The notes beneath the pieces are model-generated. The model ran no database searches and was not told the origin of the DNA. It saw only the letters and a list, made by a program, of their open reading frames with translations. Below are positions 1-64,000 of a stretch of DNA of 64,000 nucleotides, piece by piece. Location of the stretch: NCBI GenBank assembly GCA_965140345.1, contig OZ223202.1:50093-114092 (forward strand). The letters are read 5' to 3'. The stretch comes from Candidatus Kapaibacterium sp. GTDB lineage: Bacteria > Bacteroidota > Ignavibacteria > Kapaibacteriales > UBA2268. Position 1 is the first letter of the stretch, and each line of letters begins with the position of its first letter. Made by a program: the position numbers and the translations under genes.

Positions 1-133
1 AGGATACCTAATTTCAGAACTCAAGAATAAATCATTTTTTCTGTATTTGGGTTGGTGAGAATAAAGATTGAAAATTACTGGAACACCTTCTATTAATAAT
101 GTTTCTGTCTTTTCCTCCGGTTCTTTCGGGAAA

Positions 134-733
134 TCAACTTTGTATGTTTTTTGGTGTTGGTTCAGGTATTTTATAAGTACCATCCGGTATATTTATAAAA
201 CTAAATGAGTTGAAATATCTCTCCTTAATCGCTAGAGAATTAGAATCCTGGTCATTAAAAATAAGAATCTGCATCATTGCATTATCTACTAAATATGTTT
301 CTGCGATTGCGTGAATATCACTTCCGGCAATGCTCCATTCTGACTTTATACCCTGATAACCATTTTTAGTTATAGGTTTATTTGAGATTTTTTTATATAA
401 TTCTTCTTCGTCAAAAGCAGTGAGGAAAGTATTTAGCAATTCATCTGATGAAGTCTCACTTCCTATTAATTGCAAAAATTCTTTTGGATACGACACGTGA
501 GAAAACTGGCATAAAAGATAAGAGTCTTCTTCTTCTATTTCAGCTTGCCAAATTCTGGTTATAATATTAAAACCCAAAGTCTCTACTGTATCAATTTCAA
601 ATATTGGTTCTATTGGCAAATCTACAGTAAAGTTATTTTCTTCCTTTTTGAGGGTGTACCAATCAGATTGTGAGAAAACTGAAGAGACAAGCAAGATAAA
701 TAAAGCACTTGTCAATATTAAGTATTTTAGCAT
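134..733 (-). CDS. Secreted hypothetical protein
   Basis: 199-aa ORF with N-terminal signal peptide; no family recognised with confidence. Confidence 0.6.
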   Translation of the reverse strand: MLKYLILTSALFILLVSSVFSQSDWYTLKKEENNFTVDLPIEPIFEIDTVETLGFNIITRIWQAEIEEEDSYLLCQFSHVSYPKEFLQLIGSETSSDELLNTFLTAFDEEELYKKISNKPITKNGYQGIKSEWSIAGSDIHAIAETYLVDNAMMQILIFNDQDSNSLAIKERYFNSFSFINIPDGTYKIPEPTPKNIQS

Positions 734-1031
734 CTACAACTGTCCAAGAAAATTTCGAAAAATGTAATTATAAGTGCTTCAAGATACACAATTCTTAGAA
801 ATCTACATTGTGAAATATTGATAAATATTGTTTTATTTTAAATATAAATTCGAAATTGATCTAGTTTTCTGATATGGAGAGATATCGAGTGGAATTAGAA
901 ATGCTGCCTTATTCCAGTTTTTTGTTAAGAATAACTGTCATAGAATCTTATAATCACAAATATATATATTCACTCCCCCCTATCATATTTATATATTCCT
1001 AAAAAGGATCAAAAACTTTAATAATTTTTGC

Positions 1032-1039
1032 TATCTTTG
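1032..1039 (+). promoter_or_regulatory. Bacteroidetes-type -7 promoter element (TAnnTTTG)
   Basis: TATCTTTG ~58 bp upstream of the OPT start; a similar TAACTTTG lies at 30699-30706 ahead of the 30748 ORF. Confidence 0.45.
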
Positions 1040-1096
1040 TGAATTCTGAAAAATTCTATTGTATAATCTATAAACTAATGCTATTGGAGATTTTTG

Positions 1097-3103
1097 ATGG
1101 ATAATCAACAACAAAGGTTGGGCGATTTACCTGAAAATGCCTACCGACCGTTGAAAGATGGTGAAGAGTACCATCCGGTTATGGCTGCTGATAAAGTCTT
1201 CCCTGAGGTGACACCTTGGTCTATCTTCTGGGGACTTTTAATGGCTGTAATCTTTTCTGCAGCTGCAGCTTATTCCGGTCTTAAAATTGGTCAGGTGATT
1301 GAAGCAGCAATTCCTATTTCTATTATTGCTGTAGGTGCTGCAACTTTCTTTAAAAAGAAAAACATGTTAGGTCAAAATGTTATCATTCAGTCTATTGGTG
1401 CAAGTTCGGGTGTGATCGTAGCAGGTGCTGTGTTTACTATTCCGGCACTTTACATTCTGAAACTTGAAGTTAGCTTTTGGCACATCTTTTTATCTTCACT
1501 AACTGGTGGCTTCCTGGGTATTTTATTCCTTATTCCTTTTAGAAAATACTTTGTAAAGGATATGCATGGTAAATTCCCGTTCCCTGAAGCTAAAGCGACT
1601 ACAGAAATCCTTATTACCGGTGAAAAAGGCGGCGCACAAGCAGGCGTTCTTATTGCTTCCGGTCTTATCGGCGGTATGTATGACTTCTTATTCTCTTCAG
1701 TAAAACTATTTGGTGAAAAATTCACGTCAAATATTTTGCCTTATGGTGAAATGGTTGCTGATAAATATAAAATGCTTTTCCAACTAAACATCAGTGCAAT
1801 GATTGTTGGTTTTGGCTATTTAGTAGGTCTTGAGTTCGCAACTATTATCGCTGTTGGTTCAATGCTTGCATGGTTTGTTTTCATTCCGTTAATCAATGAA
1901 ATTGGCAATATTATGGCTGCAGGTGGTGGCACAAATATCTTCGCAGCAATGTCAGCAGGTGAAATATTTGCTTCTTATGTGAGACCAATTGGTATTGGTG
2001 CAATTGCAACTGCAGGTATTATTGGTATTATCAAATCTTCTCCTGTTATTGGTTCTGCATTCAAATTAGCAGTAGGTGCAGGCAAAAAAGGTGATGACAC
2101 TACTGAAACAAGCAGTAATAGAGCTGATATGGATCTTAAAATGCCATTTATCATTATGTTCGCAGGGCTTACAATTGTAGGTGTGTTTATCTTCTTATTA
2201 AATGGATTTGATATTACTTTCTCTCAAGCAGTTGTAGCATTACTTACTGTTGTAATTATTTCATTCTTATTTACTTCAGTAGCTGCAAATGCAATTGCTA
2301 TCGTTGGTTCGAACCCTGTATCAGGTATGACTCTGATGACTTTGATTTTATCTTCTTTCATCTTAGTGCAAATGGGACTTTCAGGCGAAGCTGGTATGAC
2401 TTCTGTGCTTATTATTGGTGGTATCGTTTGTACTGCTCTTTCAATGGCAGGTGGTTTTATCACAGACTTAAAAATTGGTTATTGGCTGGGTTCCACTCCT
2501 GTTAAACAGCAAAGCTGGAAATTCCTGGGTACATTAGTATCTGCTGCTACAGTTGGTTTAGTAATCTTTATCCTGAACCAGGCTTATGGTTTTGTTGAAA
2601 CAGCTGCTACTCCTAATCCAATGCTTGCTCCACAAGCAAACGCAATGGCTGCAATCATTCAACCATTGATGGATCCAAACGCAAATATCAGCTGGATGCT
2701 TTATTTGGTTGGTGGTATTCTTGCAGTATTGCTTAATATGATTAAAATATCTCCTCTTGCCTTTGCATTGGGTATGTACTTGCCTTTAGAGCTAAACACT
2801 CCATTATTGGTTGGTGGTTTGATGGCTTACTTCTTACAAAAAGGTAAAGACAAGAAATTAGCAGAAGCAAGACACCAGAGAGCTACTTTGATTTCTTCAG
2901 GTTATATCGCAGGTGCTGCAATATTTGGTGTTGTTGGGGCAATATTACTATTCTTCGGTATTAATCTTGATGTACAAATCTTTACAGATGCGCAAGGTAA
3001 AATGGTTAACGAACATGGTGCTGAAATAGCTGCATTCATAGCATTTGCTGCATTAGTTGGATTTACTATCTGGTTATCTATGAAAGCTAAAGCTGACGAT
3101 TAA
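1097..3103 (+). CDS. OPT family oligopeptide transporter
   Basis: Polytopic membrane protein with OPT motifs (AYSGLKIG, FPEAKAT, SNPVSGMT, DLKIGYWLGSTP); GGAGA RBS before ATG 1097. Confidence 0.92.
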   Translation: MDNQQQRLGDLPENAYRPLKDGEEYHPVMAADKVFPEVTPWSIFWGLLMAVIFSAAAAYSGLKIGQVIEAAIPISIIAVGAATFFKKKNMLGQNVIIQSIGASSGVIVAGAVFTIPALYILKLEVSFWHIFLSSLTGGFLGILFLIPFRKYFVKDMHGKFPFPEAKATTEILITGEKGGAQAGVLIASGLIGGMYDFLFSSVKLFGEKFTSNILPYGEMVADKYKMLFQLNISAMIVGFGYLVGLEFATIIAVGSMLAWFVFIPLINEIGNIMAAGGGTNIFAAMSAGEIFASYVRPIGIGAIATAGIIGIIKSSPVIGSAFKLAVGAGKKGDDTTETSSNRADMDLKMPFIIMFAGLTIVGVFIFLLNGFDITFSQAVVALLTVVIISFLFTSVAANAIAIVGSNPVSGMTLMTLILSSFILVQMGLSGEAGMTSVLIIGGIVCTALSMAGGFITDLKIGYWLGSTPVKQQSWKFLGTLVSAATVGLVIFILNQAYGFVETAATPNPMLAPQANAMAAIIQPLMDPNANISWMLYLVGGILAVLLNMIKISPLAFALGMYLPLELNTPLLVGGLMAYFLQKGKDKKLAEARHQRATLISSGYIAGAAIFGVVGAILLFFGINLDVQIFTDAQGKMVNEHGAEIAAFIAFAALVGFTIWLSMKAKADD

Positions 3104-3130
3104 AAATAGCCTTTTAACAAGCTTTTTTAA

Positions 3131-3166
3131 AGGGAAGTCTCTAATTTGAGGGACTTCCTTTTTTTT
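3131..3166 (+). terminator. Rho-independent terminator after the OPT gene
   Basis: GGAAGTCTC...GGGACTTCC stem followed by a T run. Confidence 0.8.
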
Positions 3167-3249
3167 AAAAAGACAACGCTGAGTTCGTCTTCTTTACTTT
3201 AAAACTAGTTTCTGGATAAGTGTTAAAAGTTAATGCATGATCTTGTTAT

Positions 3250-3463
3250 TTAGAAAAGACCTAAAAAAGAGCCTACCTTAGTTAAAAAGGAGGCTTTTGC
3301 TTTATCTACACCATATGGAAGTTAAGTATTAATATTTAAGCCGCAGAAGACTGTTAAAGGTCTTGTAGGGCCATAAATATAACCTGCATCTCTACCCAAG
3401 CCTTTATCAAAATCATCCTGGAAGCTATTAATAATGTTTTGAACACATATAAATGCTTTTACA
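3250..3463 (-). repeat. Diverged copy of the TonB receptor 3' end plus terminator (partner at 7715-7951)
   Basis: Minus strand 3463-3322 encodes VKAFICVQNIINSFQDDFDKGLGRDAGYIYGPTRPLTVFCGLNINT*, matching the receptor C-terminus; the downstream ~80 nt are near-identical; no start codon. Confidence 0.9.
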
Positions 3464-3622
3464 GTATTTGTGATAAGAAATTGAGTTTTAGTATTCTCTG
3501 TTAATTATAGTCTGTGTTAATGTTATTTATGTTGATTCTAAAAATAGTACCAATGTTTAATATCAAAAAGCAGCAGATAGTTATTGCATAAGTTGAGATA
3601 TTGATTTATATTTATTTTCATT

Positions 3623-4204
3623 TTGTTAGCGAAGGTGAATTTGAAGCTTTTTATAAAAAATATGGTCTGTATTCGATGCAGAATGATAGTAAGTACCAAA
3701 TTGGAAAAACTAGGAATTCACTATAAAAATTTAGTATTGGGAGAAGTTGAAATAACAAGTCATATCTCCCAGGAGCAATTAGTTACTCTAGATTCCGATT
3801 TAAGAAAAGTTGGGCTGGAACTTATAAGTGACAAACGTGCGAAGATTATCGAAAAAATAAAGAGTATAATTATTGAGCAAATCCACTATTCTGAGGAAGA
3901 ACTAAAAATTAATTTCCCGGAACTCCTTAGTAAGCAGCTTAATTATAATTACAAATATCTTGCAAATCTTTTCTCAGAGATGCATGGAACCACAATAGAA
4001 AATTTTATTATTAAGCAAAAAATAGAGCGTGTTAAGGAGTTGCTTGTTTATAATGAGTTGAATCTTTCTGAAATTGCTTGGAAATTAAATTACAGCAGTG
4101 TGCAGCATCTTTCAAATCAATTTAAAAAAGTAACCGGATTAACCCCTACATTTTTTAAAAACATGAAAAATAAAAGACGAAATGACCTGAATAACATACA
4201 TTGA
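3623..4204 (+). CDS. AraC family transcriptional regulator with N-terminal CxxC (HMA-like) segment
   Basis: IKNMVCIRC N-terminus; C-terminal double HTH (LSEIAWKLNYSSVQHLSNQFKKVTGLTP); exact start uncertain. Confidence 0.9.
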   Translation: MLAKVNLKLFIKNMVCIRCRMIVSTKLEKLGIHYKNLVLGEVEITSHISQEQLVTLDSDLRKVGLELISDKRAKIIEKIKSIIIEQIHYSEEELKINFPELLSKQLNYNYKYLANLFSEMHGTTIENFIIKQKIERVKELLVYNELNLSEIAWKLNYSSVQHLSNQFKKVTGLTPTFFKNMKNKRRNDLNNIH

Positions 4205-4211
4205 CAGGACG

Positions 4212-4242
4212 AATTATAAACAAAATAGGGATAATTGTGTAA
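4212..4242 (+). promoter_or_regulatory. Putative AraC-type operator (direct half-sites 21 bp apart)
   Basis: AATTATAAA at 4212 and AATTGTGTAA at 4233; same arrangement at 4957/4978. Confidence 0.5.
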
Positions 4243-4325
4243 ACATTTATTACAAATAAAGCCCTATATTCCTAATGCGCAAATTCAAAAATGTATGCGT
4301 GTTTATAATTATGAAAGGAAATGTT

Positions 4326-4589
4326 ATGAAATTATATGTAGGGAATCTTCCCAATAGCATGACTGAAGAAGAATTAACTTCAGAGTTTAAAGGATTCGGA
4401 GAAATCCAGTCTTTAAAAATCATTACAGATAGAATAACAGGAAGCTCCCGAGGATTTGGTTTTATTGAAATGTCTGCTGATGATGCTGCTAAAGCAATTA
4501 AAGAAATGAACGATACGGAAATACAGGGAAGAAAGATATCTGTAAATGAAGCCAAAGACAGATCTGAAAACAGCAAAAGAATGTTTTAA
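4326..4589 (+). CDS. RRM (RNP-1) RNA-binding protein
   Basis: KLYVGNL (RNP2) and RGFGFIEM (RNP1); AAAGGA RBS before ATG 4326. Confidence 0.93.
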   Translation: MKLYVGNLPNSMTEEELTSEFKGFGEIQSLKIITDRITGSSRGFGFIEMSADDAAKAIKEMNDTEIQGRKISVNEAKDRSENSKRMF

Positions 4590-4608
4590 TATCTTTTAAA
4601 ATTTTATT

Positions 4609-4647
4609 AAACCTGACCAATCTAAGATAGATAGTCAGGTTTTTTTT
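4609..4647 (+). terminator. Rho-independent terminator
   Basis: AAACCTGAC...GTCAGGTTT stem followed by a T run. Confidence 0.8.
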
Positions 4648-4956
4648 ATTTCCAAAATACATCTCCAGAGATGATGATACTTGATTTGCAACTCTTAAAC
4701 CTCATATATGTTATAAAAACTTCAAAAATGCTTACTTCCTCTCTACATAGTGAAAGTGAACATTATCACTTATTCTGGTAAGTAAAGTTTACAAATTGTT
4801 TGATGCATAAGGGGCTTCATACCCATGCTATTAAACAATTTAACAACTATGCTACATTTTCTGATGACATTTTTGGGATGAAGAATATTGCTCGCAATAT
4901 CATTTCTAAAAAGAACTCAGAGTACTTATATTATATATTTATTATTGTTTTCTGTG

Positions 4957-4987
4957 AATTGTGTACATATTTACAAATATTGTGTAA
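4957..4987 (+). promoter_or_regulatory. Putative AraC-type operator (direct half-sites 21 bp apart)
   Basis: AATTGTGTAC at 4957 and TATTGTGTAA at 4978, upstream of the 5075 gene cluster. Confidence 0.55.
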
Positions 4988-5074
4988 CACTCAACTAATT
5001 AAATAATAGTATATTTACTATTAGAAATAATTTAGATAATTATATTTTAATATAAAATTCTAAGAGAGATTGCT

Positions 5075-5320
5075 ATGAAACAGGAAAAACAAAGCTCGAA
5101 ACAGGAAAAGCAGAATGCTGTTGACAACTTTTTTCTGGAAAAAGAAATCTGGGAAGAAAAAAAACAAAAACTTAGGGAGCGATTCCCAGAACTGACAGAT
5201 GAGGATTTGGATTTAGAAGAAGGAAATGAAGACGGATTAATGGAAAAAATTCATTCCAAGATTGGTGACCGAATTAGTAAAACAAAAGAAGGACTACATA
5301 AGTTCATCAAATCACTATAA
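5075..5320 (+). CDS. CsbD-like general stress protein
   Basis: WEEKKQKLRERFPELTDEDL...KTKE pattern typical of the CsbD/YjbJ family. Confidence 0.75.
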   Translation: MKQEKQSSKQEKQNAVDNFFLEKEIWEEKKQKLRERFPELTDEDLDLEEGNEDGLMEKIHSKIGDRISKTKEGLHKFIKSL

Positions 5321-5347
5321 CAACAATGAGCCGATAGGAGATTTACA

Positions 5348-5686
5348 ATGAGAAAAACAGATATTGAAAAATCCAAGGCACTGATAACAGTTGAGATTAT
5401 TGAATATGAACCTCATTCGGTGATAAGTAAAACAATAATCAATAAAACAACAGGAAAAGTAAATATCATGTCATTTGATATTGGCGAAGCTTTAGTCGAA
5501 AAAATTATTCCTTTTGACGCTTACGCGCAAATAATTGACGGAAAGGCGGAAATTATTATTGACAATATATCACATATTTTGGATATAGGTCAGTCGATTG
5601 TTATCCCCGCACATACGTCAAATGCTGTAAAAGCAAACGAAAGATTTAAAATGATTCTCACTATTATCAAAAGTGGATATGAATAA
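5348..5686 (+). CDS. Cupin domain protein
   Basis: QIIDGKAEI / GQSIVIPAH cupin motifs. Confidence 0.85.
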   Translation: MRKTDIEKSKALITVEIIEYEPHSVISKTIINKTTGKVNIMSFDIGEALVEKIIPFDAYAQIIDGKAEIIIDNISHILDIGQSIVIPAHTSNAVKANERFKMILTIIKSGYE

Positions 5687-5779
5687 TTCACTATATAACC
5701 TAAAGTTTTATTATGCTTAAAATCTAAATCTCTGTCTGATCAAAGAAGTGATTAAATTAATTTATAAAAAGGAATTGCC

Positions 5780-6670
5780 ATGCAAAACATCTTTTATATT
5801 GTCCCGGTTTTTGTCATCGTGATTATACTATTATCTGGTATTAGAATCATAAGACCAACACAAAGAGGCCTAACCGAAAGGCTTGGTAAATATGTCAAGT
5901 TTGCAAATCCGGGTTTCCATTGGATTATACCCGGAATAGATAAGATGTATAGAGTAAACATAACAGAATCAATGATTGATGCTGAACCACAAGAAATAAT
6001 AACAAATGACAATCTTAATGCACGGGTAGATGCACAGGTTTACTTTAGAGTGAAAAGCGACGAGGAAAGTGTAAAAAACTCGATTTATAATGTTAATAAC
6101 TATATTTATCAGATAGTTAATCTTGCAAGAACTACTTTGAGAAATATAATTGGAACCATGACCTTAAAGTCTGCCAACAGCGAAAGAGGTAAAATAAACG
6201 CCGGGCTACATAAAACGCTTCTAGAAGAAACAAAAACCTGGGGCATAGAAATCGTCCGAACAGAGCTAAAAGAAATTGATCCACCATCTGATGTTCAGGA
6301 AACTATGAATAAAGTAGTAAAAGCAGAGAATGAAAAAGTAGCTGCCGTGGATTTTGCATCTGCAAGGGAAACTGTAGCAGATGGTGAAAAAAGGGCTAAG
6401 ATAAAAGAAGCTGAAGGATATAGACAAGCAAAAATACTACATGCTGAGGGTGATGCAGCCTCTATTAAATTAGTAAATGAGGCGGCAGACAAATACTTTA
6501 TCGGTAACGCACAACTTTTGAAAAAACTTGAAACAGTTGAGACTTCTTTGCAAAACAATGCAAAAATAATTGTACCTCAGGGGGCGGAACTTGTAAACGT
6601 TATTGGTGAAATTGCAGGCGTTGCTCCGCTAAGAACTAACAGATCATCTATGATTGTAAATCGGGATTAA
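5780..6670 (+). CDS. SPFH/band 7 (stomatin/QmcA-like) protein
   Basis: N-terminal TM, ERLGK, ITNDN, WGIEIVRTELKEIDPP, coiled-coil AE repeats. Confidence 0.92.
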   Translation: MQNIFYIVPVFVIVIILLSGIRIIRPTQRGLTERLGKYVKFANPGFHWIIPGIDKMYRVNITESMIDAEPQEIITNDNLNARVDAQVYFRVKSDEESVKNSIYNVNNYIYQIVNLARTTLRNIIGTMTLKSANSERGKINAGLHKTLLEETKTWGIEIVRTELKEIDPPSDVQETMNKVVKAENEKVAAVDFASARETVADGEKRAKIKEAEGYRQAKILHAEGDAASIKLVNEAADKYFIGNAQLLKKLETVETSLQNNAKIIVPQGAELVNVIGEIAGVAPLRTNRSSMIVNRD

Positions 6671-6710
6671 TCTCAAATTGCATTTAAAACAAAAAGGAAG
6701 GATTAAGAAT

Positions 6711-7358
6711 ATGAAACATTATATCCAAACGTTGACCATAATTTGCTCTACATTGATAGCAGTATCAATTCTTTTTGCAGGGTGCTCATCTACAGGTATG
6801 GAACGCTCTAAAAATACAACCATGACAATGGAAAATATGGATAAAGATTTAAAAATTGTTATTGCACAATTAGACATCACCGGAGCTTCGCTCGAAGCTC
6901 TAATGCGACCAAATCAGCAGGAAATCAAAAAAACATATGATGCATTTAAAGAAAATGTATCAATAATGGAAAATAAAGAAAAAGACTTCATCATGCACGC
7001 CGAAGCAATGAAAAGTCGCGGAAAAGAATATTTTGCAGAATGGGAAAAGGAAGGCAATGAATATAAAAATCCACAAATCCAAGCTCTAAGCGAGCAGCGT
7101 CGGGATGAGTTGGGTGCTATATATAATGAAATATCTGTAAATAGTGTCGGTGTAAAAGAAGCCTACAGGATATATTTATCTGACATAAAAGAATTGCAGA
7201 TTTATCTTTCAAACGACCTTACTTCTAAAGGAATAGAGAGTATCGCACCTGTGTCTAAAAAAATCGTAAGAGATGGAGATAATCTGAAATATTCCCTGTC
7301 AAAACTACAAGCTGCAATCGATAAGGCAAGAGAAGAGATGACTCAAAGTGGCAGATAA
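6711..7358 (+). CDS. DUF2959-like coiled-coil lipoprotein
   Basis: Lipobox FAGC; YFAEWEKE and YLSNDL motifs; ATG 6711 after AGGA. Confidence 0.7.
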   Translation: MKHYIQTLTIICSTLIAVSILFAGCSSTGMERSKNTTMTMENMDKDLKIVIAQLDITGASLEALMRPNQQEIKKTYDAFKENVSIMENKEKDFIMHAEAMKSRGKEYFAEWEKEGNEYKNPQIQALSEQRRDELGAIYNEISVNSVGVKEAYRIYLSDIKELQIYLSNDLTSKGIESIAPVSKKIVRDGDNLKYSLSKLQAAIDKAREEMTQSGR

Positions 7359-7402
7359 TAACTTAAAATATGTAAATGAATTTCAAATAAAGAGAGTTCT
7401 TT

Positions 7403-7570
7403 ATGAATATTCTTCTTGTATACCGGAAGTCTCTGATATTTTCCGAAGCTCTAAGCATGCATTAAGATTCATAATAAAGAAAACAGCTTTCCTTCAATCA
7501 GGATTATAAGGCATTGATTTATAATATGTTAGAGTATTTACAACAGCTATTACTCCAATAAAATAGAAAT
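7403..7570 (+). pseudogene. 5' remnant of a B12-binding radical SAM (DUF4070-type) gene
   Basis: MNILLVY, frameshift, then EVSDIFRSSKHALRFIIKKTAFLQSGL*; resembles the family N-terminus MKILLVYPxxPDTFWSFKHALKFIxKKAAFPPLGL. Confidence 0.6.
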
Positions 7571-7728
7571 TCAATACATCCTGTTCCACTGTTTTGATGG
7601 AAGGCTCATAGATAGACTATATTTATACTAAGACTGCCGAATCAGGATATAGAATAGTTTTTGGCTGAAATTTAGCTTCTACAGAATCAGGCTGAAATTG
7701 ATTCTTATATATTCTTTAGAAAAGACCT

Positions 7729-7765
7729 AAAAAAAGAGCCTACTTTAGTTAAAAAGTAGGCTCTT
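7729..7765 (-). terminator. Terminator of the TonB receptor gene
   Basis: AAGAGCCTACTTT / AAAGTAGGCTCTT inverted repeat with an A run on the left. Confidence 0.8.
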
Positions 7766-7809
7766 GCTTTATCTACACCATATGGAAGTTAAGTATTAAT
7801 AGATAAAGT

Positions 7810-10200
7810 TTAAATACTTGTTTTTATGCCACAGAATATTGTGAATGGTCTGGTTGGACCATAAATATATCCTGCGTCTCTTTTTAATCCTTTATCAAAA
7901 TCATCCTGGAAGCTGTTCAGAATGTTTTGAACACCAACAAATGCTTTTACATTGTTCTCATGACTTAATTCTACTGTTACCTGAGCGTTTAACTCGAAGA
8001 AAGAAGGTGATTCTTCAAGTTTATCAAATTCTTTTAGTTCATCATCAATCATAAGATAAACGCCATAATGAGGAATAAGCATCGGCCCTGTCAATATACC
8101 TGATAGATTTAATTCTAACTCGTGAAGTGGTGCCCAATTATAAGAGAAGTATCCATACCAGTCCGGAGAGCGAAGCATGTCTGTGGTATAACCTGTTTGC
8201 CCGGGAGCAACTTCACCATCGTTCCACTGCTCAGGATCATCATATTTACTTGATTGAACTGTAAAACCGGTTTTGAAATCCATATCTTCATCAAATAGGA
8301 ATTGAAGTTCAATTGTTCCACCCTGTACAGTTGCTCCACCACCATTTCTTTTTTCTTCTATCATTACTTCTGCATCTTCGTCTGAAATTGCAACATTTAC
8401 AAACACATCATCTAAATGAGTGTTAAAGTATTCAACTGAAATAGAAGTAGGTATATTATTTAATTCGAAAGTATAATCAACTGATCCTCCAAAGCTTAGA
8501 GAGTATTCAGGTTTTAAGTCAGGCGCGTTGACGTGTACTAAAGCTTCTCCGGAAACTTGAGTAATATGCAGATCTTCATCAAATGCCTGAGGAGACCTAA
8601 AACCGGTAGAAAATGTAGCTCTGATATTCAAATCTTCCATCGCTTTATACATTATATTCGCTCTTGGGCTGATTACCATGTCTTCTATAAAGCTATGCTT
8701 GTCAAATCTGGAACCAAACAGGAATGAAAATTCATCAGTTATTGCCCAGTCATCCTGGATATAAATACCGTGATCTCTTGCAAATTGATCAATTGTACGG
8801 TCATAAGCAGGAGCTTTGTCTAAAATATCATCATACGTCAATTCATACCCCATAGTCCACACATGAGAACCTGCCAGCATCAAAGTATGAGTATATTGAA
8901 CACCTCCAACATAAGTTTCATTATCAGTAGTTCCATAAGCGTCATTGAAGTAATCTGAATTCATTTCACTTTTAGCACCATAGAATGTATTTCTGGTAGT
9001 TTGTTGGAATGATGTATAGATAGAAATTTTGTTTGAAGTACCTTCAAAGAACTTATCGTAAGTAATACCACCTGAAATAGTATTATGTCTGGCTGCTTCG
9101 GCAATATTAGCTCTGTGTGGAGGCAAATCAAACTGGTCACCACCTCTTCTATCATCTTTTATGGCGTGAAATTCTAAAGAGAATTTGCTCAGGTGATCCG
9201 GTTTGTAGAATAGTCTGCTACCAAATGTATTCATAGTTAATTCCGGTACTTCTGAGAATCCATCACCATTAGCATCCCAGTGAGTTCTATCTCTATATAA
9301 ACCAAAAACAAAAAGTCCTAAATCTTGAGCATCGTTAATTATGGAAGCATTCATCTGAGCTACAAAATCAGGTGTTGTGCCATCTGTGAATGATTGTGTC
9401 AGAGTTGCATTCATAGTGTTCTCTACCGGGTCTTTTGTAATGATATTAACAACACCACCAACTGCAGAACCGCCATAAAGAGCAGATCCACCACCACGAA
9501 CTACTTCAACTCTTTCTATCATATTTGCAGGTATCTGCTCTAAACCATAAACGCCGTTTAGTGCAGAAAATACTGGACGGCTGTCAATTAGTATTTGAGA
9601 ATATCTGCCTTCAAGACCATTAAGCTTAATTTCAGCAAAACCGCAGTTCTGACACATATTTTCGACTCTAAGGCCAGGCTGGAACTTAATACCGTCGTGA
9701 ATATTTGTAGACTGAGTATTTTCAAAAACTTCAGCACTCATTACTGATATTTTGACAGGAACATCCTGATATATTTTATCAGTTCTTGTAGCAGTTACAA
9801 CTACACTACCTGTGCGTAAGGCTTTATCATTCATTGTGAAGCCAACATGCACTTCATCAGCAAGAGCATCATTTACGATAACTTCCTGTTCTACAGGTTC
9901 TTTGCCGACGCATGTTATTTGTAAGGTATGAGTACCATAAGGTACTTTTTTCAAGTAAAATTCACCTTTGTGATCAACTTTACAACCAAGCGTAGTATTT
10001 TTAATTCTTACTGTTGCACCTATTACAGGCTTGCCTTTATCATCCTTCACAGTACCATGAATTCGATAAAGTTTATTACGCAATTCAGCAGGTACTGCTG
10101 ATTTTGCATTAGAGCTGTTAGAATTTTTAGTGTGAGCAAAACTAACAAATGAAAACAAAAAGAGTGAGAATACGATAGTTACCAAGCTACGTATTGACAT
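7810..10200 (-). CDS. TonB-dependent receptor with carboxypeptidase-regulatory-like N-domain, probably metal uptake
   Basis: Signal peptide, VVVTATR, CQNC motif, IERVEVVRGGGSALYG plug motif, barrel C-terminus; ATG 10200 preferred (AAAGGT RBS). Confidence 0.93.
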   Translation of the reverse strand: MSIRSLVTIVFSLFLFSFVSFAHTKNSNSSNAKSAVPAELRNKLYRIHGTVKDDKGKPVIGATVRIKNTTLGCKVDHKGEFYLKKVPYGTHTLQITCVGKEPVEQEVIVNDALADEVHVGFTMNDKALRTGSVVVTATRTDKIYQDVPVKISVMSAEVFENTQSTNIHDGIKFQPGLRVENMCQNCGFAEIKLNGLEGRYSQILIDSRPVFSALNGVYGLEQIPANMIERVEVVRGGGSALYGGSAVGGVVNIITKDPVENTMNATLTQSFTDGTTPDFVAQMNASIINDAQDLGLFVFGLYRDRTHWDANGDGFSEVPELTMNTFGSRLFYKPDHLSKFSLEFHAIKDDRRGGDQFDLPPHRANIAEAARHNTISGGITYDKFFEGTSNKISIYTSFQQTTRNTFYGAKSEMNSDYFNDAYGTTDNETYVGGVQYTHTLMLAGSHVWTMGYELTYDDILDKAPAYDRTIDQFARDHGIYIQDDWAITDEFSFLFGSRFDKHSFIEDMVISPRANIMYKAMEDLNIRATFSTGFRSPQAFDEDLHITQVSGEALVHVNAPDLKPEYSLSFGGSVDYTFELNNIPTSISVEYFNTHLDDVFVNVAISDEDAEVMIEEKRNGGGATVQGGTIELQFLFDEDMDFKTGFTVQSSKYDDPEQWNDGEVAPGQTGYTTDMLRSPDWYGYFSYNWAPLHELELNLSGILTGPMLIPHYGVYLMIDDELKEFDKLEESPSFFELNAQVTVELSHENNVKAFVGVQNILNSFQDDFDKGLKRDAGYIYGPTRPFTIFCGIKTSI

Positions 10201-10376
10201 AAGAATACCTTTAAATATTATGATATAAATAAATATTATTTCCAAATATCTACACTACCACACAATAGGAACATAGAGGAATCTTCTCTATAGTTAATAG
10301 ACTATAGGGAAAAAACGCAATTATCCATAGTGATAATGCTAAATCAAAACTATCTGGTTACTTTTTGAGGATTTGA

Positions 10377-10751
10377 TTATTTAGAAAGTAAGGCTGGAGG
10401 CGCCCTAAGATGGAAATAAAGGTAATAATCCGGAGTTCTGTAATTAGAGAGTTGCCTGTCGTAAAATCTTCTAATTACCGGGGATAACATCGAAAGAATT
10501 ATATAGATTATCGATAAAACAAGAAATTGGTGCGATATCTTGTCAAATCTCAGAAATTCTTCCTGTGTGTGATTATGTTTACCAAAAGGGCTGTGTTGGT
10601 TTCCATGACTGTCATCTACAGAAAAGTGTGAATGGTAAATTATACGACCATCCAGTGTCTTGTGGTAGTGACCATTGACAGAGAAATTAATAAATACCAA
10701 TAAGATATTGATACCTAAAAGTAAAGCTAATATTCTTTTTGAAATATTAAT
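10377..10751 (-). CDS. His-rich two-TM leader protein ending in a RAPP motif
   Basis: HYH..HSH..H..HNH cluster, second TM segment, LRAPP five codons before the stop; frame open to ATT 10751 with AAGGGG 7 nt upstream (track start TTG 10700). Confidence 0.75.
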   Translation of the reverse strand: MNISKRILALLLGINILLVFINFSVNGHYHKTLDGRIIYHSHFSVDDSHGNQHSPFGKHNHTQEEFLRFDKISHQFLVLSIIYIILSMLSPVIRRFYDRQLSNYRTPDYYLYFHLRAPPALLSK

Positions 10752-11060
10752 ACTTTAGCCCCTTAGTTGCTTGTTTAGTTTTGCCTAAAACAAATTATAA
10801 AAAAAAATCAAGTCTAAAAAGAAGTGTTTTTTTTATATTTGTTTGTAGATTATCTAACGACTGTTCTAATTAAACATAATTATAAAATAGATGAATAAAT
10901 CACTTTGAAATTCATTCATTGAAGTCTAGTAAAATGCTACAACCCTATCTTCATCAATGAAATGTTTATACATCACTTTCGAGGAATACATTTTTAGGTA
11001 ATCTTATTTAAATACTACTTTCTTTATAAAACTATAATTAAATTAAGGTAATTTTAAAAA

Positions 11061-12044
11061 ATGTCTAAAATTTCTGACCAATTAGGTAAAATCAGGGAAT
11101 CATCAGTTACGAAACTGATAGCCTATTATATTTTGATTGCTATTGCAATCCTGATTTTCAGGCAAATTGCTAATGAATATTACGATTCGTTCCAGGTTAA
11201 TGAGTTCGAAAAGGTATACGATTTAGTCATGAAAGGTATGAATATCAGGACTCATACCGACGAATTAATAGTAACTATTATAGCGCTTATTGCCACATTT
11301 ACTTATGCTCTACCAGTAGCCTGGGTTTATGTGATAACTAAAAGAGAAAAAGGCTTTGATGAATCTCTGGTGCAAGCTATAATTCTTTTAGCTGTTATTG
11401 TTACAGGCGTTATGATGGTGGTTCAGGACAGTTTAGCCAGAGCTTTCGGCTTAGTTGCCATATTATCCGCAGTTCGTTATCGGGTAGCTGTCAAGGATAT
11501 TCAGGATGCTACTTATATTTTCCTTGCGATTGCAATAGGAGTAGCAAATGGTCTTAATGTTCCGCATATTGCAATAGTCATGTCCTTTATGGTAAATATA
11601 GTTTATTTGGTATTGTGGAAATGGAAAGTAGGCGACGTTGTAATAAAAAATAAAAAAAGCTTAACAAGTGAAGAAAAGGCTGAAATAAATACAACTTTGA
11701 AAATGTCAGACATCAATTTTTCGAAAGAGAATCTTGCAAAAAAACACAAAATCGCTCTGATTATCATATCCAGGAATATGGAATATATGCCGGAAATAAA
11801 TCTCAAATTTGATGATATACTTGAAAAATGGGAATTCCATAGTGTTGAGAAATTAAACGGCTATGATACAATTTATAAAACTATTGTCCTTTGCAAGGAT
11901 ATCAAAGATAAAGGAAATACTAAGCTGTTTTCTTATCTTGAATCTTTTGGAGAAACGATTCTTTTATGGAAAATTCAACAAGTTAAAAATCCAAAGAAAA
12001 AACAAAAAGAAGGAACTGAGAATGAAGAGCAAACTAATTCCTAA
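11061..12044 (+). CDS. DUF4956-like membrane protein
   Basis: SLARAFGLVAILSAVRYRVAVKD...IFLAIAIGVANG motif. Confidence 0.8.
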   Translation: MSKISDQLGKIRESSVTKLIAYYILIAIAILIFRQIANEYYDSFQVNEFEKVYDLVMKGMNIRTHTDELIVTIIALIATFTYALPVAWVYVITKREKGFDESLVQAIILLAVIVTGVMMVVQDSLARAFGLVAILSAVRYRVAVKDIQDATYIFLAIAIGVANGLNVPHIAIVMSFMVNIVYLVLWKWKVGDVVIKNKKSLTSEEKAEINTTLKMSDINFSKENLAKKHKIALIIISRNMEYMPEINLKFDDILEKWEFHSVEKLNGYDTIYKTIVLCKDIKDKGNTKLFSYLESFGETILLWKIQQVKNPKKKQKEGTENEEQTNS

Positions 12045-12426
12045 AGAGAAGAATGTTGGCAATGATCATAATGATTTGCAGTCGCGCATTGTTTCTACCC
12101 TAGGTATGTTGATCTTATTTATTTTCTCGTTACCTCAGGTTGGCATTAATGATGCGTACCATAGAATATTGCTTTTGGAAATAGCACTTGTGGGTACAGG
12201 TGCACTGGCTTGGGGTATGGTCTTCGGACGTAAAAATATTATGGCAGGTATTGTTGCTCAGGTTGTACCATTGTTTATATATCTAATGCCAGAGTTTCTG
12301 CATCGCACATTAGCAATGATATTGGCTCCAATAGCTGCAATCCATTTGCTGATTTCTATATTTTCGCGAAAATGTATATTTAATTCAATTTTCTCTATAA
12401 ACAGTTATAAACAAAGTGAAAACTAA
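12022..12426 (+). CDS. Small membrane protein (DUF2892/YgaP-like ends)
   Basis: ATG 12022 after AAGGA; KNVG N-terminus, TM helices, CIFNSIFSINS C-terminus. Confidence 0.55.
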   Translation: MKSKLIPKEKNVGNDHNDLQSRIVSTLGMLILFIFSLPQVGINDAYHRILLLEIALVGTGALAWGMVFGRKNIMAGIVAQVVPLFIYLMPEFLHRTLAMILAPIAAIHLLISIFSRKCIFNSIFSINSYKQSEN

Positions 12427-15014
12427 TGATTAAACTACTTTCTGTTATTTCTCTTTTTCTTCTTCCTATTTTGCTTTTTGCTAAGCAGGATAGCGTTAAT
12501 GTTATTCCAGGTAAAGTTTATGACCAATCTGCTTTTCATAAGTTTATTTTCGGGAATACGTGGCGTTCTGCTTGGACAACTGAAATTAAAGTTCCGCTAC
12601 TAGATTTGGACAGTTTTGCCGGAGGTTTAACTCCTATTAAACGAGGTGGCGGTCAACAGACTAAATCATTGCGATTCCAGGGAGCTGACGGTAAAGTTTA
12701 TAAATTCAGATCTATAGAAAAATTTACAGATAAAATTCTTCAGAAAGAGCTACTTAATACTATCATCGAAGTTTTAACAAAGGATATGTTCAGTGCCTCT
12801 CACCCGCTCTCGGCTAAGATGGCTACGCCTATAATCAACTCAGTTGGAATAATGCAGGCTAAACCTTCCATATTTGTAATGCCTGATGATTCTGCTGCAT
12901 TAGGAGAATATTATACCGAATATAAGGGACTACTTGGTACCTTGGAAGTTCATCCGGATGATATACAAGATGATAATATTGAATCTTTCGGTGACGCTGA
13001 CAAAATCTTCGGAACATATAAGCTTTTTGAAAAATTGATGAACGACAATGATAATCAAGTAGATGATCTTGAATTCCTAAAGGCTAGGTTGATTGATGTG
13101 TTTTTAGGCGATTGGGACAGACATACTGATCAATGGCGCTGGGCATTATATAAAGAAGGAAAAAAGAGATATATTAAACCCATACCTCGTGACAGAGATC
13201 AGGCTTTATGTAAGTATGACGGTCTGGTTGGTTTTGGAATTAGAGAAGTAGTACCACAAATTGAATCATGCGATCCTGAGTTTCCCAAAATTTCAGATTT
13301 AACATGGTCTGGCAGGTATTTAGACAGAAAGTTTCTGACAAATATCAATAAAGAAGAATGGGATTCTGTCGCAAACTTTGTACAGAGTAAACTTACAGAT
13401 AGTGTTTTGCAGGAAGCAGTTTCAATACTTCCAAGAGAGATGTATGAAAATTCAGCTGAAAATTTACTTTATACTTTAAAACAACGAAGAGACAGTCTGA
13501 AACATGCTTCTGAAGATTATTATAAAGAAATTGCGAAATATCCTGAATTATGGGGATCTGATAAACCTGAGAAATGTATTATATATTTTATTAATGACTC
13601 TTTGGTCAATGTTAAAATCTATAAAACTAAAGATTTTGATAAAAGAGAAACTCCTATTCCATTTATTGATAGGACTTTCTCGACAAATTATACAAAAGAT
13701 GTAAGAATTTTCCTCTTTGATGGAGATGACGAATGCGTGGTAAATGGTCAGGGAAAAGCTGATATAAAGTTTACAATTCTAGGTGGAAAGGGCAAAGACG
13801 ATTTCAAAGATATATCAAATATAGAACATACTTTCCTCGGCATTTCTTATACTCCAACTCTTGTAGAATTTTGGGATGACGGAAAAAAGACAGATACTGA
13901 ATTAACTGGTGTATCAGTTCACTTGAAAAAAGAACGTAAAAGACCTAAAGATGAGGTTGCATTCTTTGAACCGGAAGTCAGAGATTGGGGACATGACTGG
14001 AAAAAGGGTGTTTGGTTTGATTTAAACTCTGATGATGGCTTGTTTCTTGGCGGAGGGCCTATTTTGTATAGATATAATTTTAATAAGGCTCCTTATGAAA
14101 TAAGACAACATCTTTTTGCCGGATATTCATTCGGTTTGAATGGAGCTAAAGCAGAATATAGTCTAACATTACCTAAATTACTATTTGGTTTTGATCTCAA
14201 CTTTACTACTTACATTTCTGAGCTTGATCAGTCTCATTTCTTTGGTTACGCAAACCAGGCAAGAAATGCTGATGATTTGGTGAAAGACTATTACAAAATC
14301 AATCAGACAATGTTTCATGCCAATATAAGATTAATTGAAAGGTTCTCTGATAATATTAATCTATATGCAGGTATGAATGTTCGTTTTTCAGATTTGGATA
14401 CTATTGCCGGCACTTATGTAGCAGATAATAAGATATATGGGAATAAAAATTTGTGGCTTCTTGATGGTGTGGTTGGAATAGAAGCAGATTATAGAGATAA
14501 TATTTTATATCCTGAATATGGCTTTTTTGCAAAGGTGGAAGATCGATATACAAGTAAAGTTTTTGATAATGAGTATGATTACGGTAACGTATCATTTGAT
14601 ATGCGAGGCTATTATACATTAAATCTACACAAGAAAGAAACTATTGCTCTAAAGGTGTTTGGATCTCATAATGTGGGATCATACCCGTTTTTTGATGCAT
14701 CATTCTTAGGAGGGTTGGAATCTTTACGAGGTTATTATAGATATAGATTCGCTTCGACAACAACAATAGGTTTAAATTTAGAAACCAGAATACAACTTTC
14801 AAGATTTAGATTTATAGTACCGGGTAATTTTGGGGTTGCAGCATTTTATGACAGAGGAAGATATTATTTTGAAAGCGAAGCTTCTGATTTTTACGACTCT
14901 TTTGGAGTGGGTGCATTCTTCACTTTTGTTGAAGATGAAAATGTAATATCTTTTTACTACAGCTTAGACGGTGAAGTAAATTCATTTTACTTTAGCTGGG
15001 GATTTCCATTTTAA
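12426..15014 (+). CDS. Omp85/BamA-family outer-membrane protein with N-terminal atypical-kinase-like domain
   Basis: Signal peptide; GGGQQT, VYKF, DWDRHTDQW, PIPRDRD; C-terminal LGG..LRGY..YRF, FYDRGR and terminal WGFPF. Confidence 0.85.
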   Translation: MIKLLSVISLFLLPILLFAKQDSVNVIPGKVYDQSAFHKFIFGNTWRSAWTTEIKVPLLDLDSFAGGLTPIKRGGGQQTKSLRFQGADGKVYKFRSIEKFTDKILQKELLNTIIEVLTKDMFSASHPLSAKMATPIINSVGIMQAKPSIFVMPDDSAALGEYYTEYKGLLGTLEVHPDDIQDDNIESFGDADKIFGTYKLFEKLMNDNDNQVDDLEFLKARLIDVFLGDWDRHTDQWRWALYKEGKKRYIKPIPRDRDQALCKYDGLVGFGIREVVPQIESCDPEFPKISDLTWSGRYLDRKFLTNINKEEWDSVANFVQSKLTDSVLQEAVSILPREMYENSAENLLYTLKQRRDSLKHASEDYYKEIAKYPELWGSDKPEKCIIYFINDSLVNVKIYKTKDFDKRETPIPFIDRTFSTNYTKDVRIFLFDGDDECVVNGQGKADIKFTILGGKGKDDFKDISNIEHTFLGISYTPTLVEFWDDGKKTDTELTGVSVHLKKERKRPKDEVAFFEPEVRDWGHDWKKGVWFDLNSDDGLFLGGGPILYRYNFNKAPYEIRQHLFAGYSFGLNGAKAEYSLTLPKLLFGFDLNFTTYISELDQSHFFGYANQARNADDLVKDYYKINQTMFHANIRLIERFSDNINLYAGMNVRFSDLDTIAGTYVADNKIYGNKNLWLLDGVVGIEADYRDNILYPEYGFFAKVEDRYTSKVFDNEYDYGNVSFDMRGYYTLNLHKKETIALKVFGSHNVGSYPFFDASFLGGLESLRGYYRYRFASTTTIGLNLETRIQLSRFRFIVPGNFGVAAFYDRGRYYFESEASDFYDSFGVGAFFTFVEDENVISFYYSLDGEVNSFYFSWGFPF

Positions 15015-15763
15015 ATGGTAGCAGCTTCGACATGTATTGTATTTTTTACTAATTTACCTTGAAGCGTATTCTTAAAAACAATCTCAGCAGTAGTTTCATA
15101 AATATTATCTACTTTTGAGCTAAAGCTAATAGGAATTTTTCCAGGTTCACCGGAAAGATCGAAAGGAGGAATTGTATAAGAAGTATTATTATTTACAGTA
15201 AATACTTCACTTGTATCTGCAAATTGAATACTTTCAACTACCAACTCTTGATTTGTGTAATTATAGATATTAATAAATTCTGATACATTATTATTAATAT
15301 CAATTGATCCAAAACTTACATCATCACAGTATATATCAGGCACTATCGCCTGCACTAAGAGCTTTGGATTAGTAAGTCCATTAGTTTCAAGAGTATCTAT
15401 ATATTCTCCAATCTCACTGGAAAAGAATCTAATATGAAACAACTGAATAGAACCGGCTGTGTTCTTTTTTTCTATTTCTAAAGGTAATTCGATGCCAGGA
15501 ATACTAAATTTTGAGTTAGCTCCAAATCCGAATGTTTTTAATGCAAACGCCATAGAGTTTAAATTTGTCACCTGAAAAGGCATCCTTTCGTCTTTATATC
15601 GGTTGATATATCCAAAGTTTACTGTAGTAGGGCTAGTACTGAGTAATGAATTACTTTTGTCATTATCGATATATTCTTTTCTGTTTGCAGGTACATCCAG
15701 AGGTGAGCTGCAACCTAATACAGATAGAAATACCAAACTCAATATAATATTTTTAAATTTCAT
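15011..15763 (-). CDS. Lipoprotein with two ASH / choice-of-anchor-D-like Ig domains
   Basis: Lipobox VLGC; repeated VNFG / VSFG Ig-like units. Confidence 0.7.
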   Translation of the reverse strand: MKFKNIILSLVFLSVLGCSSPLDVPANRKEYIDNDKSNSLLSTSPTTVNFGYINRYKDERMPFQVTNLNSMAFALKTFGFGANSKFSIPGIELPLEIEKKNTAGSIQLFHIRFFSSEIGEYIDTLETNGLTNPKLLVQAIVPDIYCDDVSFGSIDINNNVSEFINIYNYTNQELVVESIQFADTSEVFTVNNNTSYTIPPFDLSGEPGKIPISFSSKVDNIYETTAEIVFKNTLQGKLVKNTIHVEAATI

Positions 15764-17025
15764 TATAACCCAAAAGAAAATCCAAGTGACATACCTAAAC
15801 GTGATGATGAATAACTTCTACCCTGGAAGTGATAAACCATATACGAACCTTCCGCAGCCCAAACAAAGTACATTTTATTAGAAATAGGTATTTTGGTACC
15901 TAATGATGTTCTAAACATAGGTCCGATCTGGGTACCGCCAACTAAGAATCGATAGTATGGGTACAAATCGGCACCTAAATCAAGCTTGCCAAAATCATGA
16001 TTATAAGTAATACCACCCCAGAATGCCATCCAGTTTTGCTCATATCTTTTAACTAACTCACCTTCTTTAAAGGAAAATCTTTGATAGTAATTTTCCTGAC
16101 CAAATTCTATACCAATTGAATTAGATTCGTTATACTTATAGAAAAGTCCTATCGCTACATTGTTGATTATAGGTTCTGCTTCTACAGGTATATCCAAATC
16201 AGGGTAAGACTTGCCTTGATTATATTTCATTTCTAAAGAGAATCTATTCAATATTTCTATGTGTTCTTTCTGATCAACAAATGCTAACGGACCTTCAGCA
16301 AGCTGATTATTTAGTTGGAACACAGGTTCAGGTAAATTCACATCAACTCTGGCTAATGAAATATCATTTAAGAACCTTGTCTCCCTGTTTACTGTAGGGA
16401 AATTGCTAACAAAATTATTTGGCTGAGTTTCATCCATAATTTGCACAGTATTTCTGTTTTCAGGATATGATCCGGATTCAGAAAATACTGGCATATTATT
16501 AGTATTATTTCTTCTAATTATATTGGTGTTTGACTGAGAATAATTATCATCGTTTTCTACTGAACTGACTACAGGGATAGCTGCCTCTTTTGTATCCGTA
16601 GTAGTAACTTCTGTTTTAGCTGATGCAAATTGTACAGGGTTCTGCTCAACTTGGGCGTTAGGTAACATAATAAAATACATCACCACCGCTGAAAACATAG
16701 CTGCCATTGAAGTAAGGAAGAATCTATTTTTGAAGAATGCACTTCCTGCAGCTTTTTCAGCTTGATTATTCATTGCAACGGGCTTGTCCTGGGAAAGTCC
16801 AAGACGTGAGTCTAAGCTGCTTTTTAATGCCGGAGGTGGCATAAATATGCTGCTTTTAGTCATCTCTTTGACGGAGACCAGTGTGCGGAGCTCTTCCTGT
16901 AGCTCAGCATCGGAAGCAATCTCATAAAACAGAGACTGAGTATCTTCCTGAGGCAACTCTCCATCCAAAAAAGCAGATAACTTTTCTGAGGATGATAGAT
17001 ATTCTTTGTCAAACATTGTTTTCAC
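15763..17025 (-). CDS. Anti-sigma factor with TM helix and C-terminal beta-barrel-like domain
   Basis: EKLSAFLDGEL anti-sigma N-terminus, single TM, polar linker, amphipathic strands ending LGFSFGL; overlaps the sigma gene. Confidence 0.75.
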   Translation of the reverse strand: MKTMFDKEYLSSSEKLSAFLDGELPQEDTQSLFYEIASDAELQEELRTLVSVKEMTKSSIFMPPPALKSSLDSRLGLSQDKPVAMNNQAEKAAGSAFFKNRFFLTSMAAMFSAVVMYFIMLPNAQVEQNPVQFASAKTEVTTTDTKEAAIPVVSSVENDDNYSQSNTNIIRRNNTNNMPVFSESGSYPENRNTVQIMDETQPNNFVSNFPTVNRETRFLNDISLARVDVNLPEPVFQLNNQLAEGPLAFVDQKEHIEILNRFSLEMKYNQGKSYPDLDIPVEAEPIINNVAIGLFYKYNESNSIGIEFGQENYYQRFSFKEGELVKRYEQNWMAFWGGITYNHDFGKLDLGADLYPYYRFLVGGTQIGPMFRTSLGTKIPISNKMYFVWAAEGSYMVYHFQGRSYSSSRLGMSLGFSFGL

Positions 17026-17587
17026 CTTTTTGTATATCGCTAATATAAGGAGCCATTATTTCTTTTATTTTTTGTCTGGCTCTATATATTCTAATTCTCA
17101 CAGTAGAAACATTTATCTTAAGTTCTTCAGCTATTTCTTTATAGCTCATGTTCATATATTCTTTTAGCACAAAAGGCTCTTTATATTCTAATGGAAGTTC
17201 ATCTACAGTCATGTGGAGCAGATCCATTAATTCTTTCTGTTCATAAGATTTATCATATACAGGGAACTGATAATCTTGTAGATCCACACTTTGATTTACT
17301 TTTTTAGCTTTTTCATTTAAGCAGAGATTTCTGGTGACCTTAATAATAAAGCCTGCAAAATTAATCATAGACTGATTTTTTTGAGCACTTTCGTATATGC
17401 GGGCAAATGCTTCCTGAAAAATATCCTGCGCTGCCTCCTCACTAGGCATTACTTTCAGACAGTACGAGTATATATTGGATGCATAGCGGTTGTAGAGCTC
17501 ATCAAACGCAGCTTTTCTGCTACCGTCTGTGTTTGCTAACATCCCGTATAACTGTTCGTCTGTAATATTTTTCAATTCATTCGGCAT
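17009..17587 (-). CDS. ECF RNA polymerase sigma factor
   Basis: AFDELYNRY, AQDIFQEAF (region 2), MSYKEIAEEL...TVRIRIYRAR (region 4). Confidence 0.95.
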   Translation of the reverse strand: MPNELKNITDEQLYGMLANTDGSRKAAFDELYNRYASNIYSYCLKVMPSEEAAQDIFQEAFARIYESAQKNQSMINFAGFIIKVTRNLCLNEKAKKVNQSVDLQDYQFPVYDKSYEQKELMDLLHMTVDELPLEYKEPFVLKEYMNMSYKEIAEELKINVSTVRIRIYRARQKIKEIMAPYISDIQKGENNV

Positions 17588-17690
17588 TTACCCTCATACG
17601 CTTTTATAGAATAACAGATTAAGCGATGATTTGTCACAGAAAAAAATGTATATTTACAAAAAAAATTATAAATATTTTTATATAAAAGTA

Positions 17691-18548
17691 ATGTGGCTAC
17701 CTATTAACTACGATGAACCTCTTTTCAGACCTCCTGCGGAGGCAAATTCTTTGATAATACAAATTACAAAAGGCTGCTCGCACAACAAATGTTCTTTTTG
17801 TGAGATGTATACTTCAAAAAGATTTGAAATTAAATCTTTTGAAGAAATAATATCACAGATTGATATAGCCTATTCTTATTTAAGCGAAGAAGTAAGAAAA
17901 ATATTTCTTGCGGATGCAAATGCATTGGTAGGAGGATTTGAACTAATAAAGAATACTATTCTATATTTGAGAGAAAAATTCCCAAAAATCAGGCGAATTT
18001 CTTCGTATGCTCTTCCTTCCGATATTCTTAGATTAGGTGAAAAAAATCTTTTAATACTAAAGTCTCTTGGTCTGGATCTTCTTTATATCGGAATTGAATC
18101 CGGAAGTGACAGTGTTTTGCAATTGATTAACAAATCTGAATCAAAAGAAAGCACTATCGCCGGAATAAATATGGCTCACAGTTTGGGCATTAAAACATCA
18201 GTTATGATATTGAATGGGATAGGAGGAAAAAAATATAGCGAAGAACATGCATTGGAATCAGCTGATATAATTAACCAAGTGCAGCCATATTATCTATCGA
18301 CTCTAGTATTAAGCTTTCCATTCGGAATTGATCATTTCAAAAGTAGAATCAGTGACGATTTTGATATGCTTAATCAGATTGAACTTTTTAAAGAATTACA
18401 TACTTTTCTTTATAACCTCAATTTGGACTCAACTATTTTCAGAAGCGACCATGTATCTAATTCGCTAATATTGAAAGGAGTTTTAAACAAGGATAAAGAA
18501 TCTTTACTCAATCAAATTAAAACAGCTCTGCTATATCTTTCTAGATAA
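17691..18548 (+). CDS. Radical SAM protein
   Basis: CSHNKCSFC motif, FRPPAEA, GIESG, FRSDHVSN; ATG 17691 likely. Confidence 0.9.
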   Translation: MWLPINYDEPLFRPPAEANSLIIQITKGCSHNKCSFCEMYTSKRFEIKSFEEIISQIDIAYSYLSEEVRKIFLADANALVGGFELIKNTILYLREKFPKIRRISSYALPSDILRLGEKNLLILKSLGLDLLYIGIESGSDSVLQLINKSESKESTIAGINMAHSLGIKTSVMILNGIGGKKYSEEHALESADIINQVQPYYLSTLVLSFPFGIDHFKSRISDDFDMLNQIELFKELHTFLYNLNLDSTIFRSDHVSNSLILKGVLNKDKESLLNQIKTALLYLSR

Positions 18549-18742
18549 TATATAATTGAAATATAAATCATATATTTTCTAAAAAATCTACAAAATATCT
18601 AACCTTTTGTTTGTATAAGGGTATATATAGTATATAAAATGAAACTATTATAGTTTGAATTTTAAAAATAAATATTTTTTAGGAATACAAATATCAATAT
18701 TTCTTATATTTAAGCTAAATACCCATTAAATAAAGGTTCAAT

Positions 18743-21700
18743 ATGAGACGTTTTATACTTGTTCTATTTTTTCTCTTTTTATATGAATCGCAAAGTCAAT
18801 CAATACATTTTTTCGATATAGATAATACTAAATTTCCTTTGATGAGTGCAAAATTTTACGCTACTGATTCTGATGGAAATTTGGTAACAAATATAAATGT
18901 CTCAGATTTTGATCTCACAGAAAATGCGGAATCAAAAAACATTATAGACATAAGTTGTAATGCATCACAGAATCCACAATCTATTTCCAGCGTGCTTGCG
19001 ATTGACGTTAGTGGTTCTATGACTAAAGAGAATATGTTTTTAGCAAAATTAGCGTGTACAACATGGATACAAAAATTGCCGTTTAATATTTCAGAATGCG
19101 CTATGACCGCTTTTAACGAGCAAAACAGTTATATACAAGATTTCACTCAAGACAAAAATTTACTTCTGCCCAAAATTGAAGATTTATCTACATCCGGTGG
19201 CACTGATTTTAATGCGGCATTTATAAATCAGGTTGCTGGTGCCTTCATAGTTTTAGAAAAAGCACAAAATCAAAAAATAATTATATTAATTACTGACGGT
19301 ATGGCTGAAGGCGACGGAAGTGCAATCATAAACAAAGCTTTAGATCAAGACATAAAAATTTACTGCATTACTATTGGCAACAATTGTCCTGTAACATTAA
19401 AAAACATTGCTGAACAATCAGGTGGTAAGTGGTTTAAGGAAGTTTCAAGTCCTGAAGATGTAAAAAGAGTAATTTATAATATTCTTCACAGCGCTCAGGA
19501 AATGAAGCCCTGCACTATCGAATGGGAAAGTGATGCGAAATGTGAAAACTTAAATGTTAAGGTCGAAGTTGATGCAACTAATTTTGACCGGAGTACTTTT
19601 GACTACGAATTACCTCCGTCCGGATACGCATATTTAGACTTTAGTCCAGCAAATATTGCTTTTAAGGATAAAAAGCTATTGGTTCAACATGATACTACTC
19701 TCACAGTTACTGCTGTAAATAGCGACTTCAATATAAAGGATATAAGTTCTTCACTTTCTCAGATAATTATTACTCCAAAGTCTTTCTTTCTAGCAGAAGG
19801 GACATCGAAAGATATTAATATCAGCTTTACTCCAACAGATAGTAATTATGTCCTGAGTGATATTTATTTCAATTCAACACCTTGCTCTCATTCATATAAT
19901 GTAGCCGGAATTTATACCGATATAATAGCAAAAAACAGAACAATTGAACTACTTCATCCCAACGGAAATGAAGAATTTCTTGCCGGTTCAGATACAGTAA
20001 TTAGATGGAAAGGTTTACTTTCTACTGACTCTGTAAGAATTCAATATAGTACAGATGCCGGAATGATGTGGTATGAACTGACTGATACAGCTAAGAATTT
20101 TTCTTATATATGGAATTTACCTCAGGTAAGTTCGAAGAAATGTCTGGTGAAAATATCTGAGAATAGAAATACTATAGAATGGGAAAAAACATTCGGTGGT
20201 TCCGGTGAAGAACTGGCTAAAAAGGTATTAGAAACAGATAACGGTTATATAGTTTTAGGCCAGACTAACTCGCAATCCGGTGACGTCAAATCAAATTATG
20301 GTCAGTCTGATATATGGATTACTAGTTTGGATCATAATGGTAATTTATTGTGGTCTAAAAATTATGGTGGCAGCCAAAATGAAGATATTAATGATATAAT
20401 CCAAACTAAAGATAAAGGATTTGTTTTTATTGGAACTACAGATTCTAAAGATGGAGATATAACAAACCATAAGGGATCAACTGATGTATGGGTTGTGAAA
20501 ATCAACTCCGCAGGCAGCATAGAATGGCAAACTTCTTATGGTAGTTTTTATGACGAATCAGGTAAATCTATTAGTCAATCACCCGATGGAGATTATGTAA
20601 TACTTGCTACTGCAAGACTTTCGGCTGGTGACATTCCGGAAAAAATAGGCAAACTTGATGCTTGGGTCGCTAAAATTTCTCCTAATGGAGTAATACGATG
20701 GAGTGTTTGCTTAGGAGGAGAAGATGATGATTTTGCTGAATCAATTACTGTTTCAAATGATGGATCTATTTTACTTACAGGTTTTACTTATTCTAATGAT
20801 ACTTATATAAAAGGGAATCATGGGCAATCAGATGTCTGGGCAGCTAAACTTAGTTCTGTAGGTGATATTTTATGGCAGAAGTGTTATGGTGGAACTGAGG
20901 GGGATAAAGGCGAACATATTATTTCAACACTTGATGGCGGATACATCATTGCTGCTCATACTTTTTCCAATAATGGAAATGTAAGTTTAAATCACGGCAC
21001 TTCAGATGCCTGGATTATTAAAATAAACTCTTCCGGTACAATCCAGTGGGAAAAATGTTTCGGAGGAAGTAAAGCAGAAGAAGCGCATTCTATAATTCAA
21101 AATAAAGATGGACAATACGTTGTAGCTGCACATACTTTTTCTAATAATTTAGATGTAAATGGCAATCACGGTTTGGTTGATTGCTGGATCTTTAAGCTTG
21201 ACATCTTTGGTAGATTGCTTTGGCAAAAAAACTATGGTGGCAGTGCAGAAGAAGTCGCTAGTTCAATCCATGCTGCAGAAGCTAATTCACTGGTTTTTGC
21301 TGGTAAAACCTCTTCGAATGACTATGATATATCAAAAAACAATGGGAAAACTGATTTTTGGGTAGCGAAAATAGTAGATTCTGATTTATTGATACAGTCT
21401 GATACTTCTGATACATTTTTCTCTATTGTAAAACCAGAAGTATTTAGTCAAAATATGAATATGGGTAAAGTACCAATCAATACAAGTAAGGATTCTTTAT
21501 TTATTAACTTTTTGACAAATTTTGGTCAGTGGTCTTGTCGTATCGATACAATATTCATTGAAGGAGTTGACGCAACATTTTTCAAGTTCAATGGCCCATT
21601 ACCAGTATACACTTTACCCGGAGATAGTACTGAAGTAGCAGAATTTAAATTTTCTCCGAACCTGGCCAGAGCTTATGTAGCTGATGTAGTTATTATTTCT

Positions 21701-23389
21701 CAATCAGATACGATTCGACAAAAAATACGAGGTATTGGTATTGATTCAAAACTTACAATTGTCAATAAAGATATTAATTTCGGAAGAATACCACTTGGCG
21801 AAACCAAAGACTCTATAAGAGTTATAACTATTACGAATGATGGCACTGTTCCGATTATAATAAGTAAAACAGAGCATTCATTCCCTAATGCCGTAGATTT
21901 CAAAACTTTGAAAGGAGCAGGTCCATTCACATTGCAACCGGGTGATACTTCAAGAATGGATTTGTCTTTTGTAGCTAACAATTTGGGTAGAACTTCAGGT
22001 CAGCTTTTATTCTATAATGATGCTTCAGATCAACCTGCCGTTATAAACCTATACGCAGAGGTTTACAGTAATAATAATCTGGACATTAAGAATATTAATT
22101 TCCCTGACTTATTAGTGAACTCCAAAAATGATTCTACAGTTGTGGATTATTTTAAGAATCTAGATCAAATTCCAATCACTGTAGAATCAGTTTATCTTAA
22201 AGACGGAGACGATGATCAGTTCACAATTCGAAATTTAAGTTTACCATTCACTTTGAATAATGGTGGGACTAAAGACTTGAATATATCTTTCGTTCCAACT
22301 AGTGAGGGTAACAAATCAACTAACTTGTATATGGTAAGTGATGCAGGGACTTATAAACGAAAAATTACAGGACTCAGTTTAAAAAGAGGTGCAATGTTAT
22401 TGACTAATATCATAGGATTTGGTGAAGTAGACTTAGGAGACAGAATTGATAGTCTGAATATTCCTATACTTGTTAATACTTCGCTCCAGGATTTAAATAT
22501 TAGTCAAATTTCTCTAAATGGGACAGATGAACTTGATTTTGAAGCTTTAAATGGTTTTTCCGTAAACAAATTAGCCTCAATGGATACATTATTTATTGAT
22601 TTGGCTTTTTTCCCAAAAACAATTGGGATAAAAAATGCTTCGATAGAAGTATCACATGATTTTTCAGAAAATCCAACTAGTATCAGAGTTTCAGGATATG
22701 CAAGAAATGTAGTAAATCCAAGAATATATATATCAATACCAAAAATCGAAACGAATATAGGTGACCAAATTAATTTGCCGATTGTGCTCGACAATGCAAT
22801 TAATCTTCATAGATTAAACGCATATTCGTTAGAAGTAAAGTTAAAATTTAACAGCACAGTTTTGCACCCTTTAGACAGAAAATCTCAAATAAATGCAAAT
22901 GAAGGTATGGTTACTATTGACGATATTAATTTGGATAAAGAAATTGGAGACACTCTTATTACAATTCCATTTAGTACAATGCTTGGAAATCAGGAATTAA
23001 GCACTGTAGAATTTGGTACTATGACGCCAGAAGATGCCTCATTAAAAATTGATACGACTTCCGGAAGTATTCAACTGTTAAATCTCTGCGAGCAAGGAGG
23101 CAAACGATTATTTAATCCAAATGGAGAAACAGGCATTTCTACGCTTTCGCCTAATCCCGCTGAAGATAAAATACATATCGATTTTTCTGTCACAGAAAAA
23201 GGATTTACAGAAATAAGCCTGGTAAATCTATTGGGTGAAACAGTAGCAACTTTTTTTGCTGAAGAGATTGCTGATTTTCAAGATAGAGAAATCAACGGTG
23301 ACGTTTCACAGCTAAGTTCAGGGCAGTATATTCTGCAGTTTAAAACTCCAACTTATATTGAAGTATATCAGTTAAGTATAGTTAGATAA
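18743..23389 (+). CDS. Large secreted VWA / 7-repeat beta-propeller / ASH-domain protein with T9SS C-terminal domain
   Basis: DVSGS, GGT, ITDG MIDAS motifs; seven WxKx(Y/F)GG-type repeats; several (I/V)NFG Ig units; SPNPAED...SGQYIL CTD. Confidence 0.88.
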   Translation: MRRFILVLFFLFLYESQSQSIHFFDIDNTKFPLMSAKFYATDSDGNLVTNINVSDFDLTENAESKNIIDISCNASQNPQSISSVLAIDVSGSMTKENMFLAKLACTTWIQKLPFNISECAMTAFNEQNSYIQDFTQDKNLLLPKIEDLSTSGGTDFNAAFINQVAGAFIVLEKAQNQKIIILITDGMAEGDGSAIINKALDQDIKIYCITIGNNCPVTLKNIAEQSGGKWFKEVSSPEDVKRVIYNILHSAQEMKPCTIEWESDAKCENLNVKVEVDATNFDRSTFDYELPPSGYAYLDFSPANIAFKDKKLLVQHDTTLTVTAVNSDFNIKDISSSLSQIIITPKSFFLAEGTSKDINISFTPTDSNYVLSDIYFNSTPCSHSYNVAGIYTDIIAKNRTIELLHPNGNEEFLAGSDTVIRWKGLLSTDSVRIQYSTDAGMMWYELTDTAKNFSYIWNLPQVSSKKCLVKISENRNTIEWEKTFGGSGEELAKKVLETDNGYIVLGQTNSQSGDVKSNYGQSDIWITSLDHNGNLLWSKNYGGSQNEDINDIIQTKDKGFVFIGTTDSKDGDITNHKGSTDVWVVKINSAGSIEWQTSYGSFYDESGKSISQSPDGDYVILATARLSAGDIPEKIGKLDAWVAKISPNGVIRWSVCLGGEDDDFAESITVSNDGSILLTGFTYSNDTYIKGNHGQSDVWAAKLSSVGDILWQKCYGGTEGDKGEHIISTLDGGYIIAAHTFSNNGNVSLNHGTSDAWIIKINSSGTIQWEKCFGGSKAEEAHSIIQNKDGQYVVAAHTFSNNLDVNGNHGLVDCWIFKLDIFGRLLWQKNYGGSAEEVASSIHAAEANSLVFAGKTSSNDYDISKNNGKTDFWVAKIVDSDLLIQSDTSDTFFSIVKPEVFSQNMNMGKVPINTSKDSLFINFLTNFGQWSCRIDTIFIEGVDATFFKFNGPLPVYTLPGDSTEVAEFKFSPNLARAYVADVVIISQSDTIRQKIRGIGIDSKLTIVNKDINFGRIPLGETKDSIRVITITNDGTVPIIISKTEHSFPNAVDFKTLKGAGPFTLQPGDTSRMDLSFVANNLGRTSGQLLFYNDASDQPAVINLYAEVYSNNNLDIKNINFPDLLVNSKNDSTVVDYFKNLDQIPITVESVYLKDGDDDQFTIRNLSLPFTLNNGGTKDLNISFVPTSEGNKSTNLYMVSDAGTYKRKITGLSLKRGAMLLTNIIGFGEVDLGDRIDSLNIPILVNTSLQDLNISQISLNGTDELDFEALNGFSVNKLASMDTLFIDLAFFPKTIGIKNASIEVSHDFSENPTSIRVSGYARNVVNPRIYISIPKIETNIGDQINLPIVLDNAINLHRLNAYSLEVKLKFNSTVLHPLDRKSQINANEGMVTIDDINLDKEIGDTLITIPFSTMLGNQELSTVEFGTMTPEDASLKIDTTSGSIQLLNLCEQGGKRLFNPNGETGISTLSPNPAEDKIHIDFSVTEKGFTEISLVNLLGETVATFFAEEIADFQDREINGDVSQLSSGQYILQFKTPTYIEVYQLSIVR

Positions 23390-23413
23390 TTTATATTTGT
23401 TGATTATAATTAA

Positions 23414-23439
23414 GGCACTCCTAGGAGTGCTTTTTTTTT
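23414..23439 (+). terminator. Rho-independent terminator
   Basis: GCACTC CTAG GAGTGC followed by a T run. Confidence 0.85.
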
Positions 23440-23529
23440 AACTACTCAATATTAAAATTATTTAGTAGTATTTTATTCAAATTTTTATTTTTATATTGTG
23501 ATATTTTAATCACCATATATAACAATTCT

Positions 23530-26500
23530 ATGCAAAAAATAATATTTTTACTAGTGATTTTATTTGTATACCAATCTAATGGTCAGAATTTAAGATTCCA
23601 CTCAATAGATAATACAAATTTCCCTATTGTCAAAGCAAAAGTGAAGGTTTATGATAATACAGGTAATACTGTAACCAATTTTAATAAATCAGATTTTTTG
23701 ATAACAGAAAACGATAAAGAAAGAAAAGTATTAAAAATAACTTGCCCCCAATCTAATGAACCAACTGCTGTTTCCAGTGTTCTAACAGTTGATATCAGCG
23801 GATCTATGACAGGAAATAATATTCAAATTGCTAAGGAAGCTGCAAACGCCTGGGTCAAAGGTCTACCTCTTGGACGGTCTGAATGTGCTTTAACCACATT
23901 TAATACTTCTAATCAATTTTTGCGAGATTTTACAACTAACCGCAATACTCTCTTAGAAAGCATAAAAAATTTAGGAGCCGGTGGCGGAACCAGTTTCGAT
24001 GCTGCTTTTATAAATCCGATAGCAGGCGGATTGTTAGCTCTTGAAAAAGCAAAATATAAAAAAGTTATGGTTTTAATCACTGATGGCTATGCCGATGGCA
24101 GCGAAACTCAAATTCTCAACAAAGCGAATGCTATAGGCGCTACAGTTTATTGCGTTACATTAGGTTATCAGTGCCCTATGATACTAAGAAATATAGCTGA
24201 AAAAACTTCAGGAAAATGGTTTGAAAATGTTACCAGTATTGATGAAGCCAGAAATATTTACCTGGAAATACTTGAAGATGCTCAAGGTGGTGAACCATGT
24301 GATATTGAGTGGGAAAGTGCTATAGCTTGCGAACCTGACGTGGAATTAAATGTCAAGTATAAACCATTTAATTTAAATTTTACTTCTTATTATTCAATAC
24401 CCGGCAATTCCCTTGCTGACATTGATATAAATCCTTATGTCATCAGTTTTCCTAAGTTACATACACTTGATCCAGTGGATACTACAATAACAATAACAGC
24501 TAGATATGCGGATTTTAAAATTACAAATATTAACAGCAACAATCCTGAATTTAAAGTAAGTCCTGAAAAATTTGATTTAAAAGCAGGTGAAAGTAAAACT
24601 GTAAACGTTACTTACACTCCTACTAAAGCTACTTATGCTTATGCCAAATTCGAAATAGTCTCAACTACTTGTGATTTTAACTTTTACGTTTCTGCATACC
24701 ATGCAAATAGTACCGAAATACCCCAAACTTTGAAAGTTACTCACCCTAATGGAGGTGAGAATTTCCTTGTCGGATCTGATACAATTATTACTTGGGAAGG
24801 AATTTTACCAAATGACAATGTAGATATAGAATATACTATAGACAATGGAACAAATTGGAAGTCCATTGTAAATAATGTGAGTGGACTTTCTTATAATTGG
24901 ACAAATATTCCTAAACCCGGAAGTAAACAATGCAAAGTCAAAGTAAGTAAAAGAAATATTCCCGCAGATAACGAATATCTATTAAAAACACTAGGTGGTC
25001 ATGCCGGCTATATTTCTAATGTTAGCTGGAGTCCGGATGGTAATAGAATTGCTACTAGTAGTGGTGAAGATAATACTTGTAAGATATGGGATGTCTCTAC
25101 CGGTAGTATATTATTCTCTTTGGGCGAGCATACAAAATCAGTTTTTATGGCTGATTGGAGTCCGGATGGTAGCAGAGTAGCTACTGCATCTGCAGATTAC
25201 AATGCCATAATATGGGATGTTAACACCGGAAGAATACTACACAAGTTGACGGGGCATACTAGTTTGGTGTATGAAATTGCATGGAGTCCTGACGGATCCA
25301 AAATAGCTTCTGCCAGCCAAGACGGAGATGTTAAGGTTTGGGATGCCTTCACAGGAAGTGAAATAAGAACACTATCCGGTCATTCTTATTCTGTCAGCGC
25401 AATTTCATGGAGTCCTGATGGAATTAGGTTAGCCTCTGCTTCAGCTGATCAAAGTGCTAAGATTTGGGATACTGAGACGGGTAATGTTTTGCATACTTTA
25501 AGCTCTCATTATAGAGCTTTGAATGATATCGAATGGAGTCCTGACGGAAAGAAAATATTAACAGCCAGCCAAGACTCTAGAGTAATCATTTGGAACTCTC
25601 AAACAGGAGATATTATTCGAACTTTATCTGGACAAAACAATAAGGAAGTTATTGAGGCAAAATGGAGTCCTGACGGAACGATGATAGCCGCGAGCATCTA
25701 TGATGGATCTGCAATAATTTGGAATGCAAACAACGGTGATATCAAACATACATTCAAATTAGGATATGGAAACAAAAACACTGTGGCGTGGAGTCCTGAT
25801 AGTAAAAAATTAGCAACAGGAGGAGGAAATAAAGAATTAAAGGTATGGAATGTAGTAAGCGGACAAGAAATATATTCTAAAATATCTCACACTAAGCAAA
25901 TCAATCACTTAAGTTGGAATTTTGACGGCTCAAAAATCGCTACTGTCAGTCAAGACCAATCTGCTATAATATGGGATGCTAGCAATGGTAATGTTCTAAA
26001 TACCTGCTCAGGTCATACCGAAACACTTAAAGATATAGCATGGAGTCCTAATGGTTTAAAATTTGCAACTGCAAGTGACGATAATACTATTATCATCTGG
26101 AATCCTAAAACTGCAGGTAAAGAGCTTATATTAAAGGGGCATAATAGTGGTATTAATAATATAGACTGGAATGATGATGGAAGTAAAATTGTTAGCTCCA
26201 GTAATGACCATTCTGCAATTATTTGGGATGCAAAAACAGGTTCCAAGTTATACTCTCTCAAAGAACAAAATAACGTAGTAAATTTTGCTTATTGGAATCC
26301 TAATGGAACCAAAGTAGCAACTTCCAGTCCAGATGGTACTGTTTTAGTCTGGAATCCAGCTAACGGTAATAAATTATTGACTCTAAGTCATGTTTCATCA
26401 GTAACGGCAATCTCGTGGAGTCCGGATGGAAAAATGATTGCTACTGCCAGTTCAGATTACACAGCTAAAATTTGGGATGCTACAACAGGCAACAGAATCA

Positions 26501-28368
26501 TAGAACTTAATAGTTATCTACCTAATTTGAGGGCTATAAAATGGAGCTCTGATGCATCTATGGTAGCTACTCTCACTGATAACAGCTTTGTAAAAGTTTG
26601 GGATGTTGCCACCGGTAATCTCTTAAACAATCTGAATGCTCATACAGGAGTTACTACAGATTTCCAATGGAGTCCTAAAAGTAACAAAATAGCAACAACA
26701 AGTAAAGATCAGACAGCTATTGTATGGGATCCTAAGACAGGAAATCAACTAATTACTTTCAAAGATAATGGTGGAGCAATTTCCAAAATAGCCTGGAGTC
26801 CGGATGGAAGTATAATTGCAACTGCTAGTGAGGATAAATCAATTAAAATTTGGAAAGCTGATCAAGGTAGACTTGTTCAAATTATTAAAGGTAACAGTGC
26901 TCCGATTACCAAAATTGAATGGAATCCGGACGGAAATTCTATCGCTACTTCCAGTGCTGACAATCTTGCTAAGATATGGTCAGTAGAAGCAGATAGTAAC
27001 AAGGACCAAGTAGATATCTCAGACGAAACATTTACTATAGCATTACCATTAGTTGCAAGCCGCGATATTGATATGGGTGACGTAATTATAAATACAAGTG
27101 AAGATAAAATGGTTCAGAACTTTTTGGAAAATACCAGCTCTTGGGCATGTAGAATTGATTCTATATATTTTACAGGAGCTGATGCTAAGTATTTCAAATT
27201 GAATGGACCAACTCCTGTTTATACTGTGGCGACAGGCGAAAAACTAATGTCTGAATTTAAATTCTCTCCTACCGAGCTAAGAGATTATTCAGCTCAAGTC
27301 GTCATAGTTACTCAAGTTGAAACTTTATCCCAAAATATTCGTGGTCGTGGCGTTGAACCAAGCATACAAACCACTGATAAACTTGTAAACTTTGGAATAA
27401 GAGAATTATTTGATTACAAAGATTCAACAGTTGTGCTTATTGAAAATGTTTCAAACAATCCTGTAGATATAACAAAAATTGAGATGATCGGGCCTGATTT
27501 TGAACAATTCCTATTTATGGACTCTACCCAAATTGCGCCTTTGACTTTAAACGGACATACTTCTTACAAATTAGATTTAAGATTTAATCCTAAATATATG
27601 GGTAGATCCAGCGGACAGATTGCTTTCCACTTCAATGGCCCGGGATCGCCTGCAATTGCTCAGCTTTACGGTGCGGGAATAGGAGCTGAGGTTTCTGCTT
27701 CTAAAGATACTGCTTATGTTGGTGACGTTGTTGGTATCGATATCAGGCTTCAAAACACGGAAATAGATAAATTCGCAGAAGTTATCGGCTCTTTCGAAGG
27801 TATAGTCAGAGTCGAGAGTAGCATATTAGGCCCACTTTACAGAGAGAATCTGGAGAAAGTAGTAGGCGACTCTGCTTACATTAAATTCAAAGGTGAAGTT
27901 AGTTCCGGAACTGAGATATTGACTACAATTCCACTTAAATCTTCTTTAGGTAGAGTAGAAAGTACCAGTATTGATTTTGAACAAATAAGATGGTTCGACA
28001 CAGATGGTAATGCAGTAGATTATGACACTGATTTCTTGAGTGGTTACTTCAAACAAATAGGCATTTGCGAAGAAGGTGGCAAACGATTCTTCAACCCTAA
28101 CGGCGAAACAGGAATTGGCACTCTCTCCCCTAACCCGGCTGAAGACAAAATTCATATAGATTTCTCAGTCACAGAAGAAGGATACACTGAAATTACGATG
28201 ATAAATTTAATGGGTGAAACAGTAGCTACATTTTTTGCTGAAGATGTTTCTGATTTCCAGGAACGACAAATTATAGCAGATGTTTCTGAATTAGGTTCAG
28301 GACAATATATTCTTCAGTTTAAAACACCTACATATATCGAAAGACATAAGGTTGTAGTGGTTAGATAA
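23530..28368 (+). CDS. Large secreted VWA / 16x WD40 / ASH-domain protein with T9SS C-terminal domain (paralog of 18743-23389)
   Basis: DISGS MIDAS; 16 WSPDG...IWD-type WD40 repeats; same C-terminal CTD as the upstream paralog. Confidence 0.9.
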   Translation: MQKIIFLLVILFVYQSNGQNLRFHSIDNTNFPIVKAKVKVYDNTGNTVTNFNKSDFLITENDKERKVLKITCPQSNEPTAVSSVLTVDISGSMTGNNIQIAKEAANAWVKGLPLGRSECALTTFNTSNQFLRDFTTNRNTLLESIKNLGAGGGTSFDAAFINPIAGGLLALEKAKYKKVMVLITDGYADGSETQILNKANAIGATVYCVTLGYQCPMILRNIAEKTSGKWFENVTSIDEARNIYLEILEDAQGGEPCDIEWESAIACEPDVELNVKYKPFNLNFTSYYSIPGNSLADIDINPYVISFPKLHTLDPVDTTITITARYADFKITNINSNNPEFKVSPEKFDLKAGESKTVNVTYTPTKATYAYAKFEIVSTTCDFNFYVSAYHANSTEIPQTLKVTHPNGGENFLVGSDTIITWEGILPNDNVDIEYTIDNGTNWKSIVNNVSGLSYNWTNIPKPGSKQCKVKVSKRNIPADNEYLLKTLGGHAGYISNVSWSPDGNRIATSSGEDNTCKIWDVSTGSILFSLGEHTKSVFMADWSPDGSRVATASADYNAIIWDVNTGRILHKLTGHTSLVYEIAWSPDGSKIASASQDGDVKVWDAFTGSEIRTLSGHSYSVSAISWSPDGIRLASASADQSAKIWDTETGNVLHTLSSHYRALNDIEWSPDGKKILTASQDSRVIIWNSQTGDIIRTLSGQNNKEVIEAKWSPDGTMIAASIYDGSAIIWNANNGDIKHTFKLGYGNKNTVAWSPDSKKLATGGGNKELKVWNVVSGQEIYSKISHTKQINHLSWNFDGSKIATVSQDQSAIIWDASNGNVLNTCSGHTETLKDIAWSPNGLKFATASDDNTIIIWNPKTAGKELILKGHNSGINNIDWNDDGSKIVSSSNDHSAIIWDAKTGSKLYSLKEQNNVVNFAYWNPNGTKVATSSPDGTVLVWNPANGNKLLTLSHVSSVTAISWSPDGKMIATASSDYTAKIWDATTGNRIIELNSYLPNLRAIKWSSDASMVATLTDNSFVKVWDVATGNLLNNLNAHTGVTTDFQWSPKSNKIATTSKDQTAIVWDPKTGNQLITFKDNGGAISKIAWSPDGSIIATASEDKSIKIWKADQGRLVQIIKGNSAPITKIEWNPDGNSIATSSADNLAKIWSVEADSNKDQVDISDETFTIALPLVASRDIDMGDVIINTSEDKMVQNFLENTSSWACRIDSIYFTGADAKYFKLNGPTPVYTVATGEKLMSEFKFSPTELRDYSAQVVIVTQVETLSQNIRGRGVEPSIQTTDKLVNFGIRELFDYKDSTVVLIENVSNNPVDITKIEMIGPDFEQFLFMDSTQIAPLTLNGHTSYKLDLRFNPKYMGRSSGQIAFHFNGPGSPAIAQLYGAGIGAEVSASKDTAYVGDVVGIDIRLQNTEIDKFAEVIGSFEGIVRVESSILGPLYRENLEKVVGDSAYIKFKGEVSSGTEILTTIPLKSSLGRVESTSIDFEQIRWFDTDGNAVDYDTDFLSGYFKQIGICEEGGKRFFNPNGETGIGTLSPNPAEDKIHIDFSVTEEGYTEITMINLMGETVATFFAEDVSDFQERQIIADVSELGSGQYILQFKTPTYIERHKVVVVR

Positions 28369-28521
28369 ATTTATTGATGTGGTGCGAATAATTTATACAT
28401 TACAGAGATTTTCTCAAACATTCGATCTAGAATGCACGAAATGCTTTCAAGAATGGAGAAGTTCCGTATATTAACAAATAAAAAGAACTTTTTTGTCAAC
28501 ATATTTAAGAAGTAAAACTCT

Positions 28522-29400
28522 ATGTCAAGCGAATATAGTGCTAAAGAAATTCAGACATATTTTGGAGAATATACACCTCCAAAGCTCTTGTTAGATTTAT
28601 TTAATGATCAGTTTGTTCAAAAGAATATATCGCCCGGACTGGGTATGTATTTTCAACTTGAAACTTTTCATTTTGTAACTCCTATTGATTGTATAACATT
28701 TGCCTATGCAGATGCAACTGATATACACTTTGCTTTTTTAACTGATTTCGGAAAAAATAAAGATCTTAGTAATGCTCCAATTGTTTGTATAAGTCCTACT
28801 GATGATCCTCCGATAAGAGTTGTTGCTGCAAATCTATTAGATTTTTTTAGAGTGGTGTTACAAGCATACGAAGCTGAAAATATTACTAGAGATCTCGATA
28901 GTGATCAAGAATATTTTGAGGAATACCTTGATTTTTATGAAATAAATGAAGAAATATTTAAGAATCCAATTTCTCTAAAAGATAAAGAAGAGTATATTTA
29001 CAGACAAATTACAGCAAGACAACAGATGATTGAGTATTTGGAAAAGAATTATAATATCTCTCCGATGGAGAATATTTCCGAATACATGGAAAGTGTTGTT
29101 GATGCTCGCAATGAAACCGTTAACTTTACTACTGCTGACGACTTAGGAGTTATCTTCCCGGACAAAGATCAGGAAGTAATAAATCAACTTGAATATGAAG
29201 AATATGGAAACGAAAATCCTGAAGTAATAAAATCTTTTCTTCAGAAGTGCAACTATAATGAACGTCTCGTATTCTATAGAGATGTGACATATTTTTATGT
29301 AATCGATAAAGAATCAAGTCCTGAAATTCAGAAAGTGATTGCTGATTTTTTAATTAAAGACGGACTTAAAACAGAAGCTGAACTTTTCCTTGAAAAATAG
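28522..29400 (+). CDS. Acidic hypothetical protein, SUKH/SMI1-like immunity fold possible
   Basis: FAY...IHFAFLTDFG...APIVCISP...VVAANLLDFF pattern resembles SUKH domains. Confidence 0.5.
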   Translation: MSSEYSAKEIQTYFGEYTPPKLLLDLFNDQFVQKNISPGLGMYFQLETFHFVTPIDCITFAYADATDIHFAFLTDFGKNKDLSNAPIVCISPTDDPPIRVVAANLLDFFRVVLQAYEAENITRDLDSDQEYFEEYLDFYEINEEIFKNPISLKDKEEYIYRQITARQQMIEYLEKNYNISPMENISEYMESVVDARNETVNFTTADDLGVIFPDKDQEVINQLEYEEYGNENPEVIKSFLQKCNYNERLVFYRDVTYFYVIDKESSPEIQKVIADFLIKDGLKTEAELFLEK

Positions 29401-29524
29401 ATTATTCTAAATGCAATTTAAACTGAGAATTGCATACTTGAATATTTATTGGATTTGCTAACAAAATCTTATTATGATTCACTTCCACAATAATTCATAG
29501 AAGAAAGAATGAAGGATACGGACA

Positions 29525-29887
29525 ATGATTAGAAATATAAATGTAGAAGAAAAACTAGCCGAAATAAAGGAATACTGGTCTCCTGTGATTGTTGGAGAGC
29601 TAAATGGACAGCATGTTAAATTAGTTAAGCTGTTGGGAGAATTTGTCTGGCACAAACACGACAGCGAAGATGAGATGTTTTACGTAATTTCCGGCGATCT
29701 AAAAATTGAATTCAGAGATAAAACTATATCGCTTAAGCCAAACGAATTTACCGTGATTCCAAGAGGAGTTGAACATAGGCCAGTTGCTGAAAGTGAGGTA
29801 GCAGTTATGCTGTTTGAACCAATGTCAACTCTAAATACCGGCGATAAAGTTAATGAACTAACTAAAAAAGATTTGAAAAGGATTTAG
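29525..29887 (+). CDS. Cupin domain protein
   Basis: GEFVWHKH..EDEMF and IPRGVEHRP motifs. Confidence 0.9.
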   Translation: MIRNINVEEKLAEIKEYWSPVIVGELNGQHVKLVKLLGEFVWHKHDSEDEMFYVISGDLKIEFRDKTISLKPNEFTVIPRGVEHRPVAESEVAVMLFEPMSTLNTGDKVNELTKKDLKRI

Positions 29888-29977
29888 CTTAGGCTAGATC
29901 CTTTATCTTATCTGCATTATATCAAAAGGATCAGGAGCTGTTCCATCTTTTAATCTTAGGGAAATTCCGCAGACTGT

Positions 29978-30595
29978 TTAATACCTTATAAAGATAAAAA
30001 AGTTTATTCCGTTGCCAATAAATTCTCTATATATCATATCAAAAAATATAACCATTTTATTATTATCATCTACAAAATTTAAATCATAATACTGCCCTTT
30101 TAGAAACTGATTATAAAAATGATCATCGCCACATCTAAATTGAACAGATATTGCTTCAGACATACTACACCTGCAACCTGTATGTGGTAATTCGTGTTCT
30201 AAGTATACTTCTTCTTCAAAATAATAAGTTAATATGCTTGACCAGTCGTATAGAACAACATCATTTTCACAAGCACCATTTCCATTAATTCCGAAAGACT
30301 TCATATACATAGCACCTGAATCAATCCATAATACGAATTCTTCATCATCCTGACCTGAAAAATGCTTTATCAACATCAAAGTATCGATACCCGAAGATTG
30401 AAGATCACAAGCAAAAGTTTCCGCTAATACATCAATAGGAAAAGCACCTTCTCTATTATACATCCCATTATTGTGGTGAATCTTAAACTCACAATTTTGC
30501 ACTGATAGAGGCAGTTCTATGGATGCTTGCGAATCTTCAGCATCTAATACTGATAATTTAGCCAATAATATAAGTGTGATAAAAATATACTTCAT
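29978..30595 (-). CDS. Secreted hypothetical protein
   Basis: 205-aa ORF with signal peptide. Confidence 0.6.
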   Translation of the reverse strand: MKYIFITLILLAKLSVLDAEDSQASIELPLSVQNCEFKIHHNNGMYNREGAFPIDVLAETFACDLQSSGIDTLMLIKHFSGQDDEEFVLWIDSGAMYMKSFGINGNGACENDVVLYDWSSILTYYFEEEVYLEHELPHTGCRCSMSEAISVQFRCGDDHFYNQFLKGQYYDLNFVDDNNKMVIFFDMIYREFIGNGINFFIFIRY

Positions 30596-30747
30596 AACTA
30601 GCTTTTTCTTCTAATTAGTTTTATTACTAATGTACAAATTATTTCAAAAAAACATACATTATATGTTGATTCTTACTATATTTTTTTCATTTTTATTGTA
30701 ACTTTGTTTAGAATGATATTTGTTTTCGAAATTACAGGTATAAGTAA

Positions 30748-31617
30748 ATGAGTTACGATCTAGCGCTTTATAAAAAAATTAGTAGCAATGTAAGTAGTAA
30801 GGAAATAAAGGACTACTTGCTGGGAAATCCAAATTTTGAAGAAGAAGAATCTCAATTATTATACAGCAATCCTAGTACAGGAGTTTACTTTATTGCTGAC
30901 TTCACAGAAGAAATAGATTTCGAAGATGAAGATCTTGATGATGAAGACAGAGAAAATCTTAAAGGTTACGAAAGACTAAATATAAAAATCATACTAAACT
31001 TCATTAGAGCTGAATGTTTTGGTTTTGAGTGTTTTTCAGTTCTTAAAGAGCTTACAGAAAAATTTGATTTGTATATCTTAGACTTTCAGGGTGATATCAA
31101 GCCTATTCGTTTCAATTTCGAAGAGCAATTCAATGCATGGCTGAAAGTGAATAACCATTCTATTAAGTCTTATTTTGATGACTCAGGACATGTTTTCGTC
31201 GAACCTGAAAAAGCAAAACAAGTCTGGGAATACAACTATAATAAAAGAAAGCTTGAAAAAAAGTATGAAGATGTACATGTTGCTCAAATTGTATATGTAA
31301 AATTTGAAGATAAAGCAACTGTAAATACAATTGCAATTGTCGGTATTGATAGTGCAGTTATCCCAAAAGTTGATTTTCTGGTTTTTCCTTTTACCAAGAA
31401 AAAGTTATTTAAAAAAGTAGATGAAACCCGTATAGTCAAGTTTGAGGATTTCTTAAATAGTATAAAGAATGATTATCAAGACTTTGACAACTACATTTAT
31501 ATTCCTGACGATAAGTTAGATAATGTGATGGATACACTCTACTTTGAAACTAAATATCAATTATTAGATACTAACAATATTGTACCCTACGATAGTATCG
31601 TCAATGTCAAACCGTAA
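30748..31617 (+). CDS. Hypothetical protein
   Basis: 289-aa ORF with upstream -7 element; MSYDL...YSNPSTGVYF N-terminus. Confidence 0.65.
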   Translation: MSYDLALYKKISSNVSSKEIKDYLLGNPNFEEEESQLLYSNPSTGVYFIADFTEEIDFEDEDLDDEDRENLKGYERLNIKIILNFIRAECFGFECFSVLKELTEKFDLYILDFQGDIKPIRFNFEEQFNAWLKVNNHSIKSYFDDSGHVFVEPEKAKQVWEYNYNKRKLEKKYEDVHVAQIVYVKFEDKATVNTIAIVGIDSAVIPKVDFLVFPFTKKKLFKKVDETRIVKFEDFLNSIKNDYQDFDNYIYIPDDKLDNVMDTLYFETKYQLLDTNNIVPYDSIVNVKP

Positions 31618-31622
31618 ATCTT

Positions 31623-31663
31623 AAAAAAATCCCCTCTGATTTTCATATCTTTTCAGAGGGGAA
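31623..31663. terminator. Terminator between convergent genes
   Basis: TCCCCTCTGA / TCAGAGGGGA stem with flanking A run. Confidence 0.7.
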
Positions 31664-31674
31664 ATACATTAAAT

Positions 31675-33453
31675 TTACTGCTCTTCGCAAGAGTAACATT
31701 TTTGTGGATCATCTTCAATTTCGTCATAATCTGATTTATAAATTACCACCTCTACCCTACGATTGATTTTACTTAGCTCTTCAATTCTTTTTCCATTTGC
31801 GCTTATCTCATTAACCAGAGGCGAGCATTCTCCATACCTCACAACTTTAAACCTGTCTGCATAATTTGAACCTAACTGACCCAATAGCCAATTTTTGACA
31901 GATAAAGCTCTATCGAATGAAAGCTGGCAATTATATTCCTGAGAGGCCTCTTTGGAAGTGTGACCATTTACATAGATAAATGCCTTAGGATAATGTTTAA
32001 GTACCTGCTGAATCTTAGGTAAGGAATCACTCAGTAGCCTAATCGCCTCGCCATCTAAATCTTTGCAGTTCTGGCAGAAATTAATTGTCAGACGCACAGT
32101 ATCAGGCATACAGTTGCCTAAAGGCATATCGAAATACTGATACATATTGTCTGCTTCTTTTTCAAATACTATAATGTCTGGGATATAGCTTCTTTCGCCC
32201 ACCTGATCAGCATATACTCTATATTTCGCAGCTACCAGTTTCTGGAAATAAACTTCCCCGTCAGAATCGGAAAGTTGAGAACGTCCTGTAGGAATCCATC
32301 TACCGTCAACTTCCTGCTCCAGACTTATCAATACGCCCTGTAATGGATGCTTGCTTGCGCAGTCATAGACCAGTACTCCGATTTCTCCCGGAGGAGTATA
32401 TGGCGGAATAGGCGAAATATGATAAATATCCAGGTGCCTGTCTTTATCGCTTTTATTCTCTACTTCTACAGATTTTTTATCAGAGCAAAACACTGCTTGC
32501 TTTAAGTCAATTCTGAAAAAGCCATATTCATCCATGTCCGAATTTACCATATCGAATGCAGTTACTGTAGAATTTGGATCTTCTTTTGCCAGTTCTTCTA
32601 TTCTGTAAATTTTATCAAATTTCAGCCCTGTTTCATAATAAGAATCTGCCTGGCTTACAAACTTTTTGACACCTTCTATCTTTGTATAATATATATCAAA
32701 TCCGCCGAGCGCGCCGGGATGTTTGTAATTAGATGAGAAGAACAGATACTCTCCATTAATATCAATAACCGGAACTGTTTCATCAGCTGAAGTATTTACT
32801 ACATCCAGATTATAAGGACCTACCCAGCCTCTACCACGTATATACATATAATACCAGATATCATGGCTACCTTTAGATTTTATTATCCCTCTATCTGTTT
32901 TCATCTCTGAGGCGATTGAGCAGAAGAAAACATATCTCTTTGGGAATAGACTGAAATGTGACACCCAGGTATCACCAAAATCCTGCTTGATTTTAAATGC
33001 TAGTTGATTATCAACACCCATTACTTGTACAAGTTTATCGTAATATCTGATACTTTTAGTATTATTAGCTGTAGCAGGATGAGAGGCAGCCAAACCGAAC
33101 TCATCGCCAATTGTCAATGCGCTCATATTCTCTGCAAAAGTCTGCACATTAGTCAGATTCTCTATTAGATAATATGGTCTGCTGTCATTTTCAAAATTTC
33201 TCTTTTCTGTTGTTTCCAGGTCAGCATACATCAAGCTGGTGCTGCCATTTCCTTTCAAATCAGATCTACCGAAGTAAATTCTCCAGGGTTTACCTTTGCG
33301 AATGCCACGCTCACCAGTTTTAATAATAAAAGGAGTATATTCATCCAAATCTGTATTTATAGCTCTCAGAGGTACTTTTTTGGGTACTTCTTCCGCAGGT
33401 AAGCCGCTAAACAAAGCAAATGCAAAAAGCGCAATTATTCCTAAATATCTCAT
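31675..33453 (-). CDS. PD40 propeller + carboxypeptidase-regulatory-like + OmpA_C protein (PorE-like architecture)
   Basis: VNTSADE.P..LFFSSN..GGFDIY PD40 repeats; GHTS...YNCQLSFDRA...NRRVEV OmpA motif. Confidence 0.85.
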   Translation of the reverse strand: MRYLGIIALFAFALFSGLPAEEVPKKVPLRAINTDLDEYTPFIIKTGERGIRKGKPWRIYFGRSDLKGNGSTSLMYADLETTEKRNFENDSRPYYLIENLTNVQTFAENMSALTIGDEFGLAASHPATANNTKSIRYYDKLVQVMGVDNQLAFKIKQDFGDTWVSHFSLFPKRYVFFCSIASEMKTDRGIIKSKGSHDIWYYMYIRGRGWVGPYNLDVVNTSADETVPVIDINGEYLFFSSNYKHPGALGGFDIYYTKIEGVKKFVSQADSYYETGLKFDKIYRIEELAKEDPNSTVTAFDMVNSDMDEYGFFRIDLKQAVFCSDKKSVEVENKSDKDRHLDIYHISPIPPYTPPGEIGVLVYDCASKHPLQGVLISLEQEVDGRWIPTGRSQLSDSDGEVYFQKLVAAKYRVYADQVGERSYIPDIIVFEKEADNMYQYFDMPLGNCMPDTVRLTINFCQNCKDLDGEAIRLLSDSLPKIQQVLKHYPKAFIYVNGHTSKEASQEYNCQLSFDRALSVKNWLLGQLGSNYADRFKVVRYGECSPLVNEISANGKRIEELSKINRRVEVVIYKSDYDEIEDDPQKCYSCEEQ

Positions 33454-33464
33454 ATGCTTTACCT

Positions 33465-34385
33465 TTAGAAGTTATATTGAACACCAAATTTTATAGGAAT
33501 CATAGTTCCAAGTTCACGTTCCGAGATCCTAATATTTTCATTCAACATGCCCGTTCTGTCTACTATAGATTCATTTTCAATTGCATTAACTCCGCCCGGA
33601 CTATACTCTGCACCCAGAACAAAGGAAACCTGCTCAGCTAAGCGGAATTCAAAGTCAACTCCAACTGTCAAATGAAATACATTAGACATACCTTCAGAAG
33701 TTGATATTAATTTCTGTTCTCTTCTGCCATTAGTAAAAACAGCATTGCCTTCCATCATATCGGTTTCTTCAATTGTTACATCGTCAAAATTTAAAAGGTG
33801 GAATCGGATATTAGGATTGATTGCAAACCACTTATAATTTTCAGACCAAATCGAATAATTGATACCAAAATAGTAGTCTGTGTAGTCAAACTTATAGTTC
33901 ATTTCATGATCAATGTATTCTACACTGCTGCCAATATCATATTGTTTGTTGTTCGCCAAATCAATATCATAATCCAAAGAACCTTTCATTAATCCTGTCT
34001 CAAGCCAGAAGTTTTGGAATAGACCTTCGTTCACCGGAATTCTGATTTTGATATTCAAACCATATTTAAAATCTGAACCATTTAGCTTATTCCATTCATC
34101 ATAAATCAGATTGTTATTGTACGAGTTAAGTGTTTGATTCAAAGTTGCAGAAGCATAAGAGCCAAAAACTCCAATACTCAAAAAGCGAGGTTCATTATAC
34201 TTAACCGTATCTTTTTTAGAAGAAACGAGTGGACTATTCATAGCCTCATTTCTCACTCCGCCGGAGTTAATCTCTAAGGCATACACTCTTTTGTTTCTGT
34301 CAATATCTACTTCTTCTTGAGCGAATAGTGAATCTACAGACCCCATGATTAAGAAGAGACCAATCAGCATACCAATTTTTTTCAT
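33465..34385 (-). CDS. Outer-membrane beta-barrel protein
   Basis: Signal peptide, amphipathic strands, terminal FGVQYNF. Confidence 0.75.
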   Translation of the reverse strand: MKKIGMLIGLFLIMGSVDSLFAQEEVDIDRNKRVYALEINSGGVRNEAMNSPLVSSKKDTVKYNEPRFLSIGVFGSYASATLNQTLNSYNNNLIYDEWNKLNGSDFKYGLNIKIRIPVNEGLFQNFWLETGLMKGSLDYDIDLANNKQYDIGSSVEYIDHEMNYKFDYTDYYFGINYSIWSENYKWFAINPNIRFHLLNFDDVTIEETDMMEGNAVFTNGRREQKLISTSEGMSNVFHLTVGVDFEFRLAEQVSFVLGAEYSPGGVNAIENESIVDRTGMLNENIRISERELGTMIPIKFGVQYNF

Positions 34386-34512
34386 AACTTTTCCTTTAGG
34401 ATACTTTATATTCGTATTGATAACTAATTAAGATACGGTTTAATATTCCAATATGTTTCGAGGTAGGATTATTAACTAATGTGAAAGACTTTAAGAGGTG
34501 ACTCTAAATATA

Positions 34513-35085
34513 CTATTTATCATCTTCTTGAAGTATACTTAAAGCTCTATTAGCAGCATGGATAATAAATTCAGATTCTGTGGTATCATTTGCTATCTGA
34601 GTCAAGGTGGGGATTGCATCAGTAAAATCAATTTCCGCCAATCCACTTATGGCATATAGGCGATAATGATAATTTTTATTTTGTATCGCAATTTCTAGGA
34701 ATTTACCTATTTCATAGCCGGAATGGTGAATTGGTCTCTCAATCCAAGCTTCGCCCACATTTTGATTTGAAAAGACTTTATAATAATTATAAGCGCATTC
34801 TTTATCAACAAGAAATTGGATCGGAAAAAACAACAAAATCAAACCTAAAAGAGAAATCAAAAAGTACTTCCATTCCTGGTGGAAGAGCATCCTAAGATTA
34901 GAATACAACAAGTTAAAAAACAAGCTCCATAATATAAACTTGAACCAAAATATGCGGGACAGATCAGACTCTATCACAGATTCACCAAACCACACATAAT
35001 TCGATACATCAGTAACAACAAACCACCACACAACAACTATAATAGTTATAGTTAAATGCATGATGGTTTGTGGTTTTATAGTCAT
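34513..35085 (-). CDS. Membrane protein with C-terminal HEAT-like repeat
   Basis: Three TM segments; RLYAISGLAEI...AIPTL...AANRAL. Confidence 0.6.
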   Translation of the reverse strand: MTIKPQTIMHLTITIIVVVWWFVVTDVSNYVWFGESVIESDLSRIFWFKFILWSLFFNLLYSNLRMLFHQEWKYFLISLLGLILLFFPIQFLVDKECAYNYYKVFSNQNVGEAWIERPIHHSGYEIGKFLEIAIQNKNYHYRLYAISGLAEIDFTDAIPTLTQIANDTTESEFIIHAANRALSILQEDDK

Positions 35086-35122
35086 TTGTTTCTTTCCCGG
35101 AAATAAAGATTTTATTTATATA

Positions 35123-36121
35123 TTATTCTTCTTCAGCTTCATAATCTTCTTCTAAGTATTCTTCTTCATTGTCATATTCATCTTCCTCATCGAACTGCAT
35201 AGACAAACTAGTTGTTTCGACTTGTCTGGTAGGGCCTGCAACAACAGATCTAATATTTTCACAATAGACTATCCATCCACTATTCAAATCCATTTGGAAT
35301 TGCATTTTATCAGTAATTTCAAATACCGGAATTTTGTCCTCTAGTTCTTCCTCATTTTTATTAGCCAAAGCAGGCATGATTTTTTTGACAAAATCAAGAA
35401 CAAACTCTTTAGCTTTAACTTTATCGATTGTTTGAGTAATCTCTAACACACAATAACCATCTTCTTTATTTATCTCTGTTAACTCCAGTGAGTAAATTGC
35501 CGGAATCGGATTTCCACCAAAAGGATTAGGTAATTCAGATTCGAAAGACAACTTGTCATTTAAAGCATACTCCATACCATAAGGAGCGTGGTAAAGTTGA
35601 ACAGACTTAGCACTGGCTTCTACTTTTTCTTTTGAATCATATAAGCCAGTAATTAAAGCAAAAGCTTGTTGAACTCCTTGTTTATCTGGAATATTTGCTT
35701 TGACTGTATCCACCATTTTTTCAATATAATCACGAATATCCTGCCAATTTAGCAACTCCTGAAATTCACCCATTTCACTAATTTTATATTGATACTCTGA
35801 TCCACCCGTAAGACTAGTTAATAATAACAATACAGGATTTGAGTCACCTTCTATTGCTGTTTCTCCATAAGTTAGTGATATAGTATAATCTGTATCTGTG
35901 GATTCAACTACAGCCATAGATAAATCAGTATAAATATTAGTTTCTGATTTTAATGTATCACTGGAGTATTTGAGTTTTGACTTGTGCATCACAAAATCGT
36001 AACTGTCTCCTTTTTCCCAGTAAGTAATAAAGGTTACAGTGCTGTCATTTTTAAGATTGTTTGCTATGCCAGCTGTTGAGCTGCATATAACTAATAAAAT
36101 TGCAATCAATAAAGTTCTCAT
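35123..36121 (-). CDS. Secreted hypothetical protein with acidic tail
   Basis: Signal peptide; GAGGGG RBS; E/D-rich C-terminus. Confidence 0.7.
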   Translation of the reverse strand: MRTLLIAILLVICSSTAGIANNLKNDSTVTFITYWEKGDSYDFVMHKSKLKYSSDTLKSETNIYTDLSMAVVESTDTDYTISLTYGETAIEGDSNPVLLLLTSLTGGSEYQYKISEMGEFQELLNWQDIRDYIEKMVDTVKANIPDKQGVQQAFALITGLYDSKEKVEASAKSVQLYHAPYGMEYALNDKLSFESELPNPFGGNPIPAIYSLELTEINKEDGYCVLEITQTIDKVKAKEFVLDFVKKIMPALANKNEEELEDKIPVFEITDKMQFQMDLNSGWIVYCENIRSVVAGPTRQVETTSLSMQFDEEDEYDNEEEYLEEDYEAEEE

Positions 36122-36197
36122 TCATTCCCCTCTGTATAAAATATATTTAATAATTTTTATCTATCTAATTGCTTGATGCTCAAGGCACTTAACATCT

Positions 36198-36632
36198 CTA
36201 TTTGCTAGCTGCTATTTCGGTATTTCTATTATTTTTCCAAATAAATTTGCCAATTATAAACACAAGAAGCAGATATGGTAAAATATATACATAGCCGAAT
36301 ATCGCCTTCAGTGGCCAACCTATGCCGGACACACTTCTTATTAGGCTTTTTACTTCTTCCCTATTTTCCGGCAAGACATTGTCATACTCATGACCAGTTA
36401 CATGGAGTGCGTCAAAATCATATCCGTAATGTTTTAGAAGAATCATATCTGAATAATGGCTCCAAGCAGCAAAACTTGTCATCAGTAGCAACAAGGCAAA
36501 AGTGCCTAATGCAAAAAATTTAAATACTTTCGCCCTTGATTTTCTTTTATTTAAAATCTTTAAAATCAGAAACGGAGTAAATATGATTAATCCAAAGATT
36601 AATAAACTGCTTAATGTAATAAGTAATACCAT
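36198..36632 (-). CDS. Hypothetical membrane protein
   Basis: Three hydrophobic segments in 144 aa. Confidence 0.65.
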   Translation of the reverse strand: MVLLITLSSLLIFGLIIFTPFLILKILNKRKSRAKVFKFFALGTFALLLLMTSFAAWSHYSDMILLKHYGYDFDALHVTGHEYDNVLPENREEVKSLIRSVSGIGWPLKAIFGYVYILPYLLLVFIIGKFIWKNNRNTEIAASK

Positions 36633-36988
36633 GTTAAAATATCAGTTTTCAGAGTTCAAAATCAGTATTAATAATAAATCGATATTTCTAGCTTAACTGA
36701 ATCAGATACATACAATTTGCAGCAATAAGCCATATTGACAAGAAGTCAGACTATCCTGCCACTTTGTTTATCTATAAAAATACGAAAATGATTATTAATA
36801 ATAGACTTATATTTAGTAATATTTGCGCGAAAAGTACTTATTGAAAAAATATACAGTCTAAAATCTTTTAATAACACCTCTAAATATCCAGTTTCAAATA
36901 CTATTTCTGAACCGCTAGTCAACTTTTCCCATTCTTTTACGTATACTCCTTAAATTAATAATGAAGTAAAACTATACAAACGGTATTT

Positions 36989-38113
36989 ATGTCCGATAAG
37001 AATACTCAAGTCAAAATTAGACTTATCACCAGTGAAAAGAACTGGATTGAAACGGAAGCCATTGATCACCTGAAACATACTGCTGATTTGGAAGGAGTTG
37101 TAAAAGCTGTAGGATTGCCGGATATTCACCCCGGCAACGGCCATCCTGTTGGAGCTGCATTTGCAATAAAGGATTATATATATCCAAATATCATAGGAAA
37201 CGATATTGGATGTGGCATTGCTCTATTTCAGACTGACTTGAAAAAAGCAAAAATGAAAAGAGACAAATGGGTAAAAAAACTCAGCGGATTGGAAGATAAT
37301 TTTAAAGGCGATGTAAAACAAATACTTATGGATGAGGAAATCACACCGACAGAATATGATGATGCGTTAGGAACTATAGGTGGTGGTAATCACTTTGCAG
37401 AGCTGCAATCTATAGAGAAAGTTTATAATACAGAAGAGTTAAGTGCATTAGGTATTGATCCAAAAAATTTGATGTTAATGGTGCATAGCGGTACACGTTC
37501 TTATGGAGCAGCCATTTTCCAGGAACATGTTGACCTTGACAACACATTTGGTTTGAAAGCAGGAACTGATGAAGCAAATAGATACTTTAAGGAACATAAT
37601 AATGCTATCAAGTGGGCTCATACAAGCAGAAAACTTATCGCAGAAAGATTCTTAGAGCAGATTGGCTCTTCCTCTAATCTGATTGTAAACGTTGAGCATA
37701 ACTGCATTTCTAAAACTTATTTGCAAAATGAGGAATATTACATTCATAGGAAGGGAGCTGCCAGATCAGACAAGGGTGCTGTTGTTATAGCCGGTTCCAG
37801 AGGCACATATAGCTATTTAGTAAAACCTATTGGATTGCAGGAAGAAAATCTATTTTCACTTGCACATGGTGCAGGCAGGAAATGGAAAAGAAATAATTCC
37901 AAAGCTATTCTAGGTGAAAAATTTACAGTTGAAAAGATGCAGCAGACCGAACTTGGAAGTGTTGTTATATGCGAGGACAAAGATTTGCTATATGAAGAAG
38001 CACCGCAAGCATACAAAAATATTGAGCATATCATTTCTGCTCTGATTGATGCGGGAATAATCGAAGTTATAGCCCAGTTAAAACCAATAATAACTTATAA
38101 GGTGAGGAAATAA
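36989..38113 (+). CDS. rtcB: RtcB-family RNA ligase, PrfH-coupled (RtcB2)
   Basis: PDIHPG, DIGCG, GTIGGGNHFAE, HSGTR, HN, HRKGA, HGAGR, EEAPQAYK motifs; directly upstream of prfH. Confidence 0.95.
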   Translation: MSDKNTQVKIRLITSEKNWIETEAIDHLKHTADLEGVVKAVGLPDIHPGNGHPVGAAFAIKDYIYPNIIGNDIGCGIALFQTDLKKAKMKRDKWVKKLSGLEDNFKGDVKQILMDEEITPTEYDDALGTIGGGNHFAELQSIEKVYNTEELSALGIDPKNLMLMVHSGTRSYGAAIFQEHVDLDNTFGLKAGTDEANRYFKEHNNAIKWAHTSRKLIAERFLEQIGSSSNLIVNVEHNCISKTYLQNEEYYIHRKGAARSDKGAVVIAGSRGTYSYLVKPIGLQEENLFSLAHGAGRKWKRNNSKAILGEKFTVEKMQQTELGSVVICEDKDLLYEEAPQAYKNIEHIISALIDAGIIEVIAQLKPIITYKVRK

Positions 38114-38117
38114 TATA

Positions 38118-38741
38118 TTGAATTGGATACAAATTACATCCGGCAGATGCCCTATAGAATGTTGCTGGGTGGTGAAACAGGTACTTGAAGAAATTAAAAA
38201 AGAAGCCTCTGAGTCAAATATCAAAATAGATATTTTAGAAGCTGTCAGAGGTGACAAAAAAGGGACTTTAAAATCAGCTTTACTCAGCGTAGAAGGCGAG
38301 AATACAGAATCATTCTTGAACTCATGGGAAGGTACAATTCTTTGGATAGGTCAAAGTACTTACCGTAAACAGCATAAGAGAAAAAACTGGTATATTGGCG
38401 TAAACCGCTTAACAATGCCTAAGCCAACAGATTTTTCTGAGAAAGATATAAGATTTGAAACTACGCGAGCATCCGGTCCCGGCGGACAGAATGTAAACAA
38501 AGTAGAAACAGCCGTCCGAGCAACCCACATCCCAAGCGGCATATCCGTTCTGGCTAGTGAAGAACGTTCCCAGCTTCGAAACAAAAGCCTGGCTCTCACA
38601 CGCTTGTTTGATATACTCAAAAATATAGATAACAAAAAGCAACTTGATGCAGAACGTGATAGATGGCTAAACCATTGGGATCTGGAGCGTGGCAATCCTG
38701 TTAGAACTTATACCGGGGAGCAGTTTAGGAGGAAGGACTAG
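38118..38741 (+). CDS. prfH: Peptide chain release factor H
   Basis: GPGGQNVNK motif, HKRKNW, LERGNPVR; short RF lacking domain 1; next to rtcB. Confidence 0.95.
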   Translation: MNWIQITSGRCPIECCWVVKQVLEEIKKEASESNIKIDILEAVRGDKKGTLKSALLSVEGENTESFLNSWEGTILWIGQSTYRKQHKRKNWYIGVNRLTMPKPTDFSEKDIRFETTRASGPGGQNVNKVETAVRATHIPSGISVLASEERSQLRNKSLALTRLFDILKNIDNKKQLDAERDRWLNHWDLERGNPVRTYTGEQFRRKD

Positions 38742-38779
38742 GAAATTGTGGAATTAGATAATAATTTTATGGACAATCT

Positions 38780-39070
38780 TTGAATAAAGATGACATGGAA
38801 ATCAAAGAAGAATATTTTTTATGCATGCATTGTAAGCATTATAACAGATTTGATGGGAACTGCAAAGCTTTTCCTAATGGAGTAATGCCAACTGGAGAAC
38901 TTGACCTCAATGGTGACATTACAGAAGAAGAACAGATTTTGCATAAGCTTTGGCATACTGATGAAGATTTGCCACTTGAAGAATTTAAAGATGTATTCCA
39001 TAAACAACCAATCGAAGGGCAAGTTGGTAATTATGTGTTCGAATCAGTCTTGGAAAAAACAAAAAGGTGA
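38780..39070 (+). CDS. Small Cys/His protein (CxxCxH...CxAFP)
   Basis: CMHCKH...CKAFPNG...HKQP..GQ.G.YVFE pattern. Confidence 0.6.
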   Translation: MNKDDMEIKEEYFLCMHCKHYNRFDGNCKAFPNGVMPTGELDLNGDITEEEQILHKLWHTDEDLPLEEFKDVFHKQPIEGQVGNYVFESVLEKTKR

Positions 39071-39097
39071 AGATCTTCTAACTACTTATTAAAACGT

Positions 39098-39145
39098 AAA
39101 AAAAGAGCTAACTGTTTTTCTTACTAAACAATTAGCTCTTTCTTT
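39098..39145. terminator. Bidirectional terminator (downstream of the tRNA fragment on the minus strand)
   Basis: AAAGAGCTAA / TTAGCTCTTT stem with A and T runs. Confidence 0.75.
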
Positions 39146-39148
39146 AAG

Positions 39149-39162
39149 TGGGCCCGGAGGGA
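39149..39162 (-). mobile_element. att-like tRNA 3'-end fragment
   Basis: Minus strand TCCCTC-CGGGCCC-A fits T-stem 3' strand, acceptor 3' strand and discriminator of a tRNA starting GGGCCCG; GC-rich in AT-rich DNA, ~220 bp from the integrase. Confidence 0.7.
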
Positions 39163-39301
39163 CCATAAAAACGAAGGAATCAAATCAGATCAACAACTCA
39201 AAAAAGAATCTTAAATATATAGAATATCAATGATTTTAAACAAATATCGGCGGTATTCATGCTAACATTTATTTATGACACCTTATTTCCTCCTCAATTT
39301 G

Positions 39302-39324
39302 GTGCTACCCAAAGTGCTACCCAA
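39302..39324 (+). repeat. Tandem 11-bp direct repeat, putative integrase arm-type sites
   Basis: GTGCTACCCAA at 39302 and 39314, between the att fragment and the integrase. Confidence 0.65.
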
Positions 39325-39382
39325 TTCGTAGATAACTTCAACTTGGAATTCCTGACTTTTGCAATACTTTGTGAGGTTACTA

Positions 39383-40675
39383 ATGACTTTGAATAAGTAT
39401 GTAAAGAATAGGAATGGGAAAGCTCAAATTTATTTCTCTATTATGGATTGTATGCTTTCTGACACAAAGTTGAGAACAATCATATACTCAGGCATTACTA
39501 TCACTGAAAATGAATGGGATAAGAAGCTCAAAAGAGTTAACCGCAAGAATAACAATGCTTTCTTTTTAAATAAAGACATCAGAGAAAAAGAATCTTTCTT
39601 AGAAGAATTACTATATCAAAATAGAGGTAAGCTCGGATTTACTCCTGATCAACTAAAAGAACAATTCAAAAACGAATTTTCTAAAGACTTTTTCGATAAA
39701 ACAGCGACACAATCAGAACGAAAACGCAATACACCGAACAGAAAAACAAATAAATCCGTCAAAAATGAGTTCATCAAAATGGCAGATCAATACATACAAC
39801 AATTAGCAAACAGTGGGCATTATAAAGATAGTACCCTAATATCTAAACGCAAATCTCTAAATCTATTCAAGGAAATATTTGACTATTATAAAATTGAAGT
39901 AAGTATTGACGACTTAACATTAGAGCATTGGGACAAAATACAAGACTACTGTACCAATATTAAAAAGTTAGAAAACTCAACAATAAATGGCCATCGAAAG
40001 GAAATCCGAGCTTGGATGAATCATTTTATTAAATACGAAATAACTTCAAATACTTTCCATAATAAAATTTCTAAACTTAAAGCTCCTGACAAGAAATTTG
40101 CTGTATTAACATCAGAAGAAATTGAAGATATCAAATATTTGAAAATTGATGATGAAGAAACCGAAAGATATAGAAAAATAATGCTTTTCCATCTTGCTAC
40201 CGGTCTCCGTGTGGAAGATTTACGTACACTTAGAAAGGAAAATTTCGATTTATCTAAGAAAATAATACACTTATATCTTGAAAAAAATAACAGCCATGTT
40301 ACTATTCCACTCCCCGATTACATAGTTGACTATTGTAAAAGTGGAGACATTCAATTTAGAAGATTTCCTGCACAGACATATAATATTATGATAAAAAAGA
40401 TTTGTAAGATGGCAGGAATTGAATCAAAGTTTGAGCACGTGAAATATATAGGAGCTAAAAAGATACGAACATATCCTCCTAAATACGAAGAATTATCTTC
40501 CCACTCTCTACGACGTACGATGATTACACAAAATCTTCTTAAGGGAGTACCCGCAGAGCTTTTAATGAAGATTACAGGTCATACGGATATGAAGTCGTTC
40601 AAGAAATATCTTCAATTCACTGAAACGGATGCTTTAAAAGCTTTAAAAGCAACTTTTGAAAAATTGGATATATAA
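39383..40675 (+). CDS. Tyrosine recombinase / integrase (Bacteroidetes arm-binding type)
   Basis: TGLRVED (R), K, SHSLRRT (HxxR), TGH, Y catalytic residues; N-terminal arm-type domain; GAGGT RBS before ATG 39383. Confidence 0.95.
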   Translation: MTLNKYVKNRNGKAQIYFSIMDCMLSDTKLRTIIYSGITITENEWDKKLKRVNRKNNNAFFLNKDIREKESFLEELLYQNRGKLGFTPDQLKEQFKNEFSKDFFDKTATQSERKRNTPNRKTNKSVKNEFIKMADQYIQQLANSGHYKDSTLISKRKSLNLFKEIFDYYKIEVSIDDLTLEHWDKIQDYCTNIKKLENSTINGHRKEIRAWMNHFIKYEITSNTFHNKISKLKAPDKKFAVLTSEEIEDIKYLKIDDEETERYRKIMLFHLATGLRVEDLRTLRKENFDLSKKIIHLYLEKNNSHVTIPLPDYIVDYCKSGDIQFRRFPAQTYNIMIKKICKMAGIESKFEHVKYIGAKKIRTYPPKYEELSSHSLRRTMITQNLLKGVPAELLMKITGHTDMKSFKKYLQFTETDALKALKATFEKLDI

Positions 40676-40706
40676 AATGATGTTAAACGAATTTAGAGTT
40701 AGGAAA

Positions 40707-41021
40707 ATGACCAATGGAACAAGTGCAGAATTATTTACACGGCTAATATACAATCTAATTGATGAAAGGATTGAATCCAAAATTAAAGAGTTTTTTGATA
40801 GTAAAGAGAGTGCAAAAATTTCAGAGATGAAAAGATTTTGCAGTACAGCAGAGTTGGCTGATATTTTAGGCGTTAAACCTGATACCATTAGGAATAGAAC
40901 CCAAAAAGGTAAATATACTCCAATAATAGAAGGGAATAAAAACCTATATGATCTTGAAAAGATTCGGGAGCTTCATCCTGATTTAGTAGAGAGCTATCTG
41001 AAACGTACCTTACTTAGTTAA
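40707..41021 (+). CDS. Excisionase-like HTH protein
   Basis: STAELADILGVKPDTIRNR HTH immediately after the integrase; start uncertain (40677-40707). Confidence 0.75.
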   Translation: MTNGTSAELFTRLIYNLIDERIESKIKEFFDSKESAKISEMKRFCSTAELADILGVKPDTIRNRTQKGKYTPIIEGNKNLYDLEKIRELHPDLVESYLKRTLLS

Positions 41022-41027
41022 TTTGCT

Positions 41028-41058
41028 AAAGCACTTCATACTTGGAGTGCTTTTTTTT
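41028..41058 (+). terminator. Rho-independent terminator after int-xis
   Basis: AAAGCACTTCA / TGGAGTGCTTT stem followed by a T run. Confidence 0.8.
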
Positions 41059-41169
41059 GACAATTTTTATATAATGTTTTGAAATAAACTGCGACATAAT
41101 GTGACCTATTAAAACATATCTTAGTATAATAGATAATTCTTGTATCATTTTCGTATGCTCAGGAGTCGT

Positions 41170-42120
41170 ATGGAAAATCAAATAAATTTGTCGCAAATCA
41201 AGTCTGCTTTATTTGGAGTTGCTGTTGGAGATGCATTAGGTGTACCGGTTGAGTTTAAAAGCCGAAGTATATTAAAAAATAATCCTGTTCACGAGATGCT
41301 TGGATATGGTACACATAATCAACCCAAAGGTAGCTTTTCAGATGATACATCACTTACTTTATGTCTTGCAGAAGCTCTGACTAAAGATTTTGATCTTGAA
41401 GAAATAGCTCATTATTTTCTCAGATGGTATCACGAAGGCTTTTGGACAGCTAACGGAAATGTATTCGATATTGGTAATGCTACTCTCGATGCCCTTTTCA
41501 GAATAAAGCAAGGACAACCTGCCTATAAAACTGGTGGAAGAGATGAAATGTCAAATGGGAATGGTTCCCTGATGCGAATTTTGCCTTTGGTGTTTTATAT
41601 CAATACTAAATCAATCGACGAAAAGTTTGATATTTGCAGAAAAGTTTCGTCTATAACGCATGGACATATACGTTCTGTTCTTGCTTGTTTTTATTATCTT
41701 GAATTTGCCAAAATAGCTTTGACAGGTATGGACAAACTTGATATTTATCATCTGCTTAAAAAGACAATACCAAGCTATCTATCAACTAAATCAATTAGTA
41801 AGACAGAAATCTCAAACTTTAACAGACTTCTGAAAGAAGATATTTATATGCTTGAATCTGAGGACATTCAAAGTAGTGGTTATGTCTTACATACTCTTGA
41901 AGCAAGTATATGGTGCATACTAAGAACTTCTAACTTTAAAGAGGCTGTTTTAACAGCTGTAAATCTGGGAGAAGATACAGACACAACCGGAGCTGTAACT
42001 GGTGGTTTAGCAGCTCTTTTATATGGTTTTGATAGTATCCCAATTGAATGGATTGAAGTGATTGCAAGAAAATCAGATATTGAAAATTTAGCTGAACGAT
42101 TGTATGCTAAGTTAATGTAA
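41170..42120 (+). CDS. ADP-ribosylglycohydrolase (DraG/ARH family)
   Basis: AVGDALG, SDDT, NGNGSLMR, GEDTDTTGAVTG motifs; AGGAG RBS. Confidence 0.95.
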   Translation: MENQINLSQIKSALFGVAVGDALGVPVEFKSRSILKNNPVHEMLGYGTHNQPKGSFSDDTSLTLCLAEALTKDFDLEEIAHYFLRWYHEGFWTANGNVFDIGNATLDALFRIKQGQPAYKTGGRDEMSNGNGSLMRILPLVFYINTKSIDEKFDICRKVSSITHGHIRSVLACFYYLEFAKIALTGMDKLDIYHLLKKTIPSYLSTKSISKTEISNFNRLLKEDIYMLESEDIQSSGYVLHTLEASIWCILRTSNFKEAVLTAVNLGEDTDTTGAVTGGLAALLYGFDSIPIEWIEVIARKSDIENLAERLYAKLM

Positions 42121-42166
42121 AAGTCTTTAACTTAATATTGTCAATTTAAAAATAATAGGTGATTCG

Positions 42167-42490
42167 ATGGGACGTGGATTTCAAGCAACATACCCTACTT
42201 GCGGTAAAATATTCAACGCCATGAAGGGTTTCGGACTTAAGTGAGTTATTAAGCACTGCAATTAATGTGGTATAGAAAAATTTGTGGAACTTGAGAAAGT
42301 TAAAAATTTCTTTCCAGATACTCTGCTAGATGATCTTAAAGCAACAGATTTGGACAAAGTATTTTTGCTATGTCAATGTGGTGGATCTTTCCCCACCCTT
42401 GCCATAGCCTAAATGTGGTGAAACCGGTAATAAATCTCACTTTACACAAGGTCAAGCACCATTTGAAGTTATGAAAATACTTTCGGATTG
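42167..42490 (+). pseudogene. Decayed Zn-ribbon (multi-Cys) protein gene
   Basis: AGGTG RBS, MGRGFQATYPTCGKIF..., in-frame stops (LK*VIKHCN*CG), later CQCGG. Confidence 0.55.
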
Positions 42491-42572
42491 ATGTTTCTTA
42501 AAAAAGACATTAGTAAATCAGCTTTTTCTGTTTTAGTGATTGTGTAGGATCTTTATCACGACATCTCATGCT

Positions 42573-42665
42573 CTAAAACGGTTTTATACAATTTGCGTAT
42601 AGGGATATATAGAACAGCAGAGTATTGAACTATAATACATTGGGTGGAGTGTCTATACTAAAAGT
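42573..42665 (+). repeat. Diverged ~95-bp direct repeat, copy 1 (partner 63244-63345)
   Basis: Shared blocks CTAAAACGGTTT, GCGTATA, TATATAGAAYAGCAG, GTATTG, TATAATACATTGGG, GTGT, TATACT. Confidence 0.8.
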
Positions 42666-42739
42666 AGTATATTTATTGTATTTATAGCATATCAATTTAA
42701 AACTATGACTGCTTCCTAAAGGTCAATCGGAAAAATATT

Positions 42740-42836
42740 TTAGCTTTCAAATTCTAATTTTTCTGCTTCTGTAAAATTATAACATAAATAAACTGCAGAT
42801 TTCAATTTCTTGTAGATGGATTGCAAAAGCAAATCA
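42740..42836 (-). pseudogene. 3' part of the gene interrupted by IS256
   Basis: Removing the IS joins ...SEHDL to LLQSIYKKLKSAVYLCYNFTEAEKLEFES* in frame. Confidence 0.75.
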
Positions 42837-44354
42837 GGCAGTGTAAAATAAACTCTGTCTGTTCTATTTCTATAGAAGAAAATTCTAGGATGTGATTGTT
42901 AAAGATACAAATTTTTTAAATCACATCCTTATTTTTTACATTCCTTATAGGCGCATTTTGCCCCACACTTCGGCAATTGCTCTTTTTTGAAGATATTCCT
43001 CGATTTTAGGCATAGACAAACAGTCCAAATTTTTAGCTAACGGAGTTTTGCGAAAAATTTGGGCGTGTAGTCGCGCCAATTTAAATATCTAAGTGTAGCC
43101 TATCAGAGCCGAAGTGTATGGCCAGTTGCTGAATAATCAAACCCCAGTTCTGCATTGGCTGTGTCCATTTTTTACTAATTTCCTGAGTTACCAAATAAGC
43201 TAACTTCATCAGTGCCATTTCACTTGTAAATGCTCCTTTAGTTTTTGTCACCTTGCGAACCTGCCTGTGGTAGCCTTCTACAGTATTGGTTGTGTATATA
43301 ATTTTTCTTATATAAGGGGAATATTGGAAATATGTAGATAATTTTTCCCAGTTATTTTGCCATGATTTTATCACTATGGGATATTTATTACCCCATTTTG
43401 TTGCAAGGTTCTCTAATTCCATTTCTGCGACTGCCTTGGTTTCAGCCTTATAGACGAGCTTTAAATCACTCATAAAGGATTTTTGTTCTTTACTTGCTAC
43501 ATATTTTATTGAGTTACGTATTTGATGAATAATGCACGTTTGCACTTCACATGCAGGGTAAACACTGTTGATTGCTTCTGCAAATCCTTTAAGATTATCT
43601 ATGGCTGCTATTAAAATGTCCTCAACTCCTCGGTTTTGAAGCTCAGTTAATACCGATAACCAAAAATTTGCTCCTTCACTTTCGGAAAAATATAAACCTA
43701 AGATTTCCTTACGACCTGTCTTATTTATACCCAAAACGGTATATATAGCTTTACTTTGAATCCTACCGTTATCTTTCACTTTGAAATGCATTGCGTCCAT
43801 AAATACTATTGGATATACCGGATCTAACGGGCGATTTTGCCATTGCTGAATATCCGGTATTACTTTATCGGTAATTTGAGATAAGGTAGCTGCTGACACA
43901 TTCATGCCATACATTTCTTCGATATACTCTGATATATCGCGTAAACTTAGTCCTTTGCCATATAAAGCAAGTATTTTGTTACTGAGGCTGTCTAAAAGCA
44001 CTCTTTCACGCTTTTTGACTATCTGTGGCTCGAAAGTTGAATTGCGATCTTGCGGAGTTTTTATCTCTACAGGGCCATGATTTGTTTTAAGCGTTTTTTT
44101 ACCTTTCCCATTACGCTTATTCTTTTTTTGAGGTTGATCCTCTGAAAGATGCTCACTCATTTCTGCTTCGAGTGCGGCTTCTAAGAATTGCTGCAGTAAA
44201 GGGGCAAATGCACCATCTTTGCCTAATAGTGATTTGCCCTCTTTAAATTGCTTAATCGCTTTGTCTTGAATCGATTTGTAATCTTGTTCGTTCATTGCTC
44301 TGTCCTTTTATTTATTATTATAACTCTAATGGACAGAGTTTAGTTTACAGTCTC
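42837..44354 (-). mobile_element. IS256-family insertion sequence
   Basis: Terminal IRs GGCAGTGTAAAATAAACTCTGTC / GAGACTGTAAACTAAACTCTGTC; 8-bp TSD GCAAATCA at 42829-42836 and 44355-44362. Confidence 0.95.
43081..44295 (-). CDS. IS256 family transposase
   Basis: RNG, P.DR..TFEP, VFMDA, IDNLKG, QTCIIHQIRN, TTNTVEG DDE motifs. Confidence 0.97.
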   Translation of the reverse strand: MNEQDYKSIQDKAIKQFKEGKSLLGKDGAFAPLLQQFLEAALEAEMSEHLSEDQPQKKNKRNGKGKKTLKTNHGPVEIKTPQDRNSTFEPQIVKKRERVLLDSLSNKILALYGKGLSLRDISEYIEEMYGMNVSAATLSQITDKVIPDIQQWQNRPLDPVYPIVFMDAMHFKVKDNGRIQSKAIYTVLGINKTGRKEILGLYFSESEGANFWLSVLTELQNRGVEDILIAAIDNLKGFAEAINSVYPACEVQTCIIHQIRNSIKYVASKEQKSFMSDLKLVYKAETKAVAEMELENLATKWGNKYPIVIKSWQNNWEKLSTYFQYSPYIRKIIYTTNTVEGYHRQVRKVTKTKGAFTSEMALMKLAYLVTQEISKKWTQPMQNWGLIIQQLAIHFGSDRLHLDI

Positions 44355-44859
44355 GCAAATCATGTTCTGAAAAATTACTATTGATTTTTCTATATTTATA
44401 TTGACGGGATTCTTTTTTTCTTTGGAGCAAGGTACAATACTTTAATACATCTGTATCTTGATTGTTTCTTACTAAAGAATACCAACTACTCAAATGATTC
44501 CAAGCAGGTGGTAAATTACTATGATTATTCAAAGGATCTACACTTGATAATAAACGTCTTAGGATTACTCTGTACAGATCTGGATGAATATATTCAGGAA
44601 GTAAATATGTCCAATCATGCTTTTTAGTAAATAGAAGGCATTCATCTAAATCATCGAACATAATTTCTTTTTGAATCCATTCCTCTTCATCATCTTTATT
44701 GATAGTTATTCCATTAGAAATTTTAAGGTACTTTTTTTGTTTGATCGGCTCAAGACTCCTATATACCTCTATGCCTCCACCCTCTGCTCCATAGGCAAGA
44801 AATATTTCCCAACCAACTTTGGACGAAAACTTATGGGTAGAGCTAACATCACTTTCCAT
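44355..44859 (-). pseudogene. Hypothetical gene, 5' part, interrupted by IS256
   Basis: AGGAG RBS; the track ORF 44326-44859 reads into the IS terminal repeat. Confidence 0.7.
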
Positions 44860-45048
44860 TTTGATCTCCTAATAAAAACGAGAAACGATTGTTCAACTAT
44901 TTATTGGAACAATTCAGAGAATCACAATTGTAACAATCAACAAATAAGCATAATCACAATTTACTGAAACAACCTACGAAGAGACAGCTGCTCGTTGTTT
45001 TAGGTTGTGAGTCAGGGGAAGATATCTGCACTATAAAATAGGAAGTTT

Positions 45049-45519
45049 TTATTTTACAGTTTCGTCAAATCCCTTAAAACCACTGTCATGTGAAGATAAA
45101 AGAGTATAAATCAAATCGTCCTTACTGCCAAACATGAGCTGAATATATTTAAGAATTTTATCTTCTGTTGTCTTCTCTTTGTCTAATAGCACAACTATTT
45201 TTCCATATGTCTCTTCACGGTATTCATTGGCTCGTTCTTTTAAATCAATTTTGTACAAACTAACAGTTGCGTCAGGATTAACTATTACAGTAGTGAAGCT
45301 TGAGCAAGATAAATCCTCTAATATATGGAAATATTTAAGTTTCTCATCTTCAAATTGCCAAAAATAAGAAATGAATGACATCATACCATCATAATACATT
45401 GCATTCCTAATAGCTTCACGAACCTGAGTTTCACACCATTCATAATGCTCAACGAAAGCATCAAAATCATGTTCGTACGCTTTACGCAACTGTTCAATAT
45501 TTTTGATTTTTTGGGGCAT
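45049..45519 (-). CDS. Hypothetical cytoplasmic protein
   Basis: 156-aa ORF 24 bp downstream of the envelope operon, same strand. Confidence 0.65.
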   Translation of the reverse strand: MPQKIKNIEQLRKAYEHDFDAFVEHYEWCETQVREAIRNAMYYDGMMSFISYFWQFEDEKLKYFHILEDLSCSSFTTVIVNPDATVSLYKIDLKERANEYREETYGKIVVLLDKEKTTEDKILKYIQLMFGSKDDLIYTLLSSHDSGFKGFDETVK

Positions 45520-45543
45520 GTATTAAATATTACAACTATAGCA

Positions 45544-47280
45544 TTATTTAGTAGTATAGAATTGAATTTTAAAAAAGTTTTCTAACAATTCATTAGATTC
45601 AAGTATTAATTGGCATTTAGTTTTAGGCAACTCCAGTTGATCTATAACTAATTCATATTTATCTTTGGTTTCAGTTTTAATTTCTATAATACTATTTTGT
45701 TGAATATTAGCTAGAATATTTTTTAAAGATATTTTAGAATTCTCTAATGAAGCTAAGTCACCTTCTATAGTATAAATGTGTTTATTTGTATTCTCAATAG
45801 CAATAGGAATATTTACAGAACATATTTGTTTATTACCATTAGAATACTCTATAACTACTTCACATTTTAAACCATTAGTATTATTCAAATAAAAGTGATC
45901 AAAATCAACAAAAGAGATTTTCATTTGCTTAGTATCTGTGAAATTTTCTTCGTACAATGTATTGTAGGTTGTTCCATTTATATTATCTAAAGGGGATTGA
46001 ATTTTGACAAAGCAGTTTTTAATTTGTAAAGTATCTTGAATAGTTAACACAATTGAGTTGTCAGTAATTTTATAAATATCATAGATTCTATCTACTACAT
46101 AATCGCAATTTTTAGCAGACAATATTATTTCCTTTAAATTATTATTGGTTTGAAGTATAGGTTTATGCCCGTAGTTCTTATAAATATGATTGGATATTTT
46201 ATAGATTTTCTCAGTTATCGATGCAATATTGGGATACATTATCCTCAAGCTTTCTTCATCGCTCTTTTCTTGCATGATAAAATATAATAAATCATCTTTT
46301 ACATCCAAATACTCTAAGACATATCCTTGCTTAAACTTACTTGGCACATGAATAATCTCTTTTAGATCGGTGGGTTCAATTCTATTGTTTAAAGAAAAAT
46401 ATTTGTTTTGATGGTAGCTTTGGAGATGCAATATTGAATCTTCTAATGTACCTAGCATTTTATATTTCAGGTGTGGTAATTTTATTTTATAAGGTATTAC
46501 ACCACCTCCACCTCCACTTCCTATTACTCCTCTGTTGGTGTCTATTTTATTCAAAGCAAGCTCAATACTAAATGACACTCCGGAAACACTCCCTTCAATA
46601 TCTTCAAAATTTAGAATATTACTAATATTTGTTGAAGCTTTAAGAACAAACCTCAAATCTATATTATTTGAAAAAGGCAATTTATATGCTACACCTAACT
46701 CTGCAATAGCAAAGTTATGGAATTTGTCACCGAAACTTACTTCATTAGGAATATCCGGAATAAAATTTTGGTTTTGAATCTCTGATTTCACAAGATAATC
46801 TGTTGATAAATTTAGTTTATATCCAAAGTCAAATAACATTGATAAATTAGGGTAGAATAATTCGAATTCCCCCCCCAACGACAAGCCAAGATCATACATC
46901 ACTAAGTTTGTTTTATTCCACATCTCTATATCTTCCAATTCTCCATTATATGCATAACCAATAAAATCAAAGGTTTCCTTCTGTGCACTGAAATTGGAAT
47001 ACGAAATAGATGCTTTCAATTTTGGATTGTTTAGAAAGCTAAAAATATCACGTAGGGGATGTAAATAATCTATATATAATCCAAACTCTTTAGCAGTTAA
47101 AGAATTATCAGATGAATTATTTATGTGATTGTAAGTATTCGGTGCAAGACCTGAACTAAACAAACTATAACCATAAGTTAGCCCACCACCAAAAGAATAA
47201 GATACAGTATCACTATTTTCAGTAGCTATTGAATATCCAAAATTTAAACAAAAGACGAGCAGAAAGATAATATTTCTCAT
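45544..47280 (-). CDS. Outer-membrane beta-barrel protein with degenerate OmpA-type C-terminal region
   Basis: Signal peptide, ~220 aa of amphipathic strands, Gly-rich linker, then region resembling the C-half of 49502-51820. Confidence 0.6.
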   Translation of the reverse strand: MRNIIFLLVFCLNFGYSIATENSDTVSYSFGGGLTYGYSLFSSGLAPNTYNHINNSSDNSLTAKEFGLYIDYLHPLRDIFSFLNNPKLKASISYSNFSAQKETFDFIGYAYNGELEDIEMWNKTNLVMYDLGLSLGGEFELFYPNLSMLFDFGYKLNLSTDYLVKSEIQNQNFIPDIPNEVSFGDKFHNFAIAELGVAYKLPFSNNIDLRFVLKASTNISNILNFEDIEGSVSGVSFSIELALNKIDTNRGVIGSGGGGGVIPYKIKLPHLKYKMLGTLEDSILHLQSYHQNKYFSLNNRIEPTDLKEIIHVPSKFKQGYVLEYLDVKDDLLYFIMQEKSDEESLRIMYPNIASITEKIYKISNHIYKNYGHKPILQTNNNLKEIILSAKNCDYVVDRIYDIYKITDNSIVLTIQDTLQIKNCFVKIQSPLDNINGTTYNTLYEENFTDTKQMKISFVDFDHFYLNNTNGLKCEVVIEYSNGNKQICSVNIPIAIENTNKHIYTIEGDLASLENSKISLKNILANIQQNSIIEIKTETKDKYELVIDQLELPKTKCQLILESNELLENFFKIQFYTTK

Positions 47281-47290
47281 TCTCTTCTCC

Positions 47291-49486
47291 TTATCTGACT
47301 ACAAAGTGGGAATTAAAATTTCTATTTCCTGAAGTAACATGCAAATAGTAAACACCAGGTATGAGATTGAAATCAACCATTGGTAAAACTTCTGTTCCGG
47401 TTGATTGGAGATCGTTCAATTCAACCATTACTTGCCCCAGTTGGTTTATAATTCTTAAGCTTGTAATTTTCTCTATTTGCTCGTCAAGTTGAATATTAAT
47501 ATAATTTGAAGCAGGATTTGGAGAAATCGTAATATTATCTGTACTCTTTATAGATAGATTGAATGGTTGAATTGTATTGACTTCAACAGAATCAGTTTTT
47601 AAGAACGAAATATTATCAATAAATGCTCTTGAATACAATGTAACGTAGGAAATAGAGTCATCGTCAAGTAAAACGATAAATCCAATTTGATCTTTATCTT
47701 CGACATTAGATAATAAGCCGTACTGTGGTAAATTATTTTCTCGGTATTCTTCAAAATCATGTGTAAAACAGTACAAATCGCGAATATTATATGTAACTTG
47801 GTTAAATATTTCACCATTACAATCTATTTCTGATTCGATATCTACATAAATTGTGTCATTTATATAGTATTTGGTTTTCACATTTTTCAACGTTACCATA
47901 CACTGATATTCAAATGTAGAAGGTACTAGTGATATTTGTGAAGTTTCTTCAAAATAGGATTCAATTACTTCCTTTGTATAGAAATCTTTATGTTGACATT
48001 CAAATGTAAATTCATCTAATAGATACGGCAAACTGAATTGACATAGACCTTCTGCATCTGTAAAAGAAGTTGGACTTGGTTGCAGATAATCATTTATAAG
48101 TTTGATTTCTACATTTTCTATATCCATAGAATCACAATAGCTCATTGTGTGTACTTTGTAAATGTATTTTTTACTTGAATCTTCACTCATACAATAAGTT
48201 AAATTTGAAAGATTTTCAAATACAGAAATAGTTGTATCCAAATCTACATACCCATCTGACTCTAATAGTATATTATAATTTCCTTTAACAATACCTTCAA
48301 ACTCAAACTGCCCTTTTGGATTTGAAAAATTATCACTGTATTGTTTCGTAGGTATTTTCAAATTAGTAAGAGTAATTTTAAAATCTTCAATGATATTCCC
48401 ATTTTTACATACAGATAGATAACCAGAAATATCAGCTTCTTCAACTGTTTCTTGCTTAATTTGGAGACAATATACACCATCATCTGTAGCCAAATAGAGC
48501 CTATTATTTAAGGAATCCAATACGGAGTCATTTATTTGTTTTGGAACTATTACTGAATCATACTGATGAAATGATAGACTAGAACTATCAAAGATGTATA
48601 TATCACCTTCACTGTTAAACACAAAGATTTCATTATTGAATTTCTTAACGTGGGTCAAACTTGAATGGTTAGCATCAATTTCTAATTCTGTCCAAAAATA
48701 TTTATCCCCAGTAATTTGATACTCTCCTCTAAAAACAATTGGAGTTTTTGAATCATTATCCATACCTACTACAAATACATATTTTCCAACACTTTCTAAT
48801 GAGACCACTGTATAATCGACAGATAACAATCCACTCCATACGCCATCTAAATAGTTTAGGACAGATCCATCTTCTGAATTTCCATCTATATCAGGATATG
48901 GCTTTGCAGAAAATAGAATCTTATCCTGATGATCAAGAATATCAAAAAAATCGTAGTATGTTATAGGATAATCAGAACCATCTCTAATCATATTAGGATT
49001 AGAAAAATCATATTCCATACTATAAATATATCCACCTTCCCAATCGCTTGTGCCATACATGGTTATAAACAACAAATCATTATATGACATTATATCTTTT
49101 AGGAATACATAACTTTCTGAACCAAATTCTTCTTCAAATGAAGCAAGTTTTTTGAAGTTACTTTTTAATCTCCACAACGTAGAATATTCATAATATGTTG
49201 GCCACATTCCAAGATTAACACTACCGACCAATAGCTGATTCTTGATACATCGGACCATCGTAACTTTATTATCTTGAAACTCTCTTAAACTCCAAGTTAA
49301 GGTTTCAGATAACGATGAAGCGTAAAGCCCCTGTTCAGTACCTGCAACTAAGTTATTATCAATAATATCTATCGAGTATATCTTTTTATGTAAACCAGAA
49401 CCACTCTCATTTCTAACAAGCTCATATTCGAAACTAAAGCTTTCATTACATATTATAAATAAGAAAAATGCTATAAAATATCGCAT
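47291..49486 (-). CDS. T9SS-secreted protein: beta-propeller + carboxypeptidase-regulatory-like domains + CTD
   Basis: AGTEQGLY / LATDDGVY propeller motifs; NPKGQFEF and TDAEG domains; ISPNPASNYINI...PGVYYL CTD. Confidence 0.8.
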   Translation of the reverse strand: MRYFIAFFLFIICNESFSFEYELVRNESGSGLHKKIYSIDIIDNNLVAGTEQGLYASSLSETLTWSLREFQDNKVTMVRCIKNQLLVGSVNLGMWPTYYEYSTLWRLKSNFKKLASFEEEFGSESYVFLKDIMSYNDLLFITMYGTSDWEGGYIYSMEYDFSNPNMIRDGSDYPITYYDFFDILDHQDKILFSAKPYPDIDGNSEDGSVLNYLDGVWSGLLSVDYTVVSLESVGKYVFVVGMDNDSKTPIVFRGEYQITGDKYFWTELEIDANHSSLTHVKKFNNEIFVFNSEGDIYIFDSSSLSFHQYDSVIVPKQINDSVLDSLNNRLYLATDDGVYCLQIKQETVEEADISGYLSVCKNGNIIEDFKITLTNLKIPTKQYSDNFSNPKGQFEFEGIVKGNYNILLESDGYVDLDTTISVFENLSNLTYCMSEDSSKKYIYKVHTMSYCDSMDIENVEIKLINDYLQPSPTSFTDAEGLCQFSLPYLLDEFTFECQHKDFYTKEVIESYFEETSQISLVPSTFEYQCMVTLKNVKTKYYINDTIYVDIESEIDCNGEIFNQVTYNIRDLYCFTHDFEEYRENNLPQYGLLSNVEDKDQIGFIVLLDDDSISYVTLYSRAFIDNISFLKTDSVEVNTIQPFNLSIKSTDNITISPNPASNYINIQLDEQIEKITSLRIINQLGQVMVELNDLQSTGTEVLPMVDFNLIPGVYYLHVTSGNRNFNSHFVVR

Positions 49487-49501
49487 CTGATTTACTTCCT
49501 T

Positions 49502-51820
49502 TTACTTACCGGTACATTCTATCGGAATAAACATCTGAGTAGAAACATATCTACTATACATTCTACCCTCAGGTAAATTATTGTCTATATATTTCGGTGC
49601 TATATCTTCTCCAAAACCTTCTGTTCGTTTCACTTCAGCAACTGCTCCTTTATCATCTATAATGTTGTCAATTTCTTTTTCTATAGTTTTAGATCTTTTA
49701 AGAGAAATTCTTTTATTTTCAGAATCTCCACCTATTCTACATGTGTGCCCCATAACATAAAAATACGCTCCATAAGGAAACTCGTCAAAGTTTTGAGCTA
49801 TCTTGCTAAACATAAAATTGCTATTTATTTCTGCGAATAAAGTTTTTGTCTTTCCCATTGGGAACAATGATAAATCAAAGTATTCTACTTCTCTTCCATC
49901 AAGACATTCTCTTCTAATTTTTTCAATAGTATTTTGAATGACATTTACTTTTTTCACTCTTGTGCTGCATTTCTTAGTTTTGGCTTCGTCAAGATAAGCA
50001 ATAAGTTGAACAGAGATATTATCAGTTCCAGAAATCATCCTTTGCCCTAAATCAGGATCAAATGTAATTTTAGCAGCAATCGGAAATTCGACGTATTCGA
50101 TTCCATGATTTCCATACGCAATGTTGGTATTGATAAGTTCACCATCTTTGAAGAAGTTTACTTCCCAAGAATACACATTTTCTGCTTCAATTATATCAAC
50201 ATAAGTCCTAATTGTTGGGGGATCTGCCTCATAAGTAATAGTTGAGTAGGTGTAGGGGTAGAGTAATTCCTCATCTTCACTAACAATTTCTACTCTTTGA
50301 TATTCTTCAATTGCATCTTTAACCGTTAAAATTCTTGGGCCATCATAATTTTTAGCATTTATTTCAATGAATCCTTCAGGTATATTGCCAGTTGTAACTA
50401 AATATTTCTTTACTGCTTCTGCTCTGCTTTGGGATAGAGATAGGTTGTTCTTCTCATTTCCTTTACCGTTATTCATACCAATTAGAGTGATTTTAGAATT
50501 AGATTTTTTGTGCCATCTTTCAATGAGAATATTCAACAAATCATGGTATACATCCAACCTAGAATATGTCTTTACATATTCAAACATTCTATTATTGGTT
50601 AACTCACTTGTAGAACGTCTGTAGTATCTATTAGGTAAATCAAATGACGCTTGTTCAAAGAAAATATAAGGTATTAGGGGAACATAGTTATTAAGAGGTC
50701 TTTCCCAAATAGTTAATTCAGGTTGATATGTTTCTTCCTTTTTTGAGTTTACACCTCTTACTTCTAGAGACATATTAAGATCACAATCTTCTAAATCATC
50801 GTTATAAAAGACTATAGTATCTTCTAACTTGTTATTATATAAAGAATCTTTGCACAAAGTGATGGTAACCTTATGCTTCCCATTAGTAATTCCCTGATAA
50901 GTAATTTCATAGTATGAATTCATTCTCTTATAAATATCTAAGAACACATTGTTAAAATCAGAAGTATTATAAATTTGATAATACTTACCACCTGTTCTTT
51001 CCGCTATATATTTCAATCTATATGAATCAACATTATATCCAAATCCGACTGTAAATACTTTTACATCATTATCAATTGCATCTTGTAGCATTTTTTGTAA
51101 ATTGATATTTGAGGAATTATCATAACCATCAGTTATAGCAATTATGTATTTCTTATTTGATTTGGGTTTTAAATTTGCAATACCAAGTTCAATTCCATCA
51201 TATAGAGCAGTAGATTTGCCATATCCAATTAAACCATTTTTCGTAAATTTTTGTTTGATATAAGCTTTATCAGAAGAAAATTCTAATTCCTGATTATAAT
51301 AATTATCGAACTTGATGACTGCAAATTCGTCATTATCTTCTTTCAAATCTGTAACATTTAGAAATGATTGTTGGATTTGGATTGCACGATATTCTCCTAT
51401 GGAACCACTATGATCTAAAACAAAAGAGATTGAATAGTTGCCAATTTCTGGCTTATAAAGCTCTCTTATATTGACTTGGTTAATTTTGCGACCATTATCA
51501 ACAATATCGCAAATTTTGTAACCGTATTGTGAGAACACTCCTTCTATTAAGTTGAAATCCATATCCAAGACATGGCCATAAATCTTTATATTATTAATAT
51601 CACTTGCATCAACAGAAAATAGGTCTAAATTATTGGCTGTATTATTAGATTTAATGCCATTTAGCCATTGATAATTAGATTGTTTCGTAGAATCATCTTG
51701 AGTAATTCTTGAATCATCAGGAAACAAGGGAAAATCAAATTTTTCTTTTGTCGGAGGAGTTGTGACACAAGAAGATATAAAGATTAGTAGAAAAATAAAA
51801 AACAATATGGATCTTAACAT
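49502..51820 (-). CDS. Lipoprotein with VWA domain and two OmpA_C domains
   Basis: Lipobox ISSC; DHSGS, TALYDG, ITDG; NLSLSQSRAEAVKKYL and GHTCRIG..NKRISLKRS..PEGRMYSR. Confidence 0.85.
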   Translation of the reverse strand: MLRSILFFIFLLIFISSCVTTPPTKEKFDFPLFPDDSRITQDDSTKQSNYQWLNGIKSNNTANNLDLFSVDASDINNIKIYGHVLDMDFNLIEGVFSQYGYKICDIVDNGRKINQVNIRELYKPEIGNYSISFVLDHSGSIGEYRAIQIQQSFLNVTDLKEDNDEFAVIKFDNYYNQELEFSSDKAYIKQKFTKNGLIGYGKSTALYDGIELGIANLKPKSNKKYIIAITDGYDNSSNINLQKMLQDAIDNDVKVFTVGFGYNVDSYRLKYIAERTGGKYYQIYNTSDFNNVFLDIYKRMNSYYEITYQGITNGKHKVTITLCKDSLYNNKLEDTIVFYNDDLEDCDLNMSLEVRGVNSKKEETYQPELTIWERPLNNYVPLIPYIFFEQASFDLPNRYYRRSTSELTNNRMFEYVKTYSRLDVYHDLLNILIERWHKKSNSKITLIGMNNGKGNEKNNLSLSQSRAEAVKKYLVTTGNIPEGFIEINAKNYDGPRILTVKDAIEEYQRVEIVSEDEELLYPYTYSTITYEADPPTIRTYVDIIEAENVYSWEVNFFKDGELINTNIAYGNHGIEYVEFPIAAKITFDPDLGQRMISGTDNISVQLIAYLDEAKTKKCSTRVKKVNVIQNTIEKIRRECLDGREVEYFDLSLFPMGKTKTLFAEINSNFMFSKIAQNFDEFPYGAYFYVMGHTCRIGGDSENKRISLKRSKTIEKEIDNIIDDKGAVAEVKRTEGFGEDIAPKYIDNNLPEGRMYSRYVSTQMFIPIECTGK

Positions 51821-51863
51821 GACTTCTCCTTATTTCCTAATATTACATATTTAACTATGCACG

Positions 51864-54800
51864 TTATTTTTTAAAGAATTGATAAAAGATTACATCATCT
51901 ACGATTGACTTTCTCATTTCAAATTTCGATCCATTTGAACGTAGATATGTTTCTCTCCTCATTGCTGCTTGTTCATCATCAGTTACATAGAAAGGTGTTT
52001 CATTTTCTATATCATTCAGTGCATCCAAATCTGTATTTGTACGAACTTCTGAATTATATTTTTTGATTTTCTGAGTAGCATTAGTTTTATTCTTTGATTC
52101 TATTTCTACATTACCTTTAGGATTACCTTCATCATCAAAAGTTATATTGATGGTCGAAGTCATATCAAAAATTTCATATTTAGTATTTTTTAGGATTTTA
52201 TTCTTAACATCTTCTGCTTCGTCTTTTGTACCTGACTTTAAGCTATATGGACCAACTAATACTAAAGTATATTGATATTTACCATCAGCATCATATATAG
52301 TTTTTAAGAATGGTTTTCTAGGTAGTATCATGTATGTATTGTATGCTCTTTTTTTGTCTCTAAGAGAACTAAATGTTTCATAATAAGATTTGAATGCTAA
52401 TTCTATTTTTGGAGTTTCAGCATTAATAATCTTTTTAGCATCTTTAATGTCTTTAACTTTAGCAATTGCTATATATTTTCCTGCATCAATGGAGAACTTA
52501 TTAAGAGGAATAGATTTGAGAGATATGGCGCCACTATCAATGCCTTTTACTGCTGTCAATCGTTTCATTTCTATTGAAGCTTCTTTATAATTTTTAAATC
52601 CATCTAGATAGACTCTATACTTCTTACCCGAAACAATATTTACAACATCGGTCTTGAATGTAACACCAGATTTTGTAGATAAATCATTTGCCAGATTTTC
52701 TGCTTCAGTTTTACTCTGAGGTGCACCAAAAGATATTATATAATCCAAATCCTCTTTATCTTCTACTCTCAAAGGATCTAATTTTTGCATCATCTCATCA
52801 GCTGTTATTTTGTAATCTTTGTCATTACAACAACCGTCATCTTTACCAAATTGACCATCAATGTATTGTAAGTTCTGCGCTACTATTCTTATTTTTCTAC
52901 TTTTGTGATAATCGTTCGGATTTTTAAAGCCTTCATTGGCTTCCAAAGTAGAATAACCACGTGCTAAAATTAAAATTTTCTTTTGCTTCATTATTTCAGA
53001 AATTTTTTCTTCAGGAAGTAGAAAGCCATCTTCTCCTATAAGCTCTTCAGGATCAAGCACCAATCCTTTGGAATAATATTCAGCAAATTTAGAGTTGTTT
53101 TTATTTAAAAAGTTGATCAACTCTTTATAACCAAAATATGCTCTAAGACCAGATAGTACATGATTGTATTTTCCTAACTCATCACCTCGGTCAATTGAAA
53201 CAAGTCTAAAACCCGGCTCACCTGCATTTTTCTGAAGCGAACCTGAGGCATAAGCAATATTATCTTCAGATTTGTTTTTAGGCCAGTACCAACCACGATT
53301 CACATGTCTGATATCACTCCAAGCTTCAACAGACAGCACAAATTTCGAATCTGCCTCAATTGAGTCAGCAGAAACATTATAAATTAGCTCATAAGCTGGG
53401 ATTAGTTTTTTATTTATTTCATTACTTATATAATTATATAAGGTATCAATCTTTCTTGATTGGCTATAATATTTATTATAGACCCAACTACTATAGGCTG
53501 AATCTTTTTGTAATAGTGTAGTATTCCGTGGATGTAACTCTATCCATTTTGCGCCGTCCCAGCTACTAACTGCTTCAGGTGGAATAATTTCAATATTATT
53601 TGCTGCGAAATCAAGTGGACGAGAATAGAAATTATTTAGCAAATTTATGTGTTTAGAAAAGTTTTTAGATGTGTTTACTTCCCAGTAACCAGTTTGGAAA
53701 AATGAGATAGTACTATCTATCCTACTAAAATAATCTGCAAATTCGTACACACAATCAGGAAGTTCTGTTTTGCATGGAGCCACCCAAATAGTATCTTTTA
53801 TACGACAGACAGGATTATCAGATGGAATAAAGACCATGTCATTTAAAGTAAGCTCTGACTTTGCTCGAATACCACTTTTCCCGGAAAAGAAGTTCTCTTG
53901 CTCAAAATCAGGAGGACATGGAGGATATTCCTCTTCAATTTTAGTACTTGTCCAATAGACCTCCCATTTTCTGTTTACTTCTTCTTTGATTTGAAGAATT
54001 CTAATATACTGTCCTAAATCATCTGGTGTATCAACTCGTTCTAAAGTTTGTTCACCATCTTCGTAGATAGTCACCTTTGAGTTAAATATTACAGTATCTT
54101 TTTCTTTGCTAAACTTTTTAGGATATTTTTTTATTATAGATTCCACTTTTGAAACTTCCACAGTATCAGGATAATATCTTGTAAAAGTTTGTGTCACTTC
54201 ATCTATTTTTAGAGTCTTTGTTGGATACGGGAAATAGCCCTTTAGCTTGCTGTTTTCTTGTTTATTACATGTAATACGATAATCTAATCTTTCGGCTGCT
54301 TCTGTATATGCTCTTACTTTATAATGTGTATTAAAGTCTATATCAGTTATTGCACTATTATCTTCGAATTCTTTTATTGTACCATTTGCATCTTCAATTT
54401 CAATGACAGGTAAAATATCTCTCTGAACCAGTTTGCCTGTGCTAACATCCATTACAACTACTTCAAGTTGTGGGTTGCTACTTGGGATTGCACACCCATA
54501 TATATTTAGCGCTTCATCGTAAAACTTTTGAGTTCTTACCGGTTTATCATGTGACCATAAAAATGCGCGGCCATCTTGATATTTATTAGTAGGGTTATTA
54601 TACCAGAATGGGTAGCGCTGGTTGTAGTTTGGATCATTAACCTTAAAAGCAACATTATGGTCACATGTTGAAACTAATTTTTCCTCTATAGGGCGCGGTG
54701 AACCTTCACACTCAAGCCTTACTGAACCATCTTTGATTTCTCTTTTTTGTATGTCAATTTGATAAATTTGAAATTTTGAATCTTTGCTTTTTTGAGAAGC

Positions 54801-55694
54801 ATACATCAAAAATTTCTCAGTTGGATCTATCCTTGGAGTTTCGTGGCTATATTCTGTATTGATAGCTGAAACAAATTTAGGTTTTGTCCATTTCCCATTA
54901 TGCTCTTTATATGAGTAATAAATATCTCCTGTCCCTTTTGCTTTTTTTGAATCAGCATTAATTCTGGTAGAAGTAAAGAACATGTGTCGCCCATCTGATG
55001 AGACTGTAGGATGAGATTCCCATGTTAATTCCTGAGATACCGGCTCTAATATTTGATTAGGATTATCCCAGCTACCATCTTTTTGTCTTGTTAGAGTCCA
55101 AATATTTAGATATTGCTTACCACTTAAATCAATTGCATTATCAATCAGCTTTTGAGCTGAAATAAACATTGTATCTCCAACTATCCAAACAGATCCTTTG
55201 TTTAAGTCATTGAATTTACGAACCTGTTCTGTAGATTTTGATCCAAGAACTGTTGTCACCTCTAAAACTTTACAAGAATTAGGATCCCATCCTTCTGAAG
55301 GACAATAACCTTTCTCAGGGTCAAGCTCTCTCTTGATTGAGTATATCTGAGTATAGTGATTACTTATCTCACCACTATTTTGTTCTGTCATTAAGGTATC
55401 TCTAGAGCTGACAAACCACAATGTTTCTTTAAGTGGGTTATGCTTATCTATTTCTATATAAGCAGCTTCATCCTTCCAAGCATCCAAATCAAAAACATTT
55501 CTAAGAGAAAGTCCTTCCCCCAACTCACTACTACTATTAATTGGCGGGGCTAACATTGATGGAACTCCATCGGAACAACAGCCATATGTTGGTTCCAAAG
55601 GAAGGTTTGACAAATCCTCTTTCTCTTTCACTTCAGGTGTTTTGCAAGCAAATAGCCCAATAAAAAGCAATGATATTAATATTCTATTTTTCAT
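51864..55694 (-). CDS. Large lipoprotein with PD40 repeats, divergent OmpA-like domain and SPOR-like domains
   Basis: Lipobox LFAC; WESHPTVSSDGRHMFFTSTR; VEAWSD...NHVLSGLRA; KKYRVYLDGFKNYKEA. Confidence 0.72.
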   Translation of the reverse strand: MKNRILISLLFIGLFACKTPEVKEKEDLSNLPLEPTYGCCSDGVPSMLAPPINSSSELGEGLSLRNVFDLDAWKDEAAYIEIDKHNPLKETLWFVSSRDTLMTEQNSGEISNHYTQIYSIKRELDPEKGYCPSEGWDPNSCKVLEVTTVLGSKSTEQVRKFNDLNKGSVWIVGDTMFISAQKLIDNAIDLSGKQYLNIWTLTRQKDGSWDNPNQILEPVSQELTWESHPTVSSDGRHMFFTSTRINADSKKAKGTGDIYYSYKEHNGKWTKPKFVSAINTEYSHETPRIDPTEKFLMYASQKSKDSKFQIYQIDIQKREIKDGSVRLECEGSPRPIEEKLVSTCDHNVAFKVNDPNYNQRYPFWYNNPTNKYQDGRAFLWSHDKPVRTQKFYDEALNIYGCAIPSSNPQLEVVVMDVSTGKLVQRDILPVIEIEDANGTIKEFEDNSAITDIDFNTHYKVRAYTEAAERLDYRITCNKQENSKLKGYFPYPTKTLKIDEVTQTFTRYYPDTVEVSKVESIIKKYPKKFSKEKDTVIFNSKVTIYEDGEQTLERVDTPDDLGQYIRILQIKEEVNRKWEVYWTSTKIEEEYPPCPPDFEQENFFSGKSGIRAKSELTLNDMVFIPSDNPVCRIKDTIWVAPCKTELPDCVYEFADYFSRIDSTISFFQTGYWEVNTSKNFSKHINLLNNFYSRPLDFAANNIEIIPPEAVSSWDGAKWIELHPRNTTLLQKDSAYSSWVYNKYYSQSRKIDTLYNYISNEINKKLIPAYELIYNVSADSIEADSKFVLSVEAWSDIRHVNRGWYWPKNKSEDNIAYASGSLQKNAGEPGFRLVSIDRGDELGKYNHVLSGLRAYFGYKELINFLNKNNSKFAEYYSKGLVLDPEELIGEDGFLLPEEKISEIMKQKKILILARGYSTLEANEGFKNPNDYHKSRKIRIVAQNLQYIDGQFGKDDGCCNDKDYKITADEMMQKLDPLRVEDKEDLDYIISFGAPQSKTEAENLANDLSTKSGVTFKTDVVNIVSGKKYRVYLDGFKNYKEASIEMKRLTAVKGIDSGAISLKSIPLNKFSIDAGKYIAIAKVKDIKDAKKIINAETPKIELAFKSYYETFSSLRDKKRAYNTYMILPRKPFLKTIYDADGKYQYTLVLVGPYSLKSGTKDEAEDVKNKILKNTKYEIFDMTSTINITFDDEGNPKGNVEIESKNKTNATQKIKKYNSEVRTNTDLDALNDIENETPFYVTDDEQAAMRRETYLRSNGSKFEMRKSIVDDVIFYQFFKK

Positions 55695-55707
55695 TTTTGT
55701 TTCCCGA

Positions 55708-58470
55708 TTATCTTATTAATGGATATACAATTCTGAAGTTCATCGTTGCACGTCCTGATAAATCTTCATCATCTATTTCGCTTATAATTAGCAGTGCAGC
55801 ATTACATGGATAGTATTCATTGTTACCTTCAGTTGATTTATAATAGCTCTTTGATGACCAGATTAGATATACATTACCTGATTCAGGATAATTTGAACCA
55901 GTTCCATCTAGTTTTGGAGAAGGTATAGGTGGGGTAACTTTACTTTTCCAAGTACCTACATTTTCGTCTGGCTCTACAATCCAATTCGCATTACTAAATG
56001 TTTTCTTATACCAATTCTTATCCCAATCAGGATTAAAACCCAAAAGATCAAAAGGTAAACTAGTTGATATTCCAAAAATCGCTTTGCGCAGATCATCCAT
56101 TACATCTATATTATCTACATCGTTTAGATTATCAAAACGCCATATAGGTACTCTTGTCATCCTATCAAATTTACTACCTTTCGCAAGGAAGATAGAAATC
56201 GGGTTAAAATCAAGATTATCAGGCTTGTAATCATTATTAATTATTCCGTCATAATCAGGATTATAAGCGTCAATATAAAAGCTGTTCTTTCCTCCACTAA
56301 TTCCACAATCCAATTCTGGTCCATCATACTCATCATCATTATTATCAGCTTCCATATTATGTGATGTATAACCATATCCGTCAGGCATTAGCTCATCAAT
56401 TTTACAAGCATCGAATGCAGGTTTTTTCTTATTAGCTGTACTGTGGCTATAAGAAGTAATCTGGCGAGAATCTGATATTTTTACTTCTGTTATACTTGCC
56501 TTTACGTTGATCACACGATAACAAATACTATCTAATTCTAATAAATTATCTACTGAAGCAATAAAAAACCTAAACCAGTACTCATCGTCATGTGATTTGA
56601 TGAGCTTATTAATTAAATGTTTACTTAATGTCGGTGCTTCAAAAGAAACCGTTAAGGATTTATGTTGTCCTTTCTTGTTCAGTGTAAAAGCATCTAAAGG
56701 TAGAATTTTTTTGCCGTCTAATTCGAAATTGAAGTACTCCTGATCTAAAACTGCCTCAGCAACTTCCTGAGTGCTAGTACCAATTGGTAGCATTCCTACT
56801 ACAAAAGTTTTAGAGTCGTCCTCGTTACATACAATTTTATCATCATCATTCAATAGGTATTCATAGCTTATATCAAAGCCAAATTCTCTTTCAGAGTATT
56901 TAATCCAATCGCAAACCTCATAATTTGAAGGAAAAGCATCAAAATCACAGAAGAATTCTTCATTAGGATTACCAATTGATAAATCTATTAAGTCACCATG
57001 TCTCATTTGTCTAATTGCTTCAAACTTCGTGAAGTCATCAAATCTATCTGTCACTTCTGTACCATCAGGAACTTCTCTTAAATATACCTGTATATCATTG
57101 TCTTTTATTACAGCTGCTTCAGGACACAAATCGATACATCTTTGACCTTCTAGTATCACATAAAACGAGCAAGCTTCCCCTGGTTCATTTGAATTACTTA
57201 CACTAATATCAAACTTAAATGTATCTAAAGAAATACTTGGAAGATTGGCTCTGCTATCATTCTCTAAACCAAACCTAGCGTCAAATTTGAAGTAATCTTT
57301 AGCATTGAAGATACTTCCTACTGAAATATTATCTAAAGTCCAATCATTGAACATAATATTATTAGGGATTCTAGAATAGCCCCAGTCAAAACTTGAATTA
57401 AGATTAGGATACTCAATAAATAAAGAGTCAGGATCATTCCCTCTTCCGACTCTTGAAATTCCTTTTATTTCAACATCACAATCTTCTCCAATCAAGTCAG
57501 ACCAGCGGAAAAGTTGGAAAGTCATATTTTTATGGGATTCATCTTGTTCCAAGATTGGTATTGCAGGTCTTGAGCCGAGAGGGAAATAACCTCTATTGTC
57601 GTAGATATCATCATCTTCAAATGGACAATCACATACTACTTCTTCTATGCAGAAATCCCATTTAATAGTCCAAGTAGCAGTATTATTTGTTCCCAAGCAT
57701 TTAATAGGCAGTTCTATTTGGCCTTGATAGCAGCCAACTTCATCTGTAAGAATTTCAAATTCTATATCTAATTGATCAGAATAATTTAGTCGAGCACTAT
57801 TTCCTTCAACATTACTCATATTTATTTCTGGAGCTTGGTCCCTAAAGATAGTAGAAATTATTCTAATTTTGTCAGAGTCAAATGTTGGTGATTCAGGGTT
57901 AAGCCCTTCTATTTCTATTTCTTCACTTGTGTTTGATCTTACTGATGCAGTAAAGGAGTGATAATGTTTACCAATAGGAGAATTTATCTCTAATAAATCA
58001 CCTAATTCTTTTTGTTTCCCAAATAACATAATTGTTTCAATGTTGACTAAGGAATCACATCTAACTGTTTCAACAGGCTTACATTGATCAAAGCAAAGTA
58101 TTACAACTGTATCTTTACATAAATAATCAGTATTAGCAACTTCTCTATCGTTATTCCAATATCCATCAAATTTCAAATCATTTACACCACAGCCACTGTT
58201 TGGAATTGTTATAACTCCATCCCCATTATCATCAGTTTTGAACTTTAATATCTCAGTTCTTTCTTTACTTCCATCTTCAGCAGGAATAGAAACTATTACT
58301 TCTGCATTAGAAGCTATATTGTCACATTCTGTATCACAGCCTTTCCAAACTGTTTTCACGTAAATATTAATATCATCACCACAAGGTTCTGATACATCTT
58401 CGTTACAAGCTGAGAGAAACATAAAAAGGCATGTCATAAAAGCAATAACTATATAATATGTTTTTTTCAT
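55708..58470 (-). CDS. Large acidic Cys-rich beta-rich lipoprotein
   Basis: Lipobox LSAC; KTDDNG prealbumin-like motif; many Cys; AGGGG RBS. Confidence 0.75.
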   Translation of the reverse strand: MKKTYYIVIAFMTCLFMFLSACNEDVSEPCGDDINIYVKTVWKGCDTECDNIASNAEVIVSIPAEDGSKERTEILKFKTDDNGDGVITIPNSGCGVNDLKFDGYWNNDREVANTDYLCKDTVVILCFDQCKPVETVRCDSLVNIETIMLFGKQKELGDLLEINSPIGKHYHSFTASVRSNTSEEIEIEGLNPESPTFDSDKIRIISTIFRDQAPEINMSNVEGNSARLNYSDQLDIEFEILTDEVGCYQGQIELPIKCLGTNNTATWTIKWDFCIEEVVCDCPFEDDDIYDNRGYFPLGSRPAIPILEQDESHKNMTFQLFRWSDLIGEDCDVEIKGISRVGRGNDPDSLFIEYPNLNSSFDWGYSRIPNNIMFNDWTLDNISVGSIFNAKDYFKFDARFGLENDSRANLPSISLDTFKFDISVSNSNEPGEACSFYVILEGQRCIDLCPEAAVIKDNDIQVYLREVPDGTEVTDRFDDFTKFEAIRQMRHGDLIDLSIGNPNEEFFCDFDAFPSNYEVCDWIKYSEREFGFDISYEYLLNDDDKIVCNEDDSKTFVVGMLPIGTSTQEVAEAVLDQEYFNFELDGKKILPLDAFTLNKKGQHKSLTVSFEAPTLSKHLINKLIKSHDDEYWFRFFIASVDNLLELDSICYRVINVKASITEVKISDSRQITSYSHSTANKKKPAFDACKIDELMPDGYGYTSHNMEADNNDDEYDGPELDCGISGGKNSFYIDAYNPDYDGIINNDYKPDNLDFNPISIFLAKGSKFDRMTRVPIWRFDNLNDVDNIDVMDDLRKAIFGISTSLPFDLLGFNPDWDKNWYKKTFSNANWIVEPDENVGTWKSKVTPPIPSPKLDGTGSNYPESGNVYLIWSSKSYYKSTEGNNEYYPCNAALLIISEIDDEDLSGRATMNFRIVYPLIR

Positions 58471-58484
58471 TTTGATTCCCCTAA

Positions 58485-59702
58485 TTAAAAAGTTAGACCT
58501 AATCTTAAAAATAATTGGTTAGATGTTCTGAACGGATTTTTTCCATCTAAACCTGTACATTCAGCACAGAAGTTATTTTCAGGTAGCGGAAAGTGAGTTA
58601 CTCTAAATCCACCATCTATGGAAAAATCCATACATTTCGTCATCCACCAGTCGTACCCAATTCCTATACCAAGCATATATGCATAAACATCATCACAGTT
58701 TCCACTTGTGCAAATAATAGGAACATCATCAAATGGAGCCCAAACAGTACCTATATCTGCGAAAATATACCATGCGTCGCAGTCATTTATTTTTGGAAAA
58801 ATCCGAGGCCAAGCTTCATCATCAAATGTATATCGTGGGTGGATTGTGATAGGAATAAAAATAGATCCATCGACAGGATAAAACCCCGTCATTAAACCTA
58901 TTTGAAAATTATCTCTATCCATATTTTCAAATCCAAATAAACTGGAAGCATTAAACAAGAATGACAACTCCAAACCGGCAGTAAAGTCAGTTCCACCACG
59001 TTCGAAACCAAAAGTTTCCTTATAATAAGTTTTACCCCCGTCAGGTCCCGGATAAAAAATGGAATCCTGAGCACCAAATCGATAAGCTCCCATAAGTCTA
59101 ATTTCAAACTTATCAAGGAATCCGGTCTTTTCATTTAAACAATATCTATTTCTATCGCAGCAATAACATTCTTCATCAACAACTAATGAATCTGGTATAG
59201 GTTTTATATCTGAATCAGCCTTAGAAGTCAAAAGAAAAATATTTTTTGGTGTAAATCTTGAATCCAACTGAGGAAATTTTATAGTGAAACGATTTTTTTC
59301 TCTATATTCACTTTCAGGATTAAATACTGCATCTCCATATTCCCTAAAAATTTTCCTGTTTAAAAATATTACTTCAACAGTATAGACTCCATCATGTAGC
59401 GAAACCGTTGGCATGACTGGAGAAGTAAACAAAAAATTGCGATTCTTAGCTTCATTAGCTTCTTTTTTCACAAGAGGATTAGATGATTCAATTACAAAGT
59501 AAGAAATACTATCTCTGAACTCATTTCGTAATTCTAATTCCCAAAGTCTTTTGTTTGCAAGTAAAAGATCTGCATTTTTTTGATTCCCATCACAATTATT
59601 GACTTTTTCACTACCACAATCAACAGTTCGACATGACTGCAGAAAAGACATAACAATAGCCAAAATGGCTATGCCTAAAAACCTAAATTGATTTCTTTGC
59701 AT
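58485..59702 (-). CDS. Cys-rich lipoprotein with C-terminal beta-barrel-like domain
   Basis: ATG 59702 after GGAG; lipobox LQSC; CYCC and CAEC motifs; terminal LRLGLTF. Confidence 0.72.
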   Translation of the reverse strand: MQRNQFRFLGIAILAIVMSFLQSCRTVDCGSEKVNNCDGNQKNADLLLANKRLWELELRNEFRDSISYFVIESSNPLVKKEANEAKNRNFLFTSPVMPTVSLHDGVYTVEVIFLNRKIFREYGDAVFNPESEYREKNRFTIKFPQLDSRFTPKNIFLLTSKADSDIKPIPDSLVVDEECYCCDRNRYCLNEKTGFLDKFEIRLMGAYRFGAQDSIFYPGPDGGKTYYKETFGFERGGTDFTAGLELSFLFNASSLFGFENMDRDNFQIGLMTGFYPVDGSIFIPITIHPRYTFDDEAWPRIFPKINDCDAWYIFADIGTVWAPFDDVPIICTSGNCDDVYAYMLGIGIGYDWWMTKCMDFSIDGGFRVTHFPLPENNFCAECTGLDGKNPFRTSNQLFLRLGLTF

Positions 59703-59950
59703 TATAGCTCCACTTATATAAAAATATTCTAATTTATAAATTAATACCATAGTCTTATTCGGTAAGGATTTCAGTTTCAATATAATTGAACTACATATAA
59801 CACACAAACTTTTTTTCGGATTTTATTCATTTATACAATATTACCATTCTTTTCTTGCATGACCTTCTTCTAATTTTAACAATTATATCTAAATTTGTAT
59901 GTACTTTTACGTGTAATACTTATTTCTGGCGACTAACTTTTGGAGGGGCA

Positions 59951-60928
59951 ATGCTAGCACAATTTGAAATTCATACAGAGTCTATTCAAAACAGAAAAGC
60001 CTCTAACTATAATAATGGCGATAGTTTGGAGAAATACGTAACTGAAAATAAGGACTTTGTTATACTTGTTCTTTCGGATGGAGTAAGCTCTACTGATAAA
60101 CATTGGATCGCTTCTGAGATGATTTGTAAAGATATTGTGAAATTCATCTCTGTTCATAATATGCAAAATATCGAAATGGAAAAATTGATTTTAGATGCGA
60201 TTTCTAATAGCAATAGTAACGTACTTAATTCTGATATTTGTAGTGGTGCTTTAGCAACGTTGGTTTTAGTCGTCTGGGATGTTAATAATGATTTTATTTA
60301 TTGGTCATCTATTGGAGATTCTAACCTTTGTTTACTTAAAAATACAAACGAATTATTAACACTTTCTGTGGAAGAAACTGCTGTAGAAATGATTATTGAA
60401 TACGGCAAACCAAAAATGATAGATGGTGCCCCGGCAACACGAAAACTTTTAACAAATGCTATGGGTTCTGCAATTACTAAAATAAAAGTACACAAGCATG
60501 ACTTCCTGCCGGGCGAAGCCTTATTCCTTACAAGTGATGGATTTATGGAAGCTCTGTCTGCTCCGTTTGATGCTATTCAACAAACAATAAATAAGTCTGA
60601 TTTAGATAAAAGTTTCATAGAATTATGTAACGATGTTCGAGCAAATAATTATGATGACGCTTCGATTATTATTTTAAGACGCAATGACAGAGACGAAAAT
60701 CATATTCCGGCTCACCTTTCCAATACTTCAATCATTAAAACTTTAATAGAATCTATTTTAAATGAAGATATATTCTCTATTGAAACTTGTATCGAAAATA
60801 TTAAAGATCAAAATCTCTCTATTGGAAAAGCGAATTATTTGGAGCTTCTAAGTACTTTTCAGAAATCAAGAATGTCAAATAATAAAGAAGTTTGGTCGCT
60901 TCTGCAGCCTTTAGTGCGTTTTATTTAA
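59951..60928 (+). CDS. PP2C-family protein phosphatase
   Basis: NGD, LSDGVS, SIGDS, LTNAMG, LTSDG, DDASII motifs; GGAGG RBS before ATG 59951. Confidence 0.9.
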   Translation: MLAQFEIHTESIQNRKASNYNNGDSLEKYVTENKDFVILVLSDGVSSTDKHWIASEMICKDIVKFISVHNMQNIEMEKLILDAISNSNSNVLNSDICSGALATLVLVVWDVNNDFIYWSSIGDSNLCLLKNTNELLTLSVEETAVEMIIEYGKPKMIDGAPATRKLLTNAMGSAITKIKVHKHDFLPGEALFLTSDGFMEALSAPFDAIQQTINKSDLDKSFIELCNDVRANNYDDASIIILRRNDRDENHIPAHLSNTSIIKTLIESILNEDIFSIETCIENIKDQNLSIGKANYLELLSTFQKSRMSNNKEVWSLLQPLVRFI

Positions 60929-61032
60929 CATATAACAATTCCAATTCTTACTATATTATACGTATTATTTAGTTCTAATAATATATTTTATATTATTATA
61001 TGCTTAAGTGCTATATTGTATCTTTTTTATAG

Positions 61033-63153
61033 ATGAATTCTATGGCTCGTGATATGATAGTATCAAATTTCAGTTTTTGCCTTTTACATTCCGTAATGCT
61101 GATTTGTTTAAGTTTGTTTTGTACTTCTCCCCTGATTGCAGAAGAAAGTTTTTATAAAGAATCTGAACATCATGCTTTTAAGCAGTTTCAAAAAATGCCA
61201 CCCTCAAAACAGAAAGCTGATACTATTTACAATTTAACACTTTCATCTATGGACACTACTCTTCATCGTTTAGCTGTTAACGAATTGGAAGATATGTTGA
61301 AAATGGATATTAGTGATAATGCAAAGGCATATACTTATTTTTACTGTGGAGATATTTATAAAAAAATACGAGAATTAGGAAAATCGCTATATAACTTTAG
61401 TAAAGCATTTCATTTGCAAGATCAGCTTAGTAAAACCGATCATCTCACACTTTTGAATAAAACAGTTGTAATAAATTTCGAACTTGGGCTGTATGAACAA
61501 GCTTTATCATTTGCTGATTTAGCAGATGATTATATCATCGAACATAGACAAGATCTTAATCCTCAAACAATAGGATATGTTATGGGAAATCGAAGTCTTG
61601 TGTTATCAAATATAGGTAAAAAGAGAAAATCAATAACATCTTATGCAAACACTATTACATATGCTGAACAAATTAAAGATACGAATATTAAAATCCAAGC
61701 ATTGTATAACCTTGCGTCTGTTTATAGAGAGATGTCAATTCTCGATTCTGCCGAATTATATAGTAAAATACTACTTATGTTTTCTACAAATAATAATAAG
61801 ATTCCAGGTATAGTAAAAAGCTATGAGAATTTAATGGGCATCAGATATGATCAAAAACAGTATAAGGAAGCTCTTGAATTTTTAGATTCGATTAAAACAT
61901 ATTTTAATAAAATTGAAGATTTCTATACTTATAAACATCACAAATTTAGATTCCTATGGAACTCCGCAAGTGTATATCAAAAACTAGGTAATCTAAAAAA
62001 ATCGCAATATTATGGAGAGTTAGCAATCGGTTTTTACAACAATTCTGCTTACGACACTTGGGCAGTATATGACGTTCTTGCTGACACATACTGGGAACTC
62101 AAAAAATATGATAAATATAGAATGGTCAAAGTTAAAATAGATTCGATTCAGAATCACCTTAACGAAGAAAAACACAAGGCTCTTACTTATCTTAATACTA
62201 AGCTATTTGAAGAGAAAATAGCTGAAGCTAAAGATAAAGAAGCTGATAGTTTGCAAAAACTTTATCTGATTAGCGGAGTAAGTGCTTTATTGCTGATTTT
62301 GCTTATTGCTGTGGTTTATCTTTATATCACGAAAAGGAAGGCGCTGAGTCAGAATATTTTGCATACTCAAGAGCTTGAAGTTTTGAACGCAAAGCTGCAA
62401 AAGCAGTATCAGGAACTTGAGGAATCAAACCGGGAGATACTTGCTATTACTAAAGAGCTGAAAGCCTCAAATCAGGCAAAAAATCAGTTCTTTGGGATTA
62501 TTTCACATGACCTTAGGAGTCCGGTTAGCAGCATTCTGCAGGTTGGATATCTGCTTTCAGAAAATATGGATGATTATCCTTTCGAAAAGGTTAAGCGATA
62601 CGTCGAAAATATGAAGGACACTTCTACAAGGCTGCTCTCCCTGCTCGAAAATCTGCTTTCATGGGCTAAAGCGCAATCTAATGCTATTGTTTCGAAGCCA
62701 CGAAAATTGATGCTCCAAGATGTATTGGATGATGAAATCAGCAGAAGCGAACTATTCTTTGATGCAAAAAAGCTAAAAATTACTCTTCAGTGCGAAAGCG
62801 ATCTTTCAATAATTTCAGATGAATATATGCTGAGAACTGTGGTACGTAACCTACTCTCAAATTCCGGAAAATTCTCGCATCACTCAGGTAAGATTGATTT
62901 AATTGTTTCAAATCATGAAGAACAAGTGCAAATAGCTATTCGAGATTACGGTTTGGGTATCAGCGCTGAAGACCAACAGCATCTTTTTACCATAGATAAA
63001 AAGGTAAGTAAACTCGGCACCAACAAAGAAGTCGGCTCAGGTTTAGGGCTTAATCTATGCAAAGAGTTTGTAGGTTTACTTCATGGGAAAATTTGGTTCG
63101 AGAGCGAAGTCAATAAAGGTACTACTTTTTATGTGGAGCTGCCGAAGGTGTAG
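61033..63153 (+). CDS. TPR-containing membrane sensor histidine kinase
   Basis: Periplasmic TPRs, TM, SHDLRSP H-box, NLLSNSGKF, DYGLG, GSGLGL boxes. Confidence 0.93.
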   Translation: MNSMARDMIVSNFSFCLLHSVMLICLSLFCTSPLIAEESFYKESEHHAFKQFQKMPPSKQKADTIYNLTLSSMDTTLHRLAVNELEDMLKMDISDNAKAYTYFYCGDIYKKIRELGKSLYNFSKAFHLQDQLSKTDHLTLLNKTVVINFELGLYEQALSFADLADDYIIEHRQDLNPQTIGYVMGNRSLVLSNIGKKRKSITSYANTITYAEQIKDTNIKIQALYNLASVYREMSILDSAELYSKILLMFSTNNNKIPGIVKSYENLMGIRYDQKQYKEALEFLDSIKTYFNKIEDFYTYKHHKFRFLWNSASVYQKLGNLKKSQYYGELAIGFYNNSAYDTWAVYDVLADTYWELKKYDKYRMVKVKIDSIQNHLNEEKHKALTYLNTKLFEEKIAEAKDKEADSLQKLYLISGVSALLLILLIAVVYLYITKRKALSQNILHTQELEVLNAKLQKQYQELEESNREILAITKELKASNQAKNQFFGIISHDLRSPVSSILQVGYLLSENMDDYPFEKVKRYVENMKDTSTRLLSLLENLLSWAKAQSNAIVSKPRKLMLQDVLDDEISRSELFFDAKKLKITLQCESDLSIISDEYMLRTVVRNLLSNSGKFSHHSGKIDLIVSNHEEQVQIAIRDYGLGISAEDQQHLFTIDKKVSKLGTNKEVGSGLGLNLCKEFVGLLHGKIWFESEVNKGTTFYVELPKV

Positions 63154-63179
63154 TATTATATAGATAATCCAAAAAACTG

Positions 63180-63205
63180 AGGAGCTGATTGAACAGCTCC
63201 TTTTT
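63180..63205 (+). terminator. Rho-independent terminator
   Basis: AGGAGCTG / CAGCTCCT stem followed by a T run. Confidence 0.8.
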
Positions 63206-63243
63206 ATATTCTGTTTAATTCATGCTACTTCACAATCCACCAT

Positions 63244-63345
63244 CTAAAACGGTTTAGTAAAAAAAGCGTATACTAGCGTATACTATTATATAGAATAGCA
63301 GTGTATTGGAATATAATACATTGGGAGAGGTGTGGTTATACTTTA
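63244..63345 (+). repeat. Diverged direct repeat, copy 2 (partner 42573-42665)
   Basis: Same blocks as copy 1 plus an internal AGCGTATACT tandem duplication. Confidence 0.8.
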
Positions 63346-63821
63346 AGGTGATGAGATTTGTTCCAAAGCTACAAGCTCTCCCCACTTCTTTTTTTAGTAG
63401 CTCTAATTTACAATTCTAATCAAAAATTAAAGTTAAGAAGTTAAGAGCTATTTTATAAACTATTTATATTTTTTCTATAAATTTTTATTAGAGAAGTTTA
63501 TAAAAGTAGTTTAACTTTAATTGCTTAACCTTTTAAATAATCAAGTTGAAAATATTACTTTTTTTCTTCTTTTAAGCAACGTAGATTATTTATGTTGGAA
63601 AAATATTTGCAAATATTACAATAGCATCAACTTATTAACTCCATGAGTAATCATCAGCGTGAGATGGCATGGCAGGCTTGGGGTTATGCAAAAAGAAGGA
63701 TAGGATAAAAATATAGCTCACTCATGCATTAAATATGCGTTATTTATAGTTTATCTATTCTGTATTTTGTATATTAAAGTATCTGAACTTTAATATTTCA
63801 CACTACTTACTTGAGGTAAAA

Positions 63822-64000
63822 ATGGTAAAATCACCACAACCAACGAAAGACTATTTAAACTTGGAAGAAGAATTTAAAAATCTAGCTCAAACAACAGAAA
63901 ACTCTGAATATATACCAAATCCTTACCTATCACATTCACCTAAATATTTTTTGATTGGTGAAGAACCCGGGCCCGGTATGCATAGCACAACTGTGAAATA
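63822..64000 (+). CDS. Partial ORF running off the window, possibly uracil-DNA glycosylase-like
   Basis: GAGGT RBS; MVKSPQP...KYFLIGEEPGPG resembles the GEAPG motif of family-4-type UDGs; truncated. Confidence 0.4.
   Translation, partial: MVKSPQPTKDYLNLEEEFKNLAQTTENSEYIPNPYLSHSPKYFLIGEEPGPGMHSTTVK

Follow-up and report, generated by a model that had tools for sequence, protein, structure and literature searches.

A histidine-rich leader family with a terminal RAPP motif that probably regulates TonB-dependent receptor genes in cis

A close counterpart in layout of the locus presented here is CruR (Bp2923) of Bordetella pertussis, a DUF2946 (PF11162) protein with a CxxC motif and a RAPP motif, which is the leader of cruR-crtA(bfrG)-bp2921 and places a TonB transporter under the control of copper (PMC9426467). 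Stalling on CruR has been reported in vitro (PMC12992588), and its RAPP motif is reported to be required in vivo (PMC9426467). Both RAPP and RGPP stall ribosomes (PMC12992588). Upstream ORFs (uORFs) with RAPP are 29.6-fold enriched ahead of TonB-dependent receptors (5450, vs. 722 for AAPP; PMC12992588 and its source data, which hold 3,720 "TonB" rows). A further described system is CutF of Rhodobacter capsulatus, which masks the ribosome-binding site (RBS) of the next gene over a short spacer and whose stall is prolonged by copper (PMC9973294). The "CutF-like" set comprises 5,334 proteins, 19% of them from Bacteroidota, with TonB-type neighbours frequent (PMC9973294; bioRxiv 10.1101/2025.02.05.636593); the neighbours of its His-only clusters, SSN 14 and 17, are HupE/UreJ (PMC9973294). 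The principle of RAPP stalling leaders ahead of TonB receptors is thus already published, in CruR, CutF and a 2025 survey with thousands of RAPP uORFs. A first-pass annotation of our locus had drawn on CruR, and its account of DUF2946, CxxC plus RAPP and copper control of a TonB receptor is accurate as judged by PMC9426467.

The locus lies in a 64,000-nucleotide stretch of DNA from Candidatus Kapaibacterium sp. (contig OZ223202.1 of assembly GCA_965140345.1), hereafter the window; its features are collected in Table 1. The first-pass annotation had described a small ORF with a hydrophobic N-terminus, a His cluster, a second transmembrane segment and LRAPP near the stop, and each of these is present in the sequence, on the minus strand. 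The protein has no Cys, as had been claimed, and 10 His, eight of which lie in residues 28–61 (HYH, HSH, SH, QH, HNH). After RAPP, only A-L-L-S-K (5 codons) precedes the stop. The assignment of the ribosomal P and A sites at RAPP is borrowed from the CruR toeprint (PMC12992588). An AF2 model of the leader (pLDDT 81.8) is a two-helix hairpin with a beta-hairpin loop, the first helix spanning residues 2–25 and the beta-hairpin residues 27–31/37–41. Neither Pfam nor NCBIfam assigned the leader to a family, and a Foldseek search of the model against the PDB gave no match at E<=0.001. We take the ORF to be, in all probability, a RAPP arrest peptide that regulates in cis as a leader, and likely one that senses a metal.

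Table 1. Coordinates of the leader, the receptor and the features between and around them (positions in the window)
Feature	Position	Strand	Remarks
Leader ORF	10377..10751	minus	124 codons + stop, frame read from ATT at 10751
Stop codon of leader ORF	10379-10377	minus	
Helix 1 (residues ~5-25)	10677..10739	minus	predicted by hydropathy; signal-anchor, K and R in front
His-rich loop	10569..10670	minus	HxH x3 (H28/H30, H40/H42, H59/H61) + G35
Helix 2 (residues ~75-93)	10473..10529	minus	predicted by hydropathy
RAPP codons AGG GCG CCT CCA	10395..10406	minus	putative arrest site; P-site CCT, A-site CCA
C-rich, G-poor leader ORF end	10374..10451	minus	C 28%, G 10% in 78-nt window
In-frame TAA (10757-10755) and AAGGGG Shine-Dalgarno-like box (10764-10759)	10755..10764	minus	box 7 nt ahead of ATT
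TonB-dependent receptor, 796 aa	7810..10200	minus	CarboxypepD_reg-like domain, plug, barrel; PF00593 4.3e-31, PF07715 4.1e-22, PF13715 3.7e-17
C-Q-N-C in receptor plug (residues 183-186)	9643..9654	minus	
Leader-receptor spacer, 176 nt	10201..10376	minus	poorly conserved among four relatives
Hairpin CTATAGT-N6-ACTATAG	10288..10307	minus	7 bp, A/T-rich; present in predicted fold

A word-indexed protein search found two close relatives of the leader, and a scan of genome contigs found just three; an exhaustive protein search revealed a whole family of 201 cluster representatives with no Pfam model. The window leader matches the family profile with an hmmsearch E of 2.5e-36. The distribution of the family is patchy: members turned up in 15 genomes when 401 were sampled across the phylum, and in 19 when 401 were sampled across the class. 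Among 149 aligned sequences with a mean column identity of 18%, H28, H42, H61, P118 and P119 are invariant, and H30, G35, H40, H59 and R116 are at least 90% conserved. R[AG]PP stands near the C-terminus in 130 of 151 members (RAPP in 105, RGPP in 25), and another 18 carry a different xxPP. The non-strict variants include HAPP, KAPP, RSPP and RPPP, along with RAPS (three genomes), NAPP, KSPP, RASP and one RAP-stop. Only 41 of 30,200 shuffled family sequences contained R[AG]PP anywhere; therefore, the terminal motif exceeds what is expected by chance. The tail behind the motif is 1–13 residues long, most often 2–3. The codons of RAPP vary synonymously in relatives (GCG/GCA, CCT/CCC, CCA/CCT), and thus the constraint acts on the peptide.

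The distance between the third HxH and the Arg of the motif is nearly fixed. In at least 136 of 146 members it is 51–56 residues: 54 in 73 members, 53 in 33, 51 in 22, 55 in 6, and 56 and 52 in two each, a tally that adds up to 138. The intervening sequence is free. Helix 2 is hydrophobic in 127 of the 146 members and missing as a hydrophobic helix in 19; where it ends, this is mostly 24–26 residues ahead of the Arg. CxxC occurs in none of 151 members, and 55 of the 151 are Cys-free. For the 120 members with helix 2, the net charge is +2.1 at the N-terminus, -1.15 in the loop and +3.3 in the tail, a distribution that fits a periplasmic His loop by the positive-inside rule and is compatible with the first-pass proposal of sensing during export. 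Comparison across the family shows the constrained parts to be a predicted signal-anchor helix, a six-His loop (3 x HxH), a linker whose length is kept but whose sequence varies, usually in the form of a putative second membrane helix, and R-A/G-P-P, typically two to five residues ahead of the stop.

Of 31 loci whose downstream genes could be read, 29 have a TonB receptor gene in one of the first two places after the leader. It is first in 26, second in three, and another gene is found in two; of the receptor-first loci, 25 were Pfam-scanned and one (L004) was judged by its likeness to L003. Sequence comparison thus shows the family to be placed, near-constantly, just upstream of a same-strand gene predicted to encode a TonB receptor. 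Since every His of the three HxH pairs reaches 90% conservation or more, and R[AG]PP and receptor adjacency are maintained as counted above, the three kinds of conservation that the first-pass annotation had proposed as checks all hold. Its spacer length and its description of a CQNC-type receptor were also verified. The receptors that follow family members form one subfamily (33–42% identity) with a conserved plug CxxC, the two Cys being kept in 15 and 14 of 17. A PDB sequence search of the window receptor gave matches of the CirA, BtuB, PhuR and PfeA type; these are generic to the plug, and hence no substrate call follows from them. Among solved structures it comes closest to the catecholate receptor CirA, in the plug region alone. 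Past the receptor there is no recurrent partner gene, save a thioredoxin-like gene in two loci. One family locus precedes a CusB/AcrB/OEP-type RND efflux system, and the genome of the window also encodes a paralog of the leader, 30% identical and ending in RGPP, which stands first in an operon of the order HmuY - TonB receptor - HmuY.

The window leader and its family share several properties with CruR. Both are small exported or membrane-targeted uORFs with RAPP a few residues from the stop, and both keep a fixed distance between ligand motif and RAPP (45 residues in CruR, PMC9426467; 51–56 in the family). The spacer to the TonB-dependent transporter is 162 nt for CruR and 176 nt in the window, and the end of the ORF is C-rich and G-poor in both. 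There are also differences. In place of CxxC, or any Cys, the window leader has three HxH pairs; a second, predicted membrane helix usually separates the sensor from RAPP in the family; the receptor belongs to another subfamily, with the plug CxxC, and no PepSY_TM gene stands behind it; and CruR is from Proteobacteria, whereas the family is from a Bacteroidota/Chlorobiota-like phylum. PF11162 did not match the window protein at E<=1 or any of 149 family members at E<=0.1, and a genome-wide PF11162 search found none in genome G000 and none at the loci of the leader family. The phylum also has DUF2946-like leaders of the Cys type, and an hhalign comparison of the family profile with 11 of them gave a probability of 94.1% (E 1.3e-7, 112 columns), with RAPP, helix 1 and the first HxH in register. 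Such a score can be raised by membrane helices and by a common end motif. The result may point to a distant kinship of the family with DUF2946.

The family also resembles the "TonB-related" class of RAPP/RGPP uORFs in PMC12992588, whose members end in RAPP/RGPP, carry a localisation signal and are followed by the gene of a TonB-dependent receptor. That survey was motif-based; it is not known to describe the sensor motifs of the TonB class or to mention a six-His family, a ruler or a two-helix topology. With CutF, the family shares a co-translationally exported sensor, a periplasm-exposed ligand motif and a Pro-rich C-terminal stall, all three predicted in the family. By its TonB receptor neighbours it is set apart from the only His-only clusters given in the main text of PMC9973294, although it may be among the 29 clusters of that study. 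In the protein atlas, the named cluster closest to the family (0.93) is DUF6769 (PF20558) of Bacteroidota; its proteins are likewise short, begin with a helix, contain a run of His and terminate in G-L-R-A-P-P (three loci). Unlike the family, DUF6769 has a PHHHH run and Cys and precedes a gene for a His-rich lipoprotein rather than a receptor, and the two occupy separate places in the same genomes. PF20558 did not match the window protein, and 3 of 149 family members matched it weakly (best E 0.0038).

How a stall might be passed on to the receptor was sought in the spacer. The CTATAGT/ACTATAG hairpin of the first-pass annotation exists and appears in the predicted fold; it is weakly conserved in relatives (5 aligned pairs). 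In the window, no intrinsic terminator and no RBS-masking helix were found, the single-sequence fold of the spacer is not significant (z = -1.2), and the stall site is not predicted to pair with the start of the receptor (0.01). Thus the term "attenuator" finds no support here. An alignment of the spacers of four relatives gave weak conserved structure (-13.5 kcal/mol). An 8-bp match between leader codons (10424-10417) and the AAAGG box of the receptor was dropped, being lost in L003/L004 and absent from the ensemble. Judged by pair probability, 7 of 18 loci have a stall site that would pair with the receptor start region, and a stall-mask model gave an accessibility gain in 4 of 18 (both raw predictions; L025, where the frame of the leader continues into the receptor gene, was left out). 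Pairing of the CutF type is accordingly a feature predicted for part of the family and not for the window. In 17 of 18 loci, C exceeds G over the final 150 nt of the leader ORF, which is compatible with a Rho loading site; amino-acid composition alone could explain the bias. An operator search upstream of the leader yielded an inverted repeat with mismatches (10891-10919) and a block of conserved sequence ahead of the ORF, neither of which could be assigned to a regulator.

Herein, we describe how such a leader could work. If CruR and CutF are a guide, the ribosome would stall when the codon of the first Pro occupies the P site. During the stall, the third HxH would be ~54–57 residues from the peptidyl-transferase centre, roughly the length that spans the exit tunnel and the translocon. 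Thus the His loop would already be exposed in the periplasm at a time when helix 2 has yet to leave the tunnel. A divalent metal on the His loop would then alter the pulling force on the nascent chain and change the duration of the stall. A stalled ribosome would mean that receptor expression is on, and release that it is off. For an uptake receptor the sign of CruR is the more sensible: metal present, release, receptor off. The locus ahead of the RND efflux system would require the opposite regulatory sign. In the window, the read-out is most likely CruR-like, in that ribosome occupancy of the C-rich, G-poor ORF end would oppose Rho; this is favoured because neither a terminator nor a start-masking helix is predicted. 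It is a guess at this step, since a terminator, significant structure and stall-site pairing with the receptor start were all looked for and not found. In case of the family members with predicted stall-site pairing, a CutF/SecM-like read-out may apply. A more specific and tentative proposal, possible though on the doubtful side, is a force-gated transmembrane metal sensor with a ruler. At the RAPP arrest, the 51–56-residue linker would set the third HxH at the periplasmic mouth of the translocon, and helix 2, its end ~27–29 residues from the peptidyl-transferase centre, would be poised to pull. A metal other than copper (Zn, Ni, Co or Fe) on the six His would decide release; one design would serve different receptor types, in this lineage from an ATT start.

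This start calls for comment. Upstream of helix 1, the window leader has no ATG, GTG or TTG; its sole canonical start is a TTG at 10700, the use of which would delete helix 1. The in-frame TAA aligns with the TTG start of the relative at locus L005. In the contigs of a second study (depth 33–97), only 3 of 751 positions differ and the TAA is unchanged; since independent contigs carry it too, it is not an assembly error. The leader of the window therefore probably starts at the near-cognate ATT at 10751. This ATT is also where the frame of the first-pass annotation begins. The loss of every canonical start ahead of helix 1, with a genuine TAA at the site of the relative's TTG, could also mean that the leader is a decaying relic whose regulation is gone in this genome. 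To this we give a slim chance. The 124-codon frame is otherwise intact and keeps every family-invariant residue, and the sole difference in the leader ORF of the second population, at 10608, is synonymous. The AAGGGG box ahead of ATT is comparable to the AAAGG box ahead of the receptor ATG (10200), and low translation of the leader may be tolerable, CruR itself being reported as weakly translated (PMC9426467).

Other readings concern what the leader senses and whether it acts in cis. The first-pass annotation named Ni, Co or Zn as the ligand; no evidence selects a metal, and the paralog heads an operon of HmuY type, possibly for haem. The same arrest switch might instead read iron or haem, as this paralog, the CirA likeness of the receptor plug and the ability of His pairs to ligate haem or Fe(II) would have it. 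HmuY-family membership is, however, no proof of haem binding, the conserved plug CxxC is not a known haem feature, and both the RND efflux locus and the thioredoxin-like gene in two loci speak against it. Nothing in the data discriminates between metals; we hold iron or haem to be rather unlikely. It is distinctly unlikely that the leader acts in trans, as a stable metal-binding protein of the inner membrane that assists the receptor as accessory, chaperone or signal relay, with RAPP in a structural or docking role. A confident two-helix AF2 model with its beta-hairpin loop, six His in a topology suited to a periplasm-facing metal site and tight synteny, often a mark of physical partners, agree with it. 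Against it, the sole constrained feature of the tail is R-A/G-P-P, 1–13 residues from the end and behind a linker that is constant in length but not in sequence, which is the signature of arrest peptides and unlike docking tails; helix 2 is missing in 19 of 146 members. In addition, proteomes are reported to avoid RAPP and RGPP because of stalling (PMC12992588), and CruR and CutF, alike in layout, act in cis (PMC9426467, PMC9973294). It is hardly credible that the leader serves to monitor Sec/YidC-dependent insertion in the manner of SecM, MifM or ApdA. A membrane-targeting helix and a C-terminal RAPP are what such a monitor would have, but the genes downstream of family leaders are a TonB receptor (29/31 loci), HmuY or an RND efflux system and never a Sec or YidC component, and six conserved His have no role in monitors of this kind.

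In conclusion, a cis-acting RAPP leader, probably metal-sensing, remains our preferred reading, and its family, so far unnamed, represents a variant with His as the only ligands and with two helices. To our knowledge, post-transcriptional metal sensing by a nascent peptide has been demonstrated only for copper and only with Cys-based sensors (CruR, CutF). With its strict distance from sensor to stall and a predicted periplasmic loop, the family would be a clean test case of whether other metals can be read by the same principle, and also of how binding outside the membrane reaches the ribosome. For annotators, it offers a signature for a gene that is now labelled "hypothetical" or overlooked entirely, and it flags a TonB receptor subfamily marked by the plug CxxC.

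The small histidine-rich ORF upstream of the TonB-dependent receptor gene is a single open frame bounded by two in-frame stops, and its translation from the ATT codon gives a cysteine-free protein of 124 residues. The ORF is followed after 176 nt by a same-strand gene whose product, a TonB-dependent receptor, has Pfam domains of the CarboxypepD_reg-like, plug and barrel types. The first-pass annotation had described this leader correctly in every detail, the parts of the ORF, the RAPP, the spacer and the receptor all being found, but had not mentioned that the frame lacks a canonical start. A search of Pfam and NCBIfam gave no family match for the leader.

Features of the leader and its surroundings in the window
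Feature	Position	Strand	Description
Upstream in-frame stop	10757–10755	minus	TAA
Probable start	10751	minus	ATT
Internal TTG	10700	minus	only ATG/GTG/TTG in the frame
Hydrophobic helix 1	residues ~5–25	minus	K/R-flanked
Polar loop	HYH 28–30, HSH 40–42, HNH 59–61	minus	eight His, these pairs among them
Hydrophobic helix 2	residues ~75–93	minus
Basic tail	C-terminal end	minus	L-R-A-P-P-A-L-L-S-K
RAPP codons	10406–10395	minus
Leader stop	10379–10377	minus
Receptor start	10200	minus	ATG
Inverted repeat	upstream region 10765–10850		A/T-rich, 22 nt
Imperfect inverted repeat	10891–10919		ATGAATAAAT/ATTCATTCAT
DUF4956 membrane protein gene	11061–12044	plus	divergent from the leader
Omp85-superfamily protein	12426–15014	plus	beyond the DUF4956 gene

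A word-indexed protein search recovered two close relatives of the leader, and an exhaustive search returned 201 cluster representatives (E ≤ 0.001), nearly all of 100–140 residues and 25–40% identical. An xxPP motif lies within the last 30 residues in 148 of 151 family proteins (RAPP in 105, RGPP in 25, HAPP in 5, RSPP in 4, KAPP in 4, RPPP in 3, other forms in two) and is followed by 1–13, mostly 2–3, residues. The three proteins that miss it comprise two truncated ones and one with the motif inside an over-long frame. When family sequences were shuffled, R[AG]PP occurred anywhere in 41 of 30,200. Despite a mean column identity of 18% in an alignment of 149 sequences, H28, H42, H61, P118 and P119 are invariant, and H30, G35, H40, H59 and R116 show conservation of 90% or more. 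Both the histidine cluster, with its three HxH pairs, and the RAPP/RGPP end thus proved to be conserved. Like the window protein, 55 of the 151 members lack cysteine altogether, and none has a CxxC. Synonymous differences separate the RAPP codons of the four closest relatives, and therefore it is the peptide that is conserved and not the RNA. Further variants were seen at individual loci: R-A-P-S at the motif position in L073, L075 and L076 (three genera of one family), and N-A-P-P, R-A-P followed directly by a stop, and K-S-P-P across L072, L079 and L028. Locus L025 has R-A-S-P in a frame that continues into the receptor gene, and may hold a degenerate leader.

The missing canonical start bears on whether the window copy is intact. 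Relatives start at ATG or TTG, a few codons upstream of the window's ATT, and the TTG of one of them (L005) aligns with the window's TAA. No ATG, GTG or TTG precedes helix 1 in the window frame (start region 10743–10764), and starting at the internal TTG would remove this helix. A decaying copy is a minor rival reading of the window leader. We consider the ATT to be the probable start, since an AAGGGG box lies 7 nt before it (compare AAAGG before the receptor ATG) and since contigs from a second study, at a depth of 33–97, leave both TAA and ATT unchanged. Over 751 positions these contigs show 3 differences from the window, and the sole one within the ORF, at 10608, is synonymous.

Gene order was compared at 33 loci: the window, three relatives from MAGs (titled Chlorobiota, Candidatus Kapaibacterium and 'uncultured bacterium'), the paralog that the source genome carries, and 14 loci each from a phylum sample and a class sample of 401 genomes each. 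A contig edge cuts off two of them, leaving 31 readable loci; the window and L003–L005 are close kin and were counted as one lineage. A receptor with CarboxypepD_reg and plug (and in part barrel) domains is the first downstream same-strand gene in 26 of the 31 (25 scanned with Pfam, L004 assigned from its likeness to L003). It is the second in three, after an HmuY-like gene at the paralog and after unknown ORFs of 160 and 175 aa at L078 and L080. The expected adjacency was therefore found in 29 of 31 loci, with leader–receptor spacers of 38–186 nt. At L031 the leader precedes a CusB/HlyD–AcrB–OEP efflux system beside an IS21 IstB gene, and at L077 an unknown 399-aa ORF. The family is patchy, occurring in 15/401 genomes of the phylum sample and 19/401 of the class sample, the source genome included. 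Fifteen of 17 aligned downstream receptors form one subfamily, 33–42% identical to the window's outside the close kin; those of the paralog and L036 are of other types. Of the two cysteines of a plug Cys-x-x-Cys, one is retained in 15 of the 17 receptors and the other in 14. Comparison of the receptor with solved structures yielded generic plug matches only, and the genes beyond it included no recurrent third gene indicating a substrate.

Several neighbouring features were also observed. The paralog (contig C1, 326430–326789; L023, 5998–6369) is 30% identical, has the same three HxH pairs and ends in L-R-G-P-P plus five residues; it heads an operon in which genes for two HmuY-like proteins, the first bearing a T9SS sorting tail, flank that of the other-type TonB receptor. 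A thioredoxin-like gene (Thioredoxin_2/7, DsbH-like) directly follows the receptor at L024 (4145–4606) and L034 (8885–9355), and may relate to the conserved plug Cys-x-x-Cys. The L005 leader, like the window's, adjoins a DUF4956-type gene (327 aa). Upstream of the leader, in the region 10765–10850, a block reading TATAATTTGTTTTAGGC..ACTAAACA in the window and L005 is conserved in all four relatives, with single-base differences in L003 and L004. This block and both inverted repeats are possible promoter or operator elements.

No part of the protein is less conserved than the stretch from the third HxH to the Arg of the motif, yet the length of this stretch is nearly fixed: of 146 members measured, it spans 54 residues in 73, 53 in 33, 51 in 22 and 55 in 6. 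It contains a hydrophobic helix in 127 of them, ending most often 24–26 residues before the Arg. Since helix 2 is missing in 19 members, length rather than the helix is the common denominator of this ruler. A fixed ligand-to-RAPP distance is shared with the copper-sensing leader CruR, in which 45 residues are reported between CxxC and RAPP (PMC9426467). Averaged over 120 members that have helix 2, the segment ahead of helix 1 carries a net charge of +2.1, the His loop one of −1.15 and the tail one of +3.3. By the positive-inside rule a positively charged flank stays cytoplasmic, so this pattern predicts a periplasmic His loop and a cytoplasmic RAPP tail. From the family alignment AlphaFold2 predicted (pLDDT 81.8) a helix at 2–25, a β-hairpin at 27–31/37–41 in which the first and second HxH pairs lie, a long helix at 63–102 and an unstructured tail; Foldseek with this model found no solved relative.

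CruR, a DUF2946 protein with CxxC and RAPP, is described as controlling a TonB transporter through copper relief of arrest and Rho-dependent termination (PMC9426467), and its arrest was reported in vitro in 2025 (PMC12992588). CutF is reported to sense periplasmic copper during SRP-dependent export and to unmask the RBS of the next gene (PMC9973294; bioRxiv 10.1101/2025.02.05.636593). The former study gives 5,334 CutF-like proteins, 19% of them in Bacteroidota; the set often has TonB-type neighbours and includes two His-only clusters with HupE/UreJ neighbours (PMC9973294). Ahead of 'TonB-dependent receptor' genes, RAPP uORFs show a 29.6-fold enrichment (5450 RAPP vs 722 AAPP cases; PMC12992588 source data). 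A full-text search for the His family matched only the CruR, CutF and RAPP-uORF work and a paper on the CrtA receptor (PMC12914433), whose matching text makes no mention of it. The family lacks the sequence-defining features of DUF2946 (profile match and CxxC) and shares its architectural ones. Profile–profile comparison with 11 Cys-type leaders of the phylum gave 94.1% probability and aligned the two at helix 1, at the first HxH and at RAPP; membrane helices inflate scores of this sort, and with that reservation a distant kinship seems probable. We therefore class the family among the known RAPP leaders, as a His-only variant, rather than within DUF2946. DUF6769 proteins (L081, 1486–1905; L082, 1462–1917; L083, 1453–1911) have a PHHHH run and Cys and end in G-L-R-A-P-P plus 2–4 residues, and each gene precedes one for a His-rich lipoprotein of 400–470 aa; a control run was positive in Bacteroides thetaiotaomicron. 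From its RAPP end and gene position, DUF6769 seems to be a further RAPP-leader family of Bacteroidota that has been curated separately.

For the step from stall to receptor expression there is little evidence. The window spacer has no terminator-like site, the stretch from ORF end through spacer to receptor start folds no better than shuffled sequence (z = −1.2), and the consensus fold of the four relatives' spacers is weak. The earlier interpretation, an arrest leader gating the receptor, is partly supported: by the conserved leader and synteny, but not in its attenuator read-out or its choice of Ni, Co or Zn. We modelled a stall at 18 loci (L025 excluded), placing the motif's first Pro codon in the ribosomal P site, as toeprinted for CruR (PMC12992588), masking −13 to +15 nt and comparing accessibility of the receptor initiation region. 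Pairing between the masked nucleotides and this region is predicted in 7/18 loci (summed pair probability 2.4–12.2), with an accessibility gain of 0.18–0.28 in four of these (L024, L032, L034, L036); the window and its kin showed neither pairing (0.01–0.5) nor gain. C exceeds G in the last 150 nt of the leader in 17/18 loci, and in the first 300 nt of the receptor in just 3/18; the last 78 nt of the window leader are 28% C and 10% G. The C-over-G leader end resembles the 'bubble' reported to mark the cruR Rho loading site (PMC9426467), and may be a simple effect of a His/Pro/Leu/Ser-rich peptide. At L033, of higher GC, a canonical GC-rich hairpin and T-run seen by eye a few nt after the leader stop (~1180–1205) look like an intrinsic terminator, which AT-rich members lack. 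Given this hairpin against the signals of other members, the family may use more than one read-out; the CutF authors report the same of CutF-like proteins in general (PMC9973294). The receptor's first 30 nt (10171–10200) are identical in the four relatives, where the preceding spacer is loosely alignable, and can form a small hairpin of 6 pairs, all kept.

We think it rather likely that the leader is a nascent-chain sensor of the RAPP-leader kind, given its conserved parts, the ruler, the topology signal and the synteny; the single steps are each less certain. Translation would arrest at R-A-P|P, with the His loop already outside the ribosome and helix 2 still in the tunnel. With helix 1 engaged by the translocon, the loop would lie at or beyond the periplasmic opening, where a divalent metal bound by the six His would fold it, alter the pull on the chain and change the lifetime of the arrest. 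An arrested ribosome would keep the receptor gene expressed and its release would shut the receptor down; for the window we infer a Rho-type read-out. For the efflux-pump locus L031 the direction would have to be reversed, as it is in CutF. In conclusion, the window ORF is genuine and conserved and is probably a regulatory leader whose kind is known; the principle of RAPP-leader sensing is already published, and the proposed six-His sensor module is its new part.

Follow-up and report, generated by a model that had tools for sequence, protein, structure and literature searches.

Introduction

In type IX secretion (T9SS), PorE is a lipoprotein that combines a propeller with an OmpA-like domain and binds the barrel PorP, which holds a surface protein (PMC9143113, in the excerpt available). 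The same excerpt describes PorP as 14-stranded and reports that porP-like genes adjoin porE-like genes in F. johnsoniae (PMC9143113). Lipoproteins of Bacteroidota are exported with a signal that the excerpted text of PMC5080379 gives as K-(D/E)2 or Q-A-(D/E)2 directly after the lipid-bearing cysteine.

Here, we analyzed a cluster of seven genes (g1 to g7) in a window of 64,000 nucleotides from Candidatus Kapaibacterium sp., the window being the whole stretch of DNA that was analyzed. A first-pass annotation had described the cluster as one operon for one envelope-spanning complex, and this was not confirmed, as conserved togetherness is limited to g1-g3. These core genes are a real unit, a conserved and unnamed three-gene module (the triad), and g4-g7 are local additions.

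Gene layout and genomic setting

All seven open reading frames lie on the minus strand, and the gaps of 10-43 bp that had been reported between them were confirmed. Calculated from the coordinates, they amount to 14, 13, 43, 15, 10, and 24 bp from g1 to g7. The g1 reading frame could be lengthened from an upstream TTG at 59807; its homologues begin near 59702. Inside the cluster, 5 terminator-like sites were found against 6.7 expected, and the intergenic gaps contain none. The genes g4-g7 may be co-transcribed with g1-g3. In agreement with the first-pass annotation, Pfam and NCBIfam searches of all seven proteins revealed no ATPase, TonB receptor, or enzyme.

The cluster had also been called island-borne, and the evidence is divided. 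It is adjoined by an integrase gene (39359-40675), an excisionase-like gene (40656-41021), and an IS256 element (43081-44295), and the distribution of the triad is patchy. On the other hand, a GC shift, a tRNA, and repeats bounding the seven-gene cluster were looked for at this site and were absent, and IS256 occurs in at least nine near-identical copies across the same genome.

Conservation and distribution of the g1-g2-g3 unit

The order of the first two genes was counted from 20 loci, with L009 left out for want of room. All 19 loci that offered 2 kb or more of room had a relative of g2 directly downstream of the g1 relative, and a g3 relative came next after g2 in all 17 loci where there was room. 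The same order was kept in a same-family genome (locus L006) and in 5/5 distant loci drawn from the class survey. The gene order of the triad is shared among Kapabacteria, Ignavibacteria, and Prolixibacteraceae MAGs, whereas the order of all seven genes was found in no second genome. The refutation proposed in the first-pass annotation, a gene order conserved nowhere, thus does not apply to the triad. Counterparts of g4-g7 were present neither at the locus of the congener nor at the 20 + 1 + 5 other loci, of which L012 and L008 gave only generic domain matches. Since g4-g7 were found beside no other copy of the unit, the count of four lipoproteins and a secreted cargo as one assembly falls. 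The flanks of the triad at other loci are heterogeneous, and OmpA genes adjoin it at L014 and L023.

The triad was present in 3 of 41 relatives, compared with 25/25 for the SprA translocon. The survey revealed it in 27/201 cases in the class and in 1/401 in the phylum sample. Within the class, one family carries a g1 relative in 17 of its 18 genomes. The g1 family is rare, with 58 clusters among 1.84e9 protein representatives.

g1 is a lipidated 8-stranded barrel

The g1 gene (58485-59702, minus strand) codes for a protein of 405 aa. Its description as a Cys-rich lipoprotein with a barrel proved correct: the lipobox cysteine is Cys24, and the C-terminal part is an outer-membrane beta-barrel of 8 strands (residues 183-405) with the terminus ...LGLTF. 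The lipobox is without acidic residues. The N-terminal alpha/beta domain spans about residues 50-160, and a conserved cysteine motif, CxCCxRxRxC, is located at about residues 180-190. The AlphaFold model (pLDDT 86.6, pTM 0.73) contains 8 long strands. The best Foldseek matches were OprG, NspA, OmpW, OmpA, and the OprF barrel. VIA-align of residues 183-405 gave PagL at Z 14.9 (137 residues aligned), the OprF barrel at 14.6, NspA at 14.0, and OmpW at 13.6. The 8-stranded OmpA/OmpW/OmpX/PagL-type fold extends over the whole barrel of this confident model. As modeled, the C-terminal 220 residues are a barrel of the OmpA/OmpW type, so small that it would be a membrane anchor and not a channel.

At the sequence level, g1 belongs to no Pfam or NCBIfam family, and OMP_b-brl matches a few members of its family, weakly (E 0.005-0.08). 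The possibility that g1 is a PorP/SprF protein (PF11751, TIGR03519) was tried and rejected: in addition to the absence of a Pfam/NCBIfam match and the 8 strands, 1/20 relatives matched PF11751, at E 0.039, and when the 42 sequences of the g1 family were compared by hhalign with 26 PorP/SprF sequences, the probability was 0.4%.

g2 is a chain of Ig-like domains

The g2 gene (55708-58470, minus strand) encodes a lipoprotein of 920 aa, for which the earlier description as a Cys-rich beta lipoprotein was appropriate. It contains 26 cysteines and is almost all beta. The protein consists of beta-sandwich domains in a row. The first of them (residues 31-132) resembles prealbumin/CnaB, and Ig domains of the ASH/PapD-like kind occupy residues 134-279 and 448-660. 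At the C-terminus there is a conserved domain with ...F/YRxxYP at its end. The length varies from 700 to 920 aa across the family, and an alignment of 20 members revealed 11 invariant cysteines.

The model of g2 is of middling confidence (pLDDT 67.6, pTM 0.46). The Foldseek matches listed included Ig/ASH domain arrays and also CFA/I pilins. A second look with VIA gave 3e8v at Z 11.6, the VesB Ig domain at Z 10.0, CEP192 ASH at Z 8.3-9.6, and Gram-positive pilin domains at Z 8-9. The first-pass annotation had suggested a comparison with type V pilins and HmuY-like folds; when the whole 920-aa model (pLDDT 67.6) was the query, neither these nor Mfa/Fim folds were among the best 50 Foldseek/VIA matches listed. 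In the window's g2, no Pfam match was found. Weak ASH/HYDIN matches were obtained in 8/19 relatives and in 5/5 distant relatives. As a type B sorted partner of PorP, g2 was rejected: neither CHU_C nor TIGR04131 was listed for g2 or its 19 + 5 relatives, and g2 has a lipobox instead.

The lipid cysteine of g2 is Cys22, followed by N-E-D. Among the 20 family members, 19 have an acidic residue at position +2 after this cysteine, and 8, the window's included, have an acidic pair at +2 and +3. The exact K-(D/E)2 directly after the cysteine occurs in 5/20 members, whereas the window's protein has C-N-E-D; the motif used in this comparison comes from Bacteroidia and Flavobacteriia and not from Kapabacteria. 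When two congeners were compared, g2 agreed at 43%, g3 at 50%, and g1 at 63%, against 82% for a BamA-like protein and 73% for RtcB. In this pair, g2 evolves much faster than its neighbours.

g3 combines a propeller, a probable OmpA-like region, and a SPOR domain

The g3 gene (51864-55694, minus strand) codes for a lipoprotein of 1276 aa with the lipid cysteine at Cys17. Of the PD40/OmpA-like/SPOR-like architecture that had been assigned to it, two parts are well founded: a TolB-like PD40 propeller in the N-terminal third (30.3 bits, cut-off 20.9) and a SPOR domain at residues 979-1055 (30.1 bits, gathering score of PF05036 21, profile match over 985-1055). A SPOR repeat check showed a possible weak second copy at 1098-1153. 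The OmpA-like part is partly supported. The probable, divergent OmpA/MotB-like region (about residues 655-945) carries the family-consensus motifs GYTD, NxxLSxLRA, and RRIEI. Alignment of the g3 family with an OmpA alignment by hhalign gave a probability of 89.3% (E 2.1e-6) over 29 columns that extend to the GHTD motif, and the C-terminal domain of MotB (E 0.37) was the sole PDB sequence match. Pfam OmpA matched none of the 16 + 5 family members, which places the OmpA-like call below curated thresholds.

PD40 was present in 15/16 family members and in 5/5 distant ones. SPOR reached E<0.01 in 5/16 members, exceeded the cut-off in 3/16, and was found in 0/5 short variants. SPOR domains bind denuded septal glycan; as SPOR is sparse across the g3 family, wall binding through it is not a family-wide feature. 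The cysteine of g3 is not followed by an acidic pair, and when the alignment was read by eye, the lipobox cysteine was missing at the aligned position in 6/16 members. Both features fit a periplasmic location.

Similarly to PorE (PG1058), g3 is a lipoprotein with a beta-propeller. The N-terminal TPR domain of PorE has no equivalent among the Pfam matches of g3 or of its 15 + 5 relatives. PorE has a carboxypeptidase-regulatory-like domain behind its propeller; the Pfam matches of the window's g3 include no CarboxypepD_reg domain, and weak ones were obtained in some short variants (see below).

g4-g7 are additions of this genome

The g4 gene (49502-51820, minus strand) lies 43 bp downstream of g3, co-oriented and outside the conserved unit. 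It encodes a 772-aa lipoprotein that had been described as VWA plus two OmpA domains. Pfam supported VWA (59.6 bits) and one OmpA (47.8 bits); the second OmpA is weak (NF045788, Omp38, E 1.9e-5, residues 672-759). The genome contains 13 paralogous matches to g4, no counterpart is present at the locus of the congener, and a VWA+OmpA gene occurs upstream of the triad in one other locus, L012. The assignment of g4 as BatA of the Bat aerotolerance operon was rejected, with NF047508 at 28.5 bits (cut-off 380) and neither a MoxR ATPase nor other Bat genes in the cluster.

The g5 gene (47291-49486, minus strand) encodes a secreted protein of 731 aa. The T9SS sorting domain that had been noted is present and of type A (TIGR04183, 37.5 vs. 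23; PF18962, 32.8 vs. 27), but the propeller was not supported, the only such match being CNH at E 0.0024. Pfam also revealed a CarboxypepD_reg-like domain. The g5 protein is an ordinary T9SS cargo outside the conserved unit, and as the same genome contains at least 150 genes with type A sorting domains, its position as a neighbour says little.

The g6 gene (45544-47280, minus strand) encodes an orphan of 578 aa with a signal peptide, and g7 (45049-45519, minus strand) a 156-aa protein without one. No family was found for either in Pfam, NCBIfam, PADLOC, or PHROGs, and the barrel with a degenerate OmpA region that the first-pass annotation had seen in g6 thus has no family match behind it. Relatives of g6 were found in 0/40 relatives, and a word-based search of 5.8e9 clusters returned only g6 itself. 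The g7 gene is present in a single copy in the genome.

Proposed working of the triad and alternative explanations

The description of the cluster as a peptidoglycan-anchored, disulfide-rich surface assembly is partly supported for g1-g3, which are extracytoplasmic and Cys-rich, with SPOR and a probable OmpA-like region in g3, but not for all seven proteins as one system. We propose, at somewhat below an even chance, that g1-g2-g3 is an anchor connecting a fibre on the surface with the cell wall. Judging from the acidic residues next to its lipid cysteine, as in the export signal of Bacteroidota lipoproteins, and from a rate of evolution far above that of the neighbouring genes, g2 would be flipped to the cell surface. 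The g3 protein would remain periplasmic, where it is predicted to bind peptidoglycan, and g1, through its barrel and its periplasmic N-terminal domain, would form the transmembrane link between g2 and g3. Such a module would correspond to a divided OmpA that has gained a surface arm, with the adhesin-like or fibril-like g2 held on the outer membrane at a site tied to the cell wall. Rather more tentatively, the triad may represent an undescribed tripartite lipoprotein display that uses a lipidated 8-stranded barrel as a dedicated dock. This split OmpA with a surface arm may have originated in Kapabacteria, Ignavibacteria, and some Bacteroidia or have spread among them, being nearly ubiquitous in a single family and mobile elsewhere.

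Two other readings of the triad appear unlikely, to a similar degree. In one of them, the triad is the class's functional stand-in for PorP-PorE-cargo, in which g1 gathers a protein, secreted or surface-bound, at the T9SS and g3 fixes it to the wall. The PorE layout of g3 (lipoprotein, propeller, OmpA-like region) agrees with this, as do weak CarboxypepD_reg matches after the propeller in 2/5 short g3 variants (E 1.5e-4 and 0.019) and the gene neighbourhood described for F. johnsoniae in the excerpt of PMC9143113. PorP/SprF was found in 0/9 same-class genomes, the present one included, compared with 9/32 of other classes, and a TIGR03519 search of the present genome also gave no match; this genome carries SprA and the many sorting domains mentioned above, and genes for T9SS cargo occur close to the triad here (g5) and at 5 other loci. 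However, such genes are so frequent in the genome that closeness of this kind would be expected by chance. The g1 family shows no detectable relation to PorP/SprF and has 8 strands against the 14 given for PorP in the same source (PMC9143113), and g2 is a lipoprotein, with no type B sorting domain among the matches listed for it and 24 relatives. One Prolixibacteraceae genome has the triad plus 2 PorP/SprF genes. The distribution of the triad set against that of SprA argues against a requirement for g3 in type IX secretion, and the T9SS-accessory platform of the first-pass annotation is improbable on the same grounds. In the other reading, g2 is periplasmic and the module is an envelope tether without surface display, bracing the outer membrane to peptidoglycan as Tol-Pal or OmpA do, possibly at septa through SPOR. 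The combination of PD40, an OmpA/MotB-like region, and SPOR in g3 would suit this, given the affinity of SPOR for denuded septal glycan, as would the OmpA-type barrel of g1 and the lipoboxes of g1 and g3 without acidic residues. Against it, the patchy, accessory distribution is ill-suited to a housekeeping role, the genome already has 35 OmpA-domain matches, and most members of the g3 family lack SPOR; the acidic residue after the g2 cysteine and the marked divergence of g2 favour a location outside the cell.

That all seven genes form one envelope-spanning complex, with four lipoproteins, a MIDAS domain, and a secreted cargo, is very improbable. Co-orientation, short gaps, and the lack of a convincing internal terminator are in its favour, together with the VWA+OmpA gene in L012 and the OmpA genes in L014 and L023, but it is weakened by a seven-gene order confined to this genome, by g4-g7 having only generic matches at other loci, by the heterogeneous flanks of the triad elsewhere, and by the absence of g6 relatives in the searches run. 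Still less credit can be given to a pilus-like polymer, in which g2 would be a pilin-like lipoprotein precursor polymerizing by strand exchange, as in type V pilins, with g1 as the base. Type V pilins are lipoproteins, as is g2. The resemblance of its first domain to CnaB-type domains of Gram-positive pilins, the CFA/I pilins in the Foldseek result, and the conserved C-terminal strand motif also speak for polymerization. Nevertheless, g2 far exceeds known pilins in length even in its shortest relatives, each locus has a single g2 gene without paralogous tip or anchor subunits, and no conserved usher, sortase, or protease gene accompanies it.

Comparison with known systems

The anchor proposed for g1-g2-g3 shares with PorP-PorE-cargo, as presented in the excerpt of PMC9143113, its three parts, namely a barrel in the outer membrane, the surface protein that it holds, and a periplasmic lipoprotein with a beta-propeller and an OmpA-like, peptidoglycan-binding end (probable in g3), as well as the neighbourhood of the barrel gene and the PorE-like gene. 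The gene order differs, being barrel-fibre-PorE-like in the triad. The g1 barrel has 8 strands, not the 14 given there for PorP, and homology is undetectable. Unlike the cargo of PorP, the proposed surface protein g2 is a lipoprotein without a type B sorting domain. In comparison with PorE as described there, g3 lacks TPR and has an extra SPOR. The triad is accessory, whereas the T9SS is universal.

In the case of Tol-Pal, the likeness lies in g3, a lipoprotein that joins a TolB-type PD40 propeller to an OmpA-like region (cf. TolB and Pal). However, g3 scored 15.4 bits with the TolB equivalog (cut-off 343), TolQRA genes are absent from its neighbours, and the distribution of the triad is accessory. 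The g2 protein is similar to the surface lipoproteins of Bacteroidota in the acidic residues directly after its lipid cysteine, where the excerpt of PMC5080379 places the export signal; the exact K-(D/E)2 is limited to the minority of g2 members given above, and the signal was defined outside Kapabacteria. The partner barrel of the triad is not a SusC/TonB-type transporter. The domains of g2 are also alike in fold (Z 8-11.6) to Ig-like/CnaB adhesins and pilins (MSCRAMM SdrD, SpaA-type) and to ASH/PapD-like arrays. This likeness is at the level of single-domain folds only; LPXTG, sortase, and family membership are absent for the window's protein.

The g1 barrel has the OmpA/OmpW/NspA fold. It differs from OmpA in being lipidated, in its extra N-terminal domain and conserved cysteines, and in having no sequence-family membership beyond the weak OMP_b-brl matches in a few members. 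In the proposed working of the triad, as in OmpA, an 8-stranded barrel would be connected with a module that binds the wall; in OmpA the barrel is fused to the periplasmic OmpA_C, whereas in the triad the barrel and the wall-binding part are separate proteins.

The Conserved Gene Triad

The cluster consists of seven consecutive open reading frames on the minus strand (window 45049–59702), numbered from g1 (58485–59702) down to g7 (45049–45519). They encode proteins of 405, 920, 1276, 772, 731, 578 and 156 aa, and the gaps between them, from g1 to g7, are 14, 13, 43, 15, 10 and 24 bp. Pfam and NCBIfam assigned PD40 and SPOR domains to g3, VWA and OmpA domains to g4, and a CarboxypepD_reg domain with a type A sorting domain for a type IX secretion system (T9SS) to g5. 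No Pfam or NCBIfam match was found for g1, g2, g6 and g7. In the genome of the host, a member of the Kapabacteria, g1, g2, g3, g5, g6 and g7 each occur once, and g4 has 13 paralogous matches. No relative of g6 was detected in 40 related genomes, nor among 5.8 billion clusters in a word-based search.

When g2 was used as the query, a match was obtained in 3 of 41 related genomes, the host's own counted. With tblastn, g1, g2 and g3 were located in order in the congener G002 (63%, 43% and 50% identity, respectively), where nothing was found for g4–g8, and again in order in G020, a genome of another genus. A locus scan was performed with the g1 family alignment as the query and one genome per species. 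It yielded 20 loci; a search with g3 alone found none. The loci come from MAGs of Kapabacteria, Ignavibacteria and Prolixibacteraceae, and from some records labelled otherwise. All 19 loci that have room for it carry a g2 relative as the gene next to g1. This relative was identified in 15 loci by BLASTP from the window's g2, in L013, L024 and L026 by an HMM from which these three had been withheld (E 1e-195 to 4e-76), and in L022 at E 8.6e-90. A g3 relative then follows wherever there is room (17/17 loci). In L008 and L021 the contig stops within it, and in L023 (6918–9346) it is divided between two ORFs of 358 and 403 aa matching the N- and C-terminal halves, which may reflect a frameshift or a pseudogene. 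Five further loci, picked among those g1 matches in the class survey that were distant or partial, kept the order as well (five out of five). The neighbours outside the triad vary between loci.

Gene order is thus conserved in other MAGs for g1-g2-g3. The seven-gene cluster is real, but the first-pass annotation had joined too much in reading all seven genes as one complex, since only g1–g3 are kept together. Judged by gene order, the cluster is a conserved unnamed triad followed by four unrelated local genes (g4–g7). This removes a false lead and links, by strict order, three families that have no Pfam or NCBIfam name.

Genomic Surroundings of the Cluster

Beyond g7, at a distance of 189 bp, lies a 177-aa ORF (44326–44859), and beyond it an IS256 transposase gene (43081–44295; NCBIfam). 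The IS256 element spans 42842–44349 and is bounded by 31-nt inverted repeats (42842–42872 and 44319–44349). The right-hand repeat runs into the 177-aa ORF at its 3′ end, and this ORF may be truncated. At least nine IS256 copies with 94–100% protein identity are present in the genome, which indicates that the element was recently active. Further left, 39359–42120 contains a tyrosine integrase gene (Phage_integrase and Arm-DNA-bind_5), an overlapping excisionase-like 121-aa ORF (phrog_66), and then an ADP-ribosylglycohydrolase gene. An integrative element may begin here. A search with PADLOC and PHROGs gave no match for g1–g3 or g5–g8, so a defence or phage origin of these genes is not supported. 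Promoter-like sites (96 found, 99.9 expected) and terminator-like sites (5 found, 6.7 expected) occurred at chance level.

Upstream, a PP2C phosphatase gene (59855–60928) and a TPR histidine kinase gene (61033–63153) are divergent from the cluster. The kinase has no orthologue in four congeners, each of which gave 75–81 paralogous kinase matches. Two-component genes adjoin the triad in L011, L018 and L020 as well, and L020 resembles the window in that its TPR kinase gene is divergent from the triad. The triad may be under two-component control. Elsewhere in the window, 18743–28368 carries a giant gene for a 1548-aa protein with VWA, ASH/HYDIN Ig and T9SS sorting domains, and a second giant gene whose 1612-aa product contains numerous WD40 repeats. 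Another minus-strand run of five ORFs was found at 31675–36632; the first encodes a 592-aa OmpA-domain protein, and the others gave no family match, or a weak HEAT match only.

Structure Predictions for the Triad Proteins

In the g1 family, the lipobox Cys is near-invariant and the N-terminal part varies. The family also has a CxCCxRxRxC motif and 220 conserved C-terminal residues, the last of which is aromatic. In the AlphaFold model of g1, made from a 42-sequence alignment (pLDDT 86.6, pTM 0.73), eight long strands come after an alpha/beta domain. Its best Foldseek matches were OprG, NspA, OmpW, OmpA and the OprF barrel. A Foldseek-independent structure search gave PagL (Z 14.9), a small porin from Legionella's Dot/Icm machine (14.8), the OprF barrel (14.6), NspA (14.0) and OmpW (13.6), each matched over residues 183–405. 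The strands of the model and the matches to eight-stranded barrels indicate that g1 is an eight-stranded membrane anchor, too small for a channel. For g1, the ESM Atlas gave no more than leads (0.88–0.90), which were Bacteroidota lipoproteins combining PEGA/CarboxypepD_reg with autotransporter-beta or OMP_b-brl domains. Membership of g1 in the PorP/SprF family was rejected, as profile-profile comparison with 26 PorP/SprF sequences gave a probability of 0.4%. A search of PDB sequences with the family profiles of g1, g2 and g3 returned nothing meaningful.

In the case of g2, 20 members were aligned over the full length, and 11 Cys residues are invariant. The residue at +2 after the lipid Cys is acidic in 19 of 20 members, and an acidic pair at +2,+3 is present in eight, including the window's protein (C-N-E-D). 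The surface-lipoprotein export signal of Bacteroidota is given as K-(D/E)2 or Q-A-(D/E)2 in PMC5080379, and an exact match to it is seen in five of the 20 members. The g2 model is nearly all beta (pLDDT 67.6). Residues 31–132 resemble a prealbumin/CnaB-like domain (3e8v, Z 11.6; Gram-positive pilin and SdrD domains, Z 8–9). ASH/PapD-like Ig domains were recognized at 134–279 (VesB, Z 10.0; CEP192, Z 8.3–9.6) and 448–660 (Z 7–8.5). The best Foldseek matches were arrays of Ig/ASH-like domains, and weak ASH/HYDIN matches in Pfam were obtained for 8 of 19 g2 relatives and all five distant ones. The type V pilin and HmuY folds, suggested earlier for g2, were not among the matches listed for this 920-aa model (pLDDT 67.6), and no ESM Atlas match reached 0.9. 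Between two congeners, identity is 43% for g2, 50% for g3, 63% for g1, 73% for RtcB and 82% for a BamA-like protein. Such divergence is what one would expect if g2 were exposed and changing fast, although it is no proof of exposure.

The g3 family contains PD40 in 15 of 16 members, and the match is strong in all five short variants, two of which have a weak CarboxypepD_reg match after it. SPOR scored above the cut-off in the window's protein and 2 of 15 relatives, and was not found in the short variants. The segment 655–945 shows OmpA-like motifs in the family consensus, without a Pfam OmpA match. Comparison of g3 with 14 OmpA domains of the host genome (hhalign) gave a probability of 89.3% and E 2.1e-6 over 29 columns only, followed by a large insertion. 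The sole match of the segment among PDB sequences was the MotB peptidoglycan-binding domain (E 0.37). There is no acidic pair after the Cys of g3, and the lipobox Cys is absent in 6 of 16 members. These lipobox features fit a periplasmic protein.

Occurrence and Mobility of the Triad

A search of 1.84 billion representatives with the g1 profile gave 58 clusters at E ≤ 1e-3. The class survey gave a g1 match in 27 of 201 sampled genomes; one family of the class accounted for matches in 17 of its 18 genomes, and the window's own family for none of six. The host genome was the sole match among 401 genomes of a phylum-wide sample. These counts indicate a unit that is rare as a whole; it is fixed in a single lineage and has a patchy distribution in the others.

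The description of the cluster as island-borne found no more than partial support. The integrase, the excisionase-like gene and IS256 adjoin it, but GC shift, tRNA and bounding repeats are missing. The borders of an island could not be placed. In four congeners, the histidine kinase of the right flank is matched by paralogues only (32–36% identity). The triad neighbourhoods of two triad-bearing congeners are not in common, and the RtcB orthologue of a congener lies about 0.5 Mb from its own triad. There is a fair case that the triad is accessory and probably transferable.

Genes for a heavy-metal P-type ATPase or HMA domain lie directly upstream of the triad in L009, L012, L013 and L016, which may reflect shared ancestry of the four loci or a functional link. 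The records of L010, L012, L014, L016, L017 and L019 are titled "uncultured Chromatiales" or "Hyphomicrobiales". Two of these, L019 among them, have T9SS sorting-domain genes nearby, and the labels look at odds with gene content.

Proposed Function and Relation to Known Systems

For Kapabacteria and Ignavibacteria, few or no cultures exist, and knowledge of their envelopes comes from sequence only. We propose that g1, g2 and g3 would contact one another, with g2 outside the cell and g3 inside, and that the g1 barrel would link the two. A complex prediction was run for the full-length mature g1 and g2 of L006, whose orthologues are shorter; this pair was chosen since the window's g1 and g2 together exceed 1000 residues. 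The two scores, 0.20 and 0.12, stayed below the mark of 0.32 and speak neither for nor against a contact. If this reading is true, the triad would be a second, simpler way for a diderm cell to fix a large surface protein to the wall, and about 60 sequence clusters now called "hypothetical" would receive a name. A few keyword searches of the paper library found no description of the triad.

SprA is present in the host genome (4.48 Mb). Type A T9SS sorting domains number at least 150 there, from 272 candidates of which 150 were scored, and OmpA-domain matches number 35. PorP/SprF is seemingly missing from the class (0/9 same-class genomes, host included, versus 9/32 of other classes; positive control, a Prolixibacteraceae genome), which leaves room for a stand-in. 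That the triad takes over PorP/SprF-type anchoring for T9SS in the class is nevertheless improbable: g1 differs from PorP/SprF in fold size and shows no homology to it, g2 has no sorting domain, one Prolixibacteraceae genome carries both the triad and PorP/SprF, and SprA occurs in 25/25 relatives, whereas the triad occurs in 3/41.

The proposed linkage of g2 to g3 through g1 leans on the parallel with PorP-PorE, an outer-membrane barrel and a periplasmic lipoprotein that anchor T9SS cargo. According to PMC9143113, PorP of P. gingivalis is a barrel that holds the surface protein PG1035 and is itself bound by the lipoprotein PorE, and six porP-like genes of F. johnsoniae adjoin porE-like genes. 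A solved structure of the PorE C-terminal domain is reported in PMC7192894. By the analogy with PorP-PorE, the triad would anchor a surface fibre most nearly in the manner of PorP-PorE or of a split OmpA. By the tests run, it appears to be a member of neither the PorP-PorE nor the OmpA families. Its architecture parallels that of PorP-PorE, but the barrel is different, and in the triad a lipoprotein would be the displayed part.
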